Shown piece by piece: positions 1 through 64,000 of a stretch of 64,000 nucleotides of DNA. Origin of the DNA: Chloroflexota bacterium (lineage in GTDB: Bacteria > Chloroflexota > UBA11872 > JBHOQS01). Numbering within the stretch: the first letter of the stretch is position 1; the number at the start of each line of letters is the position of its first letter. Under the pieces are notes generated by a model. It saw only the letters and a program-made list of their open reading frames with translations, had not been told where the DNA came from and ran no database searches. The stretch covers positions 13,112 through 77,111 of the forward strand of contig JBHOQS010000018.1 in the NCBI GenBank assembly GCA_042408875.1, given 5' to 3'. The position numbers and the translations under genes were made by a program.

Positions 1-165
1 CCGGCCGGCTACTCTCCAGCCGGCGCATCACACCTATTGTACAGCACCAGGCGTCCTCTTCCGTGCGACGAGCAGGTGCCGGCGGCGAGCTCGTGCGGCG
101 TGCAGGGGAGCGGCGCTGCTAGCACAGCGGGTCGAGCGTATTTATTGGCATTGATGTAATTTATT

Positions 166-192
166 AATAAATTTATTATTAATAAATTTATT
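166..192. repeat. Two perfect copies of the 12-bp palindrome AATAAATTTATT (166-177 and 181-192, 15-bp period) inside an AT-rich island
   Basis: Read directly. Each copy equals its own reverse complement. The flanking sequence is high-GC. Confidence 0.9.
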
Positions 193-196
193 GAAA

Positions 197-231
197 TAAA
201 AAAAGGGCAGGGCTACATAAAACCCTGCCCT
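197..231 (-). terminator. Rho-independent terminator of the XDH/CoxL-family gene
   Basis: The 9-bp stem AGGGCAGGG (204-212) pairs with CCCTGCCCT (223-231) around a 10-nt loop. On the minus strand a run of T follows (complement of the A-run 198-203). It lies about 50 nt past the stop at 279. Confidence 0.7.
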
Positions 232-278
232 TCGTTGAGAGCAAGCGTAAAGGTGAGGCGGAGCCTCAGCTACCTCAG

Positions 279-2543
279 CTACTCTGCCTTGCCGTTGCCA
301 CGCTGCTGCGCCTGGATCGCCATCACCAGCCGCTCCGGGGTGATCGGCGCCTCGCGCACGCGCACGCCAGTCGCGTCGAAGATGGCGTTGGCCATCACCG
401 CCAGGCCGGGGGTGATGGGCGGCTCACCAACGCCCTTAACGCCGAACGGACCATTACGTGTCGGCTCCTCGACCAGGATCGACTCGATCTTCGGTACATC
501 AAGGGCTGTAGGCAGGCGGTAATCCAGCAGGCCCGGGTTGATCATACGGCCGTCCGGGGCGTAGAGCATGTGCTCGTACAGCCCCCAGCCGATGCCCTGC
601 ACGACGCCGCCTTCCATCTGGCCCTCCACGGCCATGGGGTTAATCGCCTTGCCGCAGTCGAGGCCATTCCAGTAGGCCAGCACCTGCACGTTGCCGGTCT
701 CGGGATCGACGCGCACCTTGGCGATCTGTACGGCCACGGTCTGGGCGCTCGGCTCATTGGCGAACGAGCCGTGGCCTACGATGGGCCCGCCAGTCGAGCG
801 TATCGCCGACTGGGCAATCTGTGCCAGCGTGATCGCCGAGTCCGGATTGCCGCGCACGAAGACCTTCTCGTTGGCAATCTCGAGGTCATCCGGGTTGGCC
901 TCGAGCGCCTCAGCGGCCATCTCCAGCACCCGCTTGCGCACCTCTTCAGCAGCGCGCTTGACGGCGTTCCCGTAGCTGAAGGTGACGACCGAGCCGCCGG
1001 AGGCGGTGCCGTACGGCGCCGAGTCGGTGTCGCCGCGGACGATGCGCACCTTCTCATAGGGCACGCCCATCACCTCGGCAGCGATCTGAGCGCAGGCGGT
1101 ATCGGTGCCGGTGAGGTCCATCAGGCCATAGAAGACGTGCACCGACCCGTCCTCATGGAGCGAGACAATCGCTGAGGCCGGGCCAGCGCCGTTGGTCCAC
1201 TCACCGCAGGCCAGGCCCCAGCCCTCGTTCGGACCCTTGGTGCGGGTCCACCAGCCGGCCGCGTCGCAGGTCTTACGCAGCACTTCCTTGAAGGCGAGCT
1301 GGTCGCCCTCGCGCATGTTCTTCAGGCGTAGCTCAGCGGGGTCCATGCCCAGGGCATGGGCGATCTCGTCGAGCTGCACCTCGGAGGCGAATGAGGCCTG
1401 CGGCGCGCCCGGGGCGCGGTATGCGCCGGGCTTGGGCTTGTTCGTGTTAATGTCGTACGAGTCGAACTTGAAGTTCGGGATCTCGTACACACCCTTCAGC
1501 CGGCGCGTGGCATAAGAGCCGCCGGTGGCGACGCCGGTGTCCCACAGGGCGAACGCCTTGCGCGCTACGATCGTACCGTCCCGCTTCACCCCAGTCTTGA
1601 CGGTAATCACCGCGCCGGGGGCCGGTGTGGCGTCCAGGAACTCCTCACGACGAGTGTAGGCGACCTTCACCGGCCGCTTGGCCTTCATCGCCAGCAGGAC
1701 AGCGTAGGTATCCACGATGCCGCCGAATTTAGCACCGAAGCCGCCGCCGATGGTCATGCCGATGACGTTGATCTTGCTGAGCGGGATGTTGAGCGACTTG
1801 GCCAGGTTCGAGCGCACAGCGAAGTGGCCCTGCGTGCTGGTCCAGACCGTGACCTTGCCCGTCGGATCGACGTCGGCGATGGCGATCTGCGGCTCGATGT
1901 AACTTTGGTGCGCGCGATGGACGATGTAGGTATTCTCGAAGATCAGGTCGGCGTCCTTGAACGCCTCGCGCTCGATCTCCTCATCAGTGCGCGTATCGCC
2001 CTCGGCGCGGGCGAAGGCCCCCTCGGCTCCATGGACCTCGGCAGCAACGTTGTAGAGCTTGCGCCCGTCGGGCAGCGTGACGACCTTGCTGTCCTCGTTG
2101 ACGATCGGCGCGCCCTCTTTCACCGCGTCGCGCACGTCAACCACAGCCGGCAGCGGCTCGTACTCGACCTTGATACGGGAGATGGCCTCTTCGGCGATCT
2201 CACGTGTCTCCGCGGCCACTGCGGCGATCTTCTCGCCGTAGTAGCGCACCTTCTCGTCGGCGAAGAACTTCTGCACGCGGCGGGTGCCGTGCACCTCGTC
2301 CTCAGTCACCATCAGCATGTCGGCGAGGCTCTTCTGCGTGATGACAGCATGGACGCCGGGCAGCTTCTCCGCCTCGCTGGTGTCAATGCTGAGGATGCGC
2401 GCGTGGGCGTAGGGGCTGCGCAAGAACATGCCGATCAGCATGCCCGGCAGGTGGAGGTCCGCCGTGTAGCGGGCGCGGCCGGTGACCTTCTCCACGGCAT
2501 CGACGCGCGGCACGCGCTTTCCGACGACTGCGAACTCTGCCAT
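279..2543 (-). CDS. Xanthine dehydrogenase / aldehyde oxidase / CoxL-family molybdopterin-binding large subunit
   Basis: From ORF 279..2705. The N-terminus VGKRVPRVDAVEKVTGRARYTADL and the IGGGFGAKF motif are typical of the family. I moved the start to ATG 2541-2543, which is preceded by a GGGAGGGA SD 7 nt upstream. Confidence 0.85.
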   Translation of the reverse strand: MAEFAVVGKRVPRVDAVEKVTGRARYTADLHLPGMLIGMFLRSPYAHARILSIDTSEAEKLPGVHAVITQKSLADMLMVTEDEVHGTRRVQKFFADEKVRYYGEKIAAVAAETREIAEEAISRIKVEYEPLPAVVDVRDAVKEGAPIVNEDSKVVTLPDGRKLYNVAAEVHGAEGAFARAEGDTRTDEEIEREAFKDADLIFENTYIVHRAHQSYIEPQIAIADVDPTGKVTVWTSTQGHFAVRSNLAKSLNIPLSKINVIGMTIGGGFGAKFGGIVDTYAVLLAMKAKRPVKVAYTRREEFLDATPAPGAVITVKTGVKRDGTIVARKAFALWDTGVATGGSYATRRLKGVYEIPNFKFDSYDINTNKPKPGAYRAPGAPQASFASEVQLDEIAHALGMDPAELRLKNMREGDQLAFKEVLRKTCDAAGWWTRTKGPNEGWGLACGEWTNGAGPASAIVSLHEDGSVHVFYGLMDLTGTDTACAQIAAEVMGVPYEKVRIVRGDTDSAPYGTASGGSVVTFSYGNAVKRAAEEVRKRVLEMAAEALEANPDDLEIANEKVFVRGNPDSAITLAQIAQSAIRSTGGPIVGHGSFANEPSAQTVAVQIAKVRVDPETGNVQVLAYWNGLDCGKAINPMAVEGQMEGGVVQGIGWGLYEHMLYAPDGRMINPGLLDYRLPTALDVPKIESILVEEPTRNGPFGVKGVGEPPITPGLAVMANAIFDATGVRVREAPITPERLVMAIQAQQRGNGKAE

Positions 2544-2607
2544 CCGTCTGTCCCTCCCAGTCTCTCGGTCTGAGTCTGTCCGTCTGAGTGGTGAGTGTGT
2601 CCGTCTG
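2543..2607 (-). repeat. Three copies of CAGACGGA in the 5' leader, the last one running into the ATG
   Basis: TCCGTCTG occurs on the + strand at 2543-2550, 2578-2585 and 2600-2607. Confidence 0.8.
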
Positions 2608-2756
2608 CGTGGGTCCGTCCGGATGAAGGAGCGGCTCTGCGTCTGGTTCCCCGGCGAGGGTCTCATCCGGCGGCGTCGCACGGAGCCGGGCTCGTCCTCA
2701 GCCATCGCACAGTATACACCAAGCGGCGGCAGAATGGGGCAAACCCCGCGGGCGCG

Positions 2757-2786
2757 TTGACGCTCTTCTCTTGGCGGGGATAGAAT
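2757..2786 (+). promoter_or_regulatory. Sigma-70-like promoter: TTGACG, 18-nt spacer, TAGAAT
   Basis: The -35 TTGACG is at 2757-2762 and the -10 TAGAAT at 2781-2786. It lies about 190 nt upstream of the coiled-coil/NYN gene pair. Confidence 0.45.
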
Positions 2787-2975
2787 GAACTAATCGGGGT
2801 TCCCCGCCGTGGCTTCCCGCCCTGGGCCGGCACCGAGGCATGTGTGCTGGTGAGCAACCTGTTTCCTTTCAGGACGCGCGGTGAGGATCAATGCAGATGG
2901 ACGAGTGTGTTCGTTATCAATGCAGGTGGCCGCCCAGCAGCATGTCGCTGGCGCGGTTGCCAGGAAGGAGGGACG

Positions 2976-3569
2976 GTGGCTTCCAAAGCACGGCGCACGA
3001 CCAAGAAGAAAGAGCACGCGGCATCACCAGGGCAGGCCCCCCAGGCCGGCCAGCCACCCAGCGTCGATGAGGCGGCCACTATGCCGGCGCTGGCGACGGA
3101 AGGCGGCGACGGCAAGGATGGCAAGTCCGCCGAACGGTCGATTACCCACCAAGCACACCACCGGATCATGGCCCAGGCTATCAACCACCTCATCGAAGCG
3201 TTCAACGAATTCCAGAAAGACACCACGGCACAACTTACCAACATGAAGCGACAACTCAAGGACCTCGACGCAACAGTGCTGAAGCTACAACGACAAGTAG
3301 AGCAACAAGGTCAACGGCTGACGGAGATCGACGATGATGTCATGGGGCTCACGCTGGACAACAACCTCGAGCTGCGACGGCTGAAGGCGCAGGTGGACGC
3401 GCTGTGGGAGGTCATCGCGGCCAGCAGCGCGTTCGATGCCGCCCAGGTGCTCCAGAAGCGCGAGGAGGTCGAGGCGCGCGAGGATAGCCGGATCGATGAG
3501 CTCAGCCGTGAGCTCGAGGGCTACGCCGAGGCGCCAGGCGGGCGCAAGCGGGGAGGTGGTCGGGTATGA
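2976..3569 (+). CDS. Hypothetical coiled-coil protein with a basic/Pro-rich N-terminus
   Basis: From ORF 2844..3569. A GTG at 2976 is preceded by AAGGAGGGA. The segments LTNMKRQLKDLDATVLKLQRQVEQQGQRLTEIDDD and RRLKAQVDALWEV look heptad-like. The central part is about 50% GC by hand count. Confidence 0.6.
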   Translation: MASKARRTTKKKEHAASPGQAPQAGQPPSVDEAATMPALATEGGDGKDGKSAERSITHQAHHRIMAQAINHLIEAFNEFQKDTTAQLTNMKRQLKDLDATVLKLQRQVEQQGQRLTEIDDDVMGLTLDNNLELRRLKAQVDALWEVIAASSAFDAAQVLQKREEVEAREDSRIDELSRELEGYAEAPGGRKRGGGRV

Positions 3570-4402
3570 GTACCAGGCGCCTGAAACCGATCCCTGAGAC
3601 GTTCCAGCCTGAACCGGAGCCCGCGCACGCGCCGGTAGTCGTCGCTGCACCCAATGGCATCGGGCGCGCTGAGCTGGACCAGCTCGTGGAGGAGCTGCGT
3701 GAGGCGTTCCGCCAGCCGCGAGAGGTGGATATCTCCATCACCACGGCCCTGCGCGATGTAGCCGAGGCGCTGCGCGAGCAGAACGCTCGCCTGAGCGAGC
3801 CGCCCCCGCCGACGGAGCACGCGCCCGGCGTGCTGCTGCGCCTGGGCGTGTTCGTGGACGTGGCCAATGTGGCCAACCGCGAAGGCACCACCGGCTACCG
3901 CATTGACTACGGCCGGCTGCTGGAGTACCTGTCGCGCAACCGGCGGCTGGTGCATGCGCGAGCCTACTGCCCGATCATCTCGGACTACGTTGGGCGCATC
4001 CAATACCAGCGCACCGTCGCGCCGATCTGGAACAAGGGCTACAAGATCATCACCAAGCCGATCAAGACGTATCCCGACGGCACGCGCAAGGCCGATCTCG
4101 ACCTCACCCTGGCCATCGACGCCATCCGCCGCGCCGACACGATGGATGTGATGGCGCTGGTCTCCGGCGATGGCGACTTCGTGCCGCTGGTGGAGTACCT
4201 GCAGGAGCGCGGCGTGCGGGTAGAATGCTACTGCTTCGGTGAGTCCATGAGCGAGGAGCTTCGCCTGGCCGTGGACCACTTCGAAGACTTCCACAACCTG
4301 CCGCACCTCCACGTGCGCACGGGCGACTATGGCGTGGCGCCTGACGAGAGCGCGCAGGCCGTTGGCGCGGCGGCGCATGCCGCCGAGGTCGGCGCGGAGT
4401 AG
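3566..4402 (+). CDS. NYN-domain (LabA/DUF88-like, PIN-related) predicted ribonuclease with a helical N-terminal extension
   Basis: The motifs GVFVDVANV, ADLDLTLAID and LVSGDGDFVPLV match the acidic NYN/LabA signature. The start overlaps the upstream stop (ATGA at 3566-3569). Confidence 0.75.
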   Translation: MSTRRLKPIPETFQPEPEPAHAPVVVAAPNGIGRAELDQLVEELREAFRQPREVDISITTALRDVAEALREQNARLSEPPPPTEHAPGVLLRLGVFVDVANVANREGTTGYRIDYGRLLEYLSRNRRLVHARAYCPIISDYVGRIQYQRTVAPIWNKGYKIITKPIKTYPDGTRKADLDLTLAIDAIRRADTMDVMALVSGDGDFVPLVEYLQERGVRVECYCFGESMSEELRLAVDHFEDFHNLPHLHVRTGDYGVAPDESAQAVGAAAHAAEVGAE

Positions 4403-4411
4403 GTGCCCTCC

Positions 4412-4432
4412 CGCTCCCGCGCGGCGGGAGCG
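4412..4432. terminator. GC-rich hairpin between convergent genes, a possible bidirectional terminator without a U-tract
   Basis: CGCTCCCGC (4412-4420), loop GCG, GCGGGAGCG (4424-4432) form a perfect 9-bp stem. Confidence 0.3.
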
Positions 4433-4459
4433 CGGCCGGGGGGTGAGGGCAGCCCCGGC

Positions 4460-5662
4460 CTAGAGCGGAGCGAGCTCGGGCGCCCGCGTCTCCAGGAACT
4501 GCTTCACCGCCTGGAGGAAACGTGCGGCGCCCAGGCCGTCGGTGATGCGGTGGTCGAACGAGAGGCACATATTCATCAGCGAGCGAATGGCCAGCGTGCC
4601 CTCGTCGAGCGCCACTACCCGGCGCATGATCGCTTCCATAGTGACGATGCCGGCCTGGCCCATGGGAATGATCGGCGTAGACACAATGGAACCCAGCGCG
4701 CCGGTGTTGTTTACCGTAAACGTGCCGCCCTCCACATCCTGCACTGTCAGCCGTCCTGCGCGGGCTCGCGTGACTTTATCATGTGTGGCGCGAGCCAGCT
4801 CCACAAACGGCAGGAGGTCGGCGTCGTGGATCACCGGCACGACCAGGCCTTCGTCCAGGGCCACGGCCACACCGATGTTGATCCGGCCGCGGAGCAGGAT
4901 GCCTTGCTCCGTCCATGAGGCGTTCAGCACCGGCACCTGGCGCAGCCCTTCGATCACCGCGGCGATGACGAAGGGCACGTAGCTGAGCTCGAAGCCGTGG
5001 CGCTCCCGCCAGGCCTGGCGGACCTGCTCGCGCTGGCGCACCAGGTCGGTTACGTCGACTTCTACAAGCGTGGTGACGTGCGGGATGGTACGGGCGCTGG
5101 CGGCCATATGCTCGGCGATGGCGCGCCGCATGGCAGTGAGCGGCACCAAGCGGTCCTCGCGACCGGCGGCAGGAGGAGCCGCTGCCAGCACCTGGGATGC
5201 GGCCGGCTGCGTTGCCGCACGCGCCTGCACGAAGCGCAACACATCGTCGCGCGTTACGCGTCCGCCGCTGCCGGTGCCTGGCACCTGCGCCAGGTCAATG
5301 CCGTACTCTTCGGCCAGTTTGCGCACCAGCGGGGAGTAAAAGCGCCGGCCCCCACCTTCCTCGCTCCGCTGTTCGGCTCCGACAGGCACACTCGGCGCGG
5401 GCGGTTGGGCGGGCTCCGCTGCCACCTCGGTCTCAATCTCAGCGATCGGCGTGCCCACCGACACCGTCGCCCCTTCAGGCACGAGGATCCTGGCCAGCAC
5501 GCCGCCGGCCGGCGACGGGATCTCCGTAGACACCTTCGCTGTCACCACCTCGACCAGGGGCTCGTCGCGCGCGACGCGCTCTCCCTCACGCTTGAGCCAG
5601 CGCTCGACCTGTCCCTCGACCACCGACTCGCCCAGCTTGGGCATGACTATGGTGACCGGCAT
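4460..5662 (-). CDS. 2-oxoacid dehydrogenase E2 (dihydrolipoamide acyltransferase)
   Basis: It has an N-terminal lipoyl domain (MPKLGESVVEGQVERWLK...VVTAKVSTEIPSPAGG), an E3-binding segment (SPLVRKLAEEYGIDLAQVPGTGSGGRVTRDDV) and the catalytic DHRITDG motif. Confidence 0.9.
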   Translation of the reverse strand: MPVTIVMPKLGESVVEGQVERWLKREGERVARDEPLVEVVTAKVSTEIPSPAGGVLARILVPEGATVSVGTPIAEIETEVAAEPAQPPAPSVPVGAEQRSEEGGGRRFYSPLVRKLAEEYGIDLAQVPGTGSGGRVTRDDVLRFVQARAATQPAASQVLAAAPPAAGREDRLVPLTAMRRAIAEHMAASARTIPHVTTLVEVDVTDLVRQREQVRQAWRERHGFELSYVPFVIAAVIEGLRQVPVLNASWTEQGILLRGRINIGVAVALDEGLVVPVIHDADLLPFVELARATHDKVTRARAGRLTVQDVEGGTFTVNNTGALGSIVSTPIIPMGQAGIVTMEAIMRRVVALDEGTLAIRSLMNMCLSFDHRITDGLGAARFLQAVKQFLETRAPELAPL

Positions 5663-5706
5663 CTGCGCTCCTTACGCGCGTACGCGTACGAAGACGAGTA
5701 CTAATG

Positions 5707-5733
5707 TAAGACACTTAAGACACTAATAAGACT
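5707..5733. repeat. AT-rich tandem TAAGACAC x2 plus TAAGACT
   Basis: Read directly in the intergenic region upstream of the E2 start. Confidence 0.8.
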
Positions 5734-5810
5734 ATGTGTAACTAGACGCGTGCTCGGCTCGCTCAGCGCGACGAACCTGCACGGACATCCGCGAACACAG
5801 CCGCGCACGT

Positions 5811-6884
5811 CTAGCGCACCGTGACGATGACCGGCCGAATGGCGTTGTTGCCGTAGCCATAGCGGTTCCAGCGCGGCATATCGGGTTGGGTGTTGCCCAG
5901 GGCATCGGTTGCCCGTGACCGCAGGACGTGCCGCCCGGGCTCCACAGCGTTCCAGACGAACTCCCAGCTCCGCCAGGCGTGCGGCGACGCGGCTGGTAGC
6001 AGCCGCGCCTCTTGCCAGATATCCCCGCCGTCCACGGTAACCTCAACCTTGACCACCTCGGCCGCGCCAGACCATGCTTTGCCGCGCACGACCACCGGGC
6101 CGGGCGCAAGCGTCTGCCCGGGCACCGGTGTGGTAATCACCGAGCGCACTTGCATCGTCGTGACCGGCACCGACTCGGTCGCATCGTCAAAGACATAGAC
6201 ATAGCGCTGCACCTGGTAATAGCCGCGGAACGGTGCGGTGAGCGCCTCGAGGCGCTGAAGCCATTTCACACTGGCGACGCCATACCAGTCCGGCACAACC
6301 AACCGCAGTGGCGCGCCGTGCGCCGGTGTAAGCGGCTCCCCGTTCATCTCCAGGGCCAGCAACGTGTCAGGGTGCAGCGCCTTGTCCAGGGGCAGGGCGC
6401 GGGCGAAAGGGATCTCCTCCGGCCAGTCAGGAGGCCTGCCCCGGTCAGCACCGACGGCCAGGACCTCGACGACGCCGGGGCGCAGGCCGGCGCGCTCCAG
6501 TACGGCGCGCAGCGGTACGCCGCTCCAGCTTGCCGTGCTCACCGCGCCGATGTCCCACGGCTCGCCGACCGGCAGCGGCGAGAGGCCGGTGCGCTGGTTG
6601 CCGGCGCACTCCAGGGTTGCCACGAGCGTACGCACGCCCAGAGCGCGTAGCTCGTCCAGGCTCAGCTCCAGCGGCTGCTCGACGGCGCCGCCGATGCTCA
6701 GCCGGTACGTCGCCGGATTGAGCTGTGGCACAGGAAAGTGGCTGCGTACATAGAAATTCGCCGCTGGCGTCATGTCGGCGTTCAAGCACTCGAGTGGTGT
6801 CTCGGCGTTGAACGGCTCTGCCCTCACGACTACCAGCCCCACTACGGCTTGGCGAACGTTCGGGCGGTCCGGGTTCGCGTTCAT
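5811..6884 (-). CDS. Sulfite-oxidase-family molybdopterin oxidoreductase (Mo-binding plus dimerisation domain)
   Basis: The motifs FYVRSHFPVP and the Mo-ligand cysteine context ATLECAGNQR are present. The length fits the SO family. No signal peptide is evident. The SD is GAGGAGAG. Confidence 0.85.
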   Translation of the reverse strand: MNANPDRPNVRQAVVGLVVVRAEPFNAETPLECLNADMTPAANFYVRSHFPVPQLNPATYRLSIGGAVEQPLELSLDELRALGVRTLVATLECAGNQRTGLSPLPVGEPWDIGAVSTASWSGVPLRAVLERAGLRPGVVEVLAVGADRGRPPDWPEEIPFARALPLDKALHPDTLLALEMNGEPLTPAHGAPLRLVVPDWYGVASVKWLQRLEALTAPFRGYYQVQRYVYVFDDATESVPVTTMQVRSVITTPVPGQTLAPGPVVVRGKAWSGAAEVVKVEVTVDGGDIWQEARLLPAASPHAWRSWEFVWNAVEPGRHVLRSRATDALGNTQPDMPRWNRYGYGNNAIRPVIVTVR

Positions 6885-6893
6885 CTGCTCTCC

Positions 6894-6950
6894 TCTATCT
6901 TTTATCTTTTCTATCTTCTATCTTTGCCCTCTATCTTTGCCTTCTATATG
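6894..6950. repeat. Five copies of TATCTT, including CTATCTTTGCC x2, in the 5' region of the sulfite-oxidase-like gene
   Basis: TATCTT occurs at 6896, 6903, 6912, 6919 and 6932. The region is AT-rich. Confidence 0.85.
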
Positions 6951-7143
6951 TAGTGTCAAGGGGTGTTAACTGTGTTAAGCTGTTGCAGGGTCGTTCAGAC
7001 CTAAGAGTCATGAGTAGCTCAGCATAGGTCCACGGGATATACAGGATCGTCCGGCTCTCCACTGCGGCTCGCGGCCCTATTATACAGGGGCGAGAGAGGA
7101 GCACGGCCCTGGACGGTCTGCTCCTGAGAGCAGCAAGGCCGCC

Positions 7144-8028
7144 TCAGCGGCCTCCGCTGCTGTAGTCGTAGAAGCCGCGGCCGCTCTTGCGGCCGAAGGC
7201 GCCCTGGGCCACCCGCTCCACCAGCAGGGGTGGCGGCCGGTCCCGCGCGTCGCCCGAGGCGGCGTAGAGCTGCTGGGCGATGCCCAGCAGCACATCCAGC
7301 CCCACGAAGTCCGCCACCTCGAACGGCCCCATGGGGTGGTTGAGGCCCAACCGCACCGCGGTGTCGATGTCCTGGGGCGTGGCATAGCCCTGTTCCACCA
7401 GCCACAGCGCCTCCCGCACCAGCACCCACAGTAGCCGCGTGACCAGAAAGCCGGCGATGGCCCGCCGGAGCACCACCGGCTCCCGATCGATGCGGCGCAC
7501 GAAGGCCAGCAGGCGCTGGAGGGTCTCCTCGCTGGTGTGGGGGCCGCACACCACCTCCACCAGGCGCAGCACCAGCGGGGGGTTGAAGAAGTGCAGGTTG
7601 GCGCAGTGGGCCTGCCGCGCCAGGGGCAGGGGGGCGGTGAGCTGGGCGATGGGGATGCTGGAGGAGTTGGAGGTGAGCAGGGTGTGGGCGGGGCACAGCC
7701 GGTGCAGTTCCTGGAAGACCTGCTGCTTGAGGGCCAGGTCTTCGGGCACCGCCTCGATCACCAGGTCGGCCTGGGCGGCCGCCGCGGCCAGCACTGGTGT
7801 GGGCTGCACGCGGCCCAGGGCGGCCTCCAGCTCCGCGGCGGTGAGCGTCCCGCGCTGCACCCGCCGTGCCAGGAGGGTGCGCATGGTGGTCAGGGCCTGG
7901 GCAAGCTGCTGGGGCTGCACATCGTAGAGCCCCACGGTCAGGCCGTGCAGGGCGCACTGCGCAGCGATCTGCGTCCCCATCGTCCCTGCTCCCACCACGC
8001 AGACCCGCTCCACGGCATCAGTAGCCAT
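7144..8028 (-). CDS. 3-hydroxyacyl-CoA (3-hydroxybutyryl-CoA) dehydrogenase
   Basis: It has the VCVVGAGTMGTQIA Rossmann motif and family-typical C-terminal HPMGPFE and GRKSGRGFYDY. The start is ATG 8026-8028, preceded by GGAGGA. Confidence 0.88.
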   Translation of the reverse strand: MATDAVERVCVVGAGTMGTQIAAQCALHGLTVGLYDVQPQQLAQALTTMRTLLARRVQRGTLTAAELEAALGRVQPTPVLAAAAAQADLVIEAVPEDLALKQQVFQELHRLCPAHTLLTSNSSSIPIAQLTAPLPLARQAHCANLHFFNPPLVLRLVEVVCGPHTSEETLQRLLAFVRRIDREPVVLRRAIAGFLVTRLLWVLVREALWLVEQGYATPQDIDTAVRLGLNHPMGPFEVADFVGLDVLLGIAQQLYAASGDARDRPPPLLVERVAQGAFGRKSGRGFYDYSSGGR

Positions 8029-8280
8029 TCGGGTTCCTCCTAGTATGTACATCTGCGTACATCGCCTGCTTTGCTAGCCGGGCGCGGCGATTGTACCACG
8101 CTGTGTGGCTAGCGTGCGGCCCCCTGCCAGGTGCTGCCCTGCGGCGGGAAGGGCAGCGCGCGCAGGCGCTTTGACGCCGCAGCGGCCGTGTGTTATGACA
8201 TGGGCGGTAGTGAGGTTGCGCCGCAGCGGCCGTGCTCTGGGAGGCCGGGCCTGCTGCACCGCTTCCGGAGGCAAGGAGGC

Positions 8281-8910
8281 ATGCGCAACGCCGGGTCTAT
8301 AGTGGCAGGGTTCCTGGTTATCGGCGGGATCATTGCCGCTGTGACGGTGATGAACCAGGTGAGCGCCCAGCAGAAGGCGGAGGAGGAAGCGGCCAAGGCG
8401 CGCGCCGCGCAGGCGACCGCCACCGCCATCGCCGCGCGCCAGCCCACACCGCGCCCCGGCCAGGCGGCTCAGGCCCAGCAGCGGCCGGCCGGACAGCAGG
8501 CGCCTCAGGCGCAGCAACAGCAGCGGCCGGCTCAGCAGAGCGGCGGGCAGGCGCAGGCGCCACGGTCAAGCGCTCCGGCGCAGTTCCGCCCGGCGGTGCG
8601 TGAGGCGCCTCCGAAGCATCCTACGGTGACCCTGGTCGTCACCACCAGCTTCCCGGACCTGACCGTCAGCGTAGGGCTGAACCAGGATGTTCGTCAGCGC
8701 CCACGGGTGAGCCTCAACGGTGGTCCACCGCGCGAGCCGGTCACGGCTGAAGACGGCACCAAAGTCGTGCAGTTTGAGAATGTCCCGGTCGGCCGGCACG
8801 AGCTGGTGTTATATGTGCCGCCGTACTTGCCGGATACGCCGCCCCAGACCTTCCGGCGCATGATCACCATTTCGGGCAACGAACCGGTAGCCCGCTTCGC
8901 CTTCGGCTAG
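8281..8910 (+). CDS. Hypothetical membrane-anchored protein with a Gln/Ala-rich linker
   Basis: ATG 8281 follows AGGAGG. It has one N-terminal TM segment (IVAGFLVIGGIIAAVTV), a low-complexity AQ-rich region and a C-terminal beta-rich part. Confidence 0.55.
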   Translation: MRNAGSIVAGFLVIGGIIAAVTVMNQVSAQQKAEEEAAKARAAQATATAIAARQPTPRPGQAAQAQQRPAGQQAPQAQQQQRPAQQSGGQAQAPRSSAPAQFRPAVREAPPKHPTVTLVVTTSFPDLTVSVGLNQDVRQRPRVSLNGGPPREPVTAEDGTKVVQFENVPVGRHELVLYVPPYLPDTPPQTFRRMITISGNEPVARFAFG

Positions 8911-8923
8911 ACGGACCTGGCAG

Positions 8924-9868
8924 GTGGGGCGCGCGGTGATCGAGACGCATGCGCACGGCCGCCGAGGTGTGCCGGCGGCCGTGCTGTTCCTTCTACTCTA
9001 CCTCATCTGGGGCTTTACTTACGTTGTGCTGCGTATCGGATTGGCCCATGCCGCGCCGCTGACCTTCGCGGCCGGGCGGGCGGTGCTCGGTGGGGCGGTC
9101 GTGGCGGCTACTGCGGCCTGGACCCGCCGACCCTTCCCGCGCTCGAGAGATGAGCACATCTTTGCTGCGCTGGTGGGACTCGGGAACGTCACGGCGCTGG
9201 CGGGCTTGATGAGCATTGGCGCGGCACACGTCAGTGCGGGTGAGACCTCTATCCTGATCTACACGCAGCCGCTCCATACTGCGCTGCTCGCCTGGCTGTG
9301 GCTGCGCGAGCCGCTCACGCTGCGACGCATCACCGGATTGCTGGCCGGCTTCACCGGCATGACGCTGGTGCTGGCCGACCGAGTGCGTCCGGGAGCGCAT
9401 CCCGAATGGGGGGCCTATCTGGCCCTGGTCGGTGGTGGCCTGGGCTGGGCGCTCTCCGCGGTCTATTACCGCAAGCGCCAGACTGAGGTGCTCCGCCGTG
9501 GCGAGCGGCAGGTGGATTTCCTCTGGCTCACAGCGCTCCAGGCGTGCTATGGCGGCGTGCCGCTGGTGCTGGGCGGGCTGCTGCTCGAAGGCTGGTACGC
9601 CGAGCCTGTGCTCGATTTCTGGTGGACGCTCCTGTACACCGGCGTGTTTGCCTCCGGCGTGGCGAACATCCTGTGGTTCCACCTGCTTAACCGGCGCGAG
9701 GCAGTGGTGGTCGGCGCCTACGTGTTCTTCGTGCCGGTCTTCGCCGTCATCTTCGGCGCCCTGCTGCTGGGCGAGCGCCTGCCACCCGCCGCCCTTCTAG
9801 GCGGCCTGCTCATCGTGGCCGGCATCTTCCTGGTGAACGCGCGCAGCCAGCCGGAGAACAAGGGCTAG
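8924..9868 (+). CDS. EamA/DMT-family transporter
   Basis: It is about 10 TM segments long with duplicated EamA-like halves (LIWGFTYVVLRIGL ... ANILWFHLLNR). Confidence 0.75.
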   Translation: MGRAVIETHAHGRRGVPAAVLFLLLYLIWGFTYVVLRIGLAHAAPLTFAAGRAVLGGAVVAATAAWTRRPFPRSRDEHIFAALVGLGNVTALAGLMSIGAAHVSAGETSILIYTQPLHTALLAWLWLREPLTLRRITGLLAGFTGMTLVLADRVRPGAHPEWGAYLALVGGGLGWALSAVYYRKRQTEVLRRGERQVDFLWLTALQACYGGVPLVLGGLLLEGWYAEPVLDFWWTLLYTGVFASGVANILWFHLLNRREAVVVGAYVFFVPVFAVIFGALLLGERLPPAALLGGLLIVAGIFLVNARSQPENKG

Positions 9869-9884
9869 CCCCGAGGGCCGGGTC

Positions 9885-10943
9885 TCACTCCATCTGCGTG
9901 GCGGCGAGCAGGAAGGCGCCGGTGCCCCAGGGATACGTGCCAGTGGGGATCGAGTTGTAGTGAGCGACGTCGCCGGGGCCGGTGCCGGCCGACACGCCGA
10001 CGACGTTGCCGCGCTCATCGACCTTGTCTTGCAAGGCCCGCCATGTGCGCCGCGCGGCGTCCATGTATAATCGTTCGAACAGACCGAGCGCGACGCCGCG
10101 GGCAAAACAGTAGGCGAACATGGCCGAGCAGGAGGTTTCGAGATACGTGTCCGGCCGCTCCAGCACAGTGTGCCACATCCCGCGCGGGTCCTGCACCCCT
10201 AGCAGCGCCTGGCAGTGCTGCTGGAAGAGCGCGGTGATGCGCGGCCTGCCTGGATGGGACTTGGGCAGCCACTCCAGCAGTTCGATGCACGACATGGCCA
10301 TCCAGCCATTGCCACGCCCCCAGAAGCCACTGGTACGCCGCCCGGTGCCGGCCTCCTCAGCGTGCAGGTAGAGGGCCCAGGCAGGGTCGAAGAGATGGGC
10401 CGCGTGCACCTCGACCTGGCGCACAGCCTCATCGAAGTAGGCCGGCCGGTCGAGCAATGCGCCCATACGGGCAAGCTCTGGAGCGCAGTAGTACACTGTG
10501 TCGACGAAAAGCCAGGCATGCCGGTCGGAGTGCTGGATCGCGCCGTCTGGCCAGCGAATGGCCTCGCGCATGATGAATTCGCAGATTCGTTCGCCGAGGG
10601 CCAGGTAGCGATCGTCCCGGAACACCCGAAAGAGCATGGGAACGACGAGGACCGGCCCCCAGGTCCCGCAGTAGGGCGTGACCGGCACCCCGTGCCTGAG
10701 ATGGTGGTCCATCCAGGAACGGAGATAGGTGAGATAGCGCTCGTGGGGGTATCGGTTCGCTGCGGCGGCCAGGCCGTACATCAGCAGCGACTCGCCCCAG
10801 TTGGTGCTCCACTCGGACGGTTTGCGGCTGAAGACCACAGCATCCGCGACCGTCTCGAGCAGGGTGTCAGGCATGCCGCACGTCTCCCCGATCCACTGCG
10901 CCGCGCTGTCGCGAAATACAGTGTGGCACGGCACAGGTTGCAT
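9885..10943 (-). CDS. GH105/GH88-family unsaturated (rhamno)galacturonyl/glucuronyl hydrolase-like protein
   Basis: FWGRGNGWMAMS and the surrounding (alpha/alpha)6-type pattern resemble YteR/UGL. An alternative start is ATG 10874. Confidence 0.65.
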   Translation of the reverse strand: MQPVPCHTVFRDSAAQWIGETCGMPDTLLETVADAVVFSRKPSEWSTNWGESLLMYGLAAAANRYPHERYLTYLRSWMDHHLRHGVPVTPYCGTWGPVLVVPMLFRVFRDDRYLALGERICEFIMREAIRWPDGAIQHSDRHAWLFVDTVYYCAPELARMGALLDRPAYFDEAVRQVEVHAAHLFDPAWALYLHAEEAGTGRRTSGFWGRGNGWMAMSCIELLEWLPKSHPGRPRITALFQQHCQALLGVQDPRGMWHTVLERPDTYLETSCSAMFAYCFARGVALGLFERLYMDAARRTWRALQDKVDERGNVVGVSAGTGPGDVAHYNSIPTGTYPWGTGAFLLAATQME

Positions 10944-10982
10944 AATCCTAGCATTTGTTGGGGAGAACGGTCAAGCAAGCGG

Positions 10983-11933
10983 TCAGTATCCCTTCTGCTT
11001 GTCCACGACATTGAAGGGAGGCTCTCCCGCAACGAAGCGTCGCGCGTTCTCGCGCAGGATCTCGATGGTGCGCCGCTCCTTCTGGAGCGAGTGGCCTGAG
11101 GAATGCGGGGTGATCAGGCAGTTCTCCAGCCCCCACAGCGGGCTGTCGGGTGGGAGCGGCTCAGGCTCCGTCGCATCCAGGGCGGCGAAGGCGATCGTGC
11201 CGTTCTGAAGGGCTGCCGCCAGCGCGGCGTGGTCGACCAGCGCGCCGCGGGAGATCACGACGAGCGCAGCGGTGGGTTTCATCAGGGCGAGCTGCTCTGC
11301 GCCGATCATGTGATAGCTCTGCCGGGTGTGCGGCGCGCTCACCACCACCACATCGGAGCGGCGCAGCAGCTCCGGCAGCCCGTCCAGCCCCCAGAGCTCT
11401 GTGACGAACGGCCCTTTCTCGACAGGTTCGGCATCGACGGCAAGCACCTGCATCTCGAAAGCGTGGGCGCGCCGGGCCACGGCACAGCCGATGTTGCCCA
11501 GGCCGATGATGCCCAGCGTGCCACCGGCGAGCTCGATACTGTGCCGGCGCACCAGGGCGCCCTCCCAGCGGCGCTGTCGCTGGAGATCCCGCGCCACGAG
11601 GATGCCGCGACTCCAGGCCAGCAGCATGGCGAAGACGTGCTCGGCCATGTTGCGGGCATGCGCGCCGCGGGCGTTAGTCACAATGACGTCGCTCTCCACC
11701 ACCTCAGGGAACGTGAGCAGCCGCTCGACGCCGGCGCTGGGACACTGGATCCAGCGGAGCCGCCGCGCCAGCCGGAACGCCTCAGGCGAGGGCCAGCCGT
11801 AGATGGCGTCAGCATCGACGATCTCGCGCTGTACGTCCTCCTCGGTAAAGGCCCGCACAACCTGGACGCCCTCCAGCTCGTCCAGCAGGTGGAAGAATCG
11901 CTCGTTCGCCCGTGAGGCCAGCACTAGCTTCAT
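10983..11933 (-). CDS. D-isomer-specific 2-hydroxyacid dehydrogenase
   Basis: It has the NAD motif GTLGIIGLGNIGCAVARRA and the catalytic-region TPHSSG. The start is ATG 11931-11933, preceded by AAGGAG. Confidence 0.85.
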   Translation of the reverse strand: MKLVLASRANERFFHLLDELEGVQVVRAFTEEDVQREIVDADAIYGWPSPEAFRLARRLRWIQCPSAGVERLLTFPEVVESDVIVTNARGAHARNMAEHVFAMLLAWSRGILVARDLQRQRRWEGALVRRHSIELAGGTLGIIGLGNIGCAVARRAHAFEMQVLAVDAEPVEKGPFVTELWGLDGLPELLRRSDVVVVSAPHTRQSYHMIGAEQLALMKPTAALVVISRGALVDHAALAAALQNGTIAFAALDATEPEPLPPDSPLWGLENCLITPHSSGHSLQKERRTIEILRENARRFVAGEPPFNVVDKQKGY

Positions 11934-12289
11934 CGCCGTCCCAACTCCTTTCGCCCTGATCATCCCGATCGCTCCGACCTCCCGATCGTCCCGATCACCT
12001 GAAGATATCCCGCCGCCATCGGATGGATGACCTGCCGCGCACCGGTCTTGCTCTCTGGAGCGCCACTATACGCGGGCGTGTGCTGTCTGTCTACCGGGGA
12101 GTAGTGCGTACTGCCTCCTGCGTACCACGTACGCAGGAAGCCTTGCTGCACCACGCTGTCCCAATGTGGGGCATCGTCACTCGCGCAGGTGGGGCTTGCG
12201 CAGTATTCATTACGCCATTACGCAGTACGCACTACGCATTCTGTAGTACACTGGGCTGCGACATCGACGGTAAGAGGGAGCGTAAAGGC

Positions 12290-13315
12290 ATGAGTGAGAT
12301 GGTTTCGTCGGGCTTGCCGCTGGGGGTCCTCCAGATTGGCGCCGGGGGAGCGGGCACCGGACACTTGCGGGCGGTGGCGGCGAACCCCCGCTGCCGACTG
12401 GTGGCGGTCGCTGATGTTGCGGCGGAAGCACGGGAGGCAGCAAGCCGGGACTACGGTGTGCCGGCGTATGAGGACTACCACGAGATGCTGCGCCGCCATG
12501 CCAGCGAGGCAAGCCTTGCCATCATTGTGCTGCCGCATCACCTATACCCCGAGGCCGTCGAAGCCGCAGCCGAGGCGGGCCTGCACATCCTGAAAGAAAA
12601 GCCGTTCGCTCGCAACCTGGCGGACGCTCGGCGTATGGCGGCTGCCCTGCACAGCCGCGAGCGGGTCTACATGACAGCGGCGCAGAATGCCTTCAGCCCG
12701 GCGCAGCAGCAGGCGCGCGAGCTGATACGGAGCGGTGCCATCGGTGAGATCTACCTGGCCGTGGGCACGATCCTCTACAGCTGGAACCCCGATGGACAGA
12801 ACTGGCGATGGCGCGGCCGCCGCGCGCTCTCCGGTGGCACAGCCATCCTCGATGCCGGCTGGCATATTCTGGAGAGCGTGTCGGCCGTCATGGGCCGCCC
12901 GCAGCGCGTGTATGCCACGATCGGCAGCATGCGGGCCTGCCCGGGCGGCGACTATGACACGGACGACAAGGGCGTGCTTGGGCTGGAGTATGCCGGCGGC
13001 GCCATCGCCAGCGTCGTGACGTGCCATGTGGCGCTACCGCGTCGCTTTGAGCTCCTGCTCCATGGCACGCAGGGCAATCTCGAAGTCCAGCCGGAGCGGC
13101 TGGTGCGCTACGACCGCCGCGCGGTGGTGCGAGCCTATGACCTGCCGGCCGCGACTGACCTCCGCGCCGTTCAGCTCAACCATTTTCTCGACTGCGTGCT
13201 CCACGGCAGCCAGCCGCACTGCGGTCTCGAGCGCTCCCTAGAGCTCCAGTTAATCGTCGAGGCAGCGTACCGCTCGGCGGCCGAGGGGCGCGCGGTTGCG
13301 CTCGACGAGTTGTAG
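12290..13315 (+). CDS. Gfo/Idh/MocA-family oxidoreductase
   Basis: It has VLQIGAGGAGTGHLRAV and EKPFARNLADARRM. I moved the start to ATG 12290, because the upstream part of ORF 12023.. lies in repeat-rich non-coding-looking sequence. Confidence 0.8.
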   Translation: MSEMVSSGLPLGVLQIGAGGAGTGHLRAVAANPRCRLVAVADVAAEAREAASRDYGVPAYEDYHEMLRRHASEASLAIIVLPHHLYPEAVEAAAEAGLHILKEKPFARNLADARRMAAALHSRERVYMTAAQNAFSPAQQQARELIRSGAIGEIYLAVGTILYSWNPDGQNWRWRGRRALSGGTAILDAGWHILESVSAVMGRPQRVYATIGSMRACPGGDYDTDDKGVLGLEYAGGAIASVVTCHVALPRRFELLLHGTQGNLEVQPERLVRYDRRAVVRAYDLPAATDLRAVQLNHFLDCVLHGSQPHCGLERSLELQLIVEAAYRSAAEGRAVALDEL

Positions 13316-13435
13316 CACTTGGTCAAACCTTGCTGAGGCAGATGTACCTGGCTCGACGCTGCTGCGCCCCACCTCGGGAGGCAACCGTGCTCGGAACGGG
13401 CGGACGCGCGCCAGCGCGAGGCGATCCAGACGCTG

Positions 13436-13852
13436 GTGGGCGGTGCGGCCGGCGGCCCGTGGAGGATCCTCAGGAACACGATTTCAACACTACACGGCCC
13501 ACAGTTCGTGCGCTTTGACGTGGAGCTCGCAGGCGCACGCACCCGCGTCCGCGCCGGAAACGTACTCGAGCTGGAGATGGAGCCGATCCGGAACCCTGTG
13601 ACGAAGGCTGAGGTGTTCCCTCGAGTTGTCCTCCCGCAAGGCTTCGTCTACAACGAAAGCACTCGCACATCGTCGCGGGCGTTTCGTATCCAGGGACCGA
13701 TCCAGTACGAGTATGCGGGCCGGGACGCGGCTTTCTCACTGTTTGAGTACACCGGCCCGGAGCAGCGGGGCGGTGAGCAGGAGGGCGCACACCACGAGCG
13801 TCGCAGCGCTCATCATGGCGCCAACTTTGACCGAGAGCGGGTCATAGACTAG
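13436..13852 (+). pseudogene. Possible truncated DUF1326-like remnant (C-terminal half only)
   Basis: FVRFDVELAGARTRVRAGNVLELEMEPIRNPVTK...FRIQGPIQYEYAGRDAAFSLFEY parallels the C-terminal half of the intact DUF1326 gene at 62668..63279. The N-terminal CSC..CPC part is absent. The 3' end overlaps the convergent gene by 117 nt. Confidence 0.3.
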
Positions 13853-16318
13853 GCGGACCTCACGCGCCCCCGCCTCGAGGGGGATCGCCCGCAGGGCAAG
13901 GTTGGCCTTCAGGATAGGGGCAGGCGCGCCGTCTACAAGCGCGCGCCAGCCCGGATACCAGCTATCGGACACGACGAGGAAGCCCGGTCGCGCCAGGCGC
14001 ACCGCAATGCGAAGCTCCTCCGGCGCAGCGTAAACGATACGTGCCTCGCCGGGCGGATCAAGCTGGCCGGTCTGCGCCATCTGTGCGGGCGTGCGGGACA
14101 GGCTGGCAAAGCGCTCTGGTAGGGGCTGCTCGAGCACGATGGCAACCGCAGGGTCGAACCAGGGAGTGCGCTCGCTGAGCAGCCGGGCTGCCTCCTGCGG
14201 ATCCGCCACGATGGCGTACGGCACAACATAGGCGCGAGGGAGTGCGGCGGCGTTGATGAGCACGCGGACAGAGCCGGTCAGGGGTTCCGCTGGCTCGATC
14301 CAGCCTGGTGCCACGGCCTCACTCGGTGCCTCGAGGAGGTAGCGCAGGCCGAGCAACCCGCTGAGCTGCGGATCAGGACGCGTGCCGCGTCGGGCCATGG
14401 CCTGCCGCCAGAGCGTGACATGCGGTGCATCGCCGGTGCGGAAGAGCAGCGCAGCGAGCCGGGCGTAGTCTCGGGTGGGCAGGAGCCCGCCGTCGTAGCC
14501 GTCGATGCTCTGGAGGCCGAACGCGGCGGAGAGGTTCGGCCACAGGCCCTCCTTGAACTGGGTGAACTTCGACAGGTTCTCGGCCCCCAGCGCGTCGAGC
14601 ATCCCGGCATGTGTGCGCTGGAGGGCGCTGGCATCCGGCAGCGTCAGCGGCTCCGGCACGATGCTGAGCATGCGGCCCGCGCCCTCGCCATCCTGTGCGA
14701 TCAGCCGCCGGAGGTAGCGAAGCGTCGAACGCTCCTGCTCATACACATCCGGCGCAGTGGGGTGGTGCACTGGCAATCCCAGGCCGGCCGCGTAGAGCTC
14801 GCCTGCCAAGGCGATGCAGAGCATCCAGGCCACGGGACGTGTGGGGGCCGCCCCGCTCAGCGCCATGCCGATCAGGCCGAGCGCGCCTACGGCAGCTAGG
14901 GCCCACATAGCCGCACCGCCGCCCTCAGGGAGCGCCTGGCTGGAGCGCACCAGGTAGGTGCGCACAGCATAGAGAGTCCCTGCCAGGGCGAGGGAGGCGA
15001 CCGCGAAGGCGAAGCAGCGCGCCAGGCGAAGCCGCGCCGTTCTACGGGTAGCCTCCAGGAGGGTATCCAGGCCCAGGGCAGCCAGCGCGGCAGTGGCGAA
15101 GGTCCACAGCAACAGGAGCCGACCCGGGGCCCGGAAAGCACTGAAGCCGGGCAGGAAATGGTAGAACAGGCCGTACAGCGGGGTGTAGGTGCCCAGCGCC
15201 AGCACGATGGCCAGCACAGCCATCACTGCGAGCACACCGGCCAGCCCGCGCGGCGTCGGCTGCACAGGAGCAGCGCGCGCCGGCGCCCGGCGCAGCCCGC
15301 CGGCCCACGCTGCCAGGGCCAGCAGCGCGAGCACGAGGGCGACCACCCCAGTATAGCCGATCTGCTCCACCGACGGTGTACTCCCTGGCCTCCAGTAGCC
15401 GGGCAGGAGCGCCTCCAGCAGGTGCAAGCGATCGAGGGCGTACTGCGTGGCCTCTTCGATCGGCACCCCGCCCTGGCGATAGGAGTGCTGCGCTAGCTCC
15501 ACCGCTGGCAGGAGCTGGACAGCCGCGAGCCCTGCCCCTACCGCCAGCGTGGCGCCTGCCAGCAGCACAGGGCGCAGCCGTGCTCTCCAGTTACATGCCT
15601 GGCCGGTCAGGGCGATCCAGACAGCGAGCCCGCCGAGCGCCAGGCCGGAGTAATAGGCCTCCTGTGTATGGCCGGCCAGGAGCTGCACAGCGAAGACAAT
15701 GCCCCCGGCGAGCGTCCACCGCCAGGTGCCTGTGGCGGCCCGCACGCAAGCCAGCAGCAGGAGGGGCAGCCATGCTGAGGTGTGCACCTGGTTCAAATGG
15801 TCGGCATGGGCGGTGAAGTAGCCCCCAAAGGCAAAGGCCAGCGCACCAATGAGCGCCGCCTCAGCGCGCAGCCGCAGGCCAGCGCGACAGAACAGGTACA
15901 TGGCCGCGGCAGCCAGCCAGCCGTGCAACGCAATGCTCGCATTGATCGCGATCCAGAACGGAAGGGCAAAGAACAGTACGTCCAGAGGATAGAACAGGGC
16001 TGTCTGGATGTTCGCCAGGAAGGGCGCGCCCAGGAACAAGCGATCGCTCCAGAGCGGCAGCTCACCGCGGGCGATGCGCTCCGCAGCGTAGCGTTTCAAA
16101 GGGAAGAAGTACGTGAAACTGTCGTAGCCAGTGAAGGTCAGGCCGCTGAACAGCAGCGTGCGGTAGAATAGCAGCGTATAGCTCGTCAGCGCTGCCAGGG
16201 CCAGCGCATCGGCGGCCAGCCAGCCTGCTAGCGCGCTGGTCTGTGCGCTGGGCTGCCGAGGAGCGGAAAGGGCTGCTGCAGGCGTGAATTGCGGCGCCGG
16301 GACGCGCGTGCGAGCCAT
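13736..16318 (-). CDS. YfhO-like large polytopic membrane protein (GT-C-type glycosyltransferase candidate)
   Basis: The protein is 860 aa. The N-terminal pattern FFPLKRYAAERIARGELPLWSDRLFLGAPFLANIQTALFYPL is typical of YfhO-family proteins. It has many TM segments and a large C-terminal extracytoplasmic domain. Confidence 0.7.
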   Translation of the reverse strand: MARTRVPAPQFTPAAALSAPRQPSAQTSALAGWLAADALALAALTSYTLLFYRTLLFSGLTFTGYDSFTYFFPLKRYAAERIARGELPLWSDRLFLGAPFLANIQTALFYPLDVLFFALPFWIAINASIALHGWLAAAAMYLFCRAGLRLRAEAALIGALAFAFGGYFTAHADHLNQVHTSAWLPLLLLACVRAATGTWRWTLAGGIVFAVQLLAGHTQEAYYSGLALGGLAVWIALTGQACNWRARLRPVLLAGATLAVGAGLAAVQLLPAVELAQHSYRQGGVPIEEATQYALDRLHLLEALLPGYWRPGSTPSVEQIGYTGVVALVLALLALAAWAGGLRRAPARAAPVQPTPRGLAGVLAVMAVLAIVLALGTYTPLYGLFYHFLPGFSAFRAPGRLLLLWTFATAALAALGLDTLLEATRRTARLRLARCFAFAVASLALAGTLYAVRTYLVRSSQALPEGGGAAMWALAAVGALGLIGMALSGAAPTRPVAWMLCIALAGELYAAGLGLPVHHPTAPDVYEQERSTLRYLRRLIAQDGEGAGRMLSIVPEPLTLPDASALQRTHAGMLDALGAENLSKFTQFKEGLWPNLSAAFGLQSIDGYDGGLLPTRDYARLAALLFRTGDAPHVTLWRQAMARRGTRPDPQLSGLLGLRYLLEAPSEAVAPGWIEPAEPLTGSVRVLINAAALPRAYVVPYAIVADPQEAARLLSERTPWFDPAVAIVLEQPLPERFASLSRTPAQMAQTGQLDPPGEARIVYAAPEELRIAVRLARPGFLVVSDSWYPGWRALVDGAPAPILKANLALRAIPLEAGAREVRLVYDPLSVKVGAMMSAATLVVCALLLTAPLLRAGVLKQ

Positions 16319-16435
16319 CGCGCCGGCATTCTACCACCCGCCGCGCGGCCGGACCAAGGGGTGCGCCTGCGCAGAGTGTTAGATACGCGGGCGATCTCGG
16401 CATACCGGCTGACCTGGGACACAGGAGGGAGCGCG

Positions 16436-17068
16436 ATGCTCGCCTGTTCGGTAGTCATTGTGGCCGGAGGAAAGAGCAGGCGTCTGGGCCAGGACAAGGT
16501 GCTGCTGCCCTGGCCGGTGCCACTGGACGCCGCGCCGGACGCTGATCCAGGGGTGCTGCGCGGCACGCTCCTCGGGGCGACGCTCAGCCGGCTGGCCAAT
16601 CTCTCCGATGACCTCATCGTGGCTGGCCGTGAGCTCCCGCCGGCGCCGCTCTACCGCTGTGTAGCTGACAACTTCCCCGATGCCGGGCCGCTGGGGGGCA
16701 TCGAGGCCGGGCTCGCTGAAGCGCGCTACCCGCGCGCCCTGGCCCTGGCAGCGGACATGCCGTTCCTTAACCTAGACCTGCTGCGGGCCCTGGTTGAGCT
16801 GGCAGAGCGTGAAGGTTGGGATGCAGTGGTCCCGCGGGTAGGAGAAGAGCTGGACCCGCTCCATGCGGTCTACAGCACAGGATGCCTGCCAGCCATCCGC
16901 GCTGCGCTGGCCACGGGGCAACGGCGGATGATTGCCTTTCTGCCGGCCGTTCGTGTGCGATATGTCGATGCCAGCGAGCTCCGGCGCTACGACCCCGAAC
17001 TGCGCTCGCTCTGGAATATCAACACCCCGGAAGATCTGAAGCAGGCGGCAGAGCTCGGAGGCGACTGA
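16436..17068 (+). CDS. mobA: Molybdenum cofactor guanylyltransferase MobA
   Basis: It carries the VVIVAGGKSRRLGQDKVLLPW signature and is about 210 aa. ATG 16436 follows AGGAGGGAG. Confidence 0.8.
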   Translation: MLACSVVIVAGGKSRRLGQDKVLLPWPVPLDAAPDADPGVLRGTLLGATLSRLANLSDDLIVAGRELPPAPLYRCVADNFPDAGPLGGIEAGLAEARYPRALALAADMPFLNLDLLRALVELAEREGWDAVVPRVGEELDPLHAVYSTGCLPAIRAALATGQRRMIAFLPAVRVRYVDASELRRYDPELRSLWNINTPEDLKQAAELGGD

Positions 17069-17113
17069 GCTCGGCGCAGATGAGCGCTATCCCCAGCCGC
17101 CTCCAGGGACGCT

Positions 17114-17143
17114 GGATCAGGAAAACTGGGATCAGGAAAACTG
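17114..17143. repeat. Perfect 15-bp tandem duplication GGATCAGGAAAACTG x2 abutting the LysM gene stop
   Basis: The copies are at 17114-17128 and 17129-17143. The stop codon complement starts at 17144. Confidence 0.95.
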
Positions 17144-17377
17144 CTAGCGTGCAGGCGGGATCTTCAGGACTGTGCCGGGGTAGATCTCCGTGTTCGGGTC
17201 GGCGTTTGCCTCCTCAAGGATCCGCTTGTTCGTCTCATAGAGGAGCTGCCACTTGCTCTCATCGCCATACTCTTTGCGTGCGACGGACTTGAGCGTATCG
17301 CCCGGCATCGTGCGGTACTCCCTCATAGGCCCCGCAGGTTCCTGTTTTTTCCCGAAGAGACGGTCCAGAAAGCCCAT
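17144..17377 (-). CDS. Small LysM-domain protein (78 aa), divergent from lexA
   Basis: YRTMPGDTLKSVARKEYGDESKWQLLYETNKRIL...IYPGTVLKIP is a LysM fold signature. ATG 17375-17377 is preceded by GAGGAGG. No TM segment or signal peptide is evident. Confidence 0.8.
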   Translation of the reverse strand: MGFLDRLFGKKQEPAGPMREYRTMPGDTLKSVARKEYGDESKWQLLYETNKRILEEANADPNTEIYPGTVLKIPPAR

Positions 17378-17426
17378 GCGTGCCCCTCCTCGAACGCGCT
17401 GGTGCTGCGAACCTGCAACCGGCAGG

Positions 17427-17455
17427 ATTATAGCAAGCCGCGCGCGGCCGGGCAA
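17427..17455 (-). promoter_or_regulatory. Sigma-70-like promoter for the LysM gene: TTGCCC, 17-nt spacer, TATAAT
   Basis: On the minus strand the -35 TTGCCC is the complement of 17450-17455 and the perfect -10 TATAAT is the complement of 17427-17432. Confidence 0.55.
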
Positions 17456-17488
17456 CTGCGCACCGTCGCGCGACGGTGCCTGGTTATG

Positions 17489-17517
17489 TTGACGGCTGCA
17501 CATAATTGCAGTACACT
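17489..17517 (+). promoter_or_regulatory. Sigma-70-like promoter for lexA: TTGACG, 17-nt spacer, TACACT
   Basis: The -35 is at 17489-17494 and the -10 at 17512-17517, with a 17-nt spacer. Confidence 0.5.
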
Positions 17518-17554
17518 AGCGCCAGGCAGCACAGCCATGCCAGCGTAGCGCGCC

Positions 17555-17566
17555 TGAACGCGTTCA
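17555..17566. promoter_or_regulatory. Perfect 12-bp palindrome TGAACGCGTTCA, a candidate non-canonical LexA operator
   Basis: It lies between the lexA promoter candidate and the lexA start. A related 8/10 copy (GAACGCGCTG, 17392-17401) lies in the LysM gene leader. The half-sites GAAC/GTTC match the Gram-positive SOS box, but the spacing is N2 rather than N4. Confidence 0.3.
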
Positions 17567-17663
17567 TGCTGAGGTAGTTTGCCTTCTCGCTGCACCCAGC
17601 GCGCGGCGGTTGGATATTTGGATAGATTGTGGTCCTGGAGCACATTCAACGGAGCGAAAGCGT

Positions 17664-18305
17664 ATGGCCAAGGGGCTCACCGCGCGGCAGCGCGAGGTGC
17701 TCGCGCGCATCATCAAGCATATCGAAGAGCATAATTGCCCGCCGACGATTCGGGAGCTTGCCGCAGAATTGAACATCACCTCGACCAACGGGGTGCGCGA
17801 TCACCTGCGCGCGCTCATGGAAAAGGGATTCATCAAGCGTAACCCACGCCTCTCGCGCGGCATCGAACTGACCGGGGAATGGCGTGCCCTGGTCAGCCGG
17901 GAGCTCGCCCGCTCCGTCAGCTACCCGGCGGCACTGCCGATCGTGGGCCAGGTTGCCGCTGGCTCGCCGGTGCTAGCGCAGGAGAACGTGGAGGACACGC
18001 TTACCCTGGACGCGCGCTACGTGCGCGACGGCGATTTCGCCCTGCGCGTGCGCGGTGATAGCATGTGCCTGGCCGGTATCTTCGAAGGAGACTACGTAGT
18101 TGTGCGCCAGCAACCTGTGGCGCAGCCGGGGGACATCGTAGTAGCCCTGGTCGGCGATGAGGCGACCGTCAAACGGTTTTACCCAGAAGATGGACGCATC
18201 CGGCTTCAGCCGGAGCATCCGGAGATGGAGCCCATCTTTATCCATCCAGAGGATCCGGCGTTTCGCATCGTCGGGAAAGTAACGGCGGTGTTCCGCGTGC
18301 TGTAG
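17664..18305 (+). CDS. lexA: LexA repressor
   Basis: It has an N-terminal wHTH (LTARQREVLARIIKHIEEHNCPPTIRELAAELNITSTNGVRDHLRALMEKGFI) and a C-terminal S24 peptidase with GDSM and VKRF (Ser/Lys dyad context). Confidence 0.92.
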   Translation: MAKGLTARQREVLARIIKHIEEHNCPPTIRELAAELNITSTNGVRDHLRALMEKGFIKRNPRLSRGIELTGEWRALVSRELARSVSYPAALPIVGQVAAGSPVLAQENVEDTLTLDARYVRDGDFALRVRGDSMCLAGIFEGDYVVVRQQPVAQPGDIVVALVGDEATVKRFYPEDGRIRLQPEHPEMEPIFIHPEDPAFRIVGKVTAVFRVL

Positions 18306-18345
18306 GCACGTGTAGGGCAGGCGGCACAAACACCGCCGCAGCACG

Positions 18346-20145
18346 TCATGCGCTGAACCTCGTACTGGATATCTGCCCCTCACGTACAGGCCGGCGCATC
18401 GGCTCGATTGGCAGCCAGATGGTGAAGCGACTGCCCCGGCCGGGGCGCGAGCGCACGGTGATGTCTCCACCGTGGGCGTGCACGATCGCCCGGGCGAGAT
18501 TGAGGCCCAGGCCCAGCCCGCCGTATTTGCGCGTGGTGGTCATGTCAACCTGGTAGAAAGCCTCAAAGACGCGCTGGAGATTTTCTTCCGAGATACCGAC
18601 GCCCCGATCAGTCACGGTGATCTCCACGCAGGGGGGCAGCGCTGCGGTGCTCTCAGCCTCCCCGCCACGGCGTCGTCCGGTCCGGGACCGGTACCGCGCC
18701 GAGATAGTCACCGGCTGCCCGGGAGCGGAGTACTTGAGTGCATTGCTCACCAGCACGTCGAACACCTGACCGATGCGCCGCCGATCGCATCGCACGCGGG
18801 GAAGCGCGGAGGGAAGTTTCAGCGTCACTGAGCGGCTGGGCCAGCGCGCACTCTGGGTGTTAATAGAGCGCTGGAGCAGCTCCACCAGGTCAACCTCTTC
18901 CAGGCTCAGCGCCAGTTCCCCTGAACTGGCCGTCGTCAGGTCAACGAGCCCCTCAATGAGCTCCTGAAGGTGCCGCGCTTCCTGCTTGATCACCTGCACC
19001 GGCCGCTCCAGCGCCGCGACATCCGGCACCGCCGCAGGCCCATGCTCGTCGCGCAGGGAGCGCAACCGGCGCTCCAGCAGCTCGCTGTATCCCCGAATTG
19101 CCGTCAGGGGCGTGCGCAGCTCGTGGTTCACGATGGAGAGGAACGTGTCTTTCGCGCGGGTGAGTTCCCGCTCTCGTTCGACCTCGCTGGCTTGTCTAGC
19201 AAATACCCGGGCGTTCTGGATCGCCAGGGCAACGTAGGCAGCGAAGCCATGCAGGAGAGCAAGCTCACGTTCGCCGAATCGGCCCGGCCGGCGGCTGAGC
19301 ACGGTAATGACACCGAACAGAGCGTCGTGATAAAAGACAGGCACCGCTGCACCGGCGACAAAGCCGAGCTCCGCCAGGAACTCGGCGTGGCTGACCCGTT
19401 CGTCGGTGCGGATGTCCAGGACTACGGCTGGGCGGTGATGCGACGCCACCCACCCGCTGAGGCCCTGTCCGAGTGGACGCCGCCATGCGCGTACGGCGTC
19501 TGGCACCCCGTAGGCACCCCGTGCAATGAGCTCGGTGCCTTCCAGTGCTAGCACAATGCATGCATCGGCGTTCATCTCCCGGGCGGTGAGCTCGCTGATC
19601 AGCTGGAGGCGCTCGTCCAGGTCCATCGGCGCGGCCAGGGCCCGGCCGATGGTCAGCAGGCTGCTCTCCAGGCGCCGGGCACGCTCCTGCACCTGCGCGA
19701 GCAAGGCCTGCTGCTCGCGGAGAGCAGCAGCGCGGGCACGCAGGTCGCGGACTACCAGCACGTACCATGGTTCCCCGGAAGTGCGGTGGCTCGGTGCGGC
19801 CGAGACCTCGACAGGCACCCGCGCGCCCGTGCGATCGAGCACTGTGATCGAAGCCAGCGCCGGCGCATCGCCGCGGCGCAGCAGGCGCCGGAACAGCACC
19901 TCCCCGCGGTGTCGCTCGTCCGGGGGGAGCAGGTCGCGGAAGGAACAGCCGGCAAGTTCCTCGCGCGAGTAGCCGCTCAGCCGCTCGCCCGCGCGATTCA
20001 CGAACATGATCACACCATGCCGGTCCAGCGCGAGCACAGCGTCGGCCAGTTCCTCGACGAGCTCGGGGAGGTCGGTCATTTCGAGACCTGCCCGCGTGCC
20101 CGGGTGCTGCGAAAGCCAAGGTGCCGGTTGGCCTTCCGTCACCAT
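18346..20145 (-). CDS. PAS-GAF sensor histidine kinase
   Basis: It has a PAS-like N-terminus, a GAF-like middle, HisKA FLSIVNHELRTPLTAIRGY and a HATPase_c C-terminus (GGLGLGLNLARAIVHAHGG). A start at a downstream Met is possible. Confidence 0.85.
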   Translation of the reverse strand: MVTEGQPAPWLSQHPGTRAGLEMTDLPELVEELADAVLALDRHGVIMFVNRAGERLSGYSREELAGCSFRDLLPPDERHRGEVLFRRLLRRGDAPALASITVLDRTGARVPVEVSAAPSHRTSGEPWYVLVVRDLRARAAALREQQALLAQVQERARRLESSLLTIGRALAAPMDLDERLQLISELTAREMNADACIVLALEGTELIARGAYGVPDAVRAWRRPLGQGLSGWVASHHRPAVVLDIRTDERVSHAEFLAELGFVAGAAVPVFYHDALFGVITVLSRRPGRFGERELALLHGFAAYVALAIQNARVFARQASEVERERELTRAKDTFLSIVNHELRTPLTAIRGYSELLERRLRSLRDEHGPAAVPDVAALERPVQVIKQEARHLQELIEGLVDLTTASSGELALSLEEVDLVELLQRSINTQSARWPSRSVTLKLPSALPRVRCDRRRIGQVFDVLVSNALKYSAPGQPVTISARYRSRTGRRRGGEAESTAALPPCVEITVTDRGVGISEENLQRVFEAFYQVDMTTTRKYGGLGLGLNLARAIVHAHGGDITVRSRPGRGSRFTIWLPIEPMRRPVREGQISSTRFSA

Positions 20146-20355
20146 AGCAGTACTGCTGCAAAATTGCCAAGAACAACGGGAACGGCAGTGCCGATGGTGT
20201 CGAGCGCGCAGCGCGCCCGCTTCACAGGTGGTAACGGCTTTCCGCCGGCCAGGATACTACCCAGTATACGCTGCGGACAGCGTGCTGGCTCTGGGCGTGC
20301 GCTGGGAGCTGCCACCACTCGTGCGGTATCTGTATACCACTGCACGGTATACCGT

Positions 20356-20379
20356 ACGTACCATGCAAATACGTACCAT
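20356..20379. repeat. Direct repeat ACGTACCAT x2 (15-bp period), next to GGTATACC-type palindromes
   Basis: The copies are at 20356-20364 and 20371-20379, in the 316-nt intergenic region upstream of the kinase gene. Confidence 0.8.
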
Positions 20380-20461
20380 ACGATTATGTGCAATTATTGG
20401 AGCCGTGATTGCAGCAGCAATTGTAGCACGGCGCGGCACGCCATGCTGCCGGCCACCAGAA

Positions 20462-21820
20462 TCACGCCACCCAGTGCCCCCGTACAAACAAGGCAGTTAA
20501 CAGCCCCAGGAGCGGCAGCGCTAGGGCTAGATACATTCGCTCAAGTAGACCTGAGCCGTTGCTCCACTTTGCCAGCAAGATGAACACTGGCACGAGCATG
20601 AGCATGTAACGGTTGATGCTCCACAGGGTGAACGTGGAAACGGTCGCGGCCAGCACAGCGGCGCAAAAGACGCCGTAGCTGGGGCGCAGGCGGGCCAGGA
20701 TGAGAGGCGTAACGGCGCAGGCGCTCACCAGCAGGGCGTAATCGAGCACCTGCATGGTGCGCCATGCCCAGGGCGAGTGCAGCCGCGGCGAGAGATAGGC
20801 TGGAGCTGCTGCCAGACCAAGCAGCAAGCATACTTGTTCAAGCCGGGGCAGCCGCCGTGTAATCCACAGGACCAGCGCCAGGACGCCGGCCAGTGCCGCC
20901 AGAGTAGCGCTGAGCAGGACCGGCGGGAGTGCCTGCGCACCCTGGACAATCTCGCCGGCGATCGCCGGGGTCCTCTCCAGGAAGCTGAAGTCGGTCTCGC
21001 CCCAGTACGCCTTGGCGTTTCGAAAGAGCAATGGATCGCCGAAGCGCATCCACGTGTAGCCTGCGTAGATCGCCAGACCCGCCGGCACCAGCAGCCCCCA
21101 GAGCAGGCCGGCCCATCTCCGGCCGGGCGCACGGCGCGCGACGCTCATGTATTCCCATACCCAGAAGAGAGCGAAGAGGACGCCCACCGGCCGGGCGAGC
21201 GCCGCCAGGCCGCCCAGCAGGGCCCCCGCCGCCCAGCGTTGCTGCCGTGTCAGGTACATCGCCGGGATGAGCAGGGCCAGGAAGAGCGCTTCCGCGTAGA
21301 CGCTGGCCAGGAAAAACGACGACGGGAAGGCCAGCAGGTATAGCACGGCGCGCCGCGCTGCCGGTTCCGGCAGGTCCAGCCGGGCGAGGCGGTAGAGGAA
21401 GAGCATAGCGACGAGGACAGCGGCATGGGTGATGAGCAACCCGGCCAGGACATAGTCCCCCACCAGAGTTGAGAGCGCACGGATCGCTAGCGGGTACAGG
21501 GGAAAGAACGCCGCAGCCTGCTCCCAGGTGTACCCGTTCGCGGCGATGCCGATGTACCAGTCGGAGTCCCAGTGCGCCCACATGGCCAGCAACGGGTGAG
21601 GCGAGAGGCGTATAGAGGAGACCAGCGGCTCACCGTCCGGGGCGGGGCCGAGCACCTGCCAGGCGAGCAGGCCGGTGAGGGTGAGAGCGGCCCGCCACGC
21701 CAGCACCAGCGCGCAGATAACTACCCACCACGGCGCCGCACGGCCGCCTGCTCGATCACTGTGCGGCGCGGCTGCACGGGTGCGGGACGTGCTGGCAGGC
21801 GCTATGGGTGGCTGGACCAT
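20462..21820 (-). CDS. Polytopic membrane glycosyltransferase-like protein (PIG-V / mannosyltransferase-like GT-C candidate)
   Basis: The motif MWAHWDSDWYIGIAANGY followed by FFPLYP resembles PIG-V-type mannosyltransferases. It has more than 8 TM segments. I chose ATG 21818-21820 (SD GGGGAG). ORF 20462..22009 adds a low-complexity Ala/Gly/Pro/Arg extension. Confidence 0.55.
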   Translation of the reverse strand: MVQPPIAPASTSRTRAAAPHSDRAGGRAAPWWVVICALVLAWRAALTLTGLLAWQVLGPAPDGEPLVSSIRLSPHPLLAMWAHWDSDWYIGIAANGYTWEQAAAFFPLYPLAIRALSTLVGDYVLAGLLITHAAVLVAMLFLYRLARLDLPEPAARRAVLYLLAFPSSFFLASVYAEALFLALLIPAMYLTRQQRWAAGALLGGLAALARPVGVLFALFWVWEYMSVARRAPGRRWAGLLWGLLVPAGLAIYAGYTWMRFGDPLLFRNAKAYWGETDFSFLERTPAIAGEIVQGAQALPPVLLSATLAALAGVLALVLWITRRLPRLEQVCLLLGLAAAPAYLSPRLHSPWAWRTMQVLDYALLVSACAVTPLILARLRPSYGVFCAAVLAATVSTFTLWSINRYMLMLVPVFILLAKWSNGSGLLERMYLALALPLLGLLTALFVRGHWVA

Positions 21821-22075
21821 CACGGGCTCCCCGGCCGGGCCGCCTCGGCCGGGAGCAGGCCGGGCTGCTTGCGCAACCCCCCGGCCAGCACCGGGCTGGC
21901 GCTGTCCCGCGGCGGCATGCCGGGCACTTCCTCCACGCAGTGGGTCGGCAGGACACCGGTCGCCAGCGCCTGGTGCGCCTGGCGCTGCGCTGCCAGCACG
22001 TCCATCCATCGAGGCATACGCAGGTCTATGTGCTTCCTTCCTTCGTTACTCTCTGGTACTGGTAATGCTCTGTCA

Positions 22076-22125
22076 AAATCTTTAACTTAAATCTTTAACT
22101 TAAATCCTTGTTAAAGATTTAAGTT
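22076..22125. repeat. AT-rich element: AAATCTTTAACTT x2.6 tandem followed by its inverted copy GTTAAAGATTTAAGTT
   Basis: The tandem units start at 22076, 22089 and 22102 (partial), and the inverted arm is at 22110-22125. It can form a 14-bp AT-rich hairpin (CTTAAATCTTTAAC / GTTAAAGATTTAAG) just downstream of the stop at 22130. Confidence 0.85.
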
Positions 22126-22129
22126 TTGA

Positions 22130-22939
22130 CTACGTAGAACCTAGCCAGGCGCGCAAGACCTCCGCATGCTGCGGCAGGGCTACCTCGGGTTCCTCGATCT
22201 CAGGATGCCATTTCTTCTCCCATTCGGCACAGTACCACCCATCGTAGCCGAGGCGCTTGAGCTCCGCCAGCATCTGACGGACCGGCACCTCGCCCTGCCC
22301 CAGCAGCACGAGCTGCCAGCCGCCATCGACGCGACGGGCGTCTTTGATGTGCACGTGTAGGATACGGCCGGCCAGGTAGCGCGCGGTTTCCTGTGGAGAC
22401 TCACCCATGCGATACGGGTGGTGCGCATCCCAGATCGCGCCGATCTCAGGATCAGGCACGCGCTTGAGCACCTGGGCAACGGCAGAGCCGGTGGAAAAGT
22501 CGTCGTGCGTCTCCAAGGCGACCCTGGCTCCCGCGCTCCGCGCAGCCTGGGCGACCCGGCGCAAGGAGCCGGCCATATAGTCGTACACTTCCTCAGCAGG
22601 CACGCCAGCCGGGAGGTTCCCGCCGAAGACGCGCACGAGCGGGCACTCGAGCTGACGTGCGAGCTCGAGGAAGTCGATCAGGCTCTGTTCGTTTTTCTGG
22701 CGTTCCTCAGGATCCGGGCTGCTCAGCCGCGCGGATGAGCCGAGACCGACGATACTGATGCCTGTCTGCCCGGCCACGCGGCGGATCCGCTCTCGCTGGG
22801 CCGGTTCCATCGGCGCCTGGATCAGTTCGCCATCAAGCAGGCGCAGTTCAAGCCCCTGGTAGCCGTACTGCTGCGCCGCCTCGATGGCGCGCTCAAAAGA
22901 CCATCCCGGACAGCCTAGCGTGCTGAATGCCAGCTTCAT
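22130..22939 (-). CDS. Xylose-isomerase-like TIM-barrel protein (sugar phosphate isomerase/epimerase family)
   Basis: MKLAFSTLGCPGW...GYQGLELR...ETHDDF...HVHIKD is the pattern typical of the AP_endonuc_2 / TIM-barrel family. Confidence 0.8.
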   Translation of the reverse strand: MKLAFSTLGCPGWSFERAIEAAQQYGYQGLELRLLDGELIQAPMEPAQRERIRRVAGQTGISIVGLGSSARLSSPDPEERQKNEQSLIDFLELARQLECPLVRVFGGNLPAGVPAEEVYDYMAGSLRRVAQAARSAGARVALETHDDFSTGSAVAQVLKRVPDPEIGAIWDAHHPYRMGESPQETARYLAGRILHVHIKDARRVDGGWQLVLLGQGEVPVRQMLAELKRLGYDGWYCAEWEKKWHPEIEEPEVALPQHAEVLRAWLGST

Positions 22940-23076
22940 GCCTTGACCTCTCTTCTGATCCTGTGCGCCTGGCCAGGCACATCAGCTCCGGCGACGCGCA
23001 AGCCTGGCGCGCCCTAGCCTGCGGCCAGGATCTGCACGATTATAGCATCTGCCTGGCGCAGCCTCGTGGCCTGCCA

Positions 23077-23092
23077 TGGCACACCCCCTGCT
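23077..23092 (+). promoter_or_regulatory. Weaker sigma-54-type promoter candidate TGGCACacccccTGCT
   Basis: The GG (23078-79) and GC (23090-91) are 12 nt apart. The -24 element is perfect. The -12 element is cTGCt instead of TTGCW. It lies 223 nt upstream of the yvcK-like start in a 375-nt intergenic region. Confidence 0.3.
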
Positions 23093-23314
23093 CTCCCTGC
23101 CGTGACTGGCTCGCGGTGCTCACGCAACCGGGTGCCTGGGCGGGCGTTGAGAGATGCAGCCAGCGTAATTGGCTAGCCCGCCGTGGTGGAATTGACTCAC
23201 TGGGGCTGCACGTCCTACACTCACGCAGGAGTGGGACGTCTCGCTCTGGTTGCCGCCACCGGGCCGGCTAGATGGCCTACTAAATAGCCTCAGTCCTAAG
23301 GTGAGGAGCAGCCG

Positions 23315-24751
23315 TTGCGCGCCATCTTGTCGCTGCTACAGCTTAACCCAAAGTGGCTTTACCCCGGCATGGGCGTGAAGCGGTGGGTCCTGCTGCTCGC
23401 CGCCGGCGCGCTGCTGGCTGGGCTCGGTGCCGGGTATGTGCTGGCAGATCTGTACCGCACGGCGCCGTTTCCGCCGGTGTTCTACTACCTGACCCTGCAA
23501 TTTATCCCGCGCCTGGTGCGCGGCGCGCTCTTCCTCTCGCTGGGCGGGCTCGTTGCCGTGGTGGGCTTGCGCAAGCTCACCGAGTCCGTGGTTGACCTGG
23601 TAGCGCCACAACACGGGGACCTGGCCCAGAAGGCCTACGCGCAGCGCTATCTCGCTCGCCGGCCGAAGATCGTTGCCATCGGCGGGGGCACCGGGCTCTC
23701 GACGCTGCTGCGCGGCCTGAAGGAGCACACGTCCAATCTTACGGCGATCGTCACGGTGGCCGACGACGGTGGCTCCAGCGGCCGGCTGCGCAACGAGCTC
23801 GGCGTGCTCCCAATGGGCGACCTGCGCCAGTGCATCGCTGCCCTGGCCGATGCCGAGCCGCTGATGACTCGCCTGCTGGAGTACCGCTTCAACGGCACGC
23901 TCAAGGACTCCGGCCTCGATGGCCATAGCTTTGGCAACCTGTTGCTGGCGGCCATGACTGGCATCTGCGGTGACTTCGACCGCGCGGTGAAGGAGTCGAG
24001 CCGGGTCCTGGCTGTGCGCGGCCAGGTGCTTCCGTCCACGCTCGACCATGTGACGCTCTGTGCCGAGCTGGACATGAGCCCTGCGGCGCACAGGAGCGAT
24101 ACGCAGCAAAGTGCGACGGCCGGCGGCGCGGTTGCGGCAACGCTGGCGCCTGTGGCGCCGGACGCGCCTACGATCAGTCCGATCATCGTGCGCGGCGAAA
24201 GCCGTATCCCGCAGGCGGTGCTGCAGGCTGATCCCAGCGCTGGCGGCGCGGCGCGGCGGGCCTGCCGCATCAAGCGTGTCTTCCTCGATCCCGCCGCCCC
24301 CGCGGCCTACCCGGAGGCTGTCCAGGCCATCCAGGAGGCGGACATGATCGTCCTGGGCCCCGGGAGCCTCTACACGAGCGTGCTGCCGAACCTGCTGGTG
24401 CCCGAGCTCTGTCAGGCGGTGCGCGAGAGCACTGCACTGCGTGTCTACGTGGCGAACGTGGCCACCCAGCCCGGCGAGACCGACGGCTACGACGCCGCGG
24501 CGCACCTGGCCGCACTCCATGACAACTCTGGCGGCCCAGGCCTGGTGGACCTCATGCTGGTGAACAACAATACGGTGCCAGAGATCCCCGCGGCGTGGGG
24601 TGTGTCGCGCGTCCTCGTTGACGAAGGCACGACCCACCTCGATGGAGTGCGTGTCGTCACGGCTGATGTGGTCGATGAGGGGCGGCCCACCCGCCACGAT
24701 CCGGCCAAGCTGGCTGCCGCCCTGATGCGTATCGCGGCCGGCCGCGTCTGA
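23315..24751 (+). CDS. YvcK/CofD-like (UPF0052, gluconeogenesis factor family) protein with an N-terminal membrane anchor and internal low-complexity insertions
   Basis: It has KIVAIGGGTGLSTLLRGLK, TAIVTVADDGGSSGRLR and GPGSLYTSVLPNLLV. Two predicted TM segments precede the domain. The start is TTG at 23315, with ATG 23369 as an alternative. Confidence 0.8.
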   Translation: MRAILSLLQLNPKWLYPGMGVKRWVLLLAAGALLAGLGAGYVLADLYRTAPFPPVFYYLTLQFIPRLVRGALFLSLGGLVAVVGLRKLTESVVDLVAPQHGDLAQKAYAQRYLARRPKIVAIGGGTGLSTLLRGLKEHTSNLTAIVTVADDGGSSGRLRNELGVLPMGDLRQCIAALADAEPLMTRLLEYRFNGTLKDSGLDGHSFGNLLLAAMTGICGDFDRAVKESSRVLAVRGQVLPSTLDHVTLCAELDMSPAAHRSDTQQSATAGGAVAATLAPVAPDAPTISPIIVRGESRIPQAVLQADPSAGGAARRACRIKRVFLDPAAPAAYPEAVQAIQEADMIVLGPGSLYTSVLPNLLVPELCQAVRESTALRVYVANVATQPGETDGYDAAAHLAALHDNSGGPGLVDLMLVNNNTVPEIPAAWGVSRVLVDEGTTHLDGVRVVTADVVDEGRPTRHDPAKLAAALMRIAAGRV

Positions 24752-24885
24752 CGAAACTGGTCTACGGCTACGTTGCACTGAGTCTGTTCGCCTCTCCTGC
24801 ACAGTGGCGCGGGCCGGCCCTGCTGGCAGTCTTGACGACCTCTACATGCCCCCCTCACTTGTTACTATTGTTGTGTTGATGCTAT

Positions 24886-24897
24886 GGTATTAATACC
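24886..24897. repeat. Perfect 12-bp palindrome GGTATTAATACC in an AT-rich island
   Basis: Read directly, in the intergenic region between the yvcK-like gene and the metallophosphoesterase gene. Confidence 0.9.
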
Positions 24898-25012
24898 GAA
24901 TAATAATCTTGCGCCGGCCGCTGGCATGTATCCTGCGTCGGTAGTCTGGTGTGGCGCTACCCCGCGGTGCCCGTTCCCTGCGCGGCGCCCCCGCTGCAGG
25001 AGCGTCGAGTTG

Positions 25013-25021
25013 TGCTATAGT
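25013..25021 (+). promoter_or_regulatory. Extended -10 promoter candidate TGcTATAGT
   Basis: It lies 40 nt upstream of ATG 25061, and the AGGAGA SD lies between them. Confidence 0.35.
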
Positions 25022-25060
25022 GATGGCTGCGCTGATACGTAGGAGACCGAAGGTTCACGG

Positions 25061-25798
25061 ATGCGCTACGCCGTCCTCGCCGATATCCACGCTAACCTCG
25101 AGGCCTTCAAGGCGGTGCTGGAGCACGCCGGACCTGTCGAACAGTACTGGTGTCTGGGCGATATCGTCGGCTATGGTCCGCAGCCGAACGAGTGCATCGA
25201 GCTTCTTCGTTCCCTGAACGTTATTTCTGTCGTCGGCAATCATGATCTGGCCGCGATCGGCCGGCGCTCGCTGGACGACTTCAACCCGGAGGCGCGGGCT
25301 GCGGCGGAATGGACCGCCCGCCAGCTCACCGACGAATCGCGCGCGTTCCTGGCCGGGTTGCCGCAGCGTGAAGTGGTCGATCGGTTCACCCTAGTCCATG
25401 GCAGCCCGCGCGACCCCATCGACGAGTATCTGCTCAAAGAGTGGGATGCCCGCTGGAACTTCCTTGAGTTCATCACGCAGGTCTGCCTGGTTGGACATAC
25501 CCACATCCCGATTATTTTCGAGCAGGTCCAGGAGACCGGTACGGTGCCGGCGGTGCGCACACTGATCCCGCAGGAGCGCGAACCCGTGCGGCTGGACCGC
25601 CGCCGCCTGATCGTGAACCCGGGCAGCGTCGGCCAGCCGCGCGATGGCTCGCCGGATGCCAGCTATATGCTGTATGACAGCGATGCCAGCACGCTCCAGC
25701 TCCATCGCGTGCCGTACGACGTGCGAGCGGTGCAGCAGAAGATCATCGCTGCGGGGCTGCCAGCCCGCGTGGCGACGCGCCTGGCATACGGAATGTAG
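25061..25798 (+). CDS. Metallophosphoesterase (calcineurin-like, YfcE/MJ0936-type)
   Basis: The motifs are LADIHAN, GDIVGYGP, VVGNHD, VGHTH and NPGSVGQPRDG. Confidence 0.85.
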   Translation: MRYAVLADIHANLEAFKAVLEHAGPVEQYWCLGDIVGYGPQPNECIELLRSLNVISVVGNHDLAAIGRRSLDDFNPEARAAAEWTARQLTDESRAFLAGLPQREVVDRFTLVHGSPRDPIDEYLLKEWDARWNFLEFITQVCLVGHTHIPIIFEQVQETGTVPAVRTLIPQEREPVRLDRRRLIVNPGSVGQPRDGSPDASYMLYDSDASTLQLHRVPYDVRAVQQKIIAAGLPARVATRLAYGM

Positions 25799-25815
25799 GC
25801 GCGCAGGGGGGAAGG

Positions 25816-26523
25816 GTGGCTACAGAGCCGCGTTCCTCAGACCACATCACCTTCGGAGGCGGCCGCCAGTCCGTGCGGGCCGTCGTGAACGCCGTGCAGA
25901 GCGTCCGTCGTACGTGGGCGTGGCTCGACGAGACTACCCATGGCCTCGCCACGCGTGGCGTGTTGGTCGTGCTGCTCGTGGTCGTGGCGTTCTATGTCGG
26001 TTTGAACCTGGTGGGACTGGCCGGCTCCACCAGACTGCTGCCCTGGGCGCGCCCGGCCCAGCAATCTGGAACGTCGGTGCAGGAGGCCCCGGCCGAGGTG
26101 GTGGCTGAGCCGCCTTCGGCCGTTGAAGGCGCTCCACAGGAAGCCGCGCCTGCCGCAGTGACGCCGTCTGCCGGGCCGAGCGCGACCGATGCCCTCGGCG
26201 CGGCCGCGCCGCTACTGCTCAGCCTGTTCTGGCTCACCTGCGCCTATCTGTTCGACAACGAGGCCCGCCGCTTGTTCGTGCTCCACGACGACTGGGGCGA
26301 GCGCCGCAGCCCCGCGTACACCGCCGTCGCCCTGGGATGCGTTACTCCGCTGCTATTCCTGGGCCTGCTCGTTGGCGCGTGGGGGATTGTTCGCCTGGCA
26401 GTGTGGACGCTGCGGATGCAGGCGTGGATGGCCACTGGGCGCGTGCTCGCTGCGGTCGCGCTGTTCTACCTAGCGCTGCTGGCGATCCGCTGGCTGCTGC
26501 GCCCGCATCCCGCATCCAGGTAG
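25816..26523 (+). CDS. Hypothetical membrane protein (about 4 TM segments)
   Basis: It has a GTG start and hydrophobic segments (VLVVLLVVVAFYVGLNLVGL, LLLSLFWLTCAYLF and others). I recognised no family. Confidence 0.45.
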   Translation: MATEPRSSDHITFGGGRQSVRAVVNAVQSVRRTWAWLDETTHGLATRGVLVVLLVVVAFYVGLNLVGLAGSTRLLPWARPAQQSGTSVQEAPAEVVAEPPSAVEGAPQEAAPAAVTPSAGPSATDALGAAAPLLLSLFWLTCAYLFDNEARRLFVLHDDWGERRSPAYTAVALGCVTPLLFLGLLVGAWGIVRLAVWTLRMQAWMATGRVLAAVALFYLALLAIRWLLRPHPASR

Positions 26524-26525
26524 CC

Positions 26526-27077
26526 ATGGGACACAGCAGCCAGCCGCCCCAAGCGATCACGGTACAGAAGTTGTCCTTCGACGGCGCGCTCTTGGCAACA
26601 TGGACCGGGGAGGTCGTGGCCAGGGGTCCAGACGGTCTGGTACTGCGGGCCCGCTGGAGCCGGCCAGCGTATCACGGTCTTGGGGTAGTCAGCTTCGAAC
26701 CGGGCGACTGCTTCACCGAGTACTTCTACTTCTTCCGCTGGTATGCGATCTGGCGGGTAGCGCAGCCGGCGCAGCCTCCCGAGCGAGGCGGACGCCTCAA
26801 ATGCTGGTACTGCAACGTCCAGACCCCAGCCGAGCTTGTTGGACAGGTGCTGCGCTTCCGTGACATGGTACTCGATCTGCTTGTCTTGCCTGATGGCACG
26901 ATGTTTGTGCTCGACCGTGAGGAGTTCGAGCGGCTGCGCCAGACAACCTTCGATCCGTACAGCGCACAGCAGGCCGAGGCGGCGCTTGCCGAGCTCCAAG
27001 AGCTCGTCCGCCGGTGCGCGCCGCCTTTCGAGGAGCTCGCGCGCCCCAAGGCAGCCGGCAGAGACCAGGATACCTAG
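26526..27077 (+). CDS. DUF402 (FomD/Ntdp-like) protein
   Basis: The pattern FYFFRWYAIWRV...WYCNVQTPA...DMVLDLLVLPDG...LDREEFE is typical of DUF402. ATG 26526 lies immediately after the upstream stop. Confidence 0.7.
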   Translation: MGHSSQPPQAITVQKLSFDGALLATWTGEVVARGPDGLVLRARWSRPAYHGLGVVSFEPGDCFTEYFYFFRWYAIWRVAQPAQPPERGGRLKCWYCNVQTPAELVGQVLRFRDMVLDLLVLPDGTMFVLDREEFERLRQTTFDPYSAQQAEAALAELQELVRRCAPPFEELARPKAAGRDQDT

Positions 27078-27087
27078 GTGAGAGAGA

Positions 27088-28203
27088 ATGGCACGGTCAG
27101 ATACACACGACACCGCACGTCCCTGGCTGGTCGGGGTGGCCGGAGTAGGTTCGTTCGCTCAGCGGGTGGTCATCAAAGGGCTGCAGGCATGTGGTGAGGC
27201 ACGGGTGGCCGCCCTGTTTGGGCGCACGCGGGAGCGTCTGGCAGCGGTGGCTGCTGAGCACGGGGTGCCGGCATACTATGATGACTATGCAGCCTTCCTG
27301 AGCCATCCCGGGCTGGATGCTGTGGTGGTCTGCACGCCGAACGACACCCACTACCGATTTGCCGTCCAGGCGCTCGATGCTGGCAAACACGTGATCTGCG
27401 AGAAACCGCTGGCGCTGAGCGTGGAGCAGGCAGAGGCGCTTCACCGGCTCGCCAGAGCCCGCGGGCTGCGCACAGCGGTGAATTTCACCTATCGATCAGT
27501 GTCACCGTTGCGAGCCATCGCCCGCGCGCTTGCCGAGCAGGCCATCGGCCGTGTGTACTTCTTTGCGATCGAGCAGCTCCAGAACCTGCGCGCCGATCCC
27601 GCCTCGCCGTTCACCTGGCGGATGGACCGGACGCAGGCCGGTGGCGGTGCCCTCTGGGACCTCGGTGTCCACCTGATTGATCTGGTGCACTGGTGGATCG
27701 GCCCCATCCACGCTGTGGTGGCGCAGACGAGCATTAGCATCTCCCGGCGGCCGGACCCGCGCACAGGCGGGACAGCGGAGGTTACCACGGACGACACGGC
27801 GATGGTGCTGGTACGTGCCGGTGAGGGGGTGCAGGGTGTGCTGCAAGCAAGCCAGATCGCACAGGGGCGCCAGAACTACCTGCGTGTCGCGCTGTATGGC
27901 AGCCGTGGCAGCCTGCTGTACGAGGCCGATCGAGACAAGGAGCCCGAGCTCCGCATCAGCCGCGTTTCGGCCGGCGCAGACGGTCGCGCGGGCCCGTGGA
28001 CTGAGCTGCCCATCCCAGCTGATCTTCTGATCAGCTACGAAGAGTTCCCGGCGTTCCACATGGCGCGGCTGGTCCGGCAGCTTAAGGGGCTGGAGGAATT
28101 CCCTTCGTTTGCCGAGGGTGTGTGCTGCCAGGCCGTGCTCGACGCGGCAGAGCGCTCGGTGCGCTCAGGCCTCTGGGAGGCGGTGCACGTCCCGCCGCTG
28201 TGA
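27088..28203 (+). CDS. Gfo/Idh/MocA-family oxidoreductase
   Basis: It has VGVAGVGSFAQRVVIKGL, the EKPLALSVEQAEAL motif and a C-terminal alpha/beta domain. Confidence 0.8.
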   Translation: MARSDTHDTARPWLVGVAGVGSFAQRVVIKGLQACGEARVAALFGRTRERLAAVAAEHGVPAYYDDYAAFLSHPGLDAVVVCTPNDTHYRFAVQALDAGKHVICEKPLALSVEQAEALHRLARARGLRTAVNFTYRSVSPLRAIARALAEQAIGRVYFFAIEQLQNLRADPASPFTWRMDRTQAGGGALWDLGVHLIDLVHWWIGPIHAVVAQTSISISRRPDPRTGGTAEVTTDDTAMVLVRAGEGVQGVLQASQIAQGRQNYLRVALYGSRGSLLYEADRDKEPELRISRVSAGADGRAGPWTELPIPADLLISYEEFPAFHMARLVRQLKGLEEFPSFAEGVCCQAVLDAAERSVRSGLWEAVHVPPL

Positions 28204-28234
28204 CGTATCCTGAGGGATGGCGGTTCGCGCCAGC

Positions 28235-29635
28235 CTAATGGACGAACACGAGGCGCGCGGCGACCGTGGCGAACGTGGTGATGAGGGGTGCGGGGAACAG
28301 CCCAAGGGCCAGCACGGCTCCGGCAGGCAGCAGCAGAAGCGCCAGGCGCGCACGTCGTCCGGAGAGGGGAGCCGCTGCGGCGCGTGCGCTGGCACTATCC
28401 AGAAATGCTGTGGCGCGCCCGGCCCGCACTGCAGCCGCGGCGGCTAGCATGGCGGCGGCACAGAGGACAGTAGCTACTCCCCAGTGCGACTGAGCGGTGA
28501 TCTGCAACGCGCCGGCCAGTACGACAAATCCGGGGAGTGGCGGCAACCCCGCTACCGCAGCCAGCACGAACACCTCGGCCAGGCTACCCAGACGGCAGGG
28601 GATGCTGGCTGCTGCGGCCTGCCACGCTGCCAGCATCTGCGTGAGCGCCAGCGCAGTCAGAGCGACGGTGATTCCCGCCGGGGTCTGCGCGGCGAGGCCG
28701 CACAGCATGAGCCCGCCGGTATACAGCCAGAGCCCGGCCAGGCGCTGGCGGGACGTGCGCGCAGCATGCAGACTCCATCCGCCCACGAGCGAGGTCAGCG
28801 CGCCGGCAGCGAGGCTGAATCCGGCCGCCTGTGTCCCCGGCGCGAGGTAGGGGGAGCGCTGCCAGAGCTCCAGCAGCAACACCGCCACTGATGGACCAAT
28901 GGTCATGATCATGGCCGCCAGTACAGCTACCGGGAGATGCTCAGCAAGCTCCCACCACCAGAGGCAGAATGGACCGAGCGCGAGCCAGGCAGCGAAGCCA
29001 ACCAGCGTCAACGCGACGATGAAGGGCGGTGACACGAGCGGCTCACCATACGTCGCAAGTCCGCGGGCTAGCGAAGACGCCACGAGCAGGCAGAGCGAGC
29101 CACACACGGCGAAGATGGCATGCTTCATCGTGGCGAGTGCGGCTATGCCCCCGCCCGAGCCTGCCGCCGCACGCACAGGGAACAGGGATGGATCTGCGTC
29201 TGGCGAGGCGGCCGACCCGGCCGCCTCGTTGGCTGGCGCTACCGGTCCGAGCGCCGGCATGGCCGCGAGAATGCCGGCGGCGGCGATGGCCGCGACACGG
29301 ATCTCCCAAGGTACGCTCGCCTCAGGGGCGAGCGCGGCGGCAGTCCCCAGCAGCAGCACTGCAGCATGCTGTGCACGCTCCGTAGAGCACCATGCCGTGA
29401 CGGCAGCGAGGTACGCGGTCGATGCGAGCCCAAGCGCAGCCGAGAGCGCGCTGCCGGTCCCCAGAGCCGGGCGTGAGAGCAGCAGCACTGTTGCCGCGCC
29501 CCCAAGCGCGGCCAGGGGTGTCCACCAGCGGAGCAGGCGCCGAGGCAGTACAAGGGCGCCCAGCAACGCCGCACCCAGCACGAGCGAGCCTGCCGGCAAT
29601 GGCGCGCCGGCGAGCTGTACTAGGAGCGTGGCCAC
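28235..29635 (-). CDS. Polytopic membrane protein, degenerate NuoN/HyfF-like (antiporter-like) candidate
   Basis: The protein is 466 aa, Ala/Leu/Gly-rich, with at least 12 TM segments. GPFCLWWWELAEHLPVAVLAAMIMTIGPSV resembles the PFHxWxPDxYEGAPxPV signature with the polar residues substituted. The GTG start lies 9 nt after the upstream stop, with an AGGGGG SD. Confidence 0.6.
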   Translation of the reverse strand: MATLLVQLAGAPLPAGSLVLGAALLGALVLPRRLLRWWTPLAALGGAATVLLLSRPALGTGSALSAALGLASTAYLAAVTAWCSTERAQHAAVLLLGTAAALAPEASVPWEIRVAAIAAAGILAAMPALGPVAPANEAAGSAASPDADPSLFPVRAAAGSGGGIAALATMKHAIFAVCGSLCLLVASSLARGLATYGEPLVSPPFIVALTLVGFAAWLALGPFCLWWWELAEHLPVAVLAAMIMTIGPSVAVLLLELWQRSPYLAPGTQAAGFSLAAGALTSLVGGWSLHAARTSRQRLAGLWLYTGGLMLCGLAAQTPAGITVALTALALTQMLAAWQAAAASIPCRLGSLAEVFVLAAVAGLPPLPGFVVLAGALQITAQSHWGVATVLCAAAMLAAAAAVRAGRATAFLDSASARAAAAPLSGRRARLALLLLPAGAVLALGLFPAPLITTFATVAARLVFVH

Positions 29636-29644
29636 GGTCGCCCC

Positions 29645-30418
29645 CTACGAGCCTTCTGGCTGGCCCTCGACCGGCGTGGGCGCGCCGGCGCTACGAGCCG
29701 CGCCGGCGCGCCCACGCGCCTGGGCGGGACGCTGCCCTCGAGCAGTCTGGCGCGAGGCTTGTCCGCTGCCGGCTGCGCGCAGGATGCCTCGTTGCACCCA
29801 GCTCAGGCTGCCGGTCGCGCAGAAGTGTCGAGCCATGATCGGTGCGCTCACTCCGGCCACGGCCAGTTGCAGCAGGGCGCCGGCCAGGCCGACCACGCCG
29901 GCAGCCGGCCCGTCCTGCGTCTGCAACAGCGTTGCCCCGTGGCAGAGCAGCAGCAGGCCGACCGTGGCGTGGTGGAGGTCGGAGGCGAGCAGGACGGCGA
30001 AGACGCCAACCAGGCCGAGCCAGATGGCGGCGAACTCGAGCTCCGCGGGCCCACTGACGACGTGCTGCAGCGACATGCCCCAGGCGCCGGCGGCGCTGGC
30101 CAGGACCACGCTCAGCAGAAAGAAATCGTCGAAGAAGGCGTGCCGGCGCACCAGGCTGGTCTCGAAGTACCGGCCCTGCGCGACAGCCTGGGCCCGACCA
30201 TACACCACAAGCCCCTGGAGCGTCAGTCCAAGCATGGCGCTGGCGGTGAGCCCGGCCAGGCTCAGGCCCAGCCCGGCTGGCGCGCCGGCGACCCGCCACA
30301 CCAGCAGGCCGGACAGCAGATACTGGACCGCCAGGCCGGCCAGGCTCGGCCGCCAGTGTCGGGCCAGCACAGCGACCCCGCCAGCGCACACAAGCGCCGT
30401 GTTGACGAACAGTAGCAT
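29645..30418 (-). CDS. Membrane protein, degenerate HyfE/NuoK-like candidate
   Basis: The protein is 257 aa. GLLLLCHGATLL...GVVGLAGALLQLAVAGV resembles the HyfE/NuoK GxxLxENGxxL region. It has a basic low-complexity C-terminal tail. Confidence 0.5.
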   Translation of the reverse strand: MLLFVNTALVCAGGVAVLARHWRPSLAGLAVQYLLSGLLVWRVAGAPAGLGLSLAGLTASAMLGLTLQGLVVYGRAQAVAQGRYFETSLVRRHAFFDDFFLLSVVLASAAGAWGMSLQHVVSGPAELEFAAIWLGLVGVFAVLLASDLHHATVGLLLLCHGATLLQTQDGPAAGVVGLAGALLQLAVAGVSAPIMARHFCATGSLSWVQRGILRAAGSGQASRQTARGQRPAQARGRAGAARSAGAPTPVEGQPEGS

Positions 30419-30496
30419 ACGTTCAGGATTCCTCTAGCCGGGCGCGCGACTAGGCCGAGCTTGTGCCGCCTCCCGGCATTGTCCTCTGGCCCCGCG

Positions 30497-32212
30497 TCAT
30501 TGTGCCAGCAGCACGACTGCGGCAACGCCGGCCAGCATCGCGCCGATGATGTAATACCGGCCATGCAGGGCCTGGAGCAGGGCGTGCCAGCCAAGCACTG
30601 CCTGCTCGAGAAGTCGGGCCAGGTCTGGCAGCGGGAGCCCAGCCGGAGACGCTCCCCCTCGTACCTGAGCCCACCGACTACGCAGGTGAACGGTCGCCAG
30701 CAGCAGCGCGGACGCTCCTGCCATGGCTAGAAGCCCCCACGCGGCCGACCACGCCAGCTCAACCGCGGTAAGACCGGTGAGGTGGACGACCACGTCACCC
30801 GCCGCGGCCGGCAGGATGTCCTGTATGGCCGTACCGCCGGCCAGGAATACGCCGAACGGGCGCACGAAGATGGCGGCGGACAGTGAGACCGCCAGGAGCC
30901 CGGCGCGCGGCTGATGGATCAGCCGCCTGACGTTAAAACGAGCAGTCCTGCGGCTCGCCACGAGTCCGTGGCCGAGCAGCACGGCCGGCACGCCGAACCC
31001 TAAGGCACCGAGCAGGAGCACCAGCGCAGCCAGCCATGGTCCGTCGCCCGCGGCCCAGTACGCTAGGCAGCGGGCGGCAAGCGCCGCGGGAAGGTAGGCT
31101 ACCGGCAGGCCAGGCAGCACGGATGCTCGGTGATCGGCCAGCGTCCGCTCGCCCAGCAGGATCGCTCCGGCGAGCAAGGCTAGCGCAGCGCCGGGCCAGC
31201 CGCGTTCGCCAGCACCGACACCGACCAGTGCTACCCCGAAGAGGTCGCCGGCCATGGCCCGCCACAGCAGCTGACCCCGGACCTCCTCGCCGAGATGCAC
31301 ATACGCGGCGACCAGCCGGAGGGCGGCCCAGGCCGAAATCCCCAAGCCCAGCAGGACGAGAAGAGACGCTGGCTGCTCCGGCCCACCGGCCAGGCCGTCT
31401 ACCCGCCAGAGCAGGATCCACCCTCCGGCGATGGCGGGCACCAATAGAGGTACACAGGCTGTGAGCGGCTGCTCGGTCGCTGCCAGCAGACGCAGCGGGA
31501 GGCTGAGCGCCAGCATCGCTGCTGCCAGCAGATAGACGGCTGTGGTGGCAGGAAGGCCGGCTGGGACAATGGCCACGGCAAGGGACGAGCCATTCATCTG
31601 CGCCAGCCGCACCGTGGCCACGAGCAATGCTGCACCGGCCAGGAGCAGCATGAGCTGGGTGGGCTCTGGCCCCACGACGGACCCTGTGCGCCTCCTGGGC
31701 CTCGTCAGGCCAGCCAGCACACGGGTGTGGAGCCAGACGCTCGAGGCGGCGAAGATTCCTGCCAGCCAGGCGAGCTGGAGCACATCCGGGGCCGCGGCCA
31801 GCAGGACGGCCAGCCCGCCGGCAAGCAAGGGACCGGCGTACACCGAGGCCGGGGCAGCCGGCCTCGGTGTCGTGGCGAGCAGCACTGTCGCCAGGGCCGT
31901 TGCCGCAGCTGCGCCCAACGCCAGCAGCGCGTTCAGCAGTCCGGCCTCGATGCCCGCCGAGACAGGCATGCCGGGCCACGGTGCCCAGTCGAATGTCCAG
32001 CGTGCAACGCCATGCGTGGCTACAAGCCGGACTACCGCACCTGCCAGCACGACCGCAAGCAAGCTCGCTGCGGCTACACCGGCTTCCAGCAGCCTGCGCC
32101 GACGCTGGTCGAGGACAGCGGCGCCTGCCCAGCAGAGCGCTGCCATAGCGAAGAACAGCAGCGCCACTGCCGCTTCAAGCAGGGCTACCATCCGTACCGC
32201 TCCGGTCCCCAC
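30497..32212 (-). CDS. Polytopic membrane protein, degenerate NuoL/HyfD-like (antiporter-like) candidate
   Basis: The protein is 571 aa with at least 14 TM segments. LPLRLLAATEQPLTACVPLLVPAIAGGWILL resembles [20 protein letters not shown]. The start is uncertain (an alternative Met lies at 32191) and overlaps the upstream gene end. Confidence 0.6.
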   Translation of the reverse strand: MGTGAVRMVALLEAAVALLFFAMAALCWAGAAVLDQRRRRLLEAGVAAASLLAVVLAGAVVRLVATHGVARWTFDWAPWPGMPVSAGIEAGLLNALLALGAAAATALATVLLATTPRPAAPASVYAGPLLAGGLAVLLAAAPDVLQLAWLAGIFAASSVWLHTRVLAGLTRPRRRTGSVVGPEPTQLMLLLAGAALLVATVRLAQMNGSSLAVAIVPAGLPATTAVYLLAAAMLALSLPLRLLAATEQPLTACVPLLVPAIAGGWILLWRVDGLAGGPEQPASLLVLLGLGISAWAALRLVAAYVHLGEEVRGQLLWRAMAGDLFGVALVGVGAGERGWPGAALALLAGAILLGERTLADHRASVLPGLPVAYLPAALAARCLAYWAAGDGPWLAALVLLLGALGFGVPAVLLGHGLVASRRTARFNVRRLIHQPRAGLLAVSLSAAIFVRPFGVFLAGGTAIQDILPAAAGDVVVHLTGLTAVELAWSAAWGLLAMAGASALLLATVHLRSRWAQVRGGASPAGLPLPDLARLLEQAVLGWHALLQALHGRYYIIGAMLAGVAAVVLLAQ

Positions 32213-33615
32213 GGCCGGCGCACCAGCTCCTGTTTGGCAAGCACCAGTGTCCGTGAGGGCAGGTCCTCGTACAGGATGACGCCGGGGCCGACGCAGCTAT
32301 ACGGCCCGATCTTGCAGCCGGGCATGATGATGGCGTTCACCCCGGTGCGACAGAATTCGCCGATATAGGTCGCGTTGGCGCCGAAGGGCGGCACCTCCGG
32401 CCGGCCCTTGATACGATGCACCGTCGCCGCGTCGTCGAAACGGAGGGTCCCGCACACCGTGGCAGCGCCGATATCGGTGGCGGTGCCAACCACGCCGGCG
32501 ATCTCGCAGTAGTGATACAGGTACGCCCGGTCCATCAGCACGCCGCTCATCTCAGCGCCGTGGCCGACGATACAGTGATGGCCGATGCTAGTATGGCCGG
32601 CGATCTCGCAGTAGTTGCGGATGATCGTGTGGTCACCGACGGCGACGTTGGGGCCGAGCACGGCGCCGTTGGTGATCGTGCTATGGTCGCCCAGCCAGAC
32701 GGTGCCGTGCACCACGCAACGCGGCCCGATAACGCTCCCCTTGCCGGCGACGACGCGACCGTGGATCTCTGCGCTCTCGGCGATGCGCGCTGTAGGATCG
32801 ATACTATCGCCCTCCAACTTGCGCGCAGCATAATCCAGGAAGCGCCGGTTTGCCTCCAGCAGGTGCCAGGGCTTGTCCAAATCGATGAAGAGCTCGGCCG
32901 CCGGGACGGCCAGCACTTCCAGCGACTCGTCGAGCATGAGCTGCAGCGACGCTGCCAGCTCCGCCTCTAGCGGTGGCATCCCGCCCACGGGGACGCTCTC
33001 CAGCACGCCAGGATTGCGCTCGATATACGACACGGCGCGCCGACTGAAGGCATAGATGCCACACAGGCGGTAGTGGCCGCTGCGCGGGTGGCCAATCACG
33101 CGCACCAGTGCGCCGCCGCTGGCCTCGGCGCAGATCCAGTCGCGCGGCTCCTCTCCGCCGAGCCCGGCGAGCAAGGCCGCGCCAGGAACATCCTCGGCGG
33201 CATACGCCCGCGCCAGCGCCTGGAGGTTCTCCGGCGCGACCACCGTATCGCCGGCTGCGACCAGGAAGTGATCACTCTCCACCAGCGGGAGGGCATGGAG
33301 GAGCGCATCAGCGGTGCCCCGCGGCGCCGGCTGGGTGACGAACGTGACCTCCGGCAGGCCACCCAGTGCCTGGCGAATGCGCCCGCCAGCCGGGCCGACC
33401 ACGACGATGAAGCGGGTGCATCCGGCGTAACGCAGCGCATCGACCAGCCGGCGCACAGCCGGCACGTTGGCGATCGGCAGGCTCGCCTTCGGCCGCGTCT
33501 CGCTGTACGGCCACATGCGGCTGCCGGACCCTGCTGCCAGGATCACCGCCGTCTCCAGCCGGCGGCTGCCCCCGGCGGGTTCCGCCAGCGCTGCTGTGTC
33601 CACTGCCGCTTCCAT
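32185..33615 (-). CDS. GlmU-like bifunctional protein: sugar-1-phosphate nucleotidyltransferase domain plus left-handed beta-helix (hexapeptide) domain
   Basis: It has AVILAAGSGSRMWPYSETRPKASLPI (NTP_transferase) and a long C-terminal run of hexapeptide repeats (IGPRCVVHGTVWLGDHSTITNGAVLGPNVAVGDHTIIRNYCEIAG...). ATG 33613-33615 is preceded by a GGAGGGA SD. Confidence 0.8.
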   Translation of the reverse strand: MEAAVDTAALAEPAGGSRRLETAVILAAGSGSRMWPYSETRPKASLPIANVPAVRRLVDALRYAGCTRFIVVVGPAGGRIRQALGGLPEVTFVTQPAPRGTADALLHALPLVESDHFLVAAGDTVVAPENLQALARAYAAEDVPGAALLAGLGGEEPRDWICAEASGGALVRVIGHPRSGHYRLCGIYAFSRRAVSYIERNPGVLESVPVGGMPPLEAELAASLQLMLDESLEVLAVPAAELFIDLDKPWHLLEANRRFLDYAARKLEGDSIDPTARIAESAEIHGRVVAGKGSVIGPRCVVHGTVWLGDHSTITNGAVLGPNVAVGDHTIIRNYCEIAGHTSIGHHCIVGHGAEMSGVLMDRAYLYHYCEIAGVVGTATDIGAATVCGTLRFDDAATVHRIKGRPEVPPFGANATYIGEFCRTGVNAIIMPGCKIGPYSCVGPGVILYEDLPSRTLVLAKQELVRRPWGPERYGW

Positions 33616-33637
33616 CCCTCCGGGCTCTGATCAGGCG

Positions 33638-33646
33638 GATTATACC
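33638..33646 (-). promoter_or_regulatory. Extended -10 promoter TGgTATAAT for the four-gene operon
   Basis: The minus-strand sequence is catGGTATAATccgcc. The perfect TATAAT (complement of 33638-33643) carries an upstream TG and lies about 23 nt upstream of the ATG. Confidence 0.5.
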
Positions 33647-33812
33647 ATGCCCTTTCGCTTGTCCCGCCTGGGGGTCTATGGTAGATTGACAATAAGCCAT
33701 CCGACAGCATCACCGCGCGGCCACCTGGGGCGTATCCTGCCTGCCTTCTCCGGCGCGATTACCGGTCGGTTCTGTTCTGTGCAACAGTACGCTCACAGGG
33801 CGTAAGTCGGGG

Positions 33813-35282
33813 GTGCGCGTACTGCGCATGAGTGGATACATCCTGCACACGAACGACCAGCACGGGCGCCTCGGCACCTTTCCGCAGATCGCCGCGCTCA
33901 TCCAGCAGTACCGCGCTGCCTACCCGGACACCCTGCTCGTCGATACTGGTGACCTGGGGCTGGCGCGCTACTACTGGCCGCTCATCGTCTCGGTGCTCCA
34001 ACACATCCGCTACGATGCCATCGTGCCGGGGAACCTGGAGACACAGCTCGCGGACTCTGCGTCTGCGGCCGATCGCTTGGTCGAAGTCGGTGCGCCACTG
34101 CTAGCGGCGAACCTCCAGGACTGGTGGGCGCCGTCTCAGCCTGTGCTGGTGGCAGCCTGTGGCGATCTCACTGTGGGCCTGCTGGGGCTGACCACCCCCG
34201 TGCCCTATCCGCCTGGCCATCCCCTCGCGCCGGCCGAGCGCCCACCCGGCACACCGGTGATCACCGATCCGATCGAGGCGGCGCGCACATGGGTGCCGCG
34301 TGTACGGCAGATGGCTGATGCCGTGGTGGTCCTGTCCCATCTGGGGCTGGCCGGTGACCTCCCCCTGGCGCGAGCCGTTCCGGACATTGACCTCATCATC
34401 GGCGGGCACAGCCATCATCGCTTGGCCAGCCCCATCCGCATCGGGCGCACTAGCATCGTGCAGGCCGGGCTGAACAACATGGCTTTAGGCTGCTCGTCCC
34501 TGCGGCGTGAGGACGGCGGCATTGCCGTCGAGTATCGCCTCGTACCGGTAACCCTGGGCACGCCCCGCGATGTTGCTGTGGACGAATTGGTGACGCACTA
34601 CCTCGAGCGATGCTATCCAGAGAAGCTCGAGGTCATCGCGCACACGGAGGGATTCTCCGGCGACCATGCCCTTGAGAACGGCTTCAGCAATCTCGTGACC
34701 GATATCCTTCGCCACGCAGCAGGAGCCGACGTCTTTTTGACCAAAGCCAGCTTCATCGTGCCGCCGATCGAGCCCGGTCCGCTGCGGCTGTGGGATCTGG
34801 AGATGCATGTCTTCCTGGCGACTGCCTCAGTTGTGGTGATGGAGCTAAGCGGACAGGAGCTGCTGGCGGCACTGGAGCATGGCGCCACCGATCCTGTGTT
34901 CACGTTCCTGCCTCCAGAGACCCGCACTGAGGATGCTCGTCTGATCGAAGAGGCAGAGGTGCGACCGGCGACGAACTTCCTGTACCAGTCAGGTATGCGG
35001 CTCGTCATCGACTATACGCGGCCGTGGGGGGAGCGGGTCGTCCTGGCGCGCCTGGGGCGGGGCAGGCTGCGCCCGGAACGTACGTATACTGTCGCCATGG
35101 ACAGCTTCCTGGCGCAGGGATACTCTGGATTTCAATGGTTCGTACAGGGACGGAACCGGCGCGAGGCCGGGAAGGTCATGGACCTGCTGGTCACGGAGCT
35201 CCGCCGGCGCGCCCGGGCCGGCCTGCTGCGCGGCCGGCTCGACGGCCGGCTCCATGTGCGGGGCCTGCGCTTCGCTGCCTGA
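33813..35282 (+). CDS. Bifunctional metallophosphatase / 5'-nucleotidase (UshA-like)
   Basis: The motifs are ILHTNDQHGRL, DTGD, PGNLE and GGHSHH, with a C-terminal 5'-nucleotidase substrate domain. ATG 33828 is an alternative start. Confidence 0.8.
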   Translation: MRVLRMSGYILHTNDQHGRLGTFPQIAALIQQYRAAYPDTLLVDTGDLGLARYYWPLIVSVLQHIRYDAIVPGNLETQLADSASAADRLVEVGAPLLAANLQDWWAPSQPVLVAACGDLTVGLLGLTTPVPYPPGHPLAPAERPPGTPVITDPIEAARTWVPRVRQMADAVVVLSHLGLAGDLPLARAVPDIDLIIGGHSHHRLASPIRIGRTSIVQAGLNNMALGCSSLRREDGGIAVEYRLVPVTLGTPRDVAVDELVTHYLERCYPEKLEVIAHTEGFSGDHALENGFSNLVTDILRHAAGADVFLTKASFIVPPIEPGPLRLWDLEMHVFLATASVVVMELSGQELLAALEHGATDPVFTFLPPETRTEDARLIEEAEVRPATNFLYQSGMRLVIDYTRPWGERVVLARLGRGRLRPERTYTVAMDSFLAQGYSGFQWFVQGRNRREAGKVMDLLVTELRRRARAGLLRGRLDGRLHVRGLRFAA

Positions 35283-35567
35283 GCGAGGCCGGGTGCGGCG
35301 CACACCTCCCGAGAAACCTGCTACACTTGAGCCTGTTGAACGAGCTGGCTGAAGTAGCCTGGAGCAAACAAGACATCGCTGTGCCTGCCTGCCGCCAAGC
35401 ACACCCTGCCGGGGCTCCTGTGCCTGTCCCCTGTTCTGCGTACATCCGCCAGCAGCGCGCCGGTGTATCGGGTTGCGGACCCAGCGTTGCGCTGGCTCCG
35501 CCAGCAGACTGAACAGGAAACCAACAGCGTACCAGAGCTGCCAGAAGATCAGCGCAAACGACTGCTC

Positions 35568-35607
35568 TTAGTTAATTAGTTAAGAGTTAGTTAATTAGCT
35601 TAAGAGG
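35568..35607. repeat. AT-rich direct repeat TTAGTTAATTAG(n)TTAAGAG x2 (19-nt period)
   Basis: TTAGTTAATTAG occurs at 35568-35579 and 35587-35598, each followed by TTAAGAG. The element ends 15 nt before the MATE gene ATG. Confidence 0.9.
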
Positions 35608-35621
35608 AACATGAGGGACAT

Positions 35622-37127
35622 ATGGATACTGTCCCGGATACAGAGCTGGAAGCGAACGACCTCCTGCGCCCGGATGGGGCAGCGCGCGCTGCGCCTGACT
35701 CCCATCCCACTGATGATCCCGATGGCGCGTCACAGCCTGGCATAGCGACTGCCGTGCACGATGCCGCGCCAGTGCGCGAAGACCTGCCGCGTGCGCCGGG
35801 TGAGATCCGGCGCATGGTCGTCCGCCTGGCCTGGCCGGTCATCCTGGAGAACCTGCTCCAGACAATGATCGGCGTGGTCGATATGCTGATGGTCTCCCGC
35901 CTGGGCCGGGAGGCGATTGCTGGCGTCGGTGTGGCAAACCAGATCCTGTTCGTGGTCTTCGCCGGCGTCGGTGCGCTAGCAATGGGGACCACCGTCATGG
36001 TGGCACGGTTCACCGGCGCGCGACAGCCCGAAATGGCGAGCCGTGCGCTCCAGCAATCGATCTTCCTCTGTGTCCTGCTCGCAGGGATGCTGACTATTGC
36101 TGGCAGCGCCGGCTCATACTTGATGGTGCAGGTCCTGGGTCCGGAGCCTGAGGTGGTGCGGCTCGGCGGGGACTACCTGCGCGTGGTGTTCCTGTTCTCC
36201 TTCTTCCTGGTGGCGATGTTCGTGCTGGGCGCTGCATTACGTGGCGCCGGGGACAGCAAGACCCCCATGCTCGTCACGGCGCTCAGCAACGTGATCAACG
36301 CGGCCGTGGCCTACGCGCTCATCTTCGGTGTGGCGGGCCTGCCGGCCCTGGGCGTGATCGGCTCAGCGTGGGGCGCGGTGTGCGCCAGGGTCGCGGGCAC
36401 CCTGCTTTTGCTCCTGGTGCTGCTGCGTGGCCGCGCCGGGCTGTATCTCCCGCTGCGTCCGACTGGCTGGACGGTTGATCCTTCCCTGGCGCGACGGATC
36501 CTGGCGGTGGGCATCCCATCGATGATCGAACAACTCTCACGCTCTGGCGGCATGCTCGTCTACAGCACTGTAGTGATCTCGCTGGGCACGATGGTTTTCG
36601 CCACGCAGCGCATCACCTTCAACGTCCTCGGAGTGGCGTTCATGCCCGGCTTTGGCTTTGGGATGGCCGCCACCGCCCTTACTGGACAGAGCCTGGGTGC
36701 GCGGCGCCCGGAGCAGGCGCGCCTGGCCACGTGGTTCGCCATGCGCTCCTGCATCATCTGGATGAGCCTAGCGGCGCTGGTGTTCTTCTTTTTGGGCGAG
36801 CAGATCATGCGCCTGTTTACGAACGACGCGGAGATCGTGGAGCTCGGCGCGCTCTGTCTAAAGATCGTGGCCTTCGGACAGCCGCTGCAAGCGATTTCTA
36901 TGGTGACCGCCGGCGGCCTGCGCGGGGCCGGGGACACGCGCTATCCTATGCTGGTCACGTCGGCCTCGATGTGGCTGGTGCGAATCCCGGTCGCCTACGT
37001 ACTGGCCGTGCGCGCCGGGCTGGGTCTGCCGGGGGCATTCTACTCGTTCCTCTTCGGCTCGCTGCTGGAAGCGAGCCTCAACTTCCTGCGCTTTCGCGCC
37101 GGGAAGTGGCAGCGCATAGAGGTCTAG
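35622..37127 (+). CDS. MATE-family efflux transporter
   Basis: It has 12 TM segments, an N-terminal LAWPVILENLLQTMIGVVDMLMVSRLG and RGAGDT-type motifs in both halves. Confidence 0.85.
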   Translation: MDTVPDTELEANDLLRPDGAARAAPDSHPTDDPDGASQPGIATAVHDAAPVREDLPRAPGEIRRMVVRLAWPVILENLLQTMIGVVDMLMVSRLGREAIAGVGVANQILFVVFAGVGALAMGTTVMVARFTGARQPEMASRALQQSIFLCVLLAGMLTIAGSAGSYLMVQVLGPEPEVVRLGGDYLRVVFLFSFFLVAMFVLGAALRGAGDSKTPMLVTALSNVINAAVAYALIFGVAGLPALGVIGSAWGAVCARVAGTLLLLLVLLRGRAGLYLPLRPTGWTVDPSLARRILAVGIPSMIEQLSRSGGMLVYSTVVISLGTMVFATQRITFNVLGVAFMPGFGFGMAATALTGQSLGARRPEQARLATWFAMRSCIIWMSLAALVFFFLGEQIMRLFTNDAEIVELGALCLKIVAFGQPLQAISMVTAGGLRGAGDTRYPMLVTSASMWLVRIPVAYVLAVRAGLGLPGAFYSFLFGSLLEASLNFLRFRAGKWQRIEV

Positions 37128-37211
37128 GACTGTTCCAGCGAGCGCGAGCCAGCGTTGAGTACGGTGAAGTACTAAGAGTGCTCATGGCGTACCACAGGAG
37201 GATGCGGGCGT

Positions 37212-38198
37212 ATGTCTGAGCGTCGTGTGCGCCTCGCCCTGATTGGCGCAGGTACTATGGCAAATAGCGTGCACTACCCCTCGCTGGCAGAGTTCGAGGA
37301 CGTGGAGCTGGCAGCGATCTGCGATCTGATCGAAGAGAAGGCGCGGGCCACCGCAGCGCGCTTTGGCATCCCGCGGGTGTACACCGATTACCGGCGTATG
37401 ATCGACGAGGTGGAGCCGGAGGCCGTGTATGTGCTCATGCCGCCGCAGCACTTGTTCGAGCCGGTCGCGCACTGCCTGCGGCTGGGACGGCACGTCTTCA
37501 TCGAAAAGCCGCCTGCCGTGACGACGTTCCAGACGAAGGCCTTGGCGTATTATGCCGAGGAGCACCGCTGCCTCACGATGGTGGGCTTCCAGCGCCGCCA
37601 CATTCCGGCGCTCACGGCATTGAAGCAGCGAGTGGAGGCCCGGGGGCCGATCCAGCAGGCTGCCGTGAGCTTCCTGAAGTCCACGCGCGATCTCCATCAG
37701 CCGGCCTTCGTGTACGGTGGTGTCATCGACCAGCTCACGGTGGATGGCATCCACGCCGTTGATAACCTGCGCTTTCTCTGTGGCGGTGAGGTGGTCGATG
37801 TGGCCAGCGACATCCGCACGCGCTACGTGCCGGGGCCGTTTCCCAACGCGTTCACTGCCCTGATCACCTTCAGTACCGGCGCGGTGGGAATCTTACAGTC
37901 AAACTACACTACCGGGCGGCGCATCTTCCGCGCTGAGTTCCACGGGCAGAACATTACTGCGTACGTGGACGCCGACCGCGAGGCGTACATCGTGGCCGAC
38001 GACGGTGAGCCGGAGCGCTACGATCCGCGCGACTTCTTCCCCCACCGCGAGCGGCACCACTATCTGGGCTTCTATCATGAGAACCGCCACTTCATCGACT
38101 GCATTAAGGAGGGACGGCAGCCGACCAGCAACTTCACCGACGCGGTCAAAACGATGGAGCTAGTCGACCGCATCTACCAGGCGCGGCTGAAGACATAG
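37212..38198 (+). CDS. Gfo/Idh/MocA-family oxidoreductase
   Basis: It has VRLALIGAGTMANSVHYPSL and EKPPAVT. Confidence 0.8.
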   Translation: MSERRVRLALIGAGTMANSVHYPSLAEFEDVELAAICDLIEEKARATAARFGIPRVYTDYRRMIDEVEPEAVYVLMPPQHLFEPVAHCLRLGRHVFIEKPPAVTTFQTKALAYYAEEHRCLTMVGFQRRHIPALTALKQRVEARGPIQQAAVSFLKSTRDLHQPAFVYGGVIDQLTVDGIHAVDNLRFLCGGEVVDVASDIRTRYVPGPFPNAFTALITFSTGAVGILQSNYTTGRRIFRAEFHGQNITAYVDADREAYIVADDGEPERYDPRDFFPHRERHHYLGFYHENRHFIDCIKEGRQPTSNFTDAVKTMELVDRIYQARLKT

Positions 38199-38279
38199 CC
38201 GGTTGTTCCGCGGCCGAGAGCCGAGCCGGCCGGGGCGCTCGCCGGCGGGGCAGCGTGGAGCAAGACCGGAGGGTACAGG

Positions 38280-39608
38280 GTGACTGGAAGCTCGCGCATC
38301 ACGATAGTCCGCACGGCGGCACGCGGCATCGCGTGCGAGTTAGAGTCGATCGCACCGGCCGTCCTGGCAGTGCTGGTGGCCGGGGGGCTGCTCCTGCGGC
38401 TGGGCATCGCCCTGGCCATGGGCGATGCGCCGCCGCGCGATGATGCCATCGACTACGAGCTGCTGGCACGCAACCTGGCGGCAGGCTACGGCTTCTCGCT
38501 CCGGCCGCCCGAGCCGTCGGTGTTCCGTCCGCCGCTGGCCCCGACGTTCCTGGCCGCAGTGTACGTGCTGGTCGGGCCGCAGCTCCTGGCCGCCAGGTTG
38601 GCTCAGGCGGTGCTGTCTGCTGCGACCATTCCTCTGACCTACGCCCTCGCGCGGGCCTTCGCGCCCCGGCGCGGCGCGCTGCTGGCTGCCGCGCTGGTGG
38701 CGCTCTCCCCCGCCCTGGCTGCCCATGCCTCGCTGTTCCAGACCGAAACGCTTTTCAGCGTGCTCACCGCGGCCGCAGTACTTGCGCTGCTGCGTGGGTA
38801 CGCCGCGGCGCGCTCTGGCCGCGGGCTGGCCTGGACGTGGGCTGCGCTGTGTGGGGCCTTGCTAGGGCTAGCCAACCTAGCCCGGCCGACGCTGCTGGCT
38901 CTGCCGCTGCTGCTGCCACCTGCCTGGGCGTTGCTGGAGATGCAGCGGCGCCGCGGCGTCGCGCTGGGCTGCGTGGCCGCGCTGAGCGCCGTCATAGTCA
39001 TCGCTCCCTGGACGCTGCGGAACTACGCGGTCTCCGGAGCGTTTGTGCCGGTGGCGCTGAACCGCCTGGGCATGACCGTGTGGGCCGGCAGCTATGCGCC
39101 GTGGCGTAACCAGTGGAAGAGCGACGCTGACCGCCCGGCGCACCTGCAACAGGTCGATGTCGATACGGTCGAGGGTGACCGGGTCATGCTCCGGGAGGCG
39201 CTGGAGAACATCCGCTGGCAGCCGGATGCGTATCTGGCGCAATGGCCTCTGCGCTTCTTCACCCTGGTGCGCACGGATACGTCGTACTGGCCCTTTGGCG
39301 AGTTGGCAGGCCCGGGCCGCTGGTGGAAGGTGCCCCTGAAGGCGGCGCTTCATGGCGTACACCTGCTGACCCTGGGGCTGGGTCTCTTCGGTGCCGTCCG
39401 CCTCTGGCGAGCTGGCGGGCCGACCCGGCGTATGGCCGGGTGGGTCGCGCTCGTGCTAGGACAGTACCTTTTCTTAAACAGCCTGCCACACACGGAGCCA
39501 CGCTTCCTCGTTCCGATGCTCCCCCTCATCGCTGCTCTGGCTGCCGGAGTGCTGCCCGAGCAAACAACAGTCGTGCCAACGGTTGACGCACCTGGGGCAG
39601 GAAGCTAG
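38280..39608 (+). CDS. ArnT/PMT-like (GT39/GT83-type) membrane glycosyltransferase
   Basis: DDAIDYELLARNLAAGYGFS...PPLAPTFLAAVY is typical of the PMT_2/ArnT-like N-terminal loop. It has multiple TM segments and a GTG start. Confidence 0.7.
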   Translation: MTGSSRITIVRTAARGIACELESIAPAVLAVLVAGGLLLRLGIALAMGDAPPRDDAIDYELLARNLAAGYGFSLRPPEPSVFRPPLAPTFLAAVYVLVGPQLLAARLAQAVLSAATIPLTYALARAFAPRRGALLAAALVALSPALAAHASLFQTETLFSVLTAAAVLALLRGYAAARSGRGLAWTWAALCGALLGLANLARPTLLALPLLLPPAWALLEMQRRRGVALGCVAALSAVIVIAPWTLRNYAVSGAFVPVALNRLGMTVWAGSYAPWRNQWKSDADRPAHLQQVDVDTVEGDRVMLREALENIRWQPDAYLAQWPLRFFTLVRTDTSYWPFGELAGPGRWWKVPLKAALHGVHLLTLGLGLFGAVRLWRAGGPTRRMAGWVALVLGQYLFLNSLPHTEPRFLVPMLPLIAALAAGVLPEQTTVVPTVDAPGAGS

Positions 39609-39733
39609 AATCCGAGTGCCGCCACCGCGCCGTGATGGCAATTATGTAAAGCAATGAAGGTGGCGTGGCCGCGCTCGCCAGCGCGTGTGCTCCGCCACAG
39701 TCGCAGCCCTCGCCATGTCGGCCCCCTGGACGT

Positions 39734-41161
<1,428 letters not shown>

Positions 41162-41183
41162 GCCCGGGCCCCATCTCTTACCG

Positions 41184-41199
41184 TGGCACGGAAGTTGCT
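41184..41199 (+). promoter_or_regulatory. Sigma-54 (-24/-12) promoter TGGCACGgaagTTGCT
   Basis: It is a perfect match to TGGCACG-N4-TTGCW, with GG (41185-86) and GC (41197-98) 12 nt apart. It lies in the 112-nt gap between the bEBP gene stop (41161) and the kinase start (41274). Confidence 0.75.
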
Positions 41200-41273
41200 C
41201 ATAGGATGCCACAGGCAGGCACGGAACTGGTTCGGCGTGCCCGGCTGGGAGTTCGACACCCTCGAAGGCAACG

Positions 41274-43091
41274 ATGGTGGCGCGTCCAGGCACAGCAGGC
41301 GCCAGGGTAGACGAGGCAGGCAGGTCTGTCGGACAACGCTCTGCGGCGACGAGACAGACCAGAGGAGGCGGCGTCGCTGTTGAGCCGGACACTGTCGCTG
41401 CGCCGCTGGGCCAGTTCGGCACCACGCCGGGCGTGCTCACGCGAGGCACGCTCGAGGATCTGCTGACACTCTTGCGTGGCGGCCTCATTCTCGTCACGCT
41501 GGTGAGCTACGCAGCCGGGTATGCGCCGTCCACCGCGGCAGCCGGTTTCGCCACCGTGGGCGTGGCCCTCTACGGCGTGCTGCTGCTGATCGGTCGCGCG
41601 GTGCACGTGCTGCCGGGCGCGCGCTGGCCGCTTGCCATAGCAGATTGCGCCCTCATCGGCGTGGCGACCGCAACGACCGGCGGGATCATCAGTGCCGCCC
41701 AAGCAGCTTTCGTGCCGGTCGTGTTCGCCGCCGGTTTACGCCTGCGCCTCTGGCAGCTCGGTACCGTGCTGGCTGCCGCCGCGCTCGCCCATGCCGTGGG
41801 TACCCAGACGCTCCAGTTCCGGCCAGACGGCGCGGTGCCGTGGCTGACGGTCTTTGCCTTCACTGCGCTGGCCGGTGCGGCGGCACGGGGTGAGCTCACG
41901 ACCGTCGTGGAGCGCTGCCGCCTGCTGTGGCGCATGCAGGTGGCGTTCGCCCGGCTGCATACCGCGCGCACGAGCACGGAGCTTGTACAGGCGGTGACCG
42001 CAGCCTGCACCGACCTGCTCCAGGCCGATCGTGTACGCCTGTTCCGTTCAGAGCGAGGCCTGTTGGTGGAGGTGCACTGCCGGGCGTGGGGCGCCGGGGA
42101 CGACGGTGGCGAGCCCAGCGTGCTGCTGGAGCGAGCAGTGCGCGAGCAGCGCGTCCAATGGTGGGTCGAACCGGCAACGCCTGCGGCGCCGCGCGGGTGG
42201 ACCCGGCTGGCGCTGCCGCTAGCGCACAGGGAGGTGTCGCTGGGCGCCCTGGAGGTATCATGGGAGGGGTGTGCGGTCGGGCAGCGCGGTGCTCGCGAGA
42301 TGATCGGGGCGCAGTTGAGCACCCACGTGGCGGCCGCGCTGGCCAACGTGCAGGTCCACGAGCAGGCCCGCCTCGGTGTCCAACGGCTAGCGCACCTGGG
42401 CTGCTACAAAGGGGATTTCATTGCTATGCTCTCCCATGAACTGCGCACACCGCTCACAGCGATCAAGGGCTTTGCCCAGTTGCTGCGCCGCAGCGAGCGC
42501 ATGGACCCCGCAACAGTCAGCCGGTACGCCGCCGTGATCGTCATGGAGAGCAATCACCTGATCTCTACCATCGAAGACATCGTCCATCTCACGAACATCG
42601 AGGAAGGGCTGCTCGAGCTTCGCCGGGAGCGCGTGGATATCCATGCCGTGCTGGAACAGGCGCTTGACAGGCTGCGCCACATCATCACGGCGCCGCGGTT
42701 CCGGTACGCCGGCCGCCCGGCGCCGGTCTGGGCGGTGACGGATGCAGCTCGCCTGGAGGAGGCGTTGCGCAACCTGTTCATCGCCGCAGTCAAGTACGCG
42801 CCGGAGCCGCCGAAGAATGGCGCGGCGCCGGAGCGGTGCTTTGAGTTCGGCGTCATCGAGATGGCAGATAGGATCCTGATCTGGCTGGCCGACCCGACGC
42901 CCGGCCTGCACCGCTCGTATGACCTGCTGCGGGAGTTCGAGCAGGCGCCGGAGGGCGGGCGTACCATCACCGGCAGCGGGTTGAGCCTTTATATTGCCAA
43001 GCATATCATCGAGGCGCTGGGTGGTAGCCTGGCGATTGGCCCCTACCGCGGCGGTACCCGTTACGTGGTGCGGCTGCCCCAGGGAGCGTAG
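41274..43091 (+). CDS. Membrane sensor histidine kinase (multi-TM N-terminus, GAF-like region, HisKA, HATPase_c)
   Basis: The HisKA motif is FIAMLSHELRTPLTAIKGF, and the C-terminal GSGLSLYIAKHIIEALGG is present. There are about 5 N-terminal TM segments. Confidence 0.85.
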   Translation: MVARPGTAGARVDEAGRSVGQRSAATRQTRGGGVAVEPDTVAAPLGQFGTTPGVLTRGTLEDLLTLLRGGLILVTLVSYAAGYAPSTAAAGFATVGVALYGVLLLIGRAVHVLPGARWPLAIADCALIGVATATTGGIISAAQAAFVPVVFAAGLRLRLWQLGTVLAAAALAHAVGTQTLQFRPDGAVPWLTVFAFTALAGAAARGELTTVVERCRLLWRMQVAFARLHTARTSTELVQAVTAACTDLLQADRVRLFRSERGLLVEVHCRAWGAGDDGGEPSVLLERAVREQRVQWWVEPATPAAPRGWTRLALPLAHREVSLGALEVSWEGCAVGQRGAREMIGAQLSTHVAAALANVQVHEQARLGVQRLAHLGCYKGDFIAMLSHELRTPLTAIKGFAQLLRRSERMDPATVSRYAAVIVMESNHLISTIEDIVHLTNIEEGLLELRRERVDIHAVLEQALDRLRHIITAPRFRYAGRPAPVWAVTDAARLEEALRNLFIAAVKYAPEPPKNGAAPERCFEFGVIEMADRILIWLADPTPGLHRSYDLLREFEQAPEGGRTITGSGLSLYIAKHIIEALGGSLAIGPYRGGTRYVVRLPQGA

Positions 43092-43193
43092 GCAGGTGAC
43101 CGGTATGCCGTTCCGCTCCCAGCCGGAGCCGGTGGCGGCCAGCTCGCGGGATCTTTGCACTCAGGATAGGGTGCACCGAAGAGAGGGTGTACC

Positions 43194-43227
43194 AAGGATA
43201 GGGACCGAGTAAGGATAGGGACCGAGT
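43194..43227. repeat. Perfect 17-bp tandem duplication AAGGATAGGGACCGAGT x2 directly abutting the rpoN ATG
   Basis: The copies are at 43194-43210 and 43211-43227, and the ATG is at 43228. A partial third copy (GGATAGGG) is at 43164-43171. Confidence 0.95.
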
Positions 43228-44637
43228 ATGGAACTAAATACTGAACTTACCTTGCTACCCCAGCAGCACCAGAAGGTGTCCCCGCGGCTCGTTGCCGTCA
43301 ACCATATCCTGGAACTCAGCTCGATGGAGCTCCAGGAGCTTATCGAGAAGGAGTTGGAGGAGAACCCGGCGCTGGAGCTCGTGGAGACGACGGTGTGCCC
43401 GACCTGTGGCGCGGCCATGTCCGGGCCGGTCTGCACCCACTGCCTGAGCCATGCCCAGAAGACCAAGGAGCTCGCCGAGGCCCAGCCCGAAGACGAGGAG
43501 TACGATCCGGGGACGCCGGCGGGCGGACTGCGGCGGACCGACGACGAGTTTGATCCGATGACGATTGTGGCGACACAGGTCACCCTGGAAGAGCATCTGC
43601 TGAACGAGCTACGCCCCATGCTCTCGGCAGACCAGGTGCCAGTCGCCGAGTATCTCGTAGGAAACCTCGACTCCCGCGGGTATCTGCAGTGCAGCGCTAG
43701 CGAGGTGGCCGCGGACCTGGGCGTCCCGGTCGAGACGGTCGAACAGGTGATCAGACTGCTCCAGTCCGTGGAACCAGTCGGCGTCGGTGCGCGCTCGCTG
43801 GAGGAGTGTCTCTGCCTTCAGCTCGACTACCTGGCCGCGCAGGGGGTGACACACCCACACGCGCGCGAGATCGTGGAACGCTATTTGGAGGAGCTGGGCG
43901 AGCACAAGTACGGGCGCATTGCCCAGCGGCTCGGCATCACTACCGACGAGGTTGCTGCAGCCGCGGAGTTCATCAAACGCTCCCTCAATCCATTTCCCGC
44001 GCAGAGCTTCTATAGCGGCAACCGCAATGCGCACGTGGCGGCTGGCAGCTACGTGCTCCCGGACGTGATCATCACGAAGCGCGACCGTGGCTACGAGATC
44101 GATATCGTCGAGTCGAAGCGCTTCTTTCTAAAGATTAACCCGCTCTATACGCGCCTACTCAGCCAGGCCGAAGACGTGGGCATCTCCGAGGAGGAGCGCC
44201 GGCACATTCAGCAGTACGTCTCGCGGGCCAAGCAGTTTCTGGCCAACATCCACCAGCGCCGGCAGACGCTGCTGAAGATCACAGCTTGCATCGTATCGCA
44301 CCAGCGGGAGTTCCTGAGCCGGGGAGTGCGCCACCTGCGCCCGCTCACCCGGGCGATGGTCGCGGCAGAGCTAGGCATGCACGAATCGACCGTCAGCCGT
44401 GCCACCGCCTCAAAATACGCCATGCTGCCGTCGGGGCAGGTCATGCCGTTCAGCGACTTCTTCACCCCGTCGCTGAGCGTGAAAGATGTGATCAGAGACC
44501 TGATCGAGCACGAGACCACTCCGCTCACCGACGAGCAGATCCGCGATGAGCTGGCCAAGCGCGGCCTGCATATCGCCCGCCGCACTGTCGCGAAGTATCG
44601 CGACCAGCTCAAGATCTTACCGTCCTCATTGCGCTGA
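43228..44637 (+). CDS. rpoN: RNA polymerase sigma-54 factor RpoN
   Basis: Region I is LTLLPQQHQKVSPRLVAVNHILELSSMELQELIEKELEENPALE. The HTH is VAAELGMHESTVSRA and the RpoN box is ARRTVAKYR. It contains the insertion CPTCGAAMSGPVCTHC. Confidence 0.93.
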   Translation: MELNTELTLLPQQHQKVSPRLVAVNHILELSSMELQELIEKELEENPALELVETTVCPTCGAAMSGPVCTHCLSHAQKTKELAEAQPEDEEYDPGTPAGGLRRTDDEFDPMTIVATQVTLEEHLLNELRPMLSADQVPVAEYLVGNLDSRGYLQCSASEVAADLGVPVETVEQVIRLLQSVEPVGVGARSLEECLCLQLDYLAAQGVTHPHAREIVERYLEELGEHKYGRIAQRLGITTDEVAAAAEFIKRSLNPFPAQSFYSGNRNAHVAAGSYVLPDVIITKRDRGYEIDIVESKRFFLKINPLYTRLLSQAEDVGISEEERRHIQQYVSRAKQFLANIHQRRQTLLKITACIVSHQREFLSRGVRHLRPLTRAMVAAELGMHESTVSRATASKYAMLPSGQVMPFSDFFTPSLSVKDVIRDLIEHETTPLTDEQIRDELAKRGLHIARRTVAKYRDQLKILPSSLR

Positions 44638-44663
44638 GGCGCACCGCTCTCGGTATTCGCGGC

Positions 44664-44792
44664 TCACGCCCGGCCGGCGAGCCGCGCTTCCAGCAGGTCG
44701 AACGTGCCGCGGCGGTCAATGTGGTACACGCGGAGCATGCGGCCGTGAGTGCGACTGTGATCGTAGCGGAGATCCCAGTCGACGGCCGGCAC
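44664..44792 (-). CDS. Candidate 42-aa small ORF (below the ORF-track cutoff)
   Basis: The GAGGAGG SD (complement of 44798-44804) lies 5 nt before GTG (44790-44792). My translation is MPAVDWDLRYDHSRTHGRMLRVYHIDRRGTFDLLEARLAGRA, followed by a stop. The third codon positions are strongly G/C-biased. Confidence 0.3.
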   Translation of the reverse strand: MPAVDWDLRYDHSRTHGRMLRVYHIDRRGTFDLLEARLAGRA

Positions 44793-44829
44793 CGACACCT
44801 CCTCACTACTTGACTACTTGTATGCCGGA

Positions 44830-44862
44830 CCAGTGTGTACGTCAAACCAGTGCGTACGTCAA
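44830..44862. repeat. Direct repeat CCAGTG(T/C)GTACGTCAA x2 (17-nt period)
   Basis: The copies are at 44830-44845 and 44847-44862 with one mismatch. They lie in the 433-nt region upstream of the aminotransferase-serA genes. Confidence 0.85.
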
Positions 44863-45045
44863 GGTCTTCACGCAAGTCGCTGGCGGATGACAACGTGACA
44901 CTGCTGCGAAAGGGCCGACAACGGCGGGTCCGGCAGATGCAGATTTGTGACGCCGCGCACTATCGTCTATCATTACCGTGCAGGCCGCGGCCCGGCCTGC
45001 GCGTCCGCTTTGGTCCTGCTGGCTCATGGCTGTGATCCGCTATTC

Positions 45046-45064
45046 TGTGTGATATTTGTGTGAT
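45046..45064. repeat. TGTGTGAT x2 just upstream of the aminotransferase ATG
   Basis: The copies are at 45046-45053 and 45057-45064, and the ATG is at 45071. Confidence 0.8.
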
Positions 45065-45070
45065 GTATAG

Positions 45071-46210
45071 ATGCCAAAGAGACAAAATCTACGCATCCCT
45101 GGCCCTACGCCAGTGCCGCTAGCTATCCGCCGCGCGGGGGCCCGGCAGATGATCAATCACCGCGGACCTGAGTTCGCCGCCCTGCTCCAATCGCTGGTCC
45201 AACGCATCCGCCCCTTCTTTGGCTCCTCGGGCGACATCCTGTTCTTCCCGGCAGCCGGCACCGGCGGCCTGGAGGCTGCCGTGGTTAATACGCTCTCGCC
45301 GGGCGATCGAGTGCTGGCTGTGACCATTGGTGCCTTCGGGGAGCGCTTTGCCCAGATCGCGCAGGTGTTCGGCGCCGAGGTCCAGCGCCTGGAAGTTGAA
45401 TGGGGCCGCGCCTGTACCCCGGACATGCTGCGCGCCGCGCTGGCGCAGCGACCAGGCACAAAGGCCGTGCTGCTCACACACAACGAGACCTCTACTGGCG
45501 TGCAGCAGGATCTGCCGGCCCTCGCCAGCGTGGTGCGCGAACACGGAGCGTTGCTGCTGGTCGATGCCATCAGCTCGCTCGGCGCGGTGCCCTTCGACGC
45601 CGACGGCTGGGGCGTTGATGTAGCGATCACCGGCTCGCAGAAGGCGTGGATGGTGCCCCCCGGCATGACCATGCTGGCGGTTGGCCCGCGCGCCTGGGAG
45701 GCGAATACCAGGGCGAAGATGCCGCGGCTGTACTGGGACTTCGCGGCGATGAAGCGCTCGATGGAGCGCGGCCAGACGCCCTACACGCCGGCGATGTCGA
45801 TCATGTTCGCGCTGGACGAGGCGCTCGATCGTATGCACGCCGAAGGTATGGAGCGTATCTTCGCCCGTCATGCCCGCGTAGCCCAGCGCACGCGCGACGG
45901 GCTCGCTGCGCTGGGCATTCGCCTGTTCGCTGACCCGGCATATGCGTCGAATACCGTGACAGCCGCGTGGCTGCCCGAGGGCATCGAATGGCGTGCCCTG
46001 TCGAAGCTCCTGCGCGAAGAGTACGGCGTAGTCATCGCCGGCGGGCAGGGCAAAATGGAAGGCCGGATCTTCCGCATCGGCCACCTGGGAGCCGTGACTG
46101 ACGGCGATATCATCGGCGCGCTACGGGCCCTGCGAGAGGCGCTGGTACGGCTGGGCTACCGGCTGCCGGCCGGGAGGGCGCGGCCGCAGCCACAGCTCAC
46201 CGCCGTGTGA
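45071..46210 (+). CDS. Class-V aminotransferase (serine-pyruvate/alanine-glyoxylate or phosphoserine aminotransferase type)
   Basis: The PLP-lysine context is ITGSQKAWMVPPG, and the fold-type I class V pattern is present. Its position upstream of serA suggests a serine-pathway role. Confidence 0.8.
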   Translation: MPKRQNLRIPGPTPVPLAIRRAGARQMINHRGPEFAALLQSLVQRIRPFFGSSGDILFFPAAGTGGLEAAVVNTLSPGDRVLAVTIGAFGERFAQIAQVFGAEVQRLEVEWGRACTPDMLRAALAQRPGTKAVLLTHNETSTGVQQDLPALASVVREHGALLLVDAISSLGAVPFDADGWGVDVAITGSQKAWMVPPGMTMLAVGPRAWEANTRAKMPRLYWDFAAMKRSMERGQTPYTPAMSIMFALDEALDRMHAEGMERIFARHARVAQRTRDGLAALGIRLFADPAYASNTVTAAWLPEGIEWRALSKLLREEYGVVIAGGQGKMEGRIFRIGHLGAVTDGDIIGALRALREALVRLGYRLPAGRARPQPQLTAV

Positions 46211-46326
46211 CTATGCCGCCTCTGTGCATGTGCGCCATGGACCGGAGCGACCGTTGCCGCCTGAGGCGTCGGTACCTGTGCAATGTACACTTAATCTAGT
46301 ATACGTGTAATCTTAAGAGGGATCTA

Positions 46327-46353
46327 TTAAACGAGTTAAACGAGTTAAACGAG
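46327..46353. repeat. Perfect 9-bp tandem TTAAACGAG x3
   Basis: The copies are at 46327-35, 46336-44 and 46345-53, in the AT-rich region 65 nt upstream of serA. Confidence 0.95.
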
Positions 46354-46417
46354 GAACATATCTAGGCTTATAGCGAGGCTCATCACGGGGCTCGCGACGA
46401 GGTTTGCAACGAGGCGT

Positions 46418-47995
46418 ATGAGGATACTGGTAACCGAAAGAATCGACGAGGCCGGCTTGGACTTACTGCGCCGGGAGGCCCAGGTCGACGTGTGCCTGGG
46501 CCTCACCCCAGCGCAGCTCCTGGAAGTCATTCCTGGGTACGACGCTCTGCTCGTGCGCAGCGCCACCAAGGTGACGGCTGAGGTGCTGGCGGCCGGCACG
46601 CGCCTGAAGGTGGTGGGGCGCGCCGGCGTCGGGTACGATAATATCGATATCGACGCTGCCACGCAGCGCGGCATTGTGGTAGTGAATGCCCGCGGGGCCT
46701 CCAGCATCGCGGTGGCCGAGCACACCATGGCGCTCATGCTTGCGCTGGCGCGACACATCCCGCAGGCGTATACCTCGCTGCGTCGTGGCGAGTGGCGACG
46801 CAGTGACTTTGTCGGCGTCGAGCTGCGGGACAAGACGCTTGGGCTGATCGGGCTCGGTCGCATCGGTGCTGAGGTCGCCAAGCGCGCGACGGCCTTCGAG
46901 ATGCGCGTGCTGGCCTACGATCCCTTTGTCTCCACCGAGCACGCGCGCCGGCTGGGCGTAACGCTCGTCGGGTTCGATGAGCTTCTGGCCCAGGCAGACT
47001 TCGTGAGCCTGCACACGCCACTCACCAAGGACACCCGGCGGCTGATCGATGCTGCTGCCCTGGCGCGGATGAAACCCGGCGCCCGGCTGATCAACACGGC
47101 GCGCGGGGAGCTGGTGGACTCTGCGGCGCTCCTGGAGGCGCTGGAGCGTGGCCACCTGGCCGGCGCAGCCCTGGATGTCTTCGATGTGGAGCCGCCACCG
47201 CTGGGACCGCTGATCCTGCACGAGCGGGTGATCGCGGTGCCGCATCTGGGCGCTTCGACCGAGGAGGCCCAGGTGGCCGTTGCCGTCGAGGTGGCCGGCC
47301 ATGTGCTGGCAGCGCTGCGGGGCGAGCCGACGGCCGGGGCGGTGAACCTGCCGTATGTCTTGCCTGAGACCATACAGATGCTGCGGCCGTACATGCGTTT
47401 GGCTGAAGCGCTCGGCCGCTTCCAGAGCCAGCTCCGCCATGAGCGTCTCGAGAGCATCGAGCTCGTTTACTACGGTGAGATCGCCGAGCACGATACCATG
47501 CCGCTGACGGCCTCGGCGCTCATGGGGCTGCTGGGCGAGATTTCTGAGGAGCGGGTGAACCTGGTCAACGCCACGGTGGTGGCACGCCGCTTCGGCCTGC
47601 GCGTTGAGGAGCGGCGCAGCAGTTCGCCCCAGGGGAACTTTACCAACCTGGTCGAGATGACCGTGCGCGCCGACTCGCAGAGCTACACCGTCGCCGGCAC
47701 CGTCTGGCAGGGTGAGCCCAGGATCGTCCGGATCGACGAGTACTGGGTGAACTTCGAGCCGTCGGGGAACTTGCTGATCACCCGTCATCGCGACCGGCCC
47801 GGCCTGATCGGGCGCGTCGGCACCATCCTCGGCAACGCTGATATCAACATCTCCGAGATGCAGGTGGGCCGGCGCGTGCGCCGTGGCGAAGCCTTGATGA
47901 TCCTGCGCGTCGACGAGGAGATCCCTCCGGAGGCCGAGCGTGAGATCCGCGCTATCCCGGACATCTGGTCGGTCCAACAGGTCAGGCTGCCGTAA
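46418..47995 (+). CDS. serA: D-3-phosphoglycerate dehydrogenase (long form with ASB and ACT domains)
   Basis: It has MRILVTE...GLIGLGRIGAEVAKRA and PHLGASTEEAQ, and a C-terminal ACT-like segment (LLITRHRDRPGLIGRVGTILG). The protein is 525 aa. Confidence 0.92.
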   Translation: MRILVTERIDEAGLDLLRREAQVDVCLGLTPAQLLEVIPGYDALLVRSATKVTAEVLAAGTRLKVVGRAGVGYDNIDIDAATQRGIVVVNARGASSIAVAEHTMALMLALARHIPQAYTSLRRGEWRRSDFVGVELRDKTLGLIGLGRIGAEVAKRATAFEMRVLAYDPFVSTEHARRLGVTLVGFDELLAQADFVSLHTPLTKDTRRLIDAAALARMKPGARLINTARGELVDSAALLEALERGHLAGAALDVFDVEPPPLGPLILHERVIAVPHLGASTEEAQVAVAVEVAGHVLAALRGEPTAGAVNLPYVLPETIQMLRPYMRLAEALGRFQSQLRHERLESIELVYYGEIAEHDTMPLTASALMGLLGEISEERVNLVNATVVARRFGLRVEERRSSSPQGNFTNLVEMTVRADSQSYTVAGTVWQGEPRIVRIDEYWVNFEPSGNLLITRHRDRPGLIGRVGTILGNADINISEMQVGRRVRRGEALMILRVDEEIPPEAEREIRAIPDIWSVQQVRLP

Positions 47996-48060
47996 GCCGG
48001 CAGCCCAATGGTGACCCCGCCCGGCAGCGGCGCGCTGCCGATCCTGGTGAGGAGTGCCCG

Positions 48061-48378
48061 ATGCCTATCGATCCTGCCACGCTGCGCTTCGACCGGCAGT
48101 ATCGCACCCCGTACTCGGAGGGCTACAACATCCTCCAGGCCGGCCAGCGTCTAGGGCGCGTGGACCTGCATTTCACCACCACGGTGGTCTACGCGACGCT
48201 GGTCCTTGAGCGGGATCTTCCCGAGGGAGAGATGTTCGATCTGATCGAGCAGATCGACGAGAACATCGTGCTTTCGGCCGAGACGCACCGCGAAGACTTC
48301 CTGGTCACCGTCTTTCGCGGCACGGAGCTCGGCCTCTATGACGACGCCTTCCTCAGCGAGCAGCGGGGGGAGAAGTAG
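48061..48378 (+). CDS. Hypothetical 105-aa protein
   Basis: It has a GAGGAG SD and a compact, non-low-complexity sequence. I recognised no family. Confidence 0.5.
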   Translation: MPIDPATLRFDRQYRTPYSEGYNILQAGQRLGRVDLHFTTTVVYATLVLERDLPEGEMFDLIEQIDENIVLSAETHREDFLVTVFRGTELGLYDDAFLSEQRGEK

Positions 48379-48732
48379 CTATTCGGCCGTCTCGTCCCGC
48401 GTCTCTCGCCAGGCGACCATCAGCATGTTTTGAGGAAGTTTCTGGACCTTGAGATCTTTGATCCCCACACGTTGCAGGCGCCGCCGCACGAAGTCTTCTA
48501 CCGGTGCCCGGCCGCCGCCACGAATGTAGGCGCGGCACTGGGGGTTGGGACAGCGAAAGGGAATGCCGCTCACCACAATGCGTGGCAGCGGCTCGCCACA
48601 GAGCGGACAGCGATACGGAAATAGATAACGGTTCGTCTTGTCCAGAGCTTGTTGCTGCTGCGCTTCCTCGACGGCAGTCTGCTCGGGCGCTTGCACCATC
48701 TCTCTTTGCCACCGCCTCCTGGTCCGGAACAT
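48379..48732 (-). CDS. Hypothetical zinc-ribbon protein (CPLC...CPNPQC)
   Basis: An internal ATG 48730-48732 is needed, because the longer ORF would overlap the divergent gene at 48922. The four Cys sit in a CxxC-N15-CxxxxC arrangement. The stop directly abuts the stop of the convergent gene (48378/48379). Confidence 0.45.
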   Translation of the reverse strand: MFRTRRRWQREMVQAPEQTAVEEAQQQQALDKTNRYLFPYRCPLCGEPLPRIVVSGIPFRCPNPQCRAYIRGGGRAPVEDFVRRRLQRVGIKDLKVQKLPQNMLMVAWRETRDETAE

Positions 48733-48921
48733 AGCATGCCGGCGCCCCTGCGCGCAACCCGCCCGACATGCCTGGACGTCCCCAACAGTTGACGCAGGCG
48801 GCCCGCGCGCATACGCTACAGCACGTCGAGCCGCCCGACCGCCGGGGGGTGGCAGGCGCCCCGGCGTTGCCGCGGCAGGTTCGCTCGGCACTCGCTGACA
48901 TTCTACCGGAGCATCACGCCA

Positions 48922-49746
48922 ATGAAGAAAGGTATTTGTTATGTCTGCATCCCCGATGGCGACAGCGTCGAGGAGCGACTGGCTGTGGCGAAAGCAGCCG
49001 GCTTCGAGGGCGTCGAACTCACCTTCCACGAACCCGGCCAGGGACCGCTCACCCTAGAATCAAGCAAGAGCGACGTCCAGGCGCTGCTCGAGGCGGTCCG
49101 CCGCGCTGGGCTGGAGGTGCCCAGCGTGATGTGCGGCGCGGCGGTGCGAACCACTCCAGTGTTGCACCCCGAGGCACGCGTGCGTGCGCAGGCGGTGCGG
49201 AACCTGGCGCTCGCCCTCGAACGTGCCCGATGGCTGGGGGCCACCGCGGTGCTCTTGCATCCGGGCCAGTTGCGCCCGGAGACCCCCTATGATGCAGCCT
49301 ACGAGTGGACGCTCCAGGCGCTGCGCGACCTGCGCCCCCATTGCGAGGAGCACGGCGTGGCCATTGCCCTAGAGAACGTGTGGAACAAGTTCCTGCTCAG
49401 CCCGATGGAATTCCGCACCATCTTGGACGAGGTAAACCATCCTCTGGTCGGCGCGTATTTCGACGTGGGGAACGTCCTGCTCTTCGGCTACGCCGAGCAC
49501 TGGGTCCGCATCCTGGGCCCGCGCATCAAAAAGGTGCATGTGAAAGACTTCAAGCGCGCCATCGGCACAATCCAGGGCTTCTGCCAGTTGCTCGACGGAG
49601 ACGCCAATTATCCGGCGGTGATGCGCGAGCTGCGCGCCATCGGCTACGACGATTACCTCACCTCAGAGGTGAGCCAGCGGGACCTCCCACCAGGCCAGAC
49701 CATGGCGGACGTGGCCAAACGCATCGACCAGATCATGCAGATGTAG
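48922..49746 (+). CDS. Xylose-isomerase-like TIM-barrel protein (sugar phosphate isomerase/epimerase)
   Basis: The pattern is AAGFEGVEL...LHPG...ALENVWN...HVKDF. Confidence 0.8.
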   Translation: MKKGICYVCIPDGDSVEERLAVAKAAGFEGVELTFHEPGQGPLTLESSKSDVQALLEAVRRAGLEVPSVMCGAAVRTTPVLHPEARVRAQAVRNLALALERARWLGATAVLLHPGQLRPETPYDAAYEWTLQALRDLRPHCEEHGVAIALENVWNKFLLSPMEFRTILDEVNHPLVGAYFDVGNVLLFGYAEHWVRILGPRIKKVHVKDFKRAIGTIQGFCQLLDGDANYPAVMRELRAIGYDDYLTSEVSQRDLPPGQTMADVAKRIDQIMQM

Positions 49747-49832
49747 CTGGACATCAGTGGCGTGGGACCGCAGGCGGACCGCAGGCGATAGGTGAGCGCA
49801 CGAAAGAGCAAGAGATCGAAGAGGTGGCGAGC

Positions 49833-50693
49833 ATGGCCTTCAGACTAGCATGTAGTGGGATCACCTGGGGCCGCGAGGCTGATCGCGAGCAAGTCCTGGA
49901 GCAGATCGCCCGCGCCGGCTACGAGGGCGCGGTCGCGGGCGGCTGGCGCGGCCAGACCGCCCAGGAGACACTCGCCCAGCTCGGGCGCTATGGCCTCAAG
50001 CCGGCGCCCGGCTACCTTGGCGGGCCCTTCTACGACTCGGAGCGCCGCGAGGAACTCCTGGCGCGGGCGCGGGCACAGGCAGAGCTGAGCGCTGCCCTGG
50101 GCTGCACCGAGCTGTTTGTGGCCGTGGACGGCTCGCCCCAGCGCTGGGCGACCGCCGGCCATGTGAGAGCCAACCGCACCGATGGCCTCACCGAGGAGCA
50201 GTTCCGCCGCATGTGCGATACGCTCAACGAGGTCGGGCGCGTCTGTCTAGAGTATGGTGTGAAGGCGTGCTTCCATAACCACGCCGGCACGTACGTCGAG
50301 ACCCGTGACGAGTACGAGCGGCTGTGTGCGTGGACAGACCCGAGCCTGATCTTCCTGGGGCCTGATACCGGCCACCTTCGCTTCGGGGGCGACCGCGGGG
50401 TGGACTTCTATGCGCGCTATGCGGAGCGCATCAAGTGCATGCACCTCAAGGATGTGAATGAGGCCGTGCTCGAAGAGGGACGTCGGCAGGGCTGGACGTA
50501 TCGGGAGATGGTAGAGCATGGCATCTGGACCGAGCCTGGCGAGGGCTGCATCGATTTCCCGGCGATCTTCGACATCTTGCGGAGAGCCGGCTATGACGGC
50601 TGGCTGATCGTGGAGGTGGATCGCACGCAGAAGCCCACGCCCTGGGATAGCATTACGGCAAGCATGCGCTATCTGCGCAGCCTCGGCCTGTAA
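49833..50693 (+). CDS. Xylose-isomerase-like TIM-barrel protein (IolE/inosose-dehydratase-like)
   Basis: It has MAFRLACSGITWG, CFHNHAGTYVE, HLKDV and WLIVEVD. I moved the start to ATG 49833, because the upstream part of ORF 49305.. overlaps the previous gene. Confidence 0.75.
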   Translation: MAFRLACSGITWGREADREQVLEQIARAGYEGAVAGGWRGQTAQETLAQLGRYGLKPAPGYLGGPFYDSERREELLARARAQAELSAALGCTELFVAVDGSPQRWATAGHVRANRTDGLTEEQFRRMCDTLNEVGRVCLEYGVKACFHNHAGTYVETRDEYERLCAWTDPSLIFLGPDTGHLRFGGDRGVDFYARYAERIKCMHLKDVNEAVLEEGRRQGWTYREMVEHGIWTEPGEGCIDFPAIFDILRRAGYDGWLIVEVDRTQKPTPWDSITASMRYLRSLGL

Positions 50694-50965
50694 CGCGCGC
50701 ACGGGCGGGCCGGGGTGGGACTTTAGCGAGTATTAACCAGCCGCTAAGAGATCCTTAACGCGCAGTGCGAGCCCCGCAGGGTAAGCTGTAGGTGGTATCA
50801 CCCCGCCGGCGGCACTGCCGGTCACGCTGGAAGAGTCACGACCACCCCCTCCGGTCGAGGCTCGTCCAGCGTGCGCCAGCCATGGCGTTGGGGTGTTTCC
50901 TGCCGGTCCCGGCGCGGGACACTTAGCCCTCCCCACCCTGCACCACCGCGCCGGGACTTCCTCAC

Positions 50966-52471
50966 TCACGGATGTGTCAGCGCGTGCTGCGTCGGCGCGA
51001 CCGCGTGCGCAGCAGGCATAGGCAGGTACACCTCGAAGCGTGCGCCTCCGTGAGGCAGGTTGTCTGCACGCAGCGCACCGCCGTGTGCTCGCACAATCCC
51101 CCACGCCAGATATAGGCCGAGCCCCATCCGCCCGCGGCGCCGGCTCGGCGCAGAGGCAACATCAGGCAGCCTGCCCGGGATGAGGCCGTCTTGCCGTCGG
51201 AGCGAGGCCACGAGTTCAGCGGGGAGCCCCGGGCCGCTGTCGCTTATTGCGATACAGACCAGGTCTGAGCCGGCGCTGCGCTCCGCCGAAAGGACGACGC
51301 GGCCTCCGGCACTGACGCGTAGGGCGTTCTCCAGGAGGTTGCTGAGCGCCTGGAGCATCCGCTCGGCATCGACGAACACCTCGCCATCGAGCGCGCTGCC
51401 ATCCAGGTGCAGGTCCACGCCCAGACGCGCCGCCTCTGCTGCGTACTCATCTACCAGCCGCTGGAGCAGGCTTCCTGCGCGGACCGGCTTGCGCACGAGT
51501 TCCAGCCGCCCGGTTTCCAGACGGCTGACCTGGAGCAAGTCATCGGCCAGCACGGCAAGCCGGCGGGTATGGCTGCGCAGGCCGGCCAGCACGCGCGCGG
51601 GGCCGCGCTCCCCCGCTGCGCTCGGAGCAGGCCACGAGGCGCTCAGCGCGTCGGCTGCAGCTTGCATTGCTGCGGCCAGGGCGTGGAGATCGTGCGCCTG
51701 CGCTGCCAGAAGCTCCCGCCGAGCTCGTTCCAGCCGGTCCAGCCGCTGTGCCATCTCGTTGAACACGCGCGCCAGCTCACCCAGTTCATCGGGCGCATCC
51801 TCCGGCACCCGCTGGGAAAGATCGCCAGCGGCAATCGCGCGAACGCCCCGCACCAGGGCCAGGACCGGTTGCGTGACGCGAGCAGCCAGGGCAGCGCCCA
51901 GGGCAAGCGCCACCATTCCGACAGCCAGGATACCGCCGGCCAGCGTAAGGTAGAGCCTCCGCACTTCCAAATGCACATCGCTCAGACGGTAGGAGAGGCG
52001 CACAGCCCCGACGATCGAGCCATCCTCGGCGCGTACAGGCACGGCGCGATACGCAATCTCAGCGCCGGCTCTACTGCTATAGTACGTTCCCGCCGCCTCT
52101 TCCCCCTCCAACGCCTCGCGCAGCCCAGGCTCGTCACGTGCCTGGCCGCTGCGCGGCAAGTCTTCCCTTTCTGTGCTGCCCGCCTGGATGCCATTCCGAT
52201 CCACCACCAGCACCCGAGCATTCAGCGGCTCGCCCATGCGCAAGAGATACTCCTGGAGCTCGGCCTGTCGCCCGGCACTGAGCAGCGGTGCCGTCCGCTC
52301 TGCCAGCAACGCTGCCTCATCGTGCAGATCGCTCAGCAACTGCTGGCGGTAGAAGCTGTCCATTGACGCAATGACATAGGCGCCCGTCAGCCCCATAGCG
52401 GCGACGCTCAGGGCGACATAGGTCAGCACCAGCTTCCCGCGCAAGCCCAGGCGTATCCGGAGACGTCGCAT
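50966..52471 (-). CDS. Sensor histidine kinase (TM-sensor-TM, HAMP, HisKA, HATPase_c)
   Basis: The HAMP region is AIAAGDLSQRVPEDAPDELGELARVFNEM, and the C-terminal GLGLYLAWGIVRAHGG is present. ATG 52469-52471 lies 23 nt after the regulator gene stop. Confidence 0.8.
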   Translation of the reverse strand: MRRLRIRLGLRGKLVLTYVALSVAAMGLTGAYVIASMDSFYRQQLLSDLHDEAALLAERTAPLLSAGRQAELQEYLLRMGEPLNARVLVVDRNGIQAGSTEREDLPRSGQARDEPGLREALEGEEAAGTYYSSRAGAEIAYRAVPVRAEDGSIVGAVRLSYRLSDVHLEVRRLYLTLAGGILAVGMVALALGAALAARVTQPVLALVRGVRAIAAGDLSQRVPEDAPDELGELARVFNEMAQRLDRLERARRELLAAQAHDLHALAAAMQAAADALSASWPAPSAAGERGPARVLAGLRSHTRRLAVLADDLLQVSRLETGRLELVRKPVRAGSLLQRLVDEYAAEAARLGVDLHLDGSALDGEVFVDAERMLQALSNLLENALRVSAGGRVVLSAERSAGSDLVCIAISDSGPGLPAELVASLRRQDGLIPGRLPDVASAPSRRRGRMGLGLYLAWGIVRAHGGALRADNLPHGGARFEVYLPMPAAHAVAPTQHALTHP

Positions 52472-52494
52472 CGCCCTCTCCCGCCCCAGCCATC

Positions 52495-53238
52495 CTACTC
52501 CCTGGCCGTACCGGCATGCGCAAGGCAGGCCCGGAGCGGTGCCCCAAAGCGGTATCCCACCCCGCGCACCGTATGCAGGTACCGCGGATGCTGAGGATCG
52601 TCTTCCAGCTTCTTCCGGAGCTGGTGGATGTAGACATCCAGCGCCTTTTCGTCGCCCACGAAGTCGGCGCCCCATACCTGATCGAAGAGGAACTGCCGAG
52701 GAAGCACACGCCCGGCATGCTGCATAAGAACCCGCAGCAGGGCGAATTCGCGTGCCGTCAGCTCAACCGGCCGGCCGCGCACCGTCACCGTGTGCGTGGC
52801 AGTGTCGATGGCGATGTCTCCCACCTGCAGACGTTCAGCAGGGGGCAGCGCTGCCGTCATGGCAGCACCCGCACGGCGCAGGATGGCACGGACGCGCGCG
52901 ATCAGCTCCGCCGAGGAGAACGGCTTGGTGATGTAGTCATCTCCGCCCGCTTCCAGGCCCAGAACCTTTTCTAACTCCTGGCGATGGGCGGTGAGGAAGA
53001 TCACAGGAACGCCGGTGAACTGACGAAGCCGGCGGCAGACCTCGATCCCGTTGAGGTCGGGCAGTCCCACATCCAGGATGAGCAGGTCTGGGCGGTGCAA
53101 CCGTACCTGCTCGAGGGCGGCCCTGCCAGTCGTCGCGGTCAGCACATGATACCCCTGCTGCCGGAGCAACAGCGCCAGGGACTCGCACAGGAGTTCATCG
53201 TCATCAACAAGCAAGAGCGTAATCTGTTGTGGCTCCAT
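52495..53238 (-). CDS. OmpR/PhoB-family response regulator
   Basis: The REC domain has LLLVDDDELL...LLILDVGLPDLNG. The winged-helix domain has LTAREFALLRVLMQHAGRVL...LDVYIHQLRKKLE...IHTVRGVGYRF. Confidence 0.92.
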   Translation of the reverse strand: MEPQQITLLLVDDDELLCESLALLLRQQGYHVLTATTGRAALEQVRLHRPDLLILDVGLPDLNGIEVCRRLRQFTGVPVIFLTAHRQELEKVLGLEAGGDDYITKPFSSAELIARVRAILRRAGAAMTAALPPAERLQVGDIAIDTATHTVTVRGRPVELTAREFALLRVLMQHAGRVLPRQFLFDQVWGADFVGDEKALDVYIHQLRKKLEDDPQHPRYLHTVRGVGYRFGAPLRACLAHAGTARE

Positions 53239-53266
53239 AGTTTCCCTATAGCAGTTTCCCTATAGC
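53239..53266. repeat. Perfect 14-bp tandem duplication (AGTTTCCCTATAGC x2 on +, GCTATAGGGAAACT x2 on the coding strand) directly abutting the response-regulator ATG
   Basis: The copies are at 53239-53252 and 53253-53266. The start codon complement is at 53236-53238. Confidence 0.95.
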
Positions 53267-53587
53267 CGGGGCTCTCACATCCAGCTTCATTGTACCGGTA
53301 CCGATCCAGGCCGGTACCTTCACCATGAACGATAGCGCTTGCTCCTCTGTGCTGCAAGCGACGCGGCAGCGTTAACTGCTTCTTAACGTTTTTTTAGGCT
53401 GGCCCTCACTCGGAGACCGGACAGGCATGCCAGAATAGGCCATAACGGGCAGCGGGACCTGCCTCGTATCAACCTCTGAGGATAGGGAAGGGTTCAGCAT
53501 GCCGCTTGGAGCTGCGGACGGCAGGGTCGTCCGGCGCTCTTGAACCGTTGAAGCAGGCTATTCTGGCCAAGACGAGACGTCACAGCC

Positions 53588-53782
53588 ATGTATCTGTTTA
53601 CCGCAGCGCTCGTGTTGCTGGCCGCTCTGGCAATTGTCGCCTTGCTCCCTGAGCAGGGCGCAGGATCATTGCGCTGGCGGCACGCCGGAGTGCGCCTCGA
53701 GATACTGGTGGCCGCGATGCTCCTCGTTGGGTTCGCGGCGATTGGCATCATCCTCTGGCACTGGCTGCGTCTGCTCGTGTAA
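53588..53782 (+). CDS. Hypothetical small 2-TM protein (64 aa)
   Basis: It has two hydrophobic helices. There is no obvious SD, so the call is weak. Confidence 0.3.
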   Translation: MYLFTAALVLLAALAIVALLPEQGAGSLRWRHAGVRLEILVAAMLLVGFAAIGIILWHWLRLLV

Positions 53783-53898
53783 ACCCGCTGTCACGTTGGA
53801 GGTGCTGTGTTCGCTGACTTGAATCCTGACGAAAAGCTGATGGCAAAAGTTAATTAGAAAGAAACCAAACAAAGCAGACCATAGAGAGGCGATAGCAT

Positions 53899-54120
53899 AT
53901 GTTCGGCGATATCGGTGTACCGGAGTTACTCATTATCCTGGTAATTATCATCCTCGTGTTCGGCGCCAATCGGGTTGCCGAGATCGGGGGCGCGTTAGGC
54001 AAGAGCGTTCGCGAATTCCGTCGCGCCGTCGAAGGACACGATGAAGCAAAGGTGAGCGAAAATAAAAGCGAGAGCAAGGCGGTTGAGGCGCCCCCGCAGC
54101 AATCTCAAAGATCACCTTGA
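53899..54120 (+). CDS. tatA: Twin-arginine translocase subunit TatA/E
   Basis: MFGDIGVPELLIILVIIILVFGANRVAEIGGALGKSVREFRRA is the canonical TatA TM segment plus amphipathic helix. Confidence 0.9.
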   Translation: MFGDIGVPELLIILVIIILVFGANRVAEIGGALGKSVREFRRAVEGHDEAKVSENKSESKAVEAPPQQSQRSP

Positions 54121-54240
54121 GCTTCCTGGGTAAGCATCTCGTCCCGGGGCTACTTAGTACAGGATATCCGCAGCAGGACATAGCGTGGATAGGGCGGATA
54201 GGTAAAGAAAAGATATGCCTGCAGGAAAGGTAGCGCATGC

Positions 54241-54708
54241 ATGTTTGACATTGGCTTACCTGAGCTGCTGGTGATCCTAGCCCTAGCCCTCTTGGTGGTC
54301 GGACCTGAGGAACTTCCGACTCTAGCCCTGCGCGCCGGCCGTCTGCTGTATCAGTTCCGACGACAGTATGACGAGCTCACCGCGGAGATCCGCCATGAAC
54401 TCGAGGGCATACAACGAGAGGTTGAAGCTGCTGCTGGTCTTCTAGTGTCTGGCGAGACCGGCGCTCCGGCCACGCCTGTCCTGTACGCTGGTGCCCTCGG
54501 CGCAGTAGCCGGCCGGATGCCCCCTTCCCAGGAGCGCCCGTTACTCCAAGCAAGTGCCCTCGGCCCTGTCTGTGGTCGCTCGCTTGTCCAGACCGCGCCC
54601 CTGCTTCCGTCGCTTGAAGTGACCCGCATCTTTCCTGTGCAGGATGGGATTGCGCACGGTGACCGCGCTGCGGTCGAGGAGGTCCTTACCGCCCAGCCGC
54701 AACGGTAG
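54241..54708 (+). CDS. TatB-like (TatA/B family) protein with a long C-terminal tail
   Basis: The sequence is MFDIGLPELLVILALALLVVGPEELPTLALRAGRLLYQFRR. The protein is 155 aa. Confidence 0.75.
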   Translation: MFDIGLPELLVILALALLVVGPEELPTLALRAGRLLYQFRRQYDELTAEIRHELEGIQREVEAAAGLLVSGETGAPATPVLYAGALGAVAGRMPPSQERPLLQASALGPVCGRSLVQTAPLLPSLEVTRIFPVQDGIAHGDRAAVEEVLTAQPQR

Positions 54709-54752
54709 CAGCACTGCGAGATCTCTCTGTCTTGCGCAGGTGAGGGGATGCA

Positions 54753-55322
54753 ATGCTCACAGACGAGTTGCTCAAGCGCTTCAAAGACGACATCGTGCTC
54801 ATCGAGCACAAATTCATCGATGGAACCATCCGGCTGGTGCCGCACTGGCGCCACGCCCATCCTCCGGTGCGTAACGTCAACGAGGAGGTAGAACAGAGTT
54901 TCAGTCCGCTGGAGCGTCTAGCACTCGTCGTCACCCGGCGGGTAGGCAGCCCCGGCTTCTTCATCCTCATCGCTACCTGGACGATCGTCTGGCTTCTCTG
55001 GAATACGCTTGGACCGAAGCAATATCGCTTTGATCCGGCTCCGGCCTTTGTCCTCTGGCTTTTCATCTCAAATATGATCCAGATCCTGCTCATGCCGCTG
55101 ATCATGGTCGGTCAGAACCTGCTTAACCGCCATGCTGAGTTACGCGCCGAAGTCGACTTCGAGATCAACCAGAAGGCTGAGCAGGAGGTCGAAGCGATCC
55201 TCTTACATCTGGAGCATCAGGCGGCCGCCATCGAGCATCAGGGCGAATTGATCCTGCGTATCTTACGTCATCTTGAAGCTCAAGCAGCAGCCGACGGACA
55301 AGCACGCTCAGCGCCATCGTAG
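54753..55322 (+). CDS. DUF1003-family membrane protein
   Basis: FILIATWTIVWLLWN...FDPAPFVLWLFISNMIQILLMPLIMVGQN...RAEVDFEINQKAEQE is the pattern typical of DUF1003. Confidence 0.7.
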   Translation: MLTDELLKRFKDDIVLIEHKFIDGTIRLVPHWRHAHPPVRNVNEEVEQSFSPLERLALVVTRRVGSPGFFILIATWTIVWLLWNTLGPKQYRFDPAPAFVLWLFISNMIQILLMPLIMVGQNLLNRHAELRAEVDFEINQKAEQEVEAILLHLEHQAAAIEHQGELILRILRHLEAQAAADGQARSAPS

Positions 55323-55434
55323 CACCGTTGCGTACTTGGAGGGGTCCGGACGCTGCCGCGCAACACCCAACCCGTGGCACCCTAGATCGGTTCCCAACGC
55401 TGCTTTAACAGCGATGAGACAGAGGGAGCCGTTG

Positions 55435-55470
55435 ACTCTCCGGCTCCTACTTTCTTTCAATTCTTTTTGA
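55435..55470 (+). terminator. Hairpin plus T-rich tract after the DUF1003 gene
   Basis: GGAGCCG (55435-41) pairs with CGGCTCC (55451-57), followed by TACTTTCTTTCAATTCTTTTT. Confidence 0.45.
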
Positions 55471-55549
55471 GTTCTTTTCCTCAGATTAATTTTTTAATTA
55501 ATTTTTAATGGTTTAGTGCAACTGCTGTCTCAGAAGAGGAAAGGCACCA

Positions 55550-56212
55550 ATGGCACGCGATCCGGTCTGTGGCAAAGAGGTTAACCCTCACCAGGCCGCT
55601 GCTCAGGTAGCCTATCACGGCGTGACGTACACTTTTTGCTCCACACACTGCCATGAGGCATTCGTGCATAACCCCCAGAAGTACGCCGAGATGCTGCGAG
55701 CTCATGGGAGCGCCCGCCCTCACCGGCGTGATCTGGCCGGGCACGCAGCGCGGTGGCTGGAGTGGGCGGACCACTTCGTGTATGTGCTTGTAGCTCTTCT
55801 TTTCCTTGGTGCCGCCATGGCCATGGGAGGCTACGCAGTCCTCACATTCGTGCACAGCACCTCCCAATCGTTTCCCCTTCGCTTGATCACCTTTACCAAT
55901 GACCTCCTGCTTGTATTGATCATCTTAGAGGTACTGGGCACAGTGCGCAGCTACCTCGCTACCGGCACGACCTCCCTGCGGCCTTTCCTGTATATCGGTA
56001 TCATCTCCGCCACTCGTCGGATCCTTGCCATCGGCGCACAGTCAACGCTTGGCGAGGTAAAGGGGGAAGAGACCTTCCGGCATCTCATGATTGACCTTGG
56101 CATTAACGGAGCGGTGGTGTTAGCGCTCGCTCTAGCACTGTTCTTGTTCAGCCGCGCCCAACTCAGCGAAGATACAGAGCCTGAAAGCGCCGCAGGCCCG
56201 CGGTGGGAGTAA
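55550..56212 (+). CDS. YHS (TRASH-type metal-binding) domain fused to a PsiE-like membrane domain
   Basis: The N-terminus is DPVCGKEVNPHQAAAQVAYHGVTYTFCSTHCHEAF. The C-terminus has 4 TM segments with LLLVLIILEVLGTVRSYL and LYIGIISATRRIL, resembling PsiE. Confidence 0.65.
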   Translation: MARDPVCGKEVNPHQAAAQVAYHGVTYTFCSTHCHEAFVHNPQKYAEMLRAHGSARPHRRDLAGHAARWLEWADHFVYVLVALLFLGAAMAMGGYAVLTFVHSTSQSFPLRLITFTNDLLLVLIILEVLGTVRSYLATGTTSLRPFLYIGIISATRRILAIGAQSTLGEVKGEETFRHLMIDLGINGAVVLALALALFLFSRAQLSEDTEPESAAGPRWE

Positions 56213-56244
56213 CCACGCAAATCGGTGAATGCAGAAGGCTACAT

Positions 56245-56258
56245 AACCTATATAGGTT
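56245..56258. promoter_or_regulatory. Perfect 14-bp palindrome AACCTATATAGGTT, an operator-like site upstream of the GH28 gene
   Basis: Read directly. It lies 36 nt upstream of ATG 56294 and is followed by TTTAAAAT x2 (56257, 56270) and an AAGGAG SD. Confidence 0.4.
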
Positions 56259-56293
56259 TAAAATATAAATTTAAAATTTAAGGAGCAGCCCTT

Positions 56294-57745
56294 ATGCAAC
56301 GAAGATCGGCGCGCAGGGCACTCCTGACAGCCGGCGGCGTCATTGCAGGAGGTCTCTTGGCCGCGCGGCTAGTAAGCGGATGGGAGGCCCGGAATCACGA
56401 TCATCACAGCGAGGTTCCGACAAGCGAGGTTACTAGAGAAGGCTCCGAACTGGCAGCTTGGGAGATGGCTGAACAGCTTCGAGGGATCATCCGAGTACCT
56501 GATTTTCCAAAACAGTCTTTCCTCATTACCGATTATGGTGCAACCGGCGACGGTCAGACGGATTGCACCGACGCTCTGGCAGCGGCTATTGAAGCCTGCG
56601 CGGCTGCCGGTGGCGGCCGGGTGGTGGTTCCGGCCGGGACGTTCTTGACGGGGCCTGCTCATCTGCGCAGCAACGTCAACCTGCATCTCGAGCGCCAGGC
56701 AACCCTAAGATTCATCCAGGATCCGGCGGCCTATCTGCCGGCCGTCTTCACCCGCTGGCAAGGCATTGAGCTATTCAACTACTCGCCGTTCATCTACGCA
56801 TTCGAACAGGAGAACATAGCGCTAACCGGCGAAGGAATTCTCGACGGACAGGCCAGCGCAAACCACTGGTGGCCTTGGATGAGCACGCGCGTGCCCAACC
56901 AGTATGCTGACTGGACACTGCTCCAGCAAATGGCTGCCCAAGAGCTTCCTGTTGGGCAGCGCATCTTCGGCGGGGGACATTATTTACGACCAAACTTCAT
57001 ACAGTTCTATCGCTGCCGGAACGTGCTCATCGAGGGTGTCACCATCATCAATTCGCCGATGTGGGCTATTCACCCCGTCCTGTCGGAAAACGTTGTCGTG
57101 CGCGGCGTGACTGTCATTAGCCACGGTCCCAACAATGACGGTTGTGACCCGGAGTCCTGCTCCAATGTCTTGATCCAGGGTTGTACCTTCGATACCGGTG
57201 ATGATTGCATCGCTATTAAAGCCGGACGCGATGCGGACGGTCGCCGCGTAAATATCCCGAGTGAGAACATCCTGATCGAAGACTGCGTATTCCGTAACGG
57301 CGCTGCTGGTCTCGCCATTGGCAGCGAGACAAGTGGTGGAGTTCGTGCTGTGTTTGCCCAGAACATTCGCATGATTAGCCGTCATCTTCTACATTGTCTG
57401 CATATCAAAACAAACGCGTATCGAGGCGGAATTATCGAGCAGATCTTTCTGCGCGACAGTAGTGCCGCGCGCGTCGTAGCCGGCGCCATCGAAATAAACC
57501 TTGGCTTCGGGCACTATGAAGAGGGGACAAGCGGAAACTTCCTTCCGGTGGTTCGTGATATCTATGTTCGCAATCTCAGCGTTGAGATTGCTACACATGC
57601 CCTGTCCTTGCGCGGCCATCCCGAGAGCCCCATCCAGCGCCTGCGCGTGACGGATTCGACCTTTAAGAGCGTAACCAAACCGAATGTCCTCAAGCACGTG
57701 GAGGACATCCAGCTTCGTAACGTCTTCATCCCGGAAGGGGCCTGA
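56294..57745 (+). CDS. GH28-family glycoside hydrolase (polygalacturonase-like) with a twin-arginine signal peptide
   Basis: The catalytic region is GPNNDGCDPESC...FDTGDDCIAIKAG...RNG. The N-terminus MQRRSARRALLTAGGVIAGGLLAA fits a Tat signal. Confidence 0.85.
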   Translation: MQRRSARRALLTAGGVIAGGLLAARLVSGWEARNHDHHSEVPTSEVTREGSELAAWEMAEQLRGIIRVPDFPKQSFLITDYGATGDGQTDCTDALAAAIEACAAAGGGRVVVPAGTFLTGPAHLRSNVNLHLERQATLRFIQDPAAYLPAVFTRWQGIELFNYSPFIYAFEQENIALTGEGILDGQASANHWWPWMSTRVPNQYADWTLLQQMAAQELPVGQRIFGGGHYLRPNFIQFYRCRNVLIEGVTIINSPMWAIHPVLSENVVVRGVTVISHGPNNDGCDPESCSNVLIQGCTFDTGDDCIAIKAGRDADGRRVNIPSENILIEDCVFRNGAAGLAIGSETSGGVRAVFAQNIRMISRHLLHCLHIKTNAYRGGIIEQIFLRDSSAARVVAGAIEINLGFGHYEEGTSGNFLPVVRDIYVRNLSVEIATHALSLRGHPESPIQRLRVTDSTFKSVTKPNVLKHVEDIQLRNVFIPEGA

Positions 57746-58716
57746 TGCGACGGGTGTGGCAACTTGTAAGTGCGCTGCTTTTGGGGACCGGCGGTGGCGT
57801 CACTGCCGGCGCTCTTCTCGTCCAGTACAAGCACGAATCGCACCATACGCCTCCCAGCTCTGCGCTCCAGTTCAGCGATCCTTCAGCCGAAACGCCACCG
57901 CCCTGGACTGGAAAGGCACGGGTGACTGTGCTGCTCGTGGGCCTGGATGCACGCGCAGGCGATCCCGATCCACCGCGCACAGACACCATCATCCTTGCCT
58001 CGCTGGATACAGCGGAGAAGCGGGCTGCGATCGTATCGATCCCGCGGGACCTGTGGGTCCCCATCCCGGGACACGGCTACGATCGCATCAACGCAGCCTG
58101 GCCGCTCGGTGAAGCACAACACCGCATGTCGGCACAAACGCGAACCGCTTCGCCGCCGATCACCGATGCGGCCTTACTCCGCCAGACAATCGAGGCAAAC
58201 TTTGGCATCCCGATCGATTACTTCGTGGCCATCGACTTCCAGGGATTCATCCGTGTCATTGATGCGCTGGGGGGCGTACTCGTTGACGTGGAGCGCCCGC
58301 TCAAGGATAACGAATATCCGAGCTTTGACTATCCGCACTACGAACGCATCTACATTCCGGCCGGGCTGCAAACAATGGACGGCATGACGGCCCTCCGCTA
58401 CGTGCGCTCCCGCCACCAGGACAGCAACTTCGGCCGACAGCGCCGGCAGCAGCAGGTGCTCCTGGCAGTGCGGGAACGGCTCCTGCGCCTCAATATGGTG
58501 CCTCGACTTCCCCAGCTCATCAGCGCGCTCCGCGACACAGTACGCACAGATATGCCGCTTACAGAGATACTGGCCCTGGCCCGCATCGCGCTTGAGGTAA
58601 CGCCAGAACGGATCACCACGCGCGTGATTGCAGTACACAGCCCCCGATGCCAGCCGCGCCGTAGTACTCACACTGCGCAATACCGCCGGCCCTCGTGGCG
58701 AGCGCGCGGCAGATGA
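57745..58716 (+). CDS. LytR-CpsA-Psr (LCP) family protein
   Basis: It has an N-terminal TM segment, then RTDTIILASLD, IPRDLWVPIP, INAA, DYFVAIDFQGFIRVIDALGG and ALRYVRSRH. The ATG overlaps the GH28 stop by 1 nt (TGATG). The last 30 or so codons may be out of frame (see the next feature). Confidence 0.85.
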   Translation: MRRVWQLVSALLLGTGGGVTAGALLVQYKHESHHTPPSSALQFSDPSAETPPPWTGKARVTVLLVGLDARAGDPDPPRTDTIILASLDTAEKRAAIVSIPRDLWVPIPGHGYDRINAAWPLGEAQHRMSAQTRTASPPITDAALLRQTIEANFGIPIDYFVAIDFQGFIRVIDALGGVLVDVERPLKDNEYPSFDYPHYERIYIPAGLQTMDGMTALRYVRSRHQDSNFGRQRRQQQVLLAVRERLLRLNMVPRLPQLISALRDTVRTDMPLTEILALARIALEVTPERITTRVIAVHSPRCQPRRSTHTAQYRRPSWRARGR

Positions 58717-58903
58717 AGAGACGGTACAGCTCGTGCTGCAATTGCTTGATCCGACAGCTTGGTACGCCGTCTCTGTGGAGCACGCGAGCGGAGAAGTCCA
58801 GACCCTGGGTTTCCTGAGCGGTGCTGCCCTGATGAAGGAGGGAATCCAGCTGGCCCTGCCGCGTCCGGGCGTAGCGTGGGTCTCTGTTGCCTCTATGATA
58901 TAA
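58628..58903 (+). other. Overlapping +1-frame ORF (91 aa): a possible frameshifted continuation or a gene remnant
   Basis: The TTG-initiated ORF opens right after an in-frame TGA (58625-27) and overlaps the LCP 3' end by 89 nt. By hand count its G/C third-position bias is slightly higher than that of the LCP frame over the overlap. Confidence 0.3.
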
Positions 58904-58941
58904 CTTCTATGACAAAATATAACTTTAGTAACAAATATAAC
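58898..58941. repeat. ATATAAC x3 (periods of 19 and 18 nt) in an AT-rich island
   Basis: The copies are at 58898-904, 58917-923 and 58935-941. Confidence 0.85.
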
Positions 58942-59078
58942 AAATGAGGCTCTTGAGGCCAAGTGAGAAAGGACTGGATTAAGGAAATCGCACGCCTCTC
59001 GTTACAGCGCCGACAACCAGCCTGGCCCTCCCCTCAGGTTCCTCTGCCGCATTCAGGGGTCTGGTTGTCTCCGTCCTC

Positions 59079-60917
59079 TTACTCGCCCCAGAGTTCCAGA
59101 CTCCGCTCCATATCCAGCCGCACTAGCTCGGCCACGATCTCGCCGATCTCTCGCGGGCCGAGGTCGGCCCCGGTGCGCAGGCGCACGGCGGCCGTGCCCG
59201 AGGCCGCCTCCCTGTCGCCCACCACCAGCATGTATGGGATCTTCTGGAGCTGGGCGTCCCGGATCTTGGCGTTCATACGCTCGGATCGGTCATCCACCTC
59301 CACGCGCAGCTTGTTCGCGGCAAGCTGCTCTGCCACCTGCCGCGCATAGGGCACATGGCGGTCAGCGATCGGAATCACCACCGCCTGCACCGGCGCCAGC
59401 CAGAACGGGAAGGCCCCGGCGTAGTGCTCGATCAGGATGCCAATGAAGCGCTCCAGCGAGCCGTAAATGACGCGGTGGATCACTACCGGCGTCTTCTCCG
59501 TGCCGTCGCGGTCGGTGTACGTGCAGTTGAAGCGCCGCGGGAGCTGGAAGTCAAGCTGAATGGTACCTGTCTGCCACTCGCGACCGAGCGCGTCGCGCAT
59601 CAGGATATCCAGCTTGGGTCCGTAGAAGGCACCTTCGCCTTCGCCGATCACGTAATTGCCCGGCCCGGCATGCTTGTCCAGGATACGCGTGAGCGCCGCC
59701 TCGGCCTTGTCCCAGGTCTCTGGGTCGCCCATGAAGTCGCGGGGGCGCGTGCCCAGGCGCAGGGAGTACTTCAGCCCGAAGATACCATAGAAGCGATTGG
59801 CGATCTCCAGGATGCGGTCGTACTCTTCCTCGATCTGCTCTTCGGTGACGAAGATATGGGCGTCGTCTTGCTGGAACTTGCGCACGCGCAGGAGCCCGTG
59901 CAGCGTCCCTGACCGCTCATAGCGGTGCAGGATATCGCAGTCGGACAGCCGCAGCGGGAGGTCACGGTAGCTGCGCTTTTTCAGGTTATAGACCACCATG
60001 GCGTTGGGGCAGTTCATCGGCTTAACGCCATAGGTGATATGCTCCTCCACCGGGATGATAAACATGTTCTCCCGATAGTGCTCCCAGTGCCCCGACGTCT
60101 CCCACAGGCTCTTGTCGTTGATGAGTGGCGCGGCGATCTCTTGATAGCCGCGCTTTTCGTGCTCCTCGCGCCAGAAGGCCAGCAGCGTGTTCAGCACCTT
60201 GAGGCCTTTGGGCAGCCAGTACGGCATGCCGGGGGCCGTCTGGTCGAAGTGGAAAAGCTCGAGCTCACGGCCCAGCCGGCGATGGTCGCGCCGCTCGGCC
60301 TCTGCCCGCCGCCACAGATACCGCTCCAGCTCCTCTTTGGTGTGCCACGCCGTCCCGTAAATACGCTGGAGCATCGGCCGCCGCTCATCGCCACGCCAAT
60401 ACGCTCCGGCCACCGTCAGGAGCTTGAGGGCATCGGCCGGGATCTGCCCCGTGCGCTCGACGTGCGGCCCGCGGCACAGGTCTTCGAAGCCATCATGCCG
60501 GTAGGTGCTCAAGACCGGACGCTGTCCTTCAGGCAGGCGGTTCCCGTACTCATCCGTGCCGCGGGAGAGAATGTCCTCGATCAGCTCCAGCTTGTACGGC
60601 TGGTGCTTGAAGAGCTCGCGCGCCTCCTCCGGAGAGACCTCGCGCCGGATGAAGGGATAGTCTTCTTTAATGATCTCTTTCATCCGTGCCTCGATCTTCT
60701 CCAGGTCCTCCGGGGTAAGGGAGCGAGGCAGGTCGAAGTCGTAGTAGAAGCCATCCTCGATGGGCGGACCGATGGCCAGCTTCCCCTCGGGGAACATCTC
60801 CAACACTGCCTGCGCCATCACATGGGCGGCCGAGTGGCGGATCCGATAGAGATCGGGCTGATCGACATGTTCGTCTTGCACCATCCCAGCGGGTTCCGCC
60901 CTGTTCGTCTGCGCCAT
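59079..60917 (-). CDS. thrS: Threonyl-tRNA synthetase (short N-terminus, apparently no TGS domain)
   Basis: It has RHSAAHVMAQAV (the HxxxH editing/SAD motif), class II motifs (YRDLPLRL, GTLHGLLRVRKFQQDDAHIF, GAFYGPK) and an anticodon-binding C-terminus. ATG 60915-60917 is preceded by a GGGAGG SD. Confidence 0.93.
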   Translation of the reverse strand: MAQTNRAEPAGMVQDEHVDQPDLYRIRHSAAHVMAQAVLEMFPEGKLAIGPPIEDGFYYDFDLPRSLTPEDLEKIEARMKEIIKEDYPFIRREVSPEEARELFKHQPYKLELIEDILSRGTDEYGNRLPEGQRPVLSTYRHDGFEDLCRGPHVERTGQIPADALKLLTVAGAYWRGDERRPMLQRIYGTAWHTKEELERYLWRRAEAERRDHRRLGRELELFHFDQTAPGMPYWLPKGLKVLNTLLAFWREEHEKRGYQEIAAPLINDKSLWETSGHWEHYRENMFIIPVEEHITYGVKPMNCPNAMVVYNLKKRSYRDLPLRLSDCDILHRYERSGTLHGLLRVRKFQQDDAHIFVTEEQIEEEYDRILEIANRFYGIFGLKYSLRLGTRPRDFMGDPETWDKAEAALTRILDKHAGPGNYVIGEGEGAFYGPKLDILMRDALGREWQTGTIQLDFQLPRRFNCTYTDRDGTEKTPVVIHRVIYGSLERFIGILIEHYAGAFPFWLAPVQAVVIPIADRHVPYARQVAEQLAANKLRVEVDDRSERMNAKIRDAQLQKIPYMLVVGDREAASGTAAVRLRTGADLGPREIGEIVAELVRLDMERSLELWGE

Positions 60918-61232
60918 TTGCGTCTGCCTCCCTGAGAAAAGCCAGCAGGCCCCTCGCCACGCATGGGACGAGAGGCCTGCTTGAGGTTGCTCGCGGTTCC
61001 ACCCAGCTTCAGGCGCACCGCGGCGAGCAGCCGCCGCGGGGGACACCTGCACTCATTGTGCCGTAACGCGTTGCTGCGTGCCGGCTTACTGCGTGCGCCT
61101 CAGGCACACGGTTCGGCCGCAGGCTCCCAGGTGGTTTTCCCCGCTGCCGTGACGAGGCGGCTTCCAGCCGGTGGCCGCCACTCTCTGGCCGTCCGCGACG
61201 CGGCGGGTACTCGTCCTGATCATCGCCGTTTT
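60918..61232 (-). promoter_or_regulatory. T-box riboswitch leader (Thr, specifier ACC) controlling thrS
   Basis: On the minus strand I read GGCGAUGAUCAGGACGAGUA (GA/K-turn plus AGUA), AGAGAG and GGCUGGAA (Stem I distal motifs) and GGGGAAAACCACC (GAA-A-ACC-A specifier context, ACC = complement of 61133-61135). The T-box sequence GCUGGGUGGAACCGCGAG is the complement of about 60990-61007. A terminator hairpin with a U-tract follows. Confidence 0.85.
60934..60981 (-). terminator. T-box leader terminator helix
   Basis: On the minus strand AGCAGGCCTCTCG...CGAGGGGCCTGCT is followed by GGCTTTTCTC. Its 5' arm overlaps the region that can pair with the T-box sequence to form the antiterminator. Confidence 0.65.
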
Positions 61233-61351
61233 CCTAATACCCTTGTCACAGTGCACGTGCGGCGGCCGCTGCCGGCTCTCACACGTTTAACTGGCTATCA
61301 GCATAGCACAGCCCGCGCGATGGCGGCAAGCGCTGCGACGCCGGGCCCGAG

Positions 61352-61621
61352 CTATCCGGTCGGTGCTTCCTCCGGTATCTCCAGGCCGGTGCTACACGCT
61401 AGATCTTCTTCGCCATAGCGGGCCTGGAGCATACTCCCCAGGGCTATCAGCCAGGCGCCAATCTGCCAGGCAGCACGGTGGGAGCGCTGCCGGCGTCCAG
61501 CCAAACGTCGCTGAGCATCCTGGGCGAGACGGCTCACACGCTCGTGTGCGGCCTCGGACCGCAGGCGCTCCTGCCGGCTGTGTATGACGAACTCCAGCCA
61601 GGACGGATCATGCATTGCCAT
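61352..61621 (-). CDS. Hypothetical small protein (89 aa) with one C-terminal hydrophobic helix
   Basis: It has an AGGAAG SD, an Arg-rich helical N-terminus and a WQIGAWLIALGSML segment. Confidence 0.45.
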   Translation of the reverse strand: MAMHDPSWLEFVIHSRQERLRSEAAHERVSRLAQDAQRRLAGRRQRSHRAAWQIGAWLIALGSMLQARYGEEDLACSTGLEIPEEAPTG

Positions 61622-61725
61622 CTTCCTGCACCTTTACATTCCACACCCGAGGTTGCCGGCTGCGCTCCTCCAGTGGGCTGCGGTTCAGCACGCCGCGTCC
61701 GGCAGGCAGTGAACCCGAGCACAAC

Positions 61726-62520
61726 TCACGAACTCCCAAGAGCCCTTGGGAGCACCATGGCCAGCAGCACGAACATGCCAGCGCCCAGCAGCATGATGCC
61801 GAGCGGCGCGCTCAGCCGGCGGCCCTGCGGCAGGTTCTTCTCCACGGCCATGGCTGCCCCCAACGCCAGCATCCAGGCCGGGTTGCCGGTCCCCACCGCG
61901 AACATCACCAGCATGAGCGACCAGCAGCAGCCCAGACAGTAGAGCCCGTGGTGCAGCCCCAGCCAGAGCGCCTCGATGCGGGGCTGCCGGCCGTGCCAGT
62001 GGCTCATGATAAAGTGCAGCGGTGAGCGACACTTGGCGAGGCAGTGGTACTTCAGCGGCGTGAACTGGTACGCCCCGGCCACCAGGAGCGTGGCCGCCCC
62101 AATCAGACCGGAGCGCTCCTCCAGCCAGGCCTGCGTGGCGATGGCGAGGTGCACCCCCAGGTCGGCCAAATGCACCAGCAGGCCGAAGGCGCTCCACACC
62201 AGCAGGTAGCCGGCCAGGAGCAGGCCGGCCAGCCAGCGCTGGTGGGGGCGCTGCCGGGTGAGCCCGGCGAAGAGGGTGAGCAGGGGCAGGCTGGTGGGCA
62301 GCATCATCGCCACGGTCATCACCGTCCAGCCGGCCACCACGACCAACAGCACGAGGGCGCCAGCGCCCGGCCCGGCCAGCCAGACGATCCCCAGCGCCCG
62401 GTGGTTGAGCAGCCAGGCGTAGGGCGAAACGCCCCAGAGTAAGAGCGCCAGCCAGGCCAGCCCGACCAGCAGGATCATGCTGACTAGGAATGGCCGGCGA
62501 TCGGTGACCGGTACCCACAT
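61726..62520 (-). CDS. DUF2182-family integral membrane protein (predicted metal-binding)
   Basis: It has about 6 TM segments and the MMLPTSLPLL motif. It pairs with DUF1326, a gene pair I recall as conserved. ATG 62518-62520 is preceded by a GGAGGAGGG SD. Confidence 0.65.
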   Translation of the reverse strand: MWVPVTDRRPFLVSMILLVGLAWLALLLWGVSPYAWLLNHRALGIVWLAGPGAGALVLLVVVAGWTVMTVAMMLPTSLPLLTLFAGLTRQRPHQRWLAGLLLAGYLLVWSAFGLLVHLADLGVHLAIATQAWLEERSGLIGAATLLVAGAYQFTPLKYHCLAKCRSPLHFIMSHWHGRQPRIEALWLGLHHGLYCLGCCWSLMLVMFAVGTGNPAWMLALGAAMAVEKNLPQGRRLSAPLGIMLLGAGMFVLLAMVLPRALGSS

Positions 62521-62667
62521 AGCACCCTCCTCCAACCCGCTGGCGGCAGCCGCGAGAACTGCACGCTGCCGCCAGCGGGGATCGCCCGGGAGACAGGAGG
62601 TCGCGCTGCAGTGAGGTGTCGAGATGGCCCTAGACAGCCCACCCCGGCCCAAGCCATTCGTACGCGG

Positions 62668-63279
62668 CTAGGCGTCGAAGTCGAAGCGGAAGGAGCCCTG
62701 AATGGCGTTGTGGTTCTGCAACTCGATCTCGGCCAGACCGTAGCGGGCGCCGCGCAAGCGATACGTTGGGGCCTTCGCTACATAGGCCGGCGAGCCGGGG
62801 ATGGTCGAGAAGATGCTCTCATTGAGCGTGGTCACCTGGCCGGTGGGCCCACGATAGGGCATTAACTCAGCCTCCGCCACGGTGCCGATGCGCAGCGTGC
62901 CTTTTCCTTCGCTGACGGCGAACATCACTGGCAGCTGCTCCACCGCCACGAGCTCGCCGATGAGTTGCGCCAGATCGGCCAGCGGCCCGCCGCGCTTGCC
63001 GGTCCAGGTATCCACGAGGGCCTGCTGCTGCTCGGCCGTGGCGCCATCGTCCACCACCAGGATGGCGCGCCAGCCCCCCTTCAGGATGTTGCCAGGAATA
63101 TGTACAAGAGCAGCCACGGTACGTCCGGAGACATCGACCCCGTCGATCGTGCCGCGATCGATGTGCCAGGCATTGACGCCCTCGCAGGTGCCGTTGTCCG
63201 GATCTTCGCCGATCCAGCAGGGGCAGAGCACATTGCAGCTACAGACTTCGAGAAGCTGTCCCTCCAGGTGGTAGCCCAT
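62668..63279 (-). CDS. DUF1326-family protein
   Basis: The N-terminal LEVCSCNVLCPCWIG Cys cluster and the overall length (203 aa) are typical. It lies upstream of DUF2182. Confidence 0.7.
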   Translation of the reverse strand: MGYHLEGQLLEVCSCNVLCPCWIGEDPDNGTCEGVNAWHIDRGTIDGVDVSGRTVAALVHIPGNILKGGWRAILVVDDGATAEQQQALVDTWTGKRGGPLADLAQLIGELVAVEQLPVMFAVSEGKGTLRIGTVAEAELMPYRGPTGQVTTLNESIFSTIPGSPAYVAKAPTYRLRGARYGLAEIELQNHNAIQGSFRFDFDA

Positions 63280-63299
63280 GGAAGTCCCCCTTTTCTTTT

Positions 63300-63343
63300 T
63301 ATAAACTAATAATTATAAACTTATAAACTAATAACTATAAGCT
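63300..63343. repeat. AT-rich repeats: TATAAACT x3 plus TATAAGCT, including TATAAACTAATAA x2
   Basis: The copies are at 63300, 63314, 63322 and 63336, immediately upstream of the DUF1326 SD and ATG. Confidence 0.9.
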
Positions 63344-63395
63344 AACAAAGTCGTTTCGCCTTTCCGCGCCTCGCTATCCCGCCATCCGAAGGCGC

Positions 63396-63719
63396 CTAGG
63401 CTTCGATCGTGTACACATCGGCCTTGGCCGCCTGGCTGAGCAGCTCGATGAACCCTTCGTTCCACTCTTGGAAGCGCGGGTTACTCCAGAGCTGCTCCTC
63501 CATCCGGATGAACTCGGCTAGATCGTCGAGCTCGTACTCTTCGATCAGGTCCGGCTGGCCCGGCGAGGCGAACGCCCCGGCGAGGCGGCGGACCTGCCAT
63601 CGGCCGGCTGCAGCGCCGGCAGTCTGCTGGATGATGGCGTCCAGCTCGCGCAGCCTGGCCACAGCCTCGTCCCGGCGGCCGGGTTTCGTATAGAACAGCT
63701 CCCGTACAACGAATCGCAT
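63396..63719 (-). CDS. Hypothetical 107-aa protein (possibly a dimeric alpha/beta-barrel, NIPSNAP/ABM-like)
   Basis: It has an AGGAGGGAG SD and a compact sequence. The family call is a guess based on size and pattern only. Confidence 0.5.
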   Translation of the reverse strand: MRFVVRELFYTKPGRRDEAVARLRELDAIIQQTAGAAAGRWQVRRLAGAFASPGQPDLIEEYELDDLAEFIRMEEQLWSNPRFQEWNEGFIELLSQAAKADVYTIEA

Positions 63720-64000
63720 GACTACTCCCTCCTGAGTTGCCCGCAGGCGTTACCTGCGGGGTGACGAGCCACACCGGCGGTCTGGATGGCATCCGCCGGT
63801 CCCCACCGTGCATATGCTGCGTGACGGGCGGCTGGCAGGTCCGGCCGGTGTGTCAGGGGCCCGCCAGGTGCCCGAGGCACCCGGGTATCCGGCAGGCCGC
63901 CTGACAGTGGTAGTCTACGCTGCCGGCGGGCTGCTGCCATCCGTAGATCTACGTATTTCTTGGCGGTGCCTGGTGGCGGAAACTACGTAGAGGGGCCCAG

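Follow-up and report, generated by a model that had tools for sequence, protein, structure and literature searches.

The closest described relatives of the locus reported here are found in three membrane enzymes. In the formate hydrogenlyase-2/hydrogenase-4 of E. coli and Pectobacterium, hyfD-hyfE-hyfF encode a large polytopic protein, a TM protein of ~215 aa with a C-terminal NuoK-like domain, and an antiporter-like protein. HyfD and HyfF are PF00361 proteins, PF00420 matches HyfE at residues 127-216 of 216, and HyfDEF are additions that the enzyme can dispense with (PMC7384014). Mrp (CPA3) antiporters have the order A-(B)C-D, and MrpC/NuoK belongs to the antiporter module (PMC9568556). In complex I, the corresponding subunits are NuoL/NuoK/NuoN (ND5/ND4L/ND2). 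The K247A and K395A substitutions nearly abolish NuoN function (PMC13073174), and the importance of residues in antiporter-like subunits is also documented in PMC11496545.

PF00361-type proteins also occur outside complex I, Mrp and the hydrogenases. In DabB/MpsA-type NuoL homologs, the membrane protein is coupled with the gene of a soluble enzyme; PF00361 recognises these homologs easily, and they retain the charged relay.

The window (the whole 64-kb stretch of DNA analysed) contains four ORFs on the (-) strand, present at the coordinates of a preliminary description: a GlmU-like gene (gene 1) followed by three membrane protein genes (genes 2-4). The order and sizes of genes 2-4 resemble those of HyfDEF and the order is that of Mrp. 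Unlike in HyfDEF, genes 2-4 are missed by curated HMMs, a GlmU-like gene heads the operon, and the 64 kb contain none of hyfA, B, C, G, H and I and no other hydrogenase gene. The likeness to Mrp is one of gene order and sequence, and Pfam and NCBIfam found no MrpE, MrpF, MrpG or MrpA C-terminal domain in the window or the flanks of relatives. NuoA, H, J and peripheral-arm genes of complex I are also missing here. As in the DabB/MpsA systems, the membrane proteins are paired with a soluble enzyme gene, but here a K-like subunit and another large membrane protein are present, and a DabA/DUF2309 partner is not.

It is fairly probable that the operon combines the GlmU-like gene with what is left of the antiporter module common to group-4 hydrogenases, complex I and the Mrp antiporters, now standing alone and with an altered role. 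By profile comparison, at least two of the three membrane proteins are extremely diverged relatives of complex I/Mrp pumping subunits.

Operon structure

An extended -10 element, TGGTATAAT, was read directly at 33639..33647 on the (-) strand, one base away from the 33638-33646 given in the preliminary description. It is invariant in four lineages, namely the window, L002, L003 and, at greater divergence, L001, which also share its flanking bases and a conserved upstream block. A simple sigma-70 scan found no consensus -35 or -35/-10 pair here, a result that fits an extended -10 promoter. The Shine-Dalgarno sequence of gene 1 (GGAGG, 33617..33621, (-) strand) is kept in all four. It lies 1 nt from ATG 33615, which is not conserved, and 13 nt from GTG 33603, which is; gene 1 probably starts at this GTG.

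Gene 2 was first listed as 30497-32212 (571 aa), whereas gene callers give 564 aa, and ATG 32191 (MVxLLEAA) is the start in all five gene 2 homologs. The overlap of genes 1 and 2 is 7 nt (ATGGTAG), not 28 nt as originally described, and is the same in L001, L002 and L003. The other tight junctions were described correctly, with gaps of 78 nt between genes 2 and 3 and 9 nt between genes 3 and 4. The four genes form a conserved operon and are probably co-translated.

The GlmU-like gene

Gene 1 (32185..33603, (-) strand) was assigned from Pfam and NCBIfam as a GlmU-like bifunctional sugar-1-phosphate nucleotidyltransferase/left-handed beta-helix acyltransferase. It encodes 472 aa from the conserved GTG 33603, as in its relatives, or 476 aa from ATG 33615. 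Its Pfam matches (NTP_transf_3 5e-18, NTP_transferase 5e-15, Hexapep 1e-18) bear out the nucleotidyltransferase domain and hexapeptide beta-helix described earlier. The N-terminal domain carries LAAGSGSRMWP, and the match to the archaeal-type model TIGR03992 (Arch_glmU) is full length (5e-59, 200 bits, residues 22-447 against 2-392 of 393), but since the 200 bits fall below the 292-bit cutoff gene 1 is not a curated member. It is 89-94% identical to its relatives, with a dN/dS of 0.06-0.07. Gene 1 is by these matches an archaeal-type GlmU-like nucleotidyltransferase/hexapeptide acyltransferase, and is predicted to be soluble.

The nearest outside homolog of gene 1 is 44% identical and comes from a Bacillota MAG. 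It belongs to a GlcNAc-salvage operon that also encodes a BadF-type sugar kinase, a GH84 enzyme and a SIS protein, and no membrane module was found beside it in this operon.

The antiporter-like proteins

Gene 4 (28235..29635, (-) strand) encodes a 466-aa protein with a single lysine and was recognised as a NuoN/MrpD/HyfF-type antiporter-like subunit through bridging sequences and hhalign, since it has no direct Pfam match. A phmmer search of 1.84 billion proteins connected it to P0017 at E = 2e-5 and also reached P0019 and P0020. PF00361 is found in all three (P0017 1e-37, P0020 3e-24, P0019 1e-4), and a narrow gene 4 family profile scores 59.9 (P0017), 55.7 and 41.0 bits against them; a family HMM from which gene 4 had been left out gave 39-50 bits. 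P0017 adjoins a NuoB gene and its best NCBIfam match is MrpD. Against a reference of E. coli NuoL/M/N/HyfB/D/F only, hhalign gave 83% (P = 8.9e-6, 283 columns), with reversed and unrelated controls negative. The extended gene 4 profile matches NuoN, Nqo14, ND2, MrpD and MbhH in the PDB at 1e-17 to 1e-13 (3rko_N, NuoN, 1e-17), and does best against E. coli NuoN, T. thermophilus Nqo14 and mitochondrial ND2. HMMER and hhalign both yield the register that had been drawn by eye, with GPFCLWWWELAEH on PFHxWxPD. The broken-helix motifs G-P-F-x-L-W (TM7) and GLPPLPGF (TM12) are retained, as in complex I.

Profile alignment and hhalign agree on the mapping of gene 4 onto NuoN. The TM6 Lys is kept (K171, NuoN K158), but NuoN K217, K247 and K395 (the ion-pair, central and terminal Lys, conserved also in HyfF) correspond to invariant Trp, Gly and Leu, and NuoN H224 to Cys, in agreement with the substitutions suspected previously. 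In gene 4, the Glu/Lys pair that MrpD strictly conserves is likewise broken (Lys to Trp), and the central and terminal lysines are absent. W110-E111 is probably the kept TM5 Glu, a weak assignment since upstream of K171 the alignment has a confidence close to zero. Invariant polar residues in or adjoining the TM helices are K171/H172, E229, E232, H233, E256, E354, Q378, Q382 and H384. Two AlphaFold models were too poor to use, at pLDDT 38 and 35. Judged from its sequence, gene 4 is a true though very divergent member of Proton_antipo_M (NuoN/MrpD type) that has kept the fold motifs and lost the key lysines.

Gene 3 (29645..30418, (-) strand), assigned as HyfE-like by PDB profile searches and hhalign, encodes a 257-aa membrane protein without lysine. 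An N-terminal TM extension of ~125 aa is followed, from residue ~128, by a 3-TM MrpC/NuoK-like domain and then by an Arg/Ala-rich tail. The protein shares the two-part architecture of HyfE. PF00420 (Pfam) does not detect it. The best two PDB matches of its profile are MrpC-type subunits (6u8y_G, E = 0.056; 7qru_C, E = 0.19), and 6u8y_G improves to E = 0.0073, in what is a small database, once the homolog P0021 (41.6 bits) joins the profile. Against a reference of established NuoK members, hhalign gave the same register at P = 0.02-0.03, compared with 0.2-0.75 for controls. The gene upstream of P0017, itself a true PF00361 protein, is gene-3-like (87%, 4e-6). The motif GLLLLCHGATLL lines up with the TM2 motif of HyfE/NuoK/MrpC, as the preliminary description had it, although the statistics are weak. 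The TM2 Glu of NuoK and HyfE is absent as claimed, with Cys/His in its place, but the His also occurs in the GLxLLSHGAxLL motif of Bacillus MrpC (GLILLSHGAHLL), so that it is natural MrpC-type variation and not simply decay. Because register and architecture agree across methods, gene 3 is probably HyfE/MrpC/NuoK-like.

Conservation and gene neighbourhood

The reading frames are favoured by codon-position GC over overlapping ORFs in other frames or on the opposite strand. Against two relatives, the dN/dS of the membrane genes is 0.17-0.34, indicating real coding genes, compared with 0.06-0.10 for the neighbours, so that they evolve 3-5 times faster. Genes 2-4 are under relaxed but real purifying selection. 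All three ORFs are unbroken and keep their length in at least four lineages (dS about 0.5-1.4), and the flank is the same in a third lineage that is more distant (49% identity). Composition and topology agree with the earlier picture of Ala/Leu/Gly-rich polytopic proteins, and relatives keep all four genes in synteny. Distribution is very narrow, with only 11 matches among 1.84 billion representative proteins, and the four-gene operon was found in no more than a handful of related bacteria, all uncultured.

Among the about 40 ORFs of the window and within +/-10 kb in the relatives, there are no Nuo, Mrp or hydrogenase partner genes, just as the preliminary description stated for the vicinity. 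Partner genes could lie elsewhere in the genome, of which 64 kb was seen. The proposed tie between the module and nucleotide-sugar synthesis is not established. It comes from operon structure in one narrow clade in which the whole neighbourhood is syntenic; the outside gene 1 homolog has no module, and the nearest outside relatives of the module lack gene 1 and adjoin NuoB-like genes.

Gene 2 and alternative readings of the locus

Gene 2 (30497..32191, (-) strand, from the conserved ATG) encodes a 564-aa polytopic membrane protein of about 16 helices, with no lysine and a dN/dS of 0.27-0.34. Its earlier designation as NuoL/HyfD-like finds no signal in Pfam, NCBIfam or PDB profile searches, and against the antiporter family its hhalign and HMMER scores are at control level, equal to those of its own reversed sequence. 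The likeness is limited to topology and motif order. Hydropathy is in register with NuoL/HyfB at a lag of about 0 (r = 0.30-0.43, compared with <= 0.24 in 84 control values), and an unsupervised global profile alignment meets five canonical motif regions in the expected order; among other matches it pairs E82 with NuoL D82, LPLRL with LPLQTWL, AGGWILLWR with AGVYLIAR, and RGQLLWRAMAGDLFG with KRVLAYSTMSQIG. These tests are home-made, and one of them, in which gene 2 reached z = 4.2, gave unrelated transporters up to 3.1 and the true positive gene 4 only 2.5. Gene 2 is probably the NuoL/MrpA/HyfB-type partner on hydropathy and motif order, with sequence homology not demonstrable.

A lesser but substantial possibility is that gene 2 is an unrelated envelope protein (GT-C-like, polymerase/ligase-like or a transporter), so that the locus would be a GlmU-like gene and an envelope protein followed by a HyfE/HyfF-like pair. 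The silence of all sequence searches fits this, as do the lack of any hhalign signal between genes 2 and 4, though true NuoL/M/N are paralogs, and the several GT-C-type genes in the surrounding region. However, none of the five members matches a GT-C or Wzy family even at E <= 10, the hydropathy register exceeds every control value, the motif regions fall in order, and position and size are those of an L/A/B/D-type subunit upstream of a K-like gene. It is unlikely that genes 2-4 are a decaying relic of a lost hydrogenase-like or Mrp operon, accidentally placed behind gene 1, sharing its promoter and without specific function. Their accelerated evolution, the loss of every canonical relay lysine, the narrow spread, the module-free gene 1 homologs and the failure of curated HMMs point that way, but the ORFs are intact and of kept length in at least four lineages with dN/dS well below 1, many invariant polar residues and motifs remain, the overlapping ATGGTAG start is conserved, and the 49%-identity lineage retains the flank.

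It seems equally improbable that genes 2-4 form a minimal active cation/proton module with a rewired Glu/His polar axis, independent of gene 1. The invariant polar residues of gene 4, its broken-helix motifs and continued purifying selection are consistent with transport, and dissected antiporter modules conduct protons alone (PMC11496545). Against this, gene 4 has Gly and Leu at the two lysines required in NuoN (PMC13073174), the searches showed neither MrpE/F/G nor the MrpA C-terminal domain, and constraint is relaxed.

Proposed role

In the favoured reading, a remnant module with an altered role, gene 3 would correspond to HyfE/MrpC/NuoK, gene 4 to NuoN/MrpD/HyfF and gene 2 probably to a NuoL/MrpA/HyfB-type subunit, in the order Hyf D-E-F or Mrp A-(B)C-D. 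Because the nearest relatives adjoin NuoB-like genes, the module most likely split off a hydrogenase-like or complex-I-like enzyme. We infer from the lost residues that the three proteins, presumably in one complex, would no longer be a lysine-relay proton pump. The complex may instead have a different membrane role, either as a scaffold or with an altered conduction/transport path, which would run through gene 4 E229, E232, H233, E256, E354, Q378, Q382 and H384. The overlapping ATGGTAG may ensure its production in fixed ratio with gene 1, amid envelope-glycan genes. The glycan-related neighbours are YfhO, PIG-V-like, PMT_2, UshA-like 5'-nucleotidase, Gfo/Idh/MocA and GH88.

Operon structure and expression signals

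Genes 1 to 4 lie on the minus strand at 32185-33603 (gene 1), 30497-32191 (gene 2), 29645-30418 (gene 3) and 28235-29635 (gene 4), where the preliminary description had placed them. They encode a GlmU-like protein of 472 aa and polytopic membrane proteins of 564, 257 and 466 aa. The region has about 70% GC, with long spurious ORFs overlapping on both strands, and the coding pattern (GC lowest at codon position 2 and high at position 3) appears only in the frames of that description. In pairwise comparisons with two relatives, genes 2-4 have dN/dS values of 0.17-0.34, which marks them as real genes under purifying selection; gene 1 and its Gfo/Idh/MocA and 5'-nucleotidase neighbours are at 0.06-0.10.

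The junction of genes 1 and 2 had been described as a 28-nt overlap. All gene 2 homologs begin at the ATG at 32191 (MVxLLEAA), so the overlap is 7 nt (ATGGTAG), as it is in L001, L002 and L003, the loci of relatives with the same four genes. This conserved overlapping start is the best argument that genes 1 and 2 may be coupled in expression. The spacers are 78 nt between genes 2 and 3 and 9 nt between genes 3 and 4. Genes 2, 3 and 4 also have one common reading frame (first base mod 3 = 1), an agreement that looks coincidental since the frames differ in L001 and L002.

At the start of gene 1, conservation extends to the GGAGG but not to the ATG at 33615; the start shared with the relatives is the GTG at 33603, which gives a 472-aa protein as in them. 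The extended -10 element TGGTATAAT is indeed present, one position away from where it had been placed (33639-33647, not 33638-33646), and is identical in four lineages. A promoter and terminator consensus scan of the window gave no match. Upstream of the -10, in the intergenic region at 33655-33700, a block GGCTTAT(T/C)GTCAATCTA is kept in all four lineages, and its reverse complement contains a perfect TTGACA. The block could serve the divergent UshA-like gene as its -35, or be a regulator site common to both genes.

Gene 4, a divergent antiporter-like protein

Gene 4 has no direct match in Pfam, NCBIfam (E <= 1) or PDB sequence searches, and single-sequence and narrow-profile searches of the PDB found none for gene 2 or gene 4. 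Its close homologs number only four among 5.8 billion proteins, and a GTDB scan found no relative. With a single concatenated gene 2/gene 3/gene 4 sequence as the query, phmmer run exhaustively over 1.84 billion representatives returned 11 matches in total, among them three distant gene 4 homologs, P0017, P0019 and P0020. These carry PF00361 (Proton_antipo_M) in the same region as the gene 4 match (1e-37, 1e-4 and 3e-24, respectively), and score 59.9, 55.7 and 41.0 bits with the narrow gene 4 profile.

By hhalign, an alignment of the five close gene 4 sequences matched an E. coli-only set of NuoL/M/N and HyfB/D/F over 283 columns (83%, P = 8.9e-6). In the hhalign controls, six unrelated membrane proteins and the reversed sequence scored 15-26, as against 50.9 for gene 4. 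A family HMM from which gene 4 was left out gives it 39-50 bits, and a profile that includes the bridging sequences matches E. coli NuoN (1e-17), Nqo14, ND2, MrpD and MbhH in the PDB. Searching individual E. coli Nuo/Hyf proteins with the narrow profiles (hmmsearch) gave no informative result. The Proton_antipo_M relationship foreseen for gene 4 is thus significant by HMM, by hhalign and through the bridging P0017. Curated HMMs miss real superfamily members of this kind, which are recovered only via intermediate sequences. AlphaFold2 models built from 5-sequence alignments were unusable (pLDDT 38 for gene 4 and 35 for gene 2), too poor for a meaningful fold search.

A NuoB-like gene follows both P0017 and P0020, so the nearest recognisable relatives of gene 4 belong to hydrogenase-like or complex-I-like operons. 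P0019 belongs to a second possible orphan pair, at 3469-7169 of L007, an unrelated metagenome contig. Here the gene of a 784-aa polytopic protein that defies classification shares 4 nt with that of P0019, a degenerate antiporter-like protein of 449 aa that lacks Lys at both the TM7 and the TM12 position and matches PF00361 at only 1e-4. The pair adjoins M23-peptidase-like and S1-domain genes, with no GlmU and no NuoB, and suggests that lysine-less stand-alone modules may exist in more than one lineage. The idea that the 784-aa protein is a fusion of genes 2 and 3 found no support.

Key residues of gene 4

Residues were mapped from the HMMER alignment to E. coli NuoN, with which hhalign agrees. 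Gene 4 carries the discontinuous-helix signature motifs of Proton_antipo_M (TM7 P-F/L-H-x-W and TM12 G-x-P-P-x-x-G-F): both its TM7 GPFxLW (G221-P-F-C-L-W226) and its TM12 GLPPLPGF (G363-L-P-P-L-P-G-F370) are invariant and align to the NuoN motifs. NuoN H224 corresponds to C224, and D229 to E229, a conservative change.

The lysines that had been suspected of substitution are in fact replaced. NuoN K217, the ion-pair Lys, aligns to an invariant W217; the central K247 of TM8 to G247 (HMMER) or T245 (hhalign); and the terminal K395 of TM12 to L373. Residues 236-255 and 355-377 contain no K, R, D, E or H, so neither a central Lys nor a terminal Lys/Glu is found. E133/K217 is a conserved ion pair of NuoN (PMC13073174; PMC11496545), and the K247A and K395A substitutions almost abolish complex I function (PMC13073174). 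The TM5 Glu/TM7 Lys pair is not present in gene 4. Its TM5 Glu may be that of the invariant W110-E111, in a part of the alignment that is without confidence; a variable loop of about 35 residues follows. The TM12 Lys persists in P0017 and P0020, and both have Arg at the K217 position. Gene 4 has an invariant polar set of its own, namely E229, E232, H233, E256, E354, Q378, Q382 and H384, and its sole lysine, K171, is invariant and corresponds to NuoN K158. Across the module, lysines number 0 of 564 residues in gene 2, 0 of 257 in gene 3 and 1 of 466 in gene 4, with arginine at 4-6%.

Gene 3, a probable NuoK/MrpC/HyfE-type protein

Gene 3 has no match in NCBIfam or in Pfam (all family members, E <= 10), including PF00420 (Oxidored_q2). 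The best PDB match of its profile is 6u8y_G, the MrpC-type subunit of the Pyrococcus MBS complex (E = 0.056). Adding the distant homolog P0021 (41.6 bits) to the profile brings this match to E = 0.0073, with Bacillus MrpC (7qru_C, E = 0.19) as the second. The register proposed by eye, with GLLLLCHGATLL against HyfE GYCLMENGSHL and MrpC GLILLSHGAHLL, is recovered, and hhalign against a reference of established members only gives the same register at P = 0.02-0.03 (controls, 0.2-0.75).

Gene 3 also has the HyfE architecture, an N-terminal TM extension followed by a C-terminal 3-TM domain, and is positioned directly upstream of an antiporter-like gene. PF00420 covers residues 127-216 of the 216 in HyfE and the gene 3 match begins at 128-136, the same two-part layout. 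The partial gene upstream of P0017, in the distant locus L006, is gene-3-like (87%, 3.9e-6), indicating that a gene-3-like, PF00361, NuoB-like arrangement occurs in nature. The conserved membrane carboxylates (NuoK E36/E72; the TM2 Glu of HyfE/MbsG) are missing from gene 3. The TM2 Glu position is Cys159, the adjacent residue is His160, where Bacillus MrpC also has His, and no acidic residue lies between D169 and E251. Overall, gene 3 is probably HyfE/MrpC-like.

Gene 2, the large membrane protein

Gene 2 had been likened to NuoL/HyfD. No sequence homology was found for it in NCBIfam, PDB profile, HMMER or hhalign searches (local and global modes), nor in Pfam at E <= 10 with any of five members. 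Against the family it scores 14.6 by hhalign, as do the reversed sequence (14.9) and the controls alike, and its HMMER bit scores are negative. It has no hhalign match to gene 4, and a metagenome scan returned only an already known lineage at 53% identity.

Some likeness is suggested by hydropathy and motif order. In an ungapped cross-correlation over 440 residues, r is 0.31-0.36 for gene 2 and NuoL and 0.30-0.43 for gene 2 and HyfB, at best lags of -4 to +1. All 84 control-reference values are at most 0.24 at lag 0, with scattered best lags; true family pairs lie at 0.16-0.55, leaving aside those that involve NuoN, whose best lags are shifted. Global profile alignment, run unsupervised, also threads gene 2 through the family landmark regions in order, pairing E82 with NuoL D82, LPLRL with LPLQTWL, AGGWILLWR with AGVYLIAR, and RGQLLWRAMAGDLFG with KRVLAYSTMSQIG. 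Its z of 4.2 against circular shifts is used as a hint only, since the forced-global test does not discriminate: unrelated transporters reach 3.1 and the true-positive gene 4 only 2.5. A semi-global version had no power and was discarded. These two weaker lines point towards a NuoL/HyfB-like topology of about 14-16 TM helices, and we lean towards gene 2 being an L/A/B/D-type partner. A GT-C or O-antigen-polymerase identity was rejected for genes 2-4, as no such match appeared and gene 4 is positively placed elsewhere.

Gene 1 and the genomic neighbourhood

Gene 1 consists of an N-terminal nucleotidyltransferase with the G-x-G-x-R signature and a C-terminal hexapeptide beta-helix. In Pfam, NTP_transferase and NTP_transf_3 span residues 23-160, with LAAGSGSRMWP, and Hexapep matches three stretches. 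The best NCBIfam model is TIGR03992, the archaeal-type bifunctional GlmU, with a full-length alignment (5e-59); the score of 200 bits is below the 292-bit cutoff, making gene 1 GlmU-like and not a curated member. Bacterial GlmU models score at most 79 bits, with cutoffs of at least 367. The GTDB species genomes yielded a single relative, 44% identical, in a Bacillota MAG (L014). It heads an apparent GlcNAc-salvage operon at 6986-13580 of that locus, followed by a BadF-type sugar kinase, a SIS protein, a GH84 beta-N-acetylglucosaminidase and a polysaccharide deacetylase, with no membrane module beside it. Judged from these genes, the setting of the Bacillota homolog is amino-sugar salvage. The L014 homolog and gene 1 have in common an unusual C-terminal ending, ELVR(K/R)xWGxERYGW.

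The UshA-like 5'-nucleotidase gene at 33813-35282 is divergent and has a common promoter region with gene 1. Close to the operon, at no more than 15 kb, there are three GT-C-type membrane glycosyltransferase-like genes, namely YfhO (13736-16318), the PIG-V-like Mannosyl_trans2 (20462-22009) and PMT_2 (38280-39608). Also present are a MobA-like nucleotidyltransferase (16289-17068), a GH88 (9885-10943), three Gfo/Idh/MocA oxidoreductases and xylose-isomerase-like TIM barrels. The gene content suggests an envelope-glycan region.

The expected absence of hydrogenase, complex I and Mrp partners holds for the roughly 40 window ORFs and for the flanks of the relatives, where the Pfam families for MrpE, MrpF, MrpG and the MrpA C-terminal domain are also absent. 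Mrp (CPA3) operons have the full mrpA-G set, unlike this locus. Group-4 [NiFe] hydrogenase or complex I-like loci contain NuoB/NuoD-like and NuoH-like genes, which are absent from the 64-kb window and are found next to P0017 and P0020. As had been anticipated, the four genes stay together in all relatives with enough contig, and the Gfo flank persists in a third lineage, 49% identical. This synteny says little about functional coupling, since gene order is kept across the entire neighbourhood in these relatives, which all belong to a single narrow clade.

Possible nature of the membrane module

Complex I, Mrp antiporters and energy-converting hydrogenases all translocate ions through conserved antiporter-like subunits, whose buried lysines are held to be essential. 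The gene 4 family keeps the fold motifs and is under selection, yet all three relay lysines are replaced. On sequence comparison, the best reading of genes 2-3-4 is a detached, rewired remnant of an antiporter module, in which gene 3 would be the K/C-like, gene 4 the N/D-like and gene 2 probably the L/A-like subunit. Of the initial interpretation, the part on genes 3 and 4 largely stands; the gene 2 assignment and the functional link to nucleotide-sugar synthesis are unproven.

Genes 2-4 evolve at 3-5 times the rate of their neighbours, as a decaying relic might; their dN/dS and the invariant TM7 and TM12 motifs of gene 4 speak for a module that is still selected for. That selection and the invariant polar set of gene 4 are also consistent with a still-active transporter, against which stand the substitutions at K247 and K395. 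Lysine-relay pumping is unlikely for this module. Gene 2 could be unrelated to antiporters, as the failure of every homology search would allow, while its hydropathy and landmark order argue for kinship.

The remnant module would be co-expressed with the GlmU-like enzyme and might act as a scaffold, as an altered conduction or transport path, or as a docking platform for gene 1. A far-reaching version, which we consider improbable, is that the GlmU-like enzyme replaces the lost redox arm and docks on the lysine-less gene 2-3-4 remnant, in a fixed ratio set by the overlapping start codon. This would be a hitherto unknown membrane-bound nucleotide-sugar machine, with the former pump scaffold organising envelope-glycan synthesis at the membrane or coupling it to an ion gradient or substrate passage. 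The lack of redox or Mrp partners nearby, together with probable translational coupling to a nucleotide-sugar enzyme, makes the locus a natural experiment that asks what the scaffold can do without its relay and how such modules are reused after their enzyme is lost. Its practical weight is limited because the family is tiny, is known only from metagenomes and has no established function.

Other features of the window

A sigma-54 regulatory cluster at 39665-44637 encodes a response regulator that is sigma-54-dependent (39665-41161), a histidine kinase (41274-43091) and RpoN (43228-44637). The stretch at 53240-59080, about 5.8 kb, drops to 57% GC from 65-70% elsewhere and does not show the GC3-rich codon pattern seen in the remainder. 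Rfam and tRNA (ARAGORN) scans of the window gave no match, ruling out an rRNA operon or a tRNA locus at 53-59 kb. The stretch contains plus-strand ORFs at 54241-54708, 54753-55322, 55550-56212, 56294-57745 and 57745-58716, and may be a horizontally acquired island.
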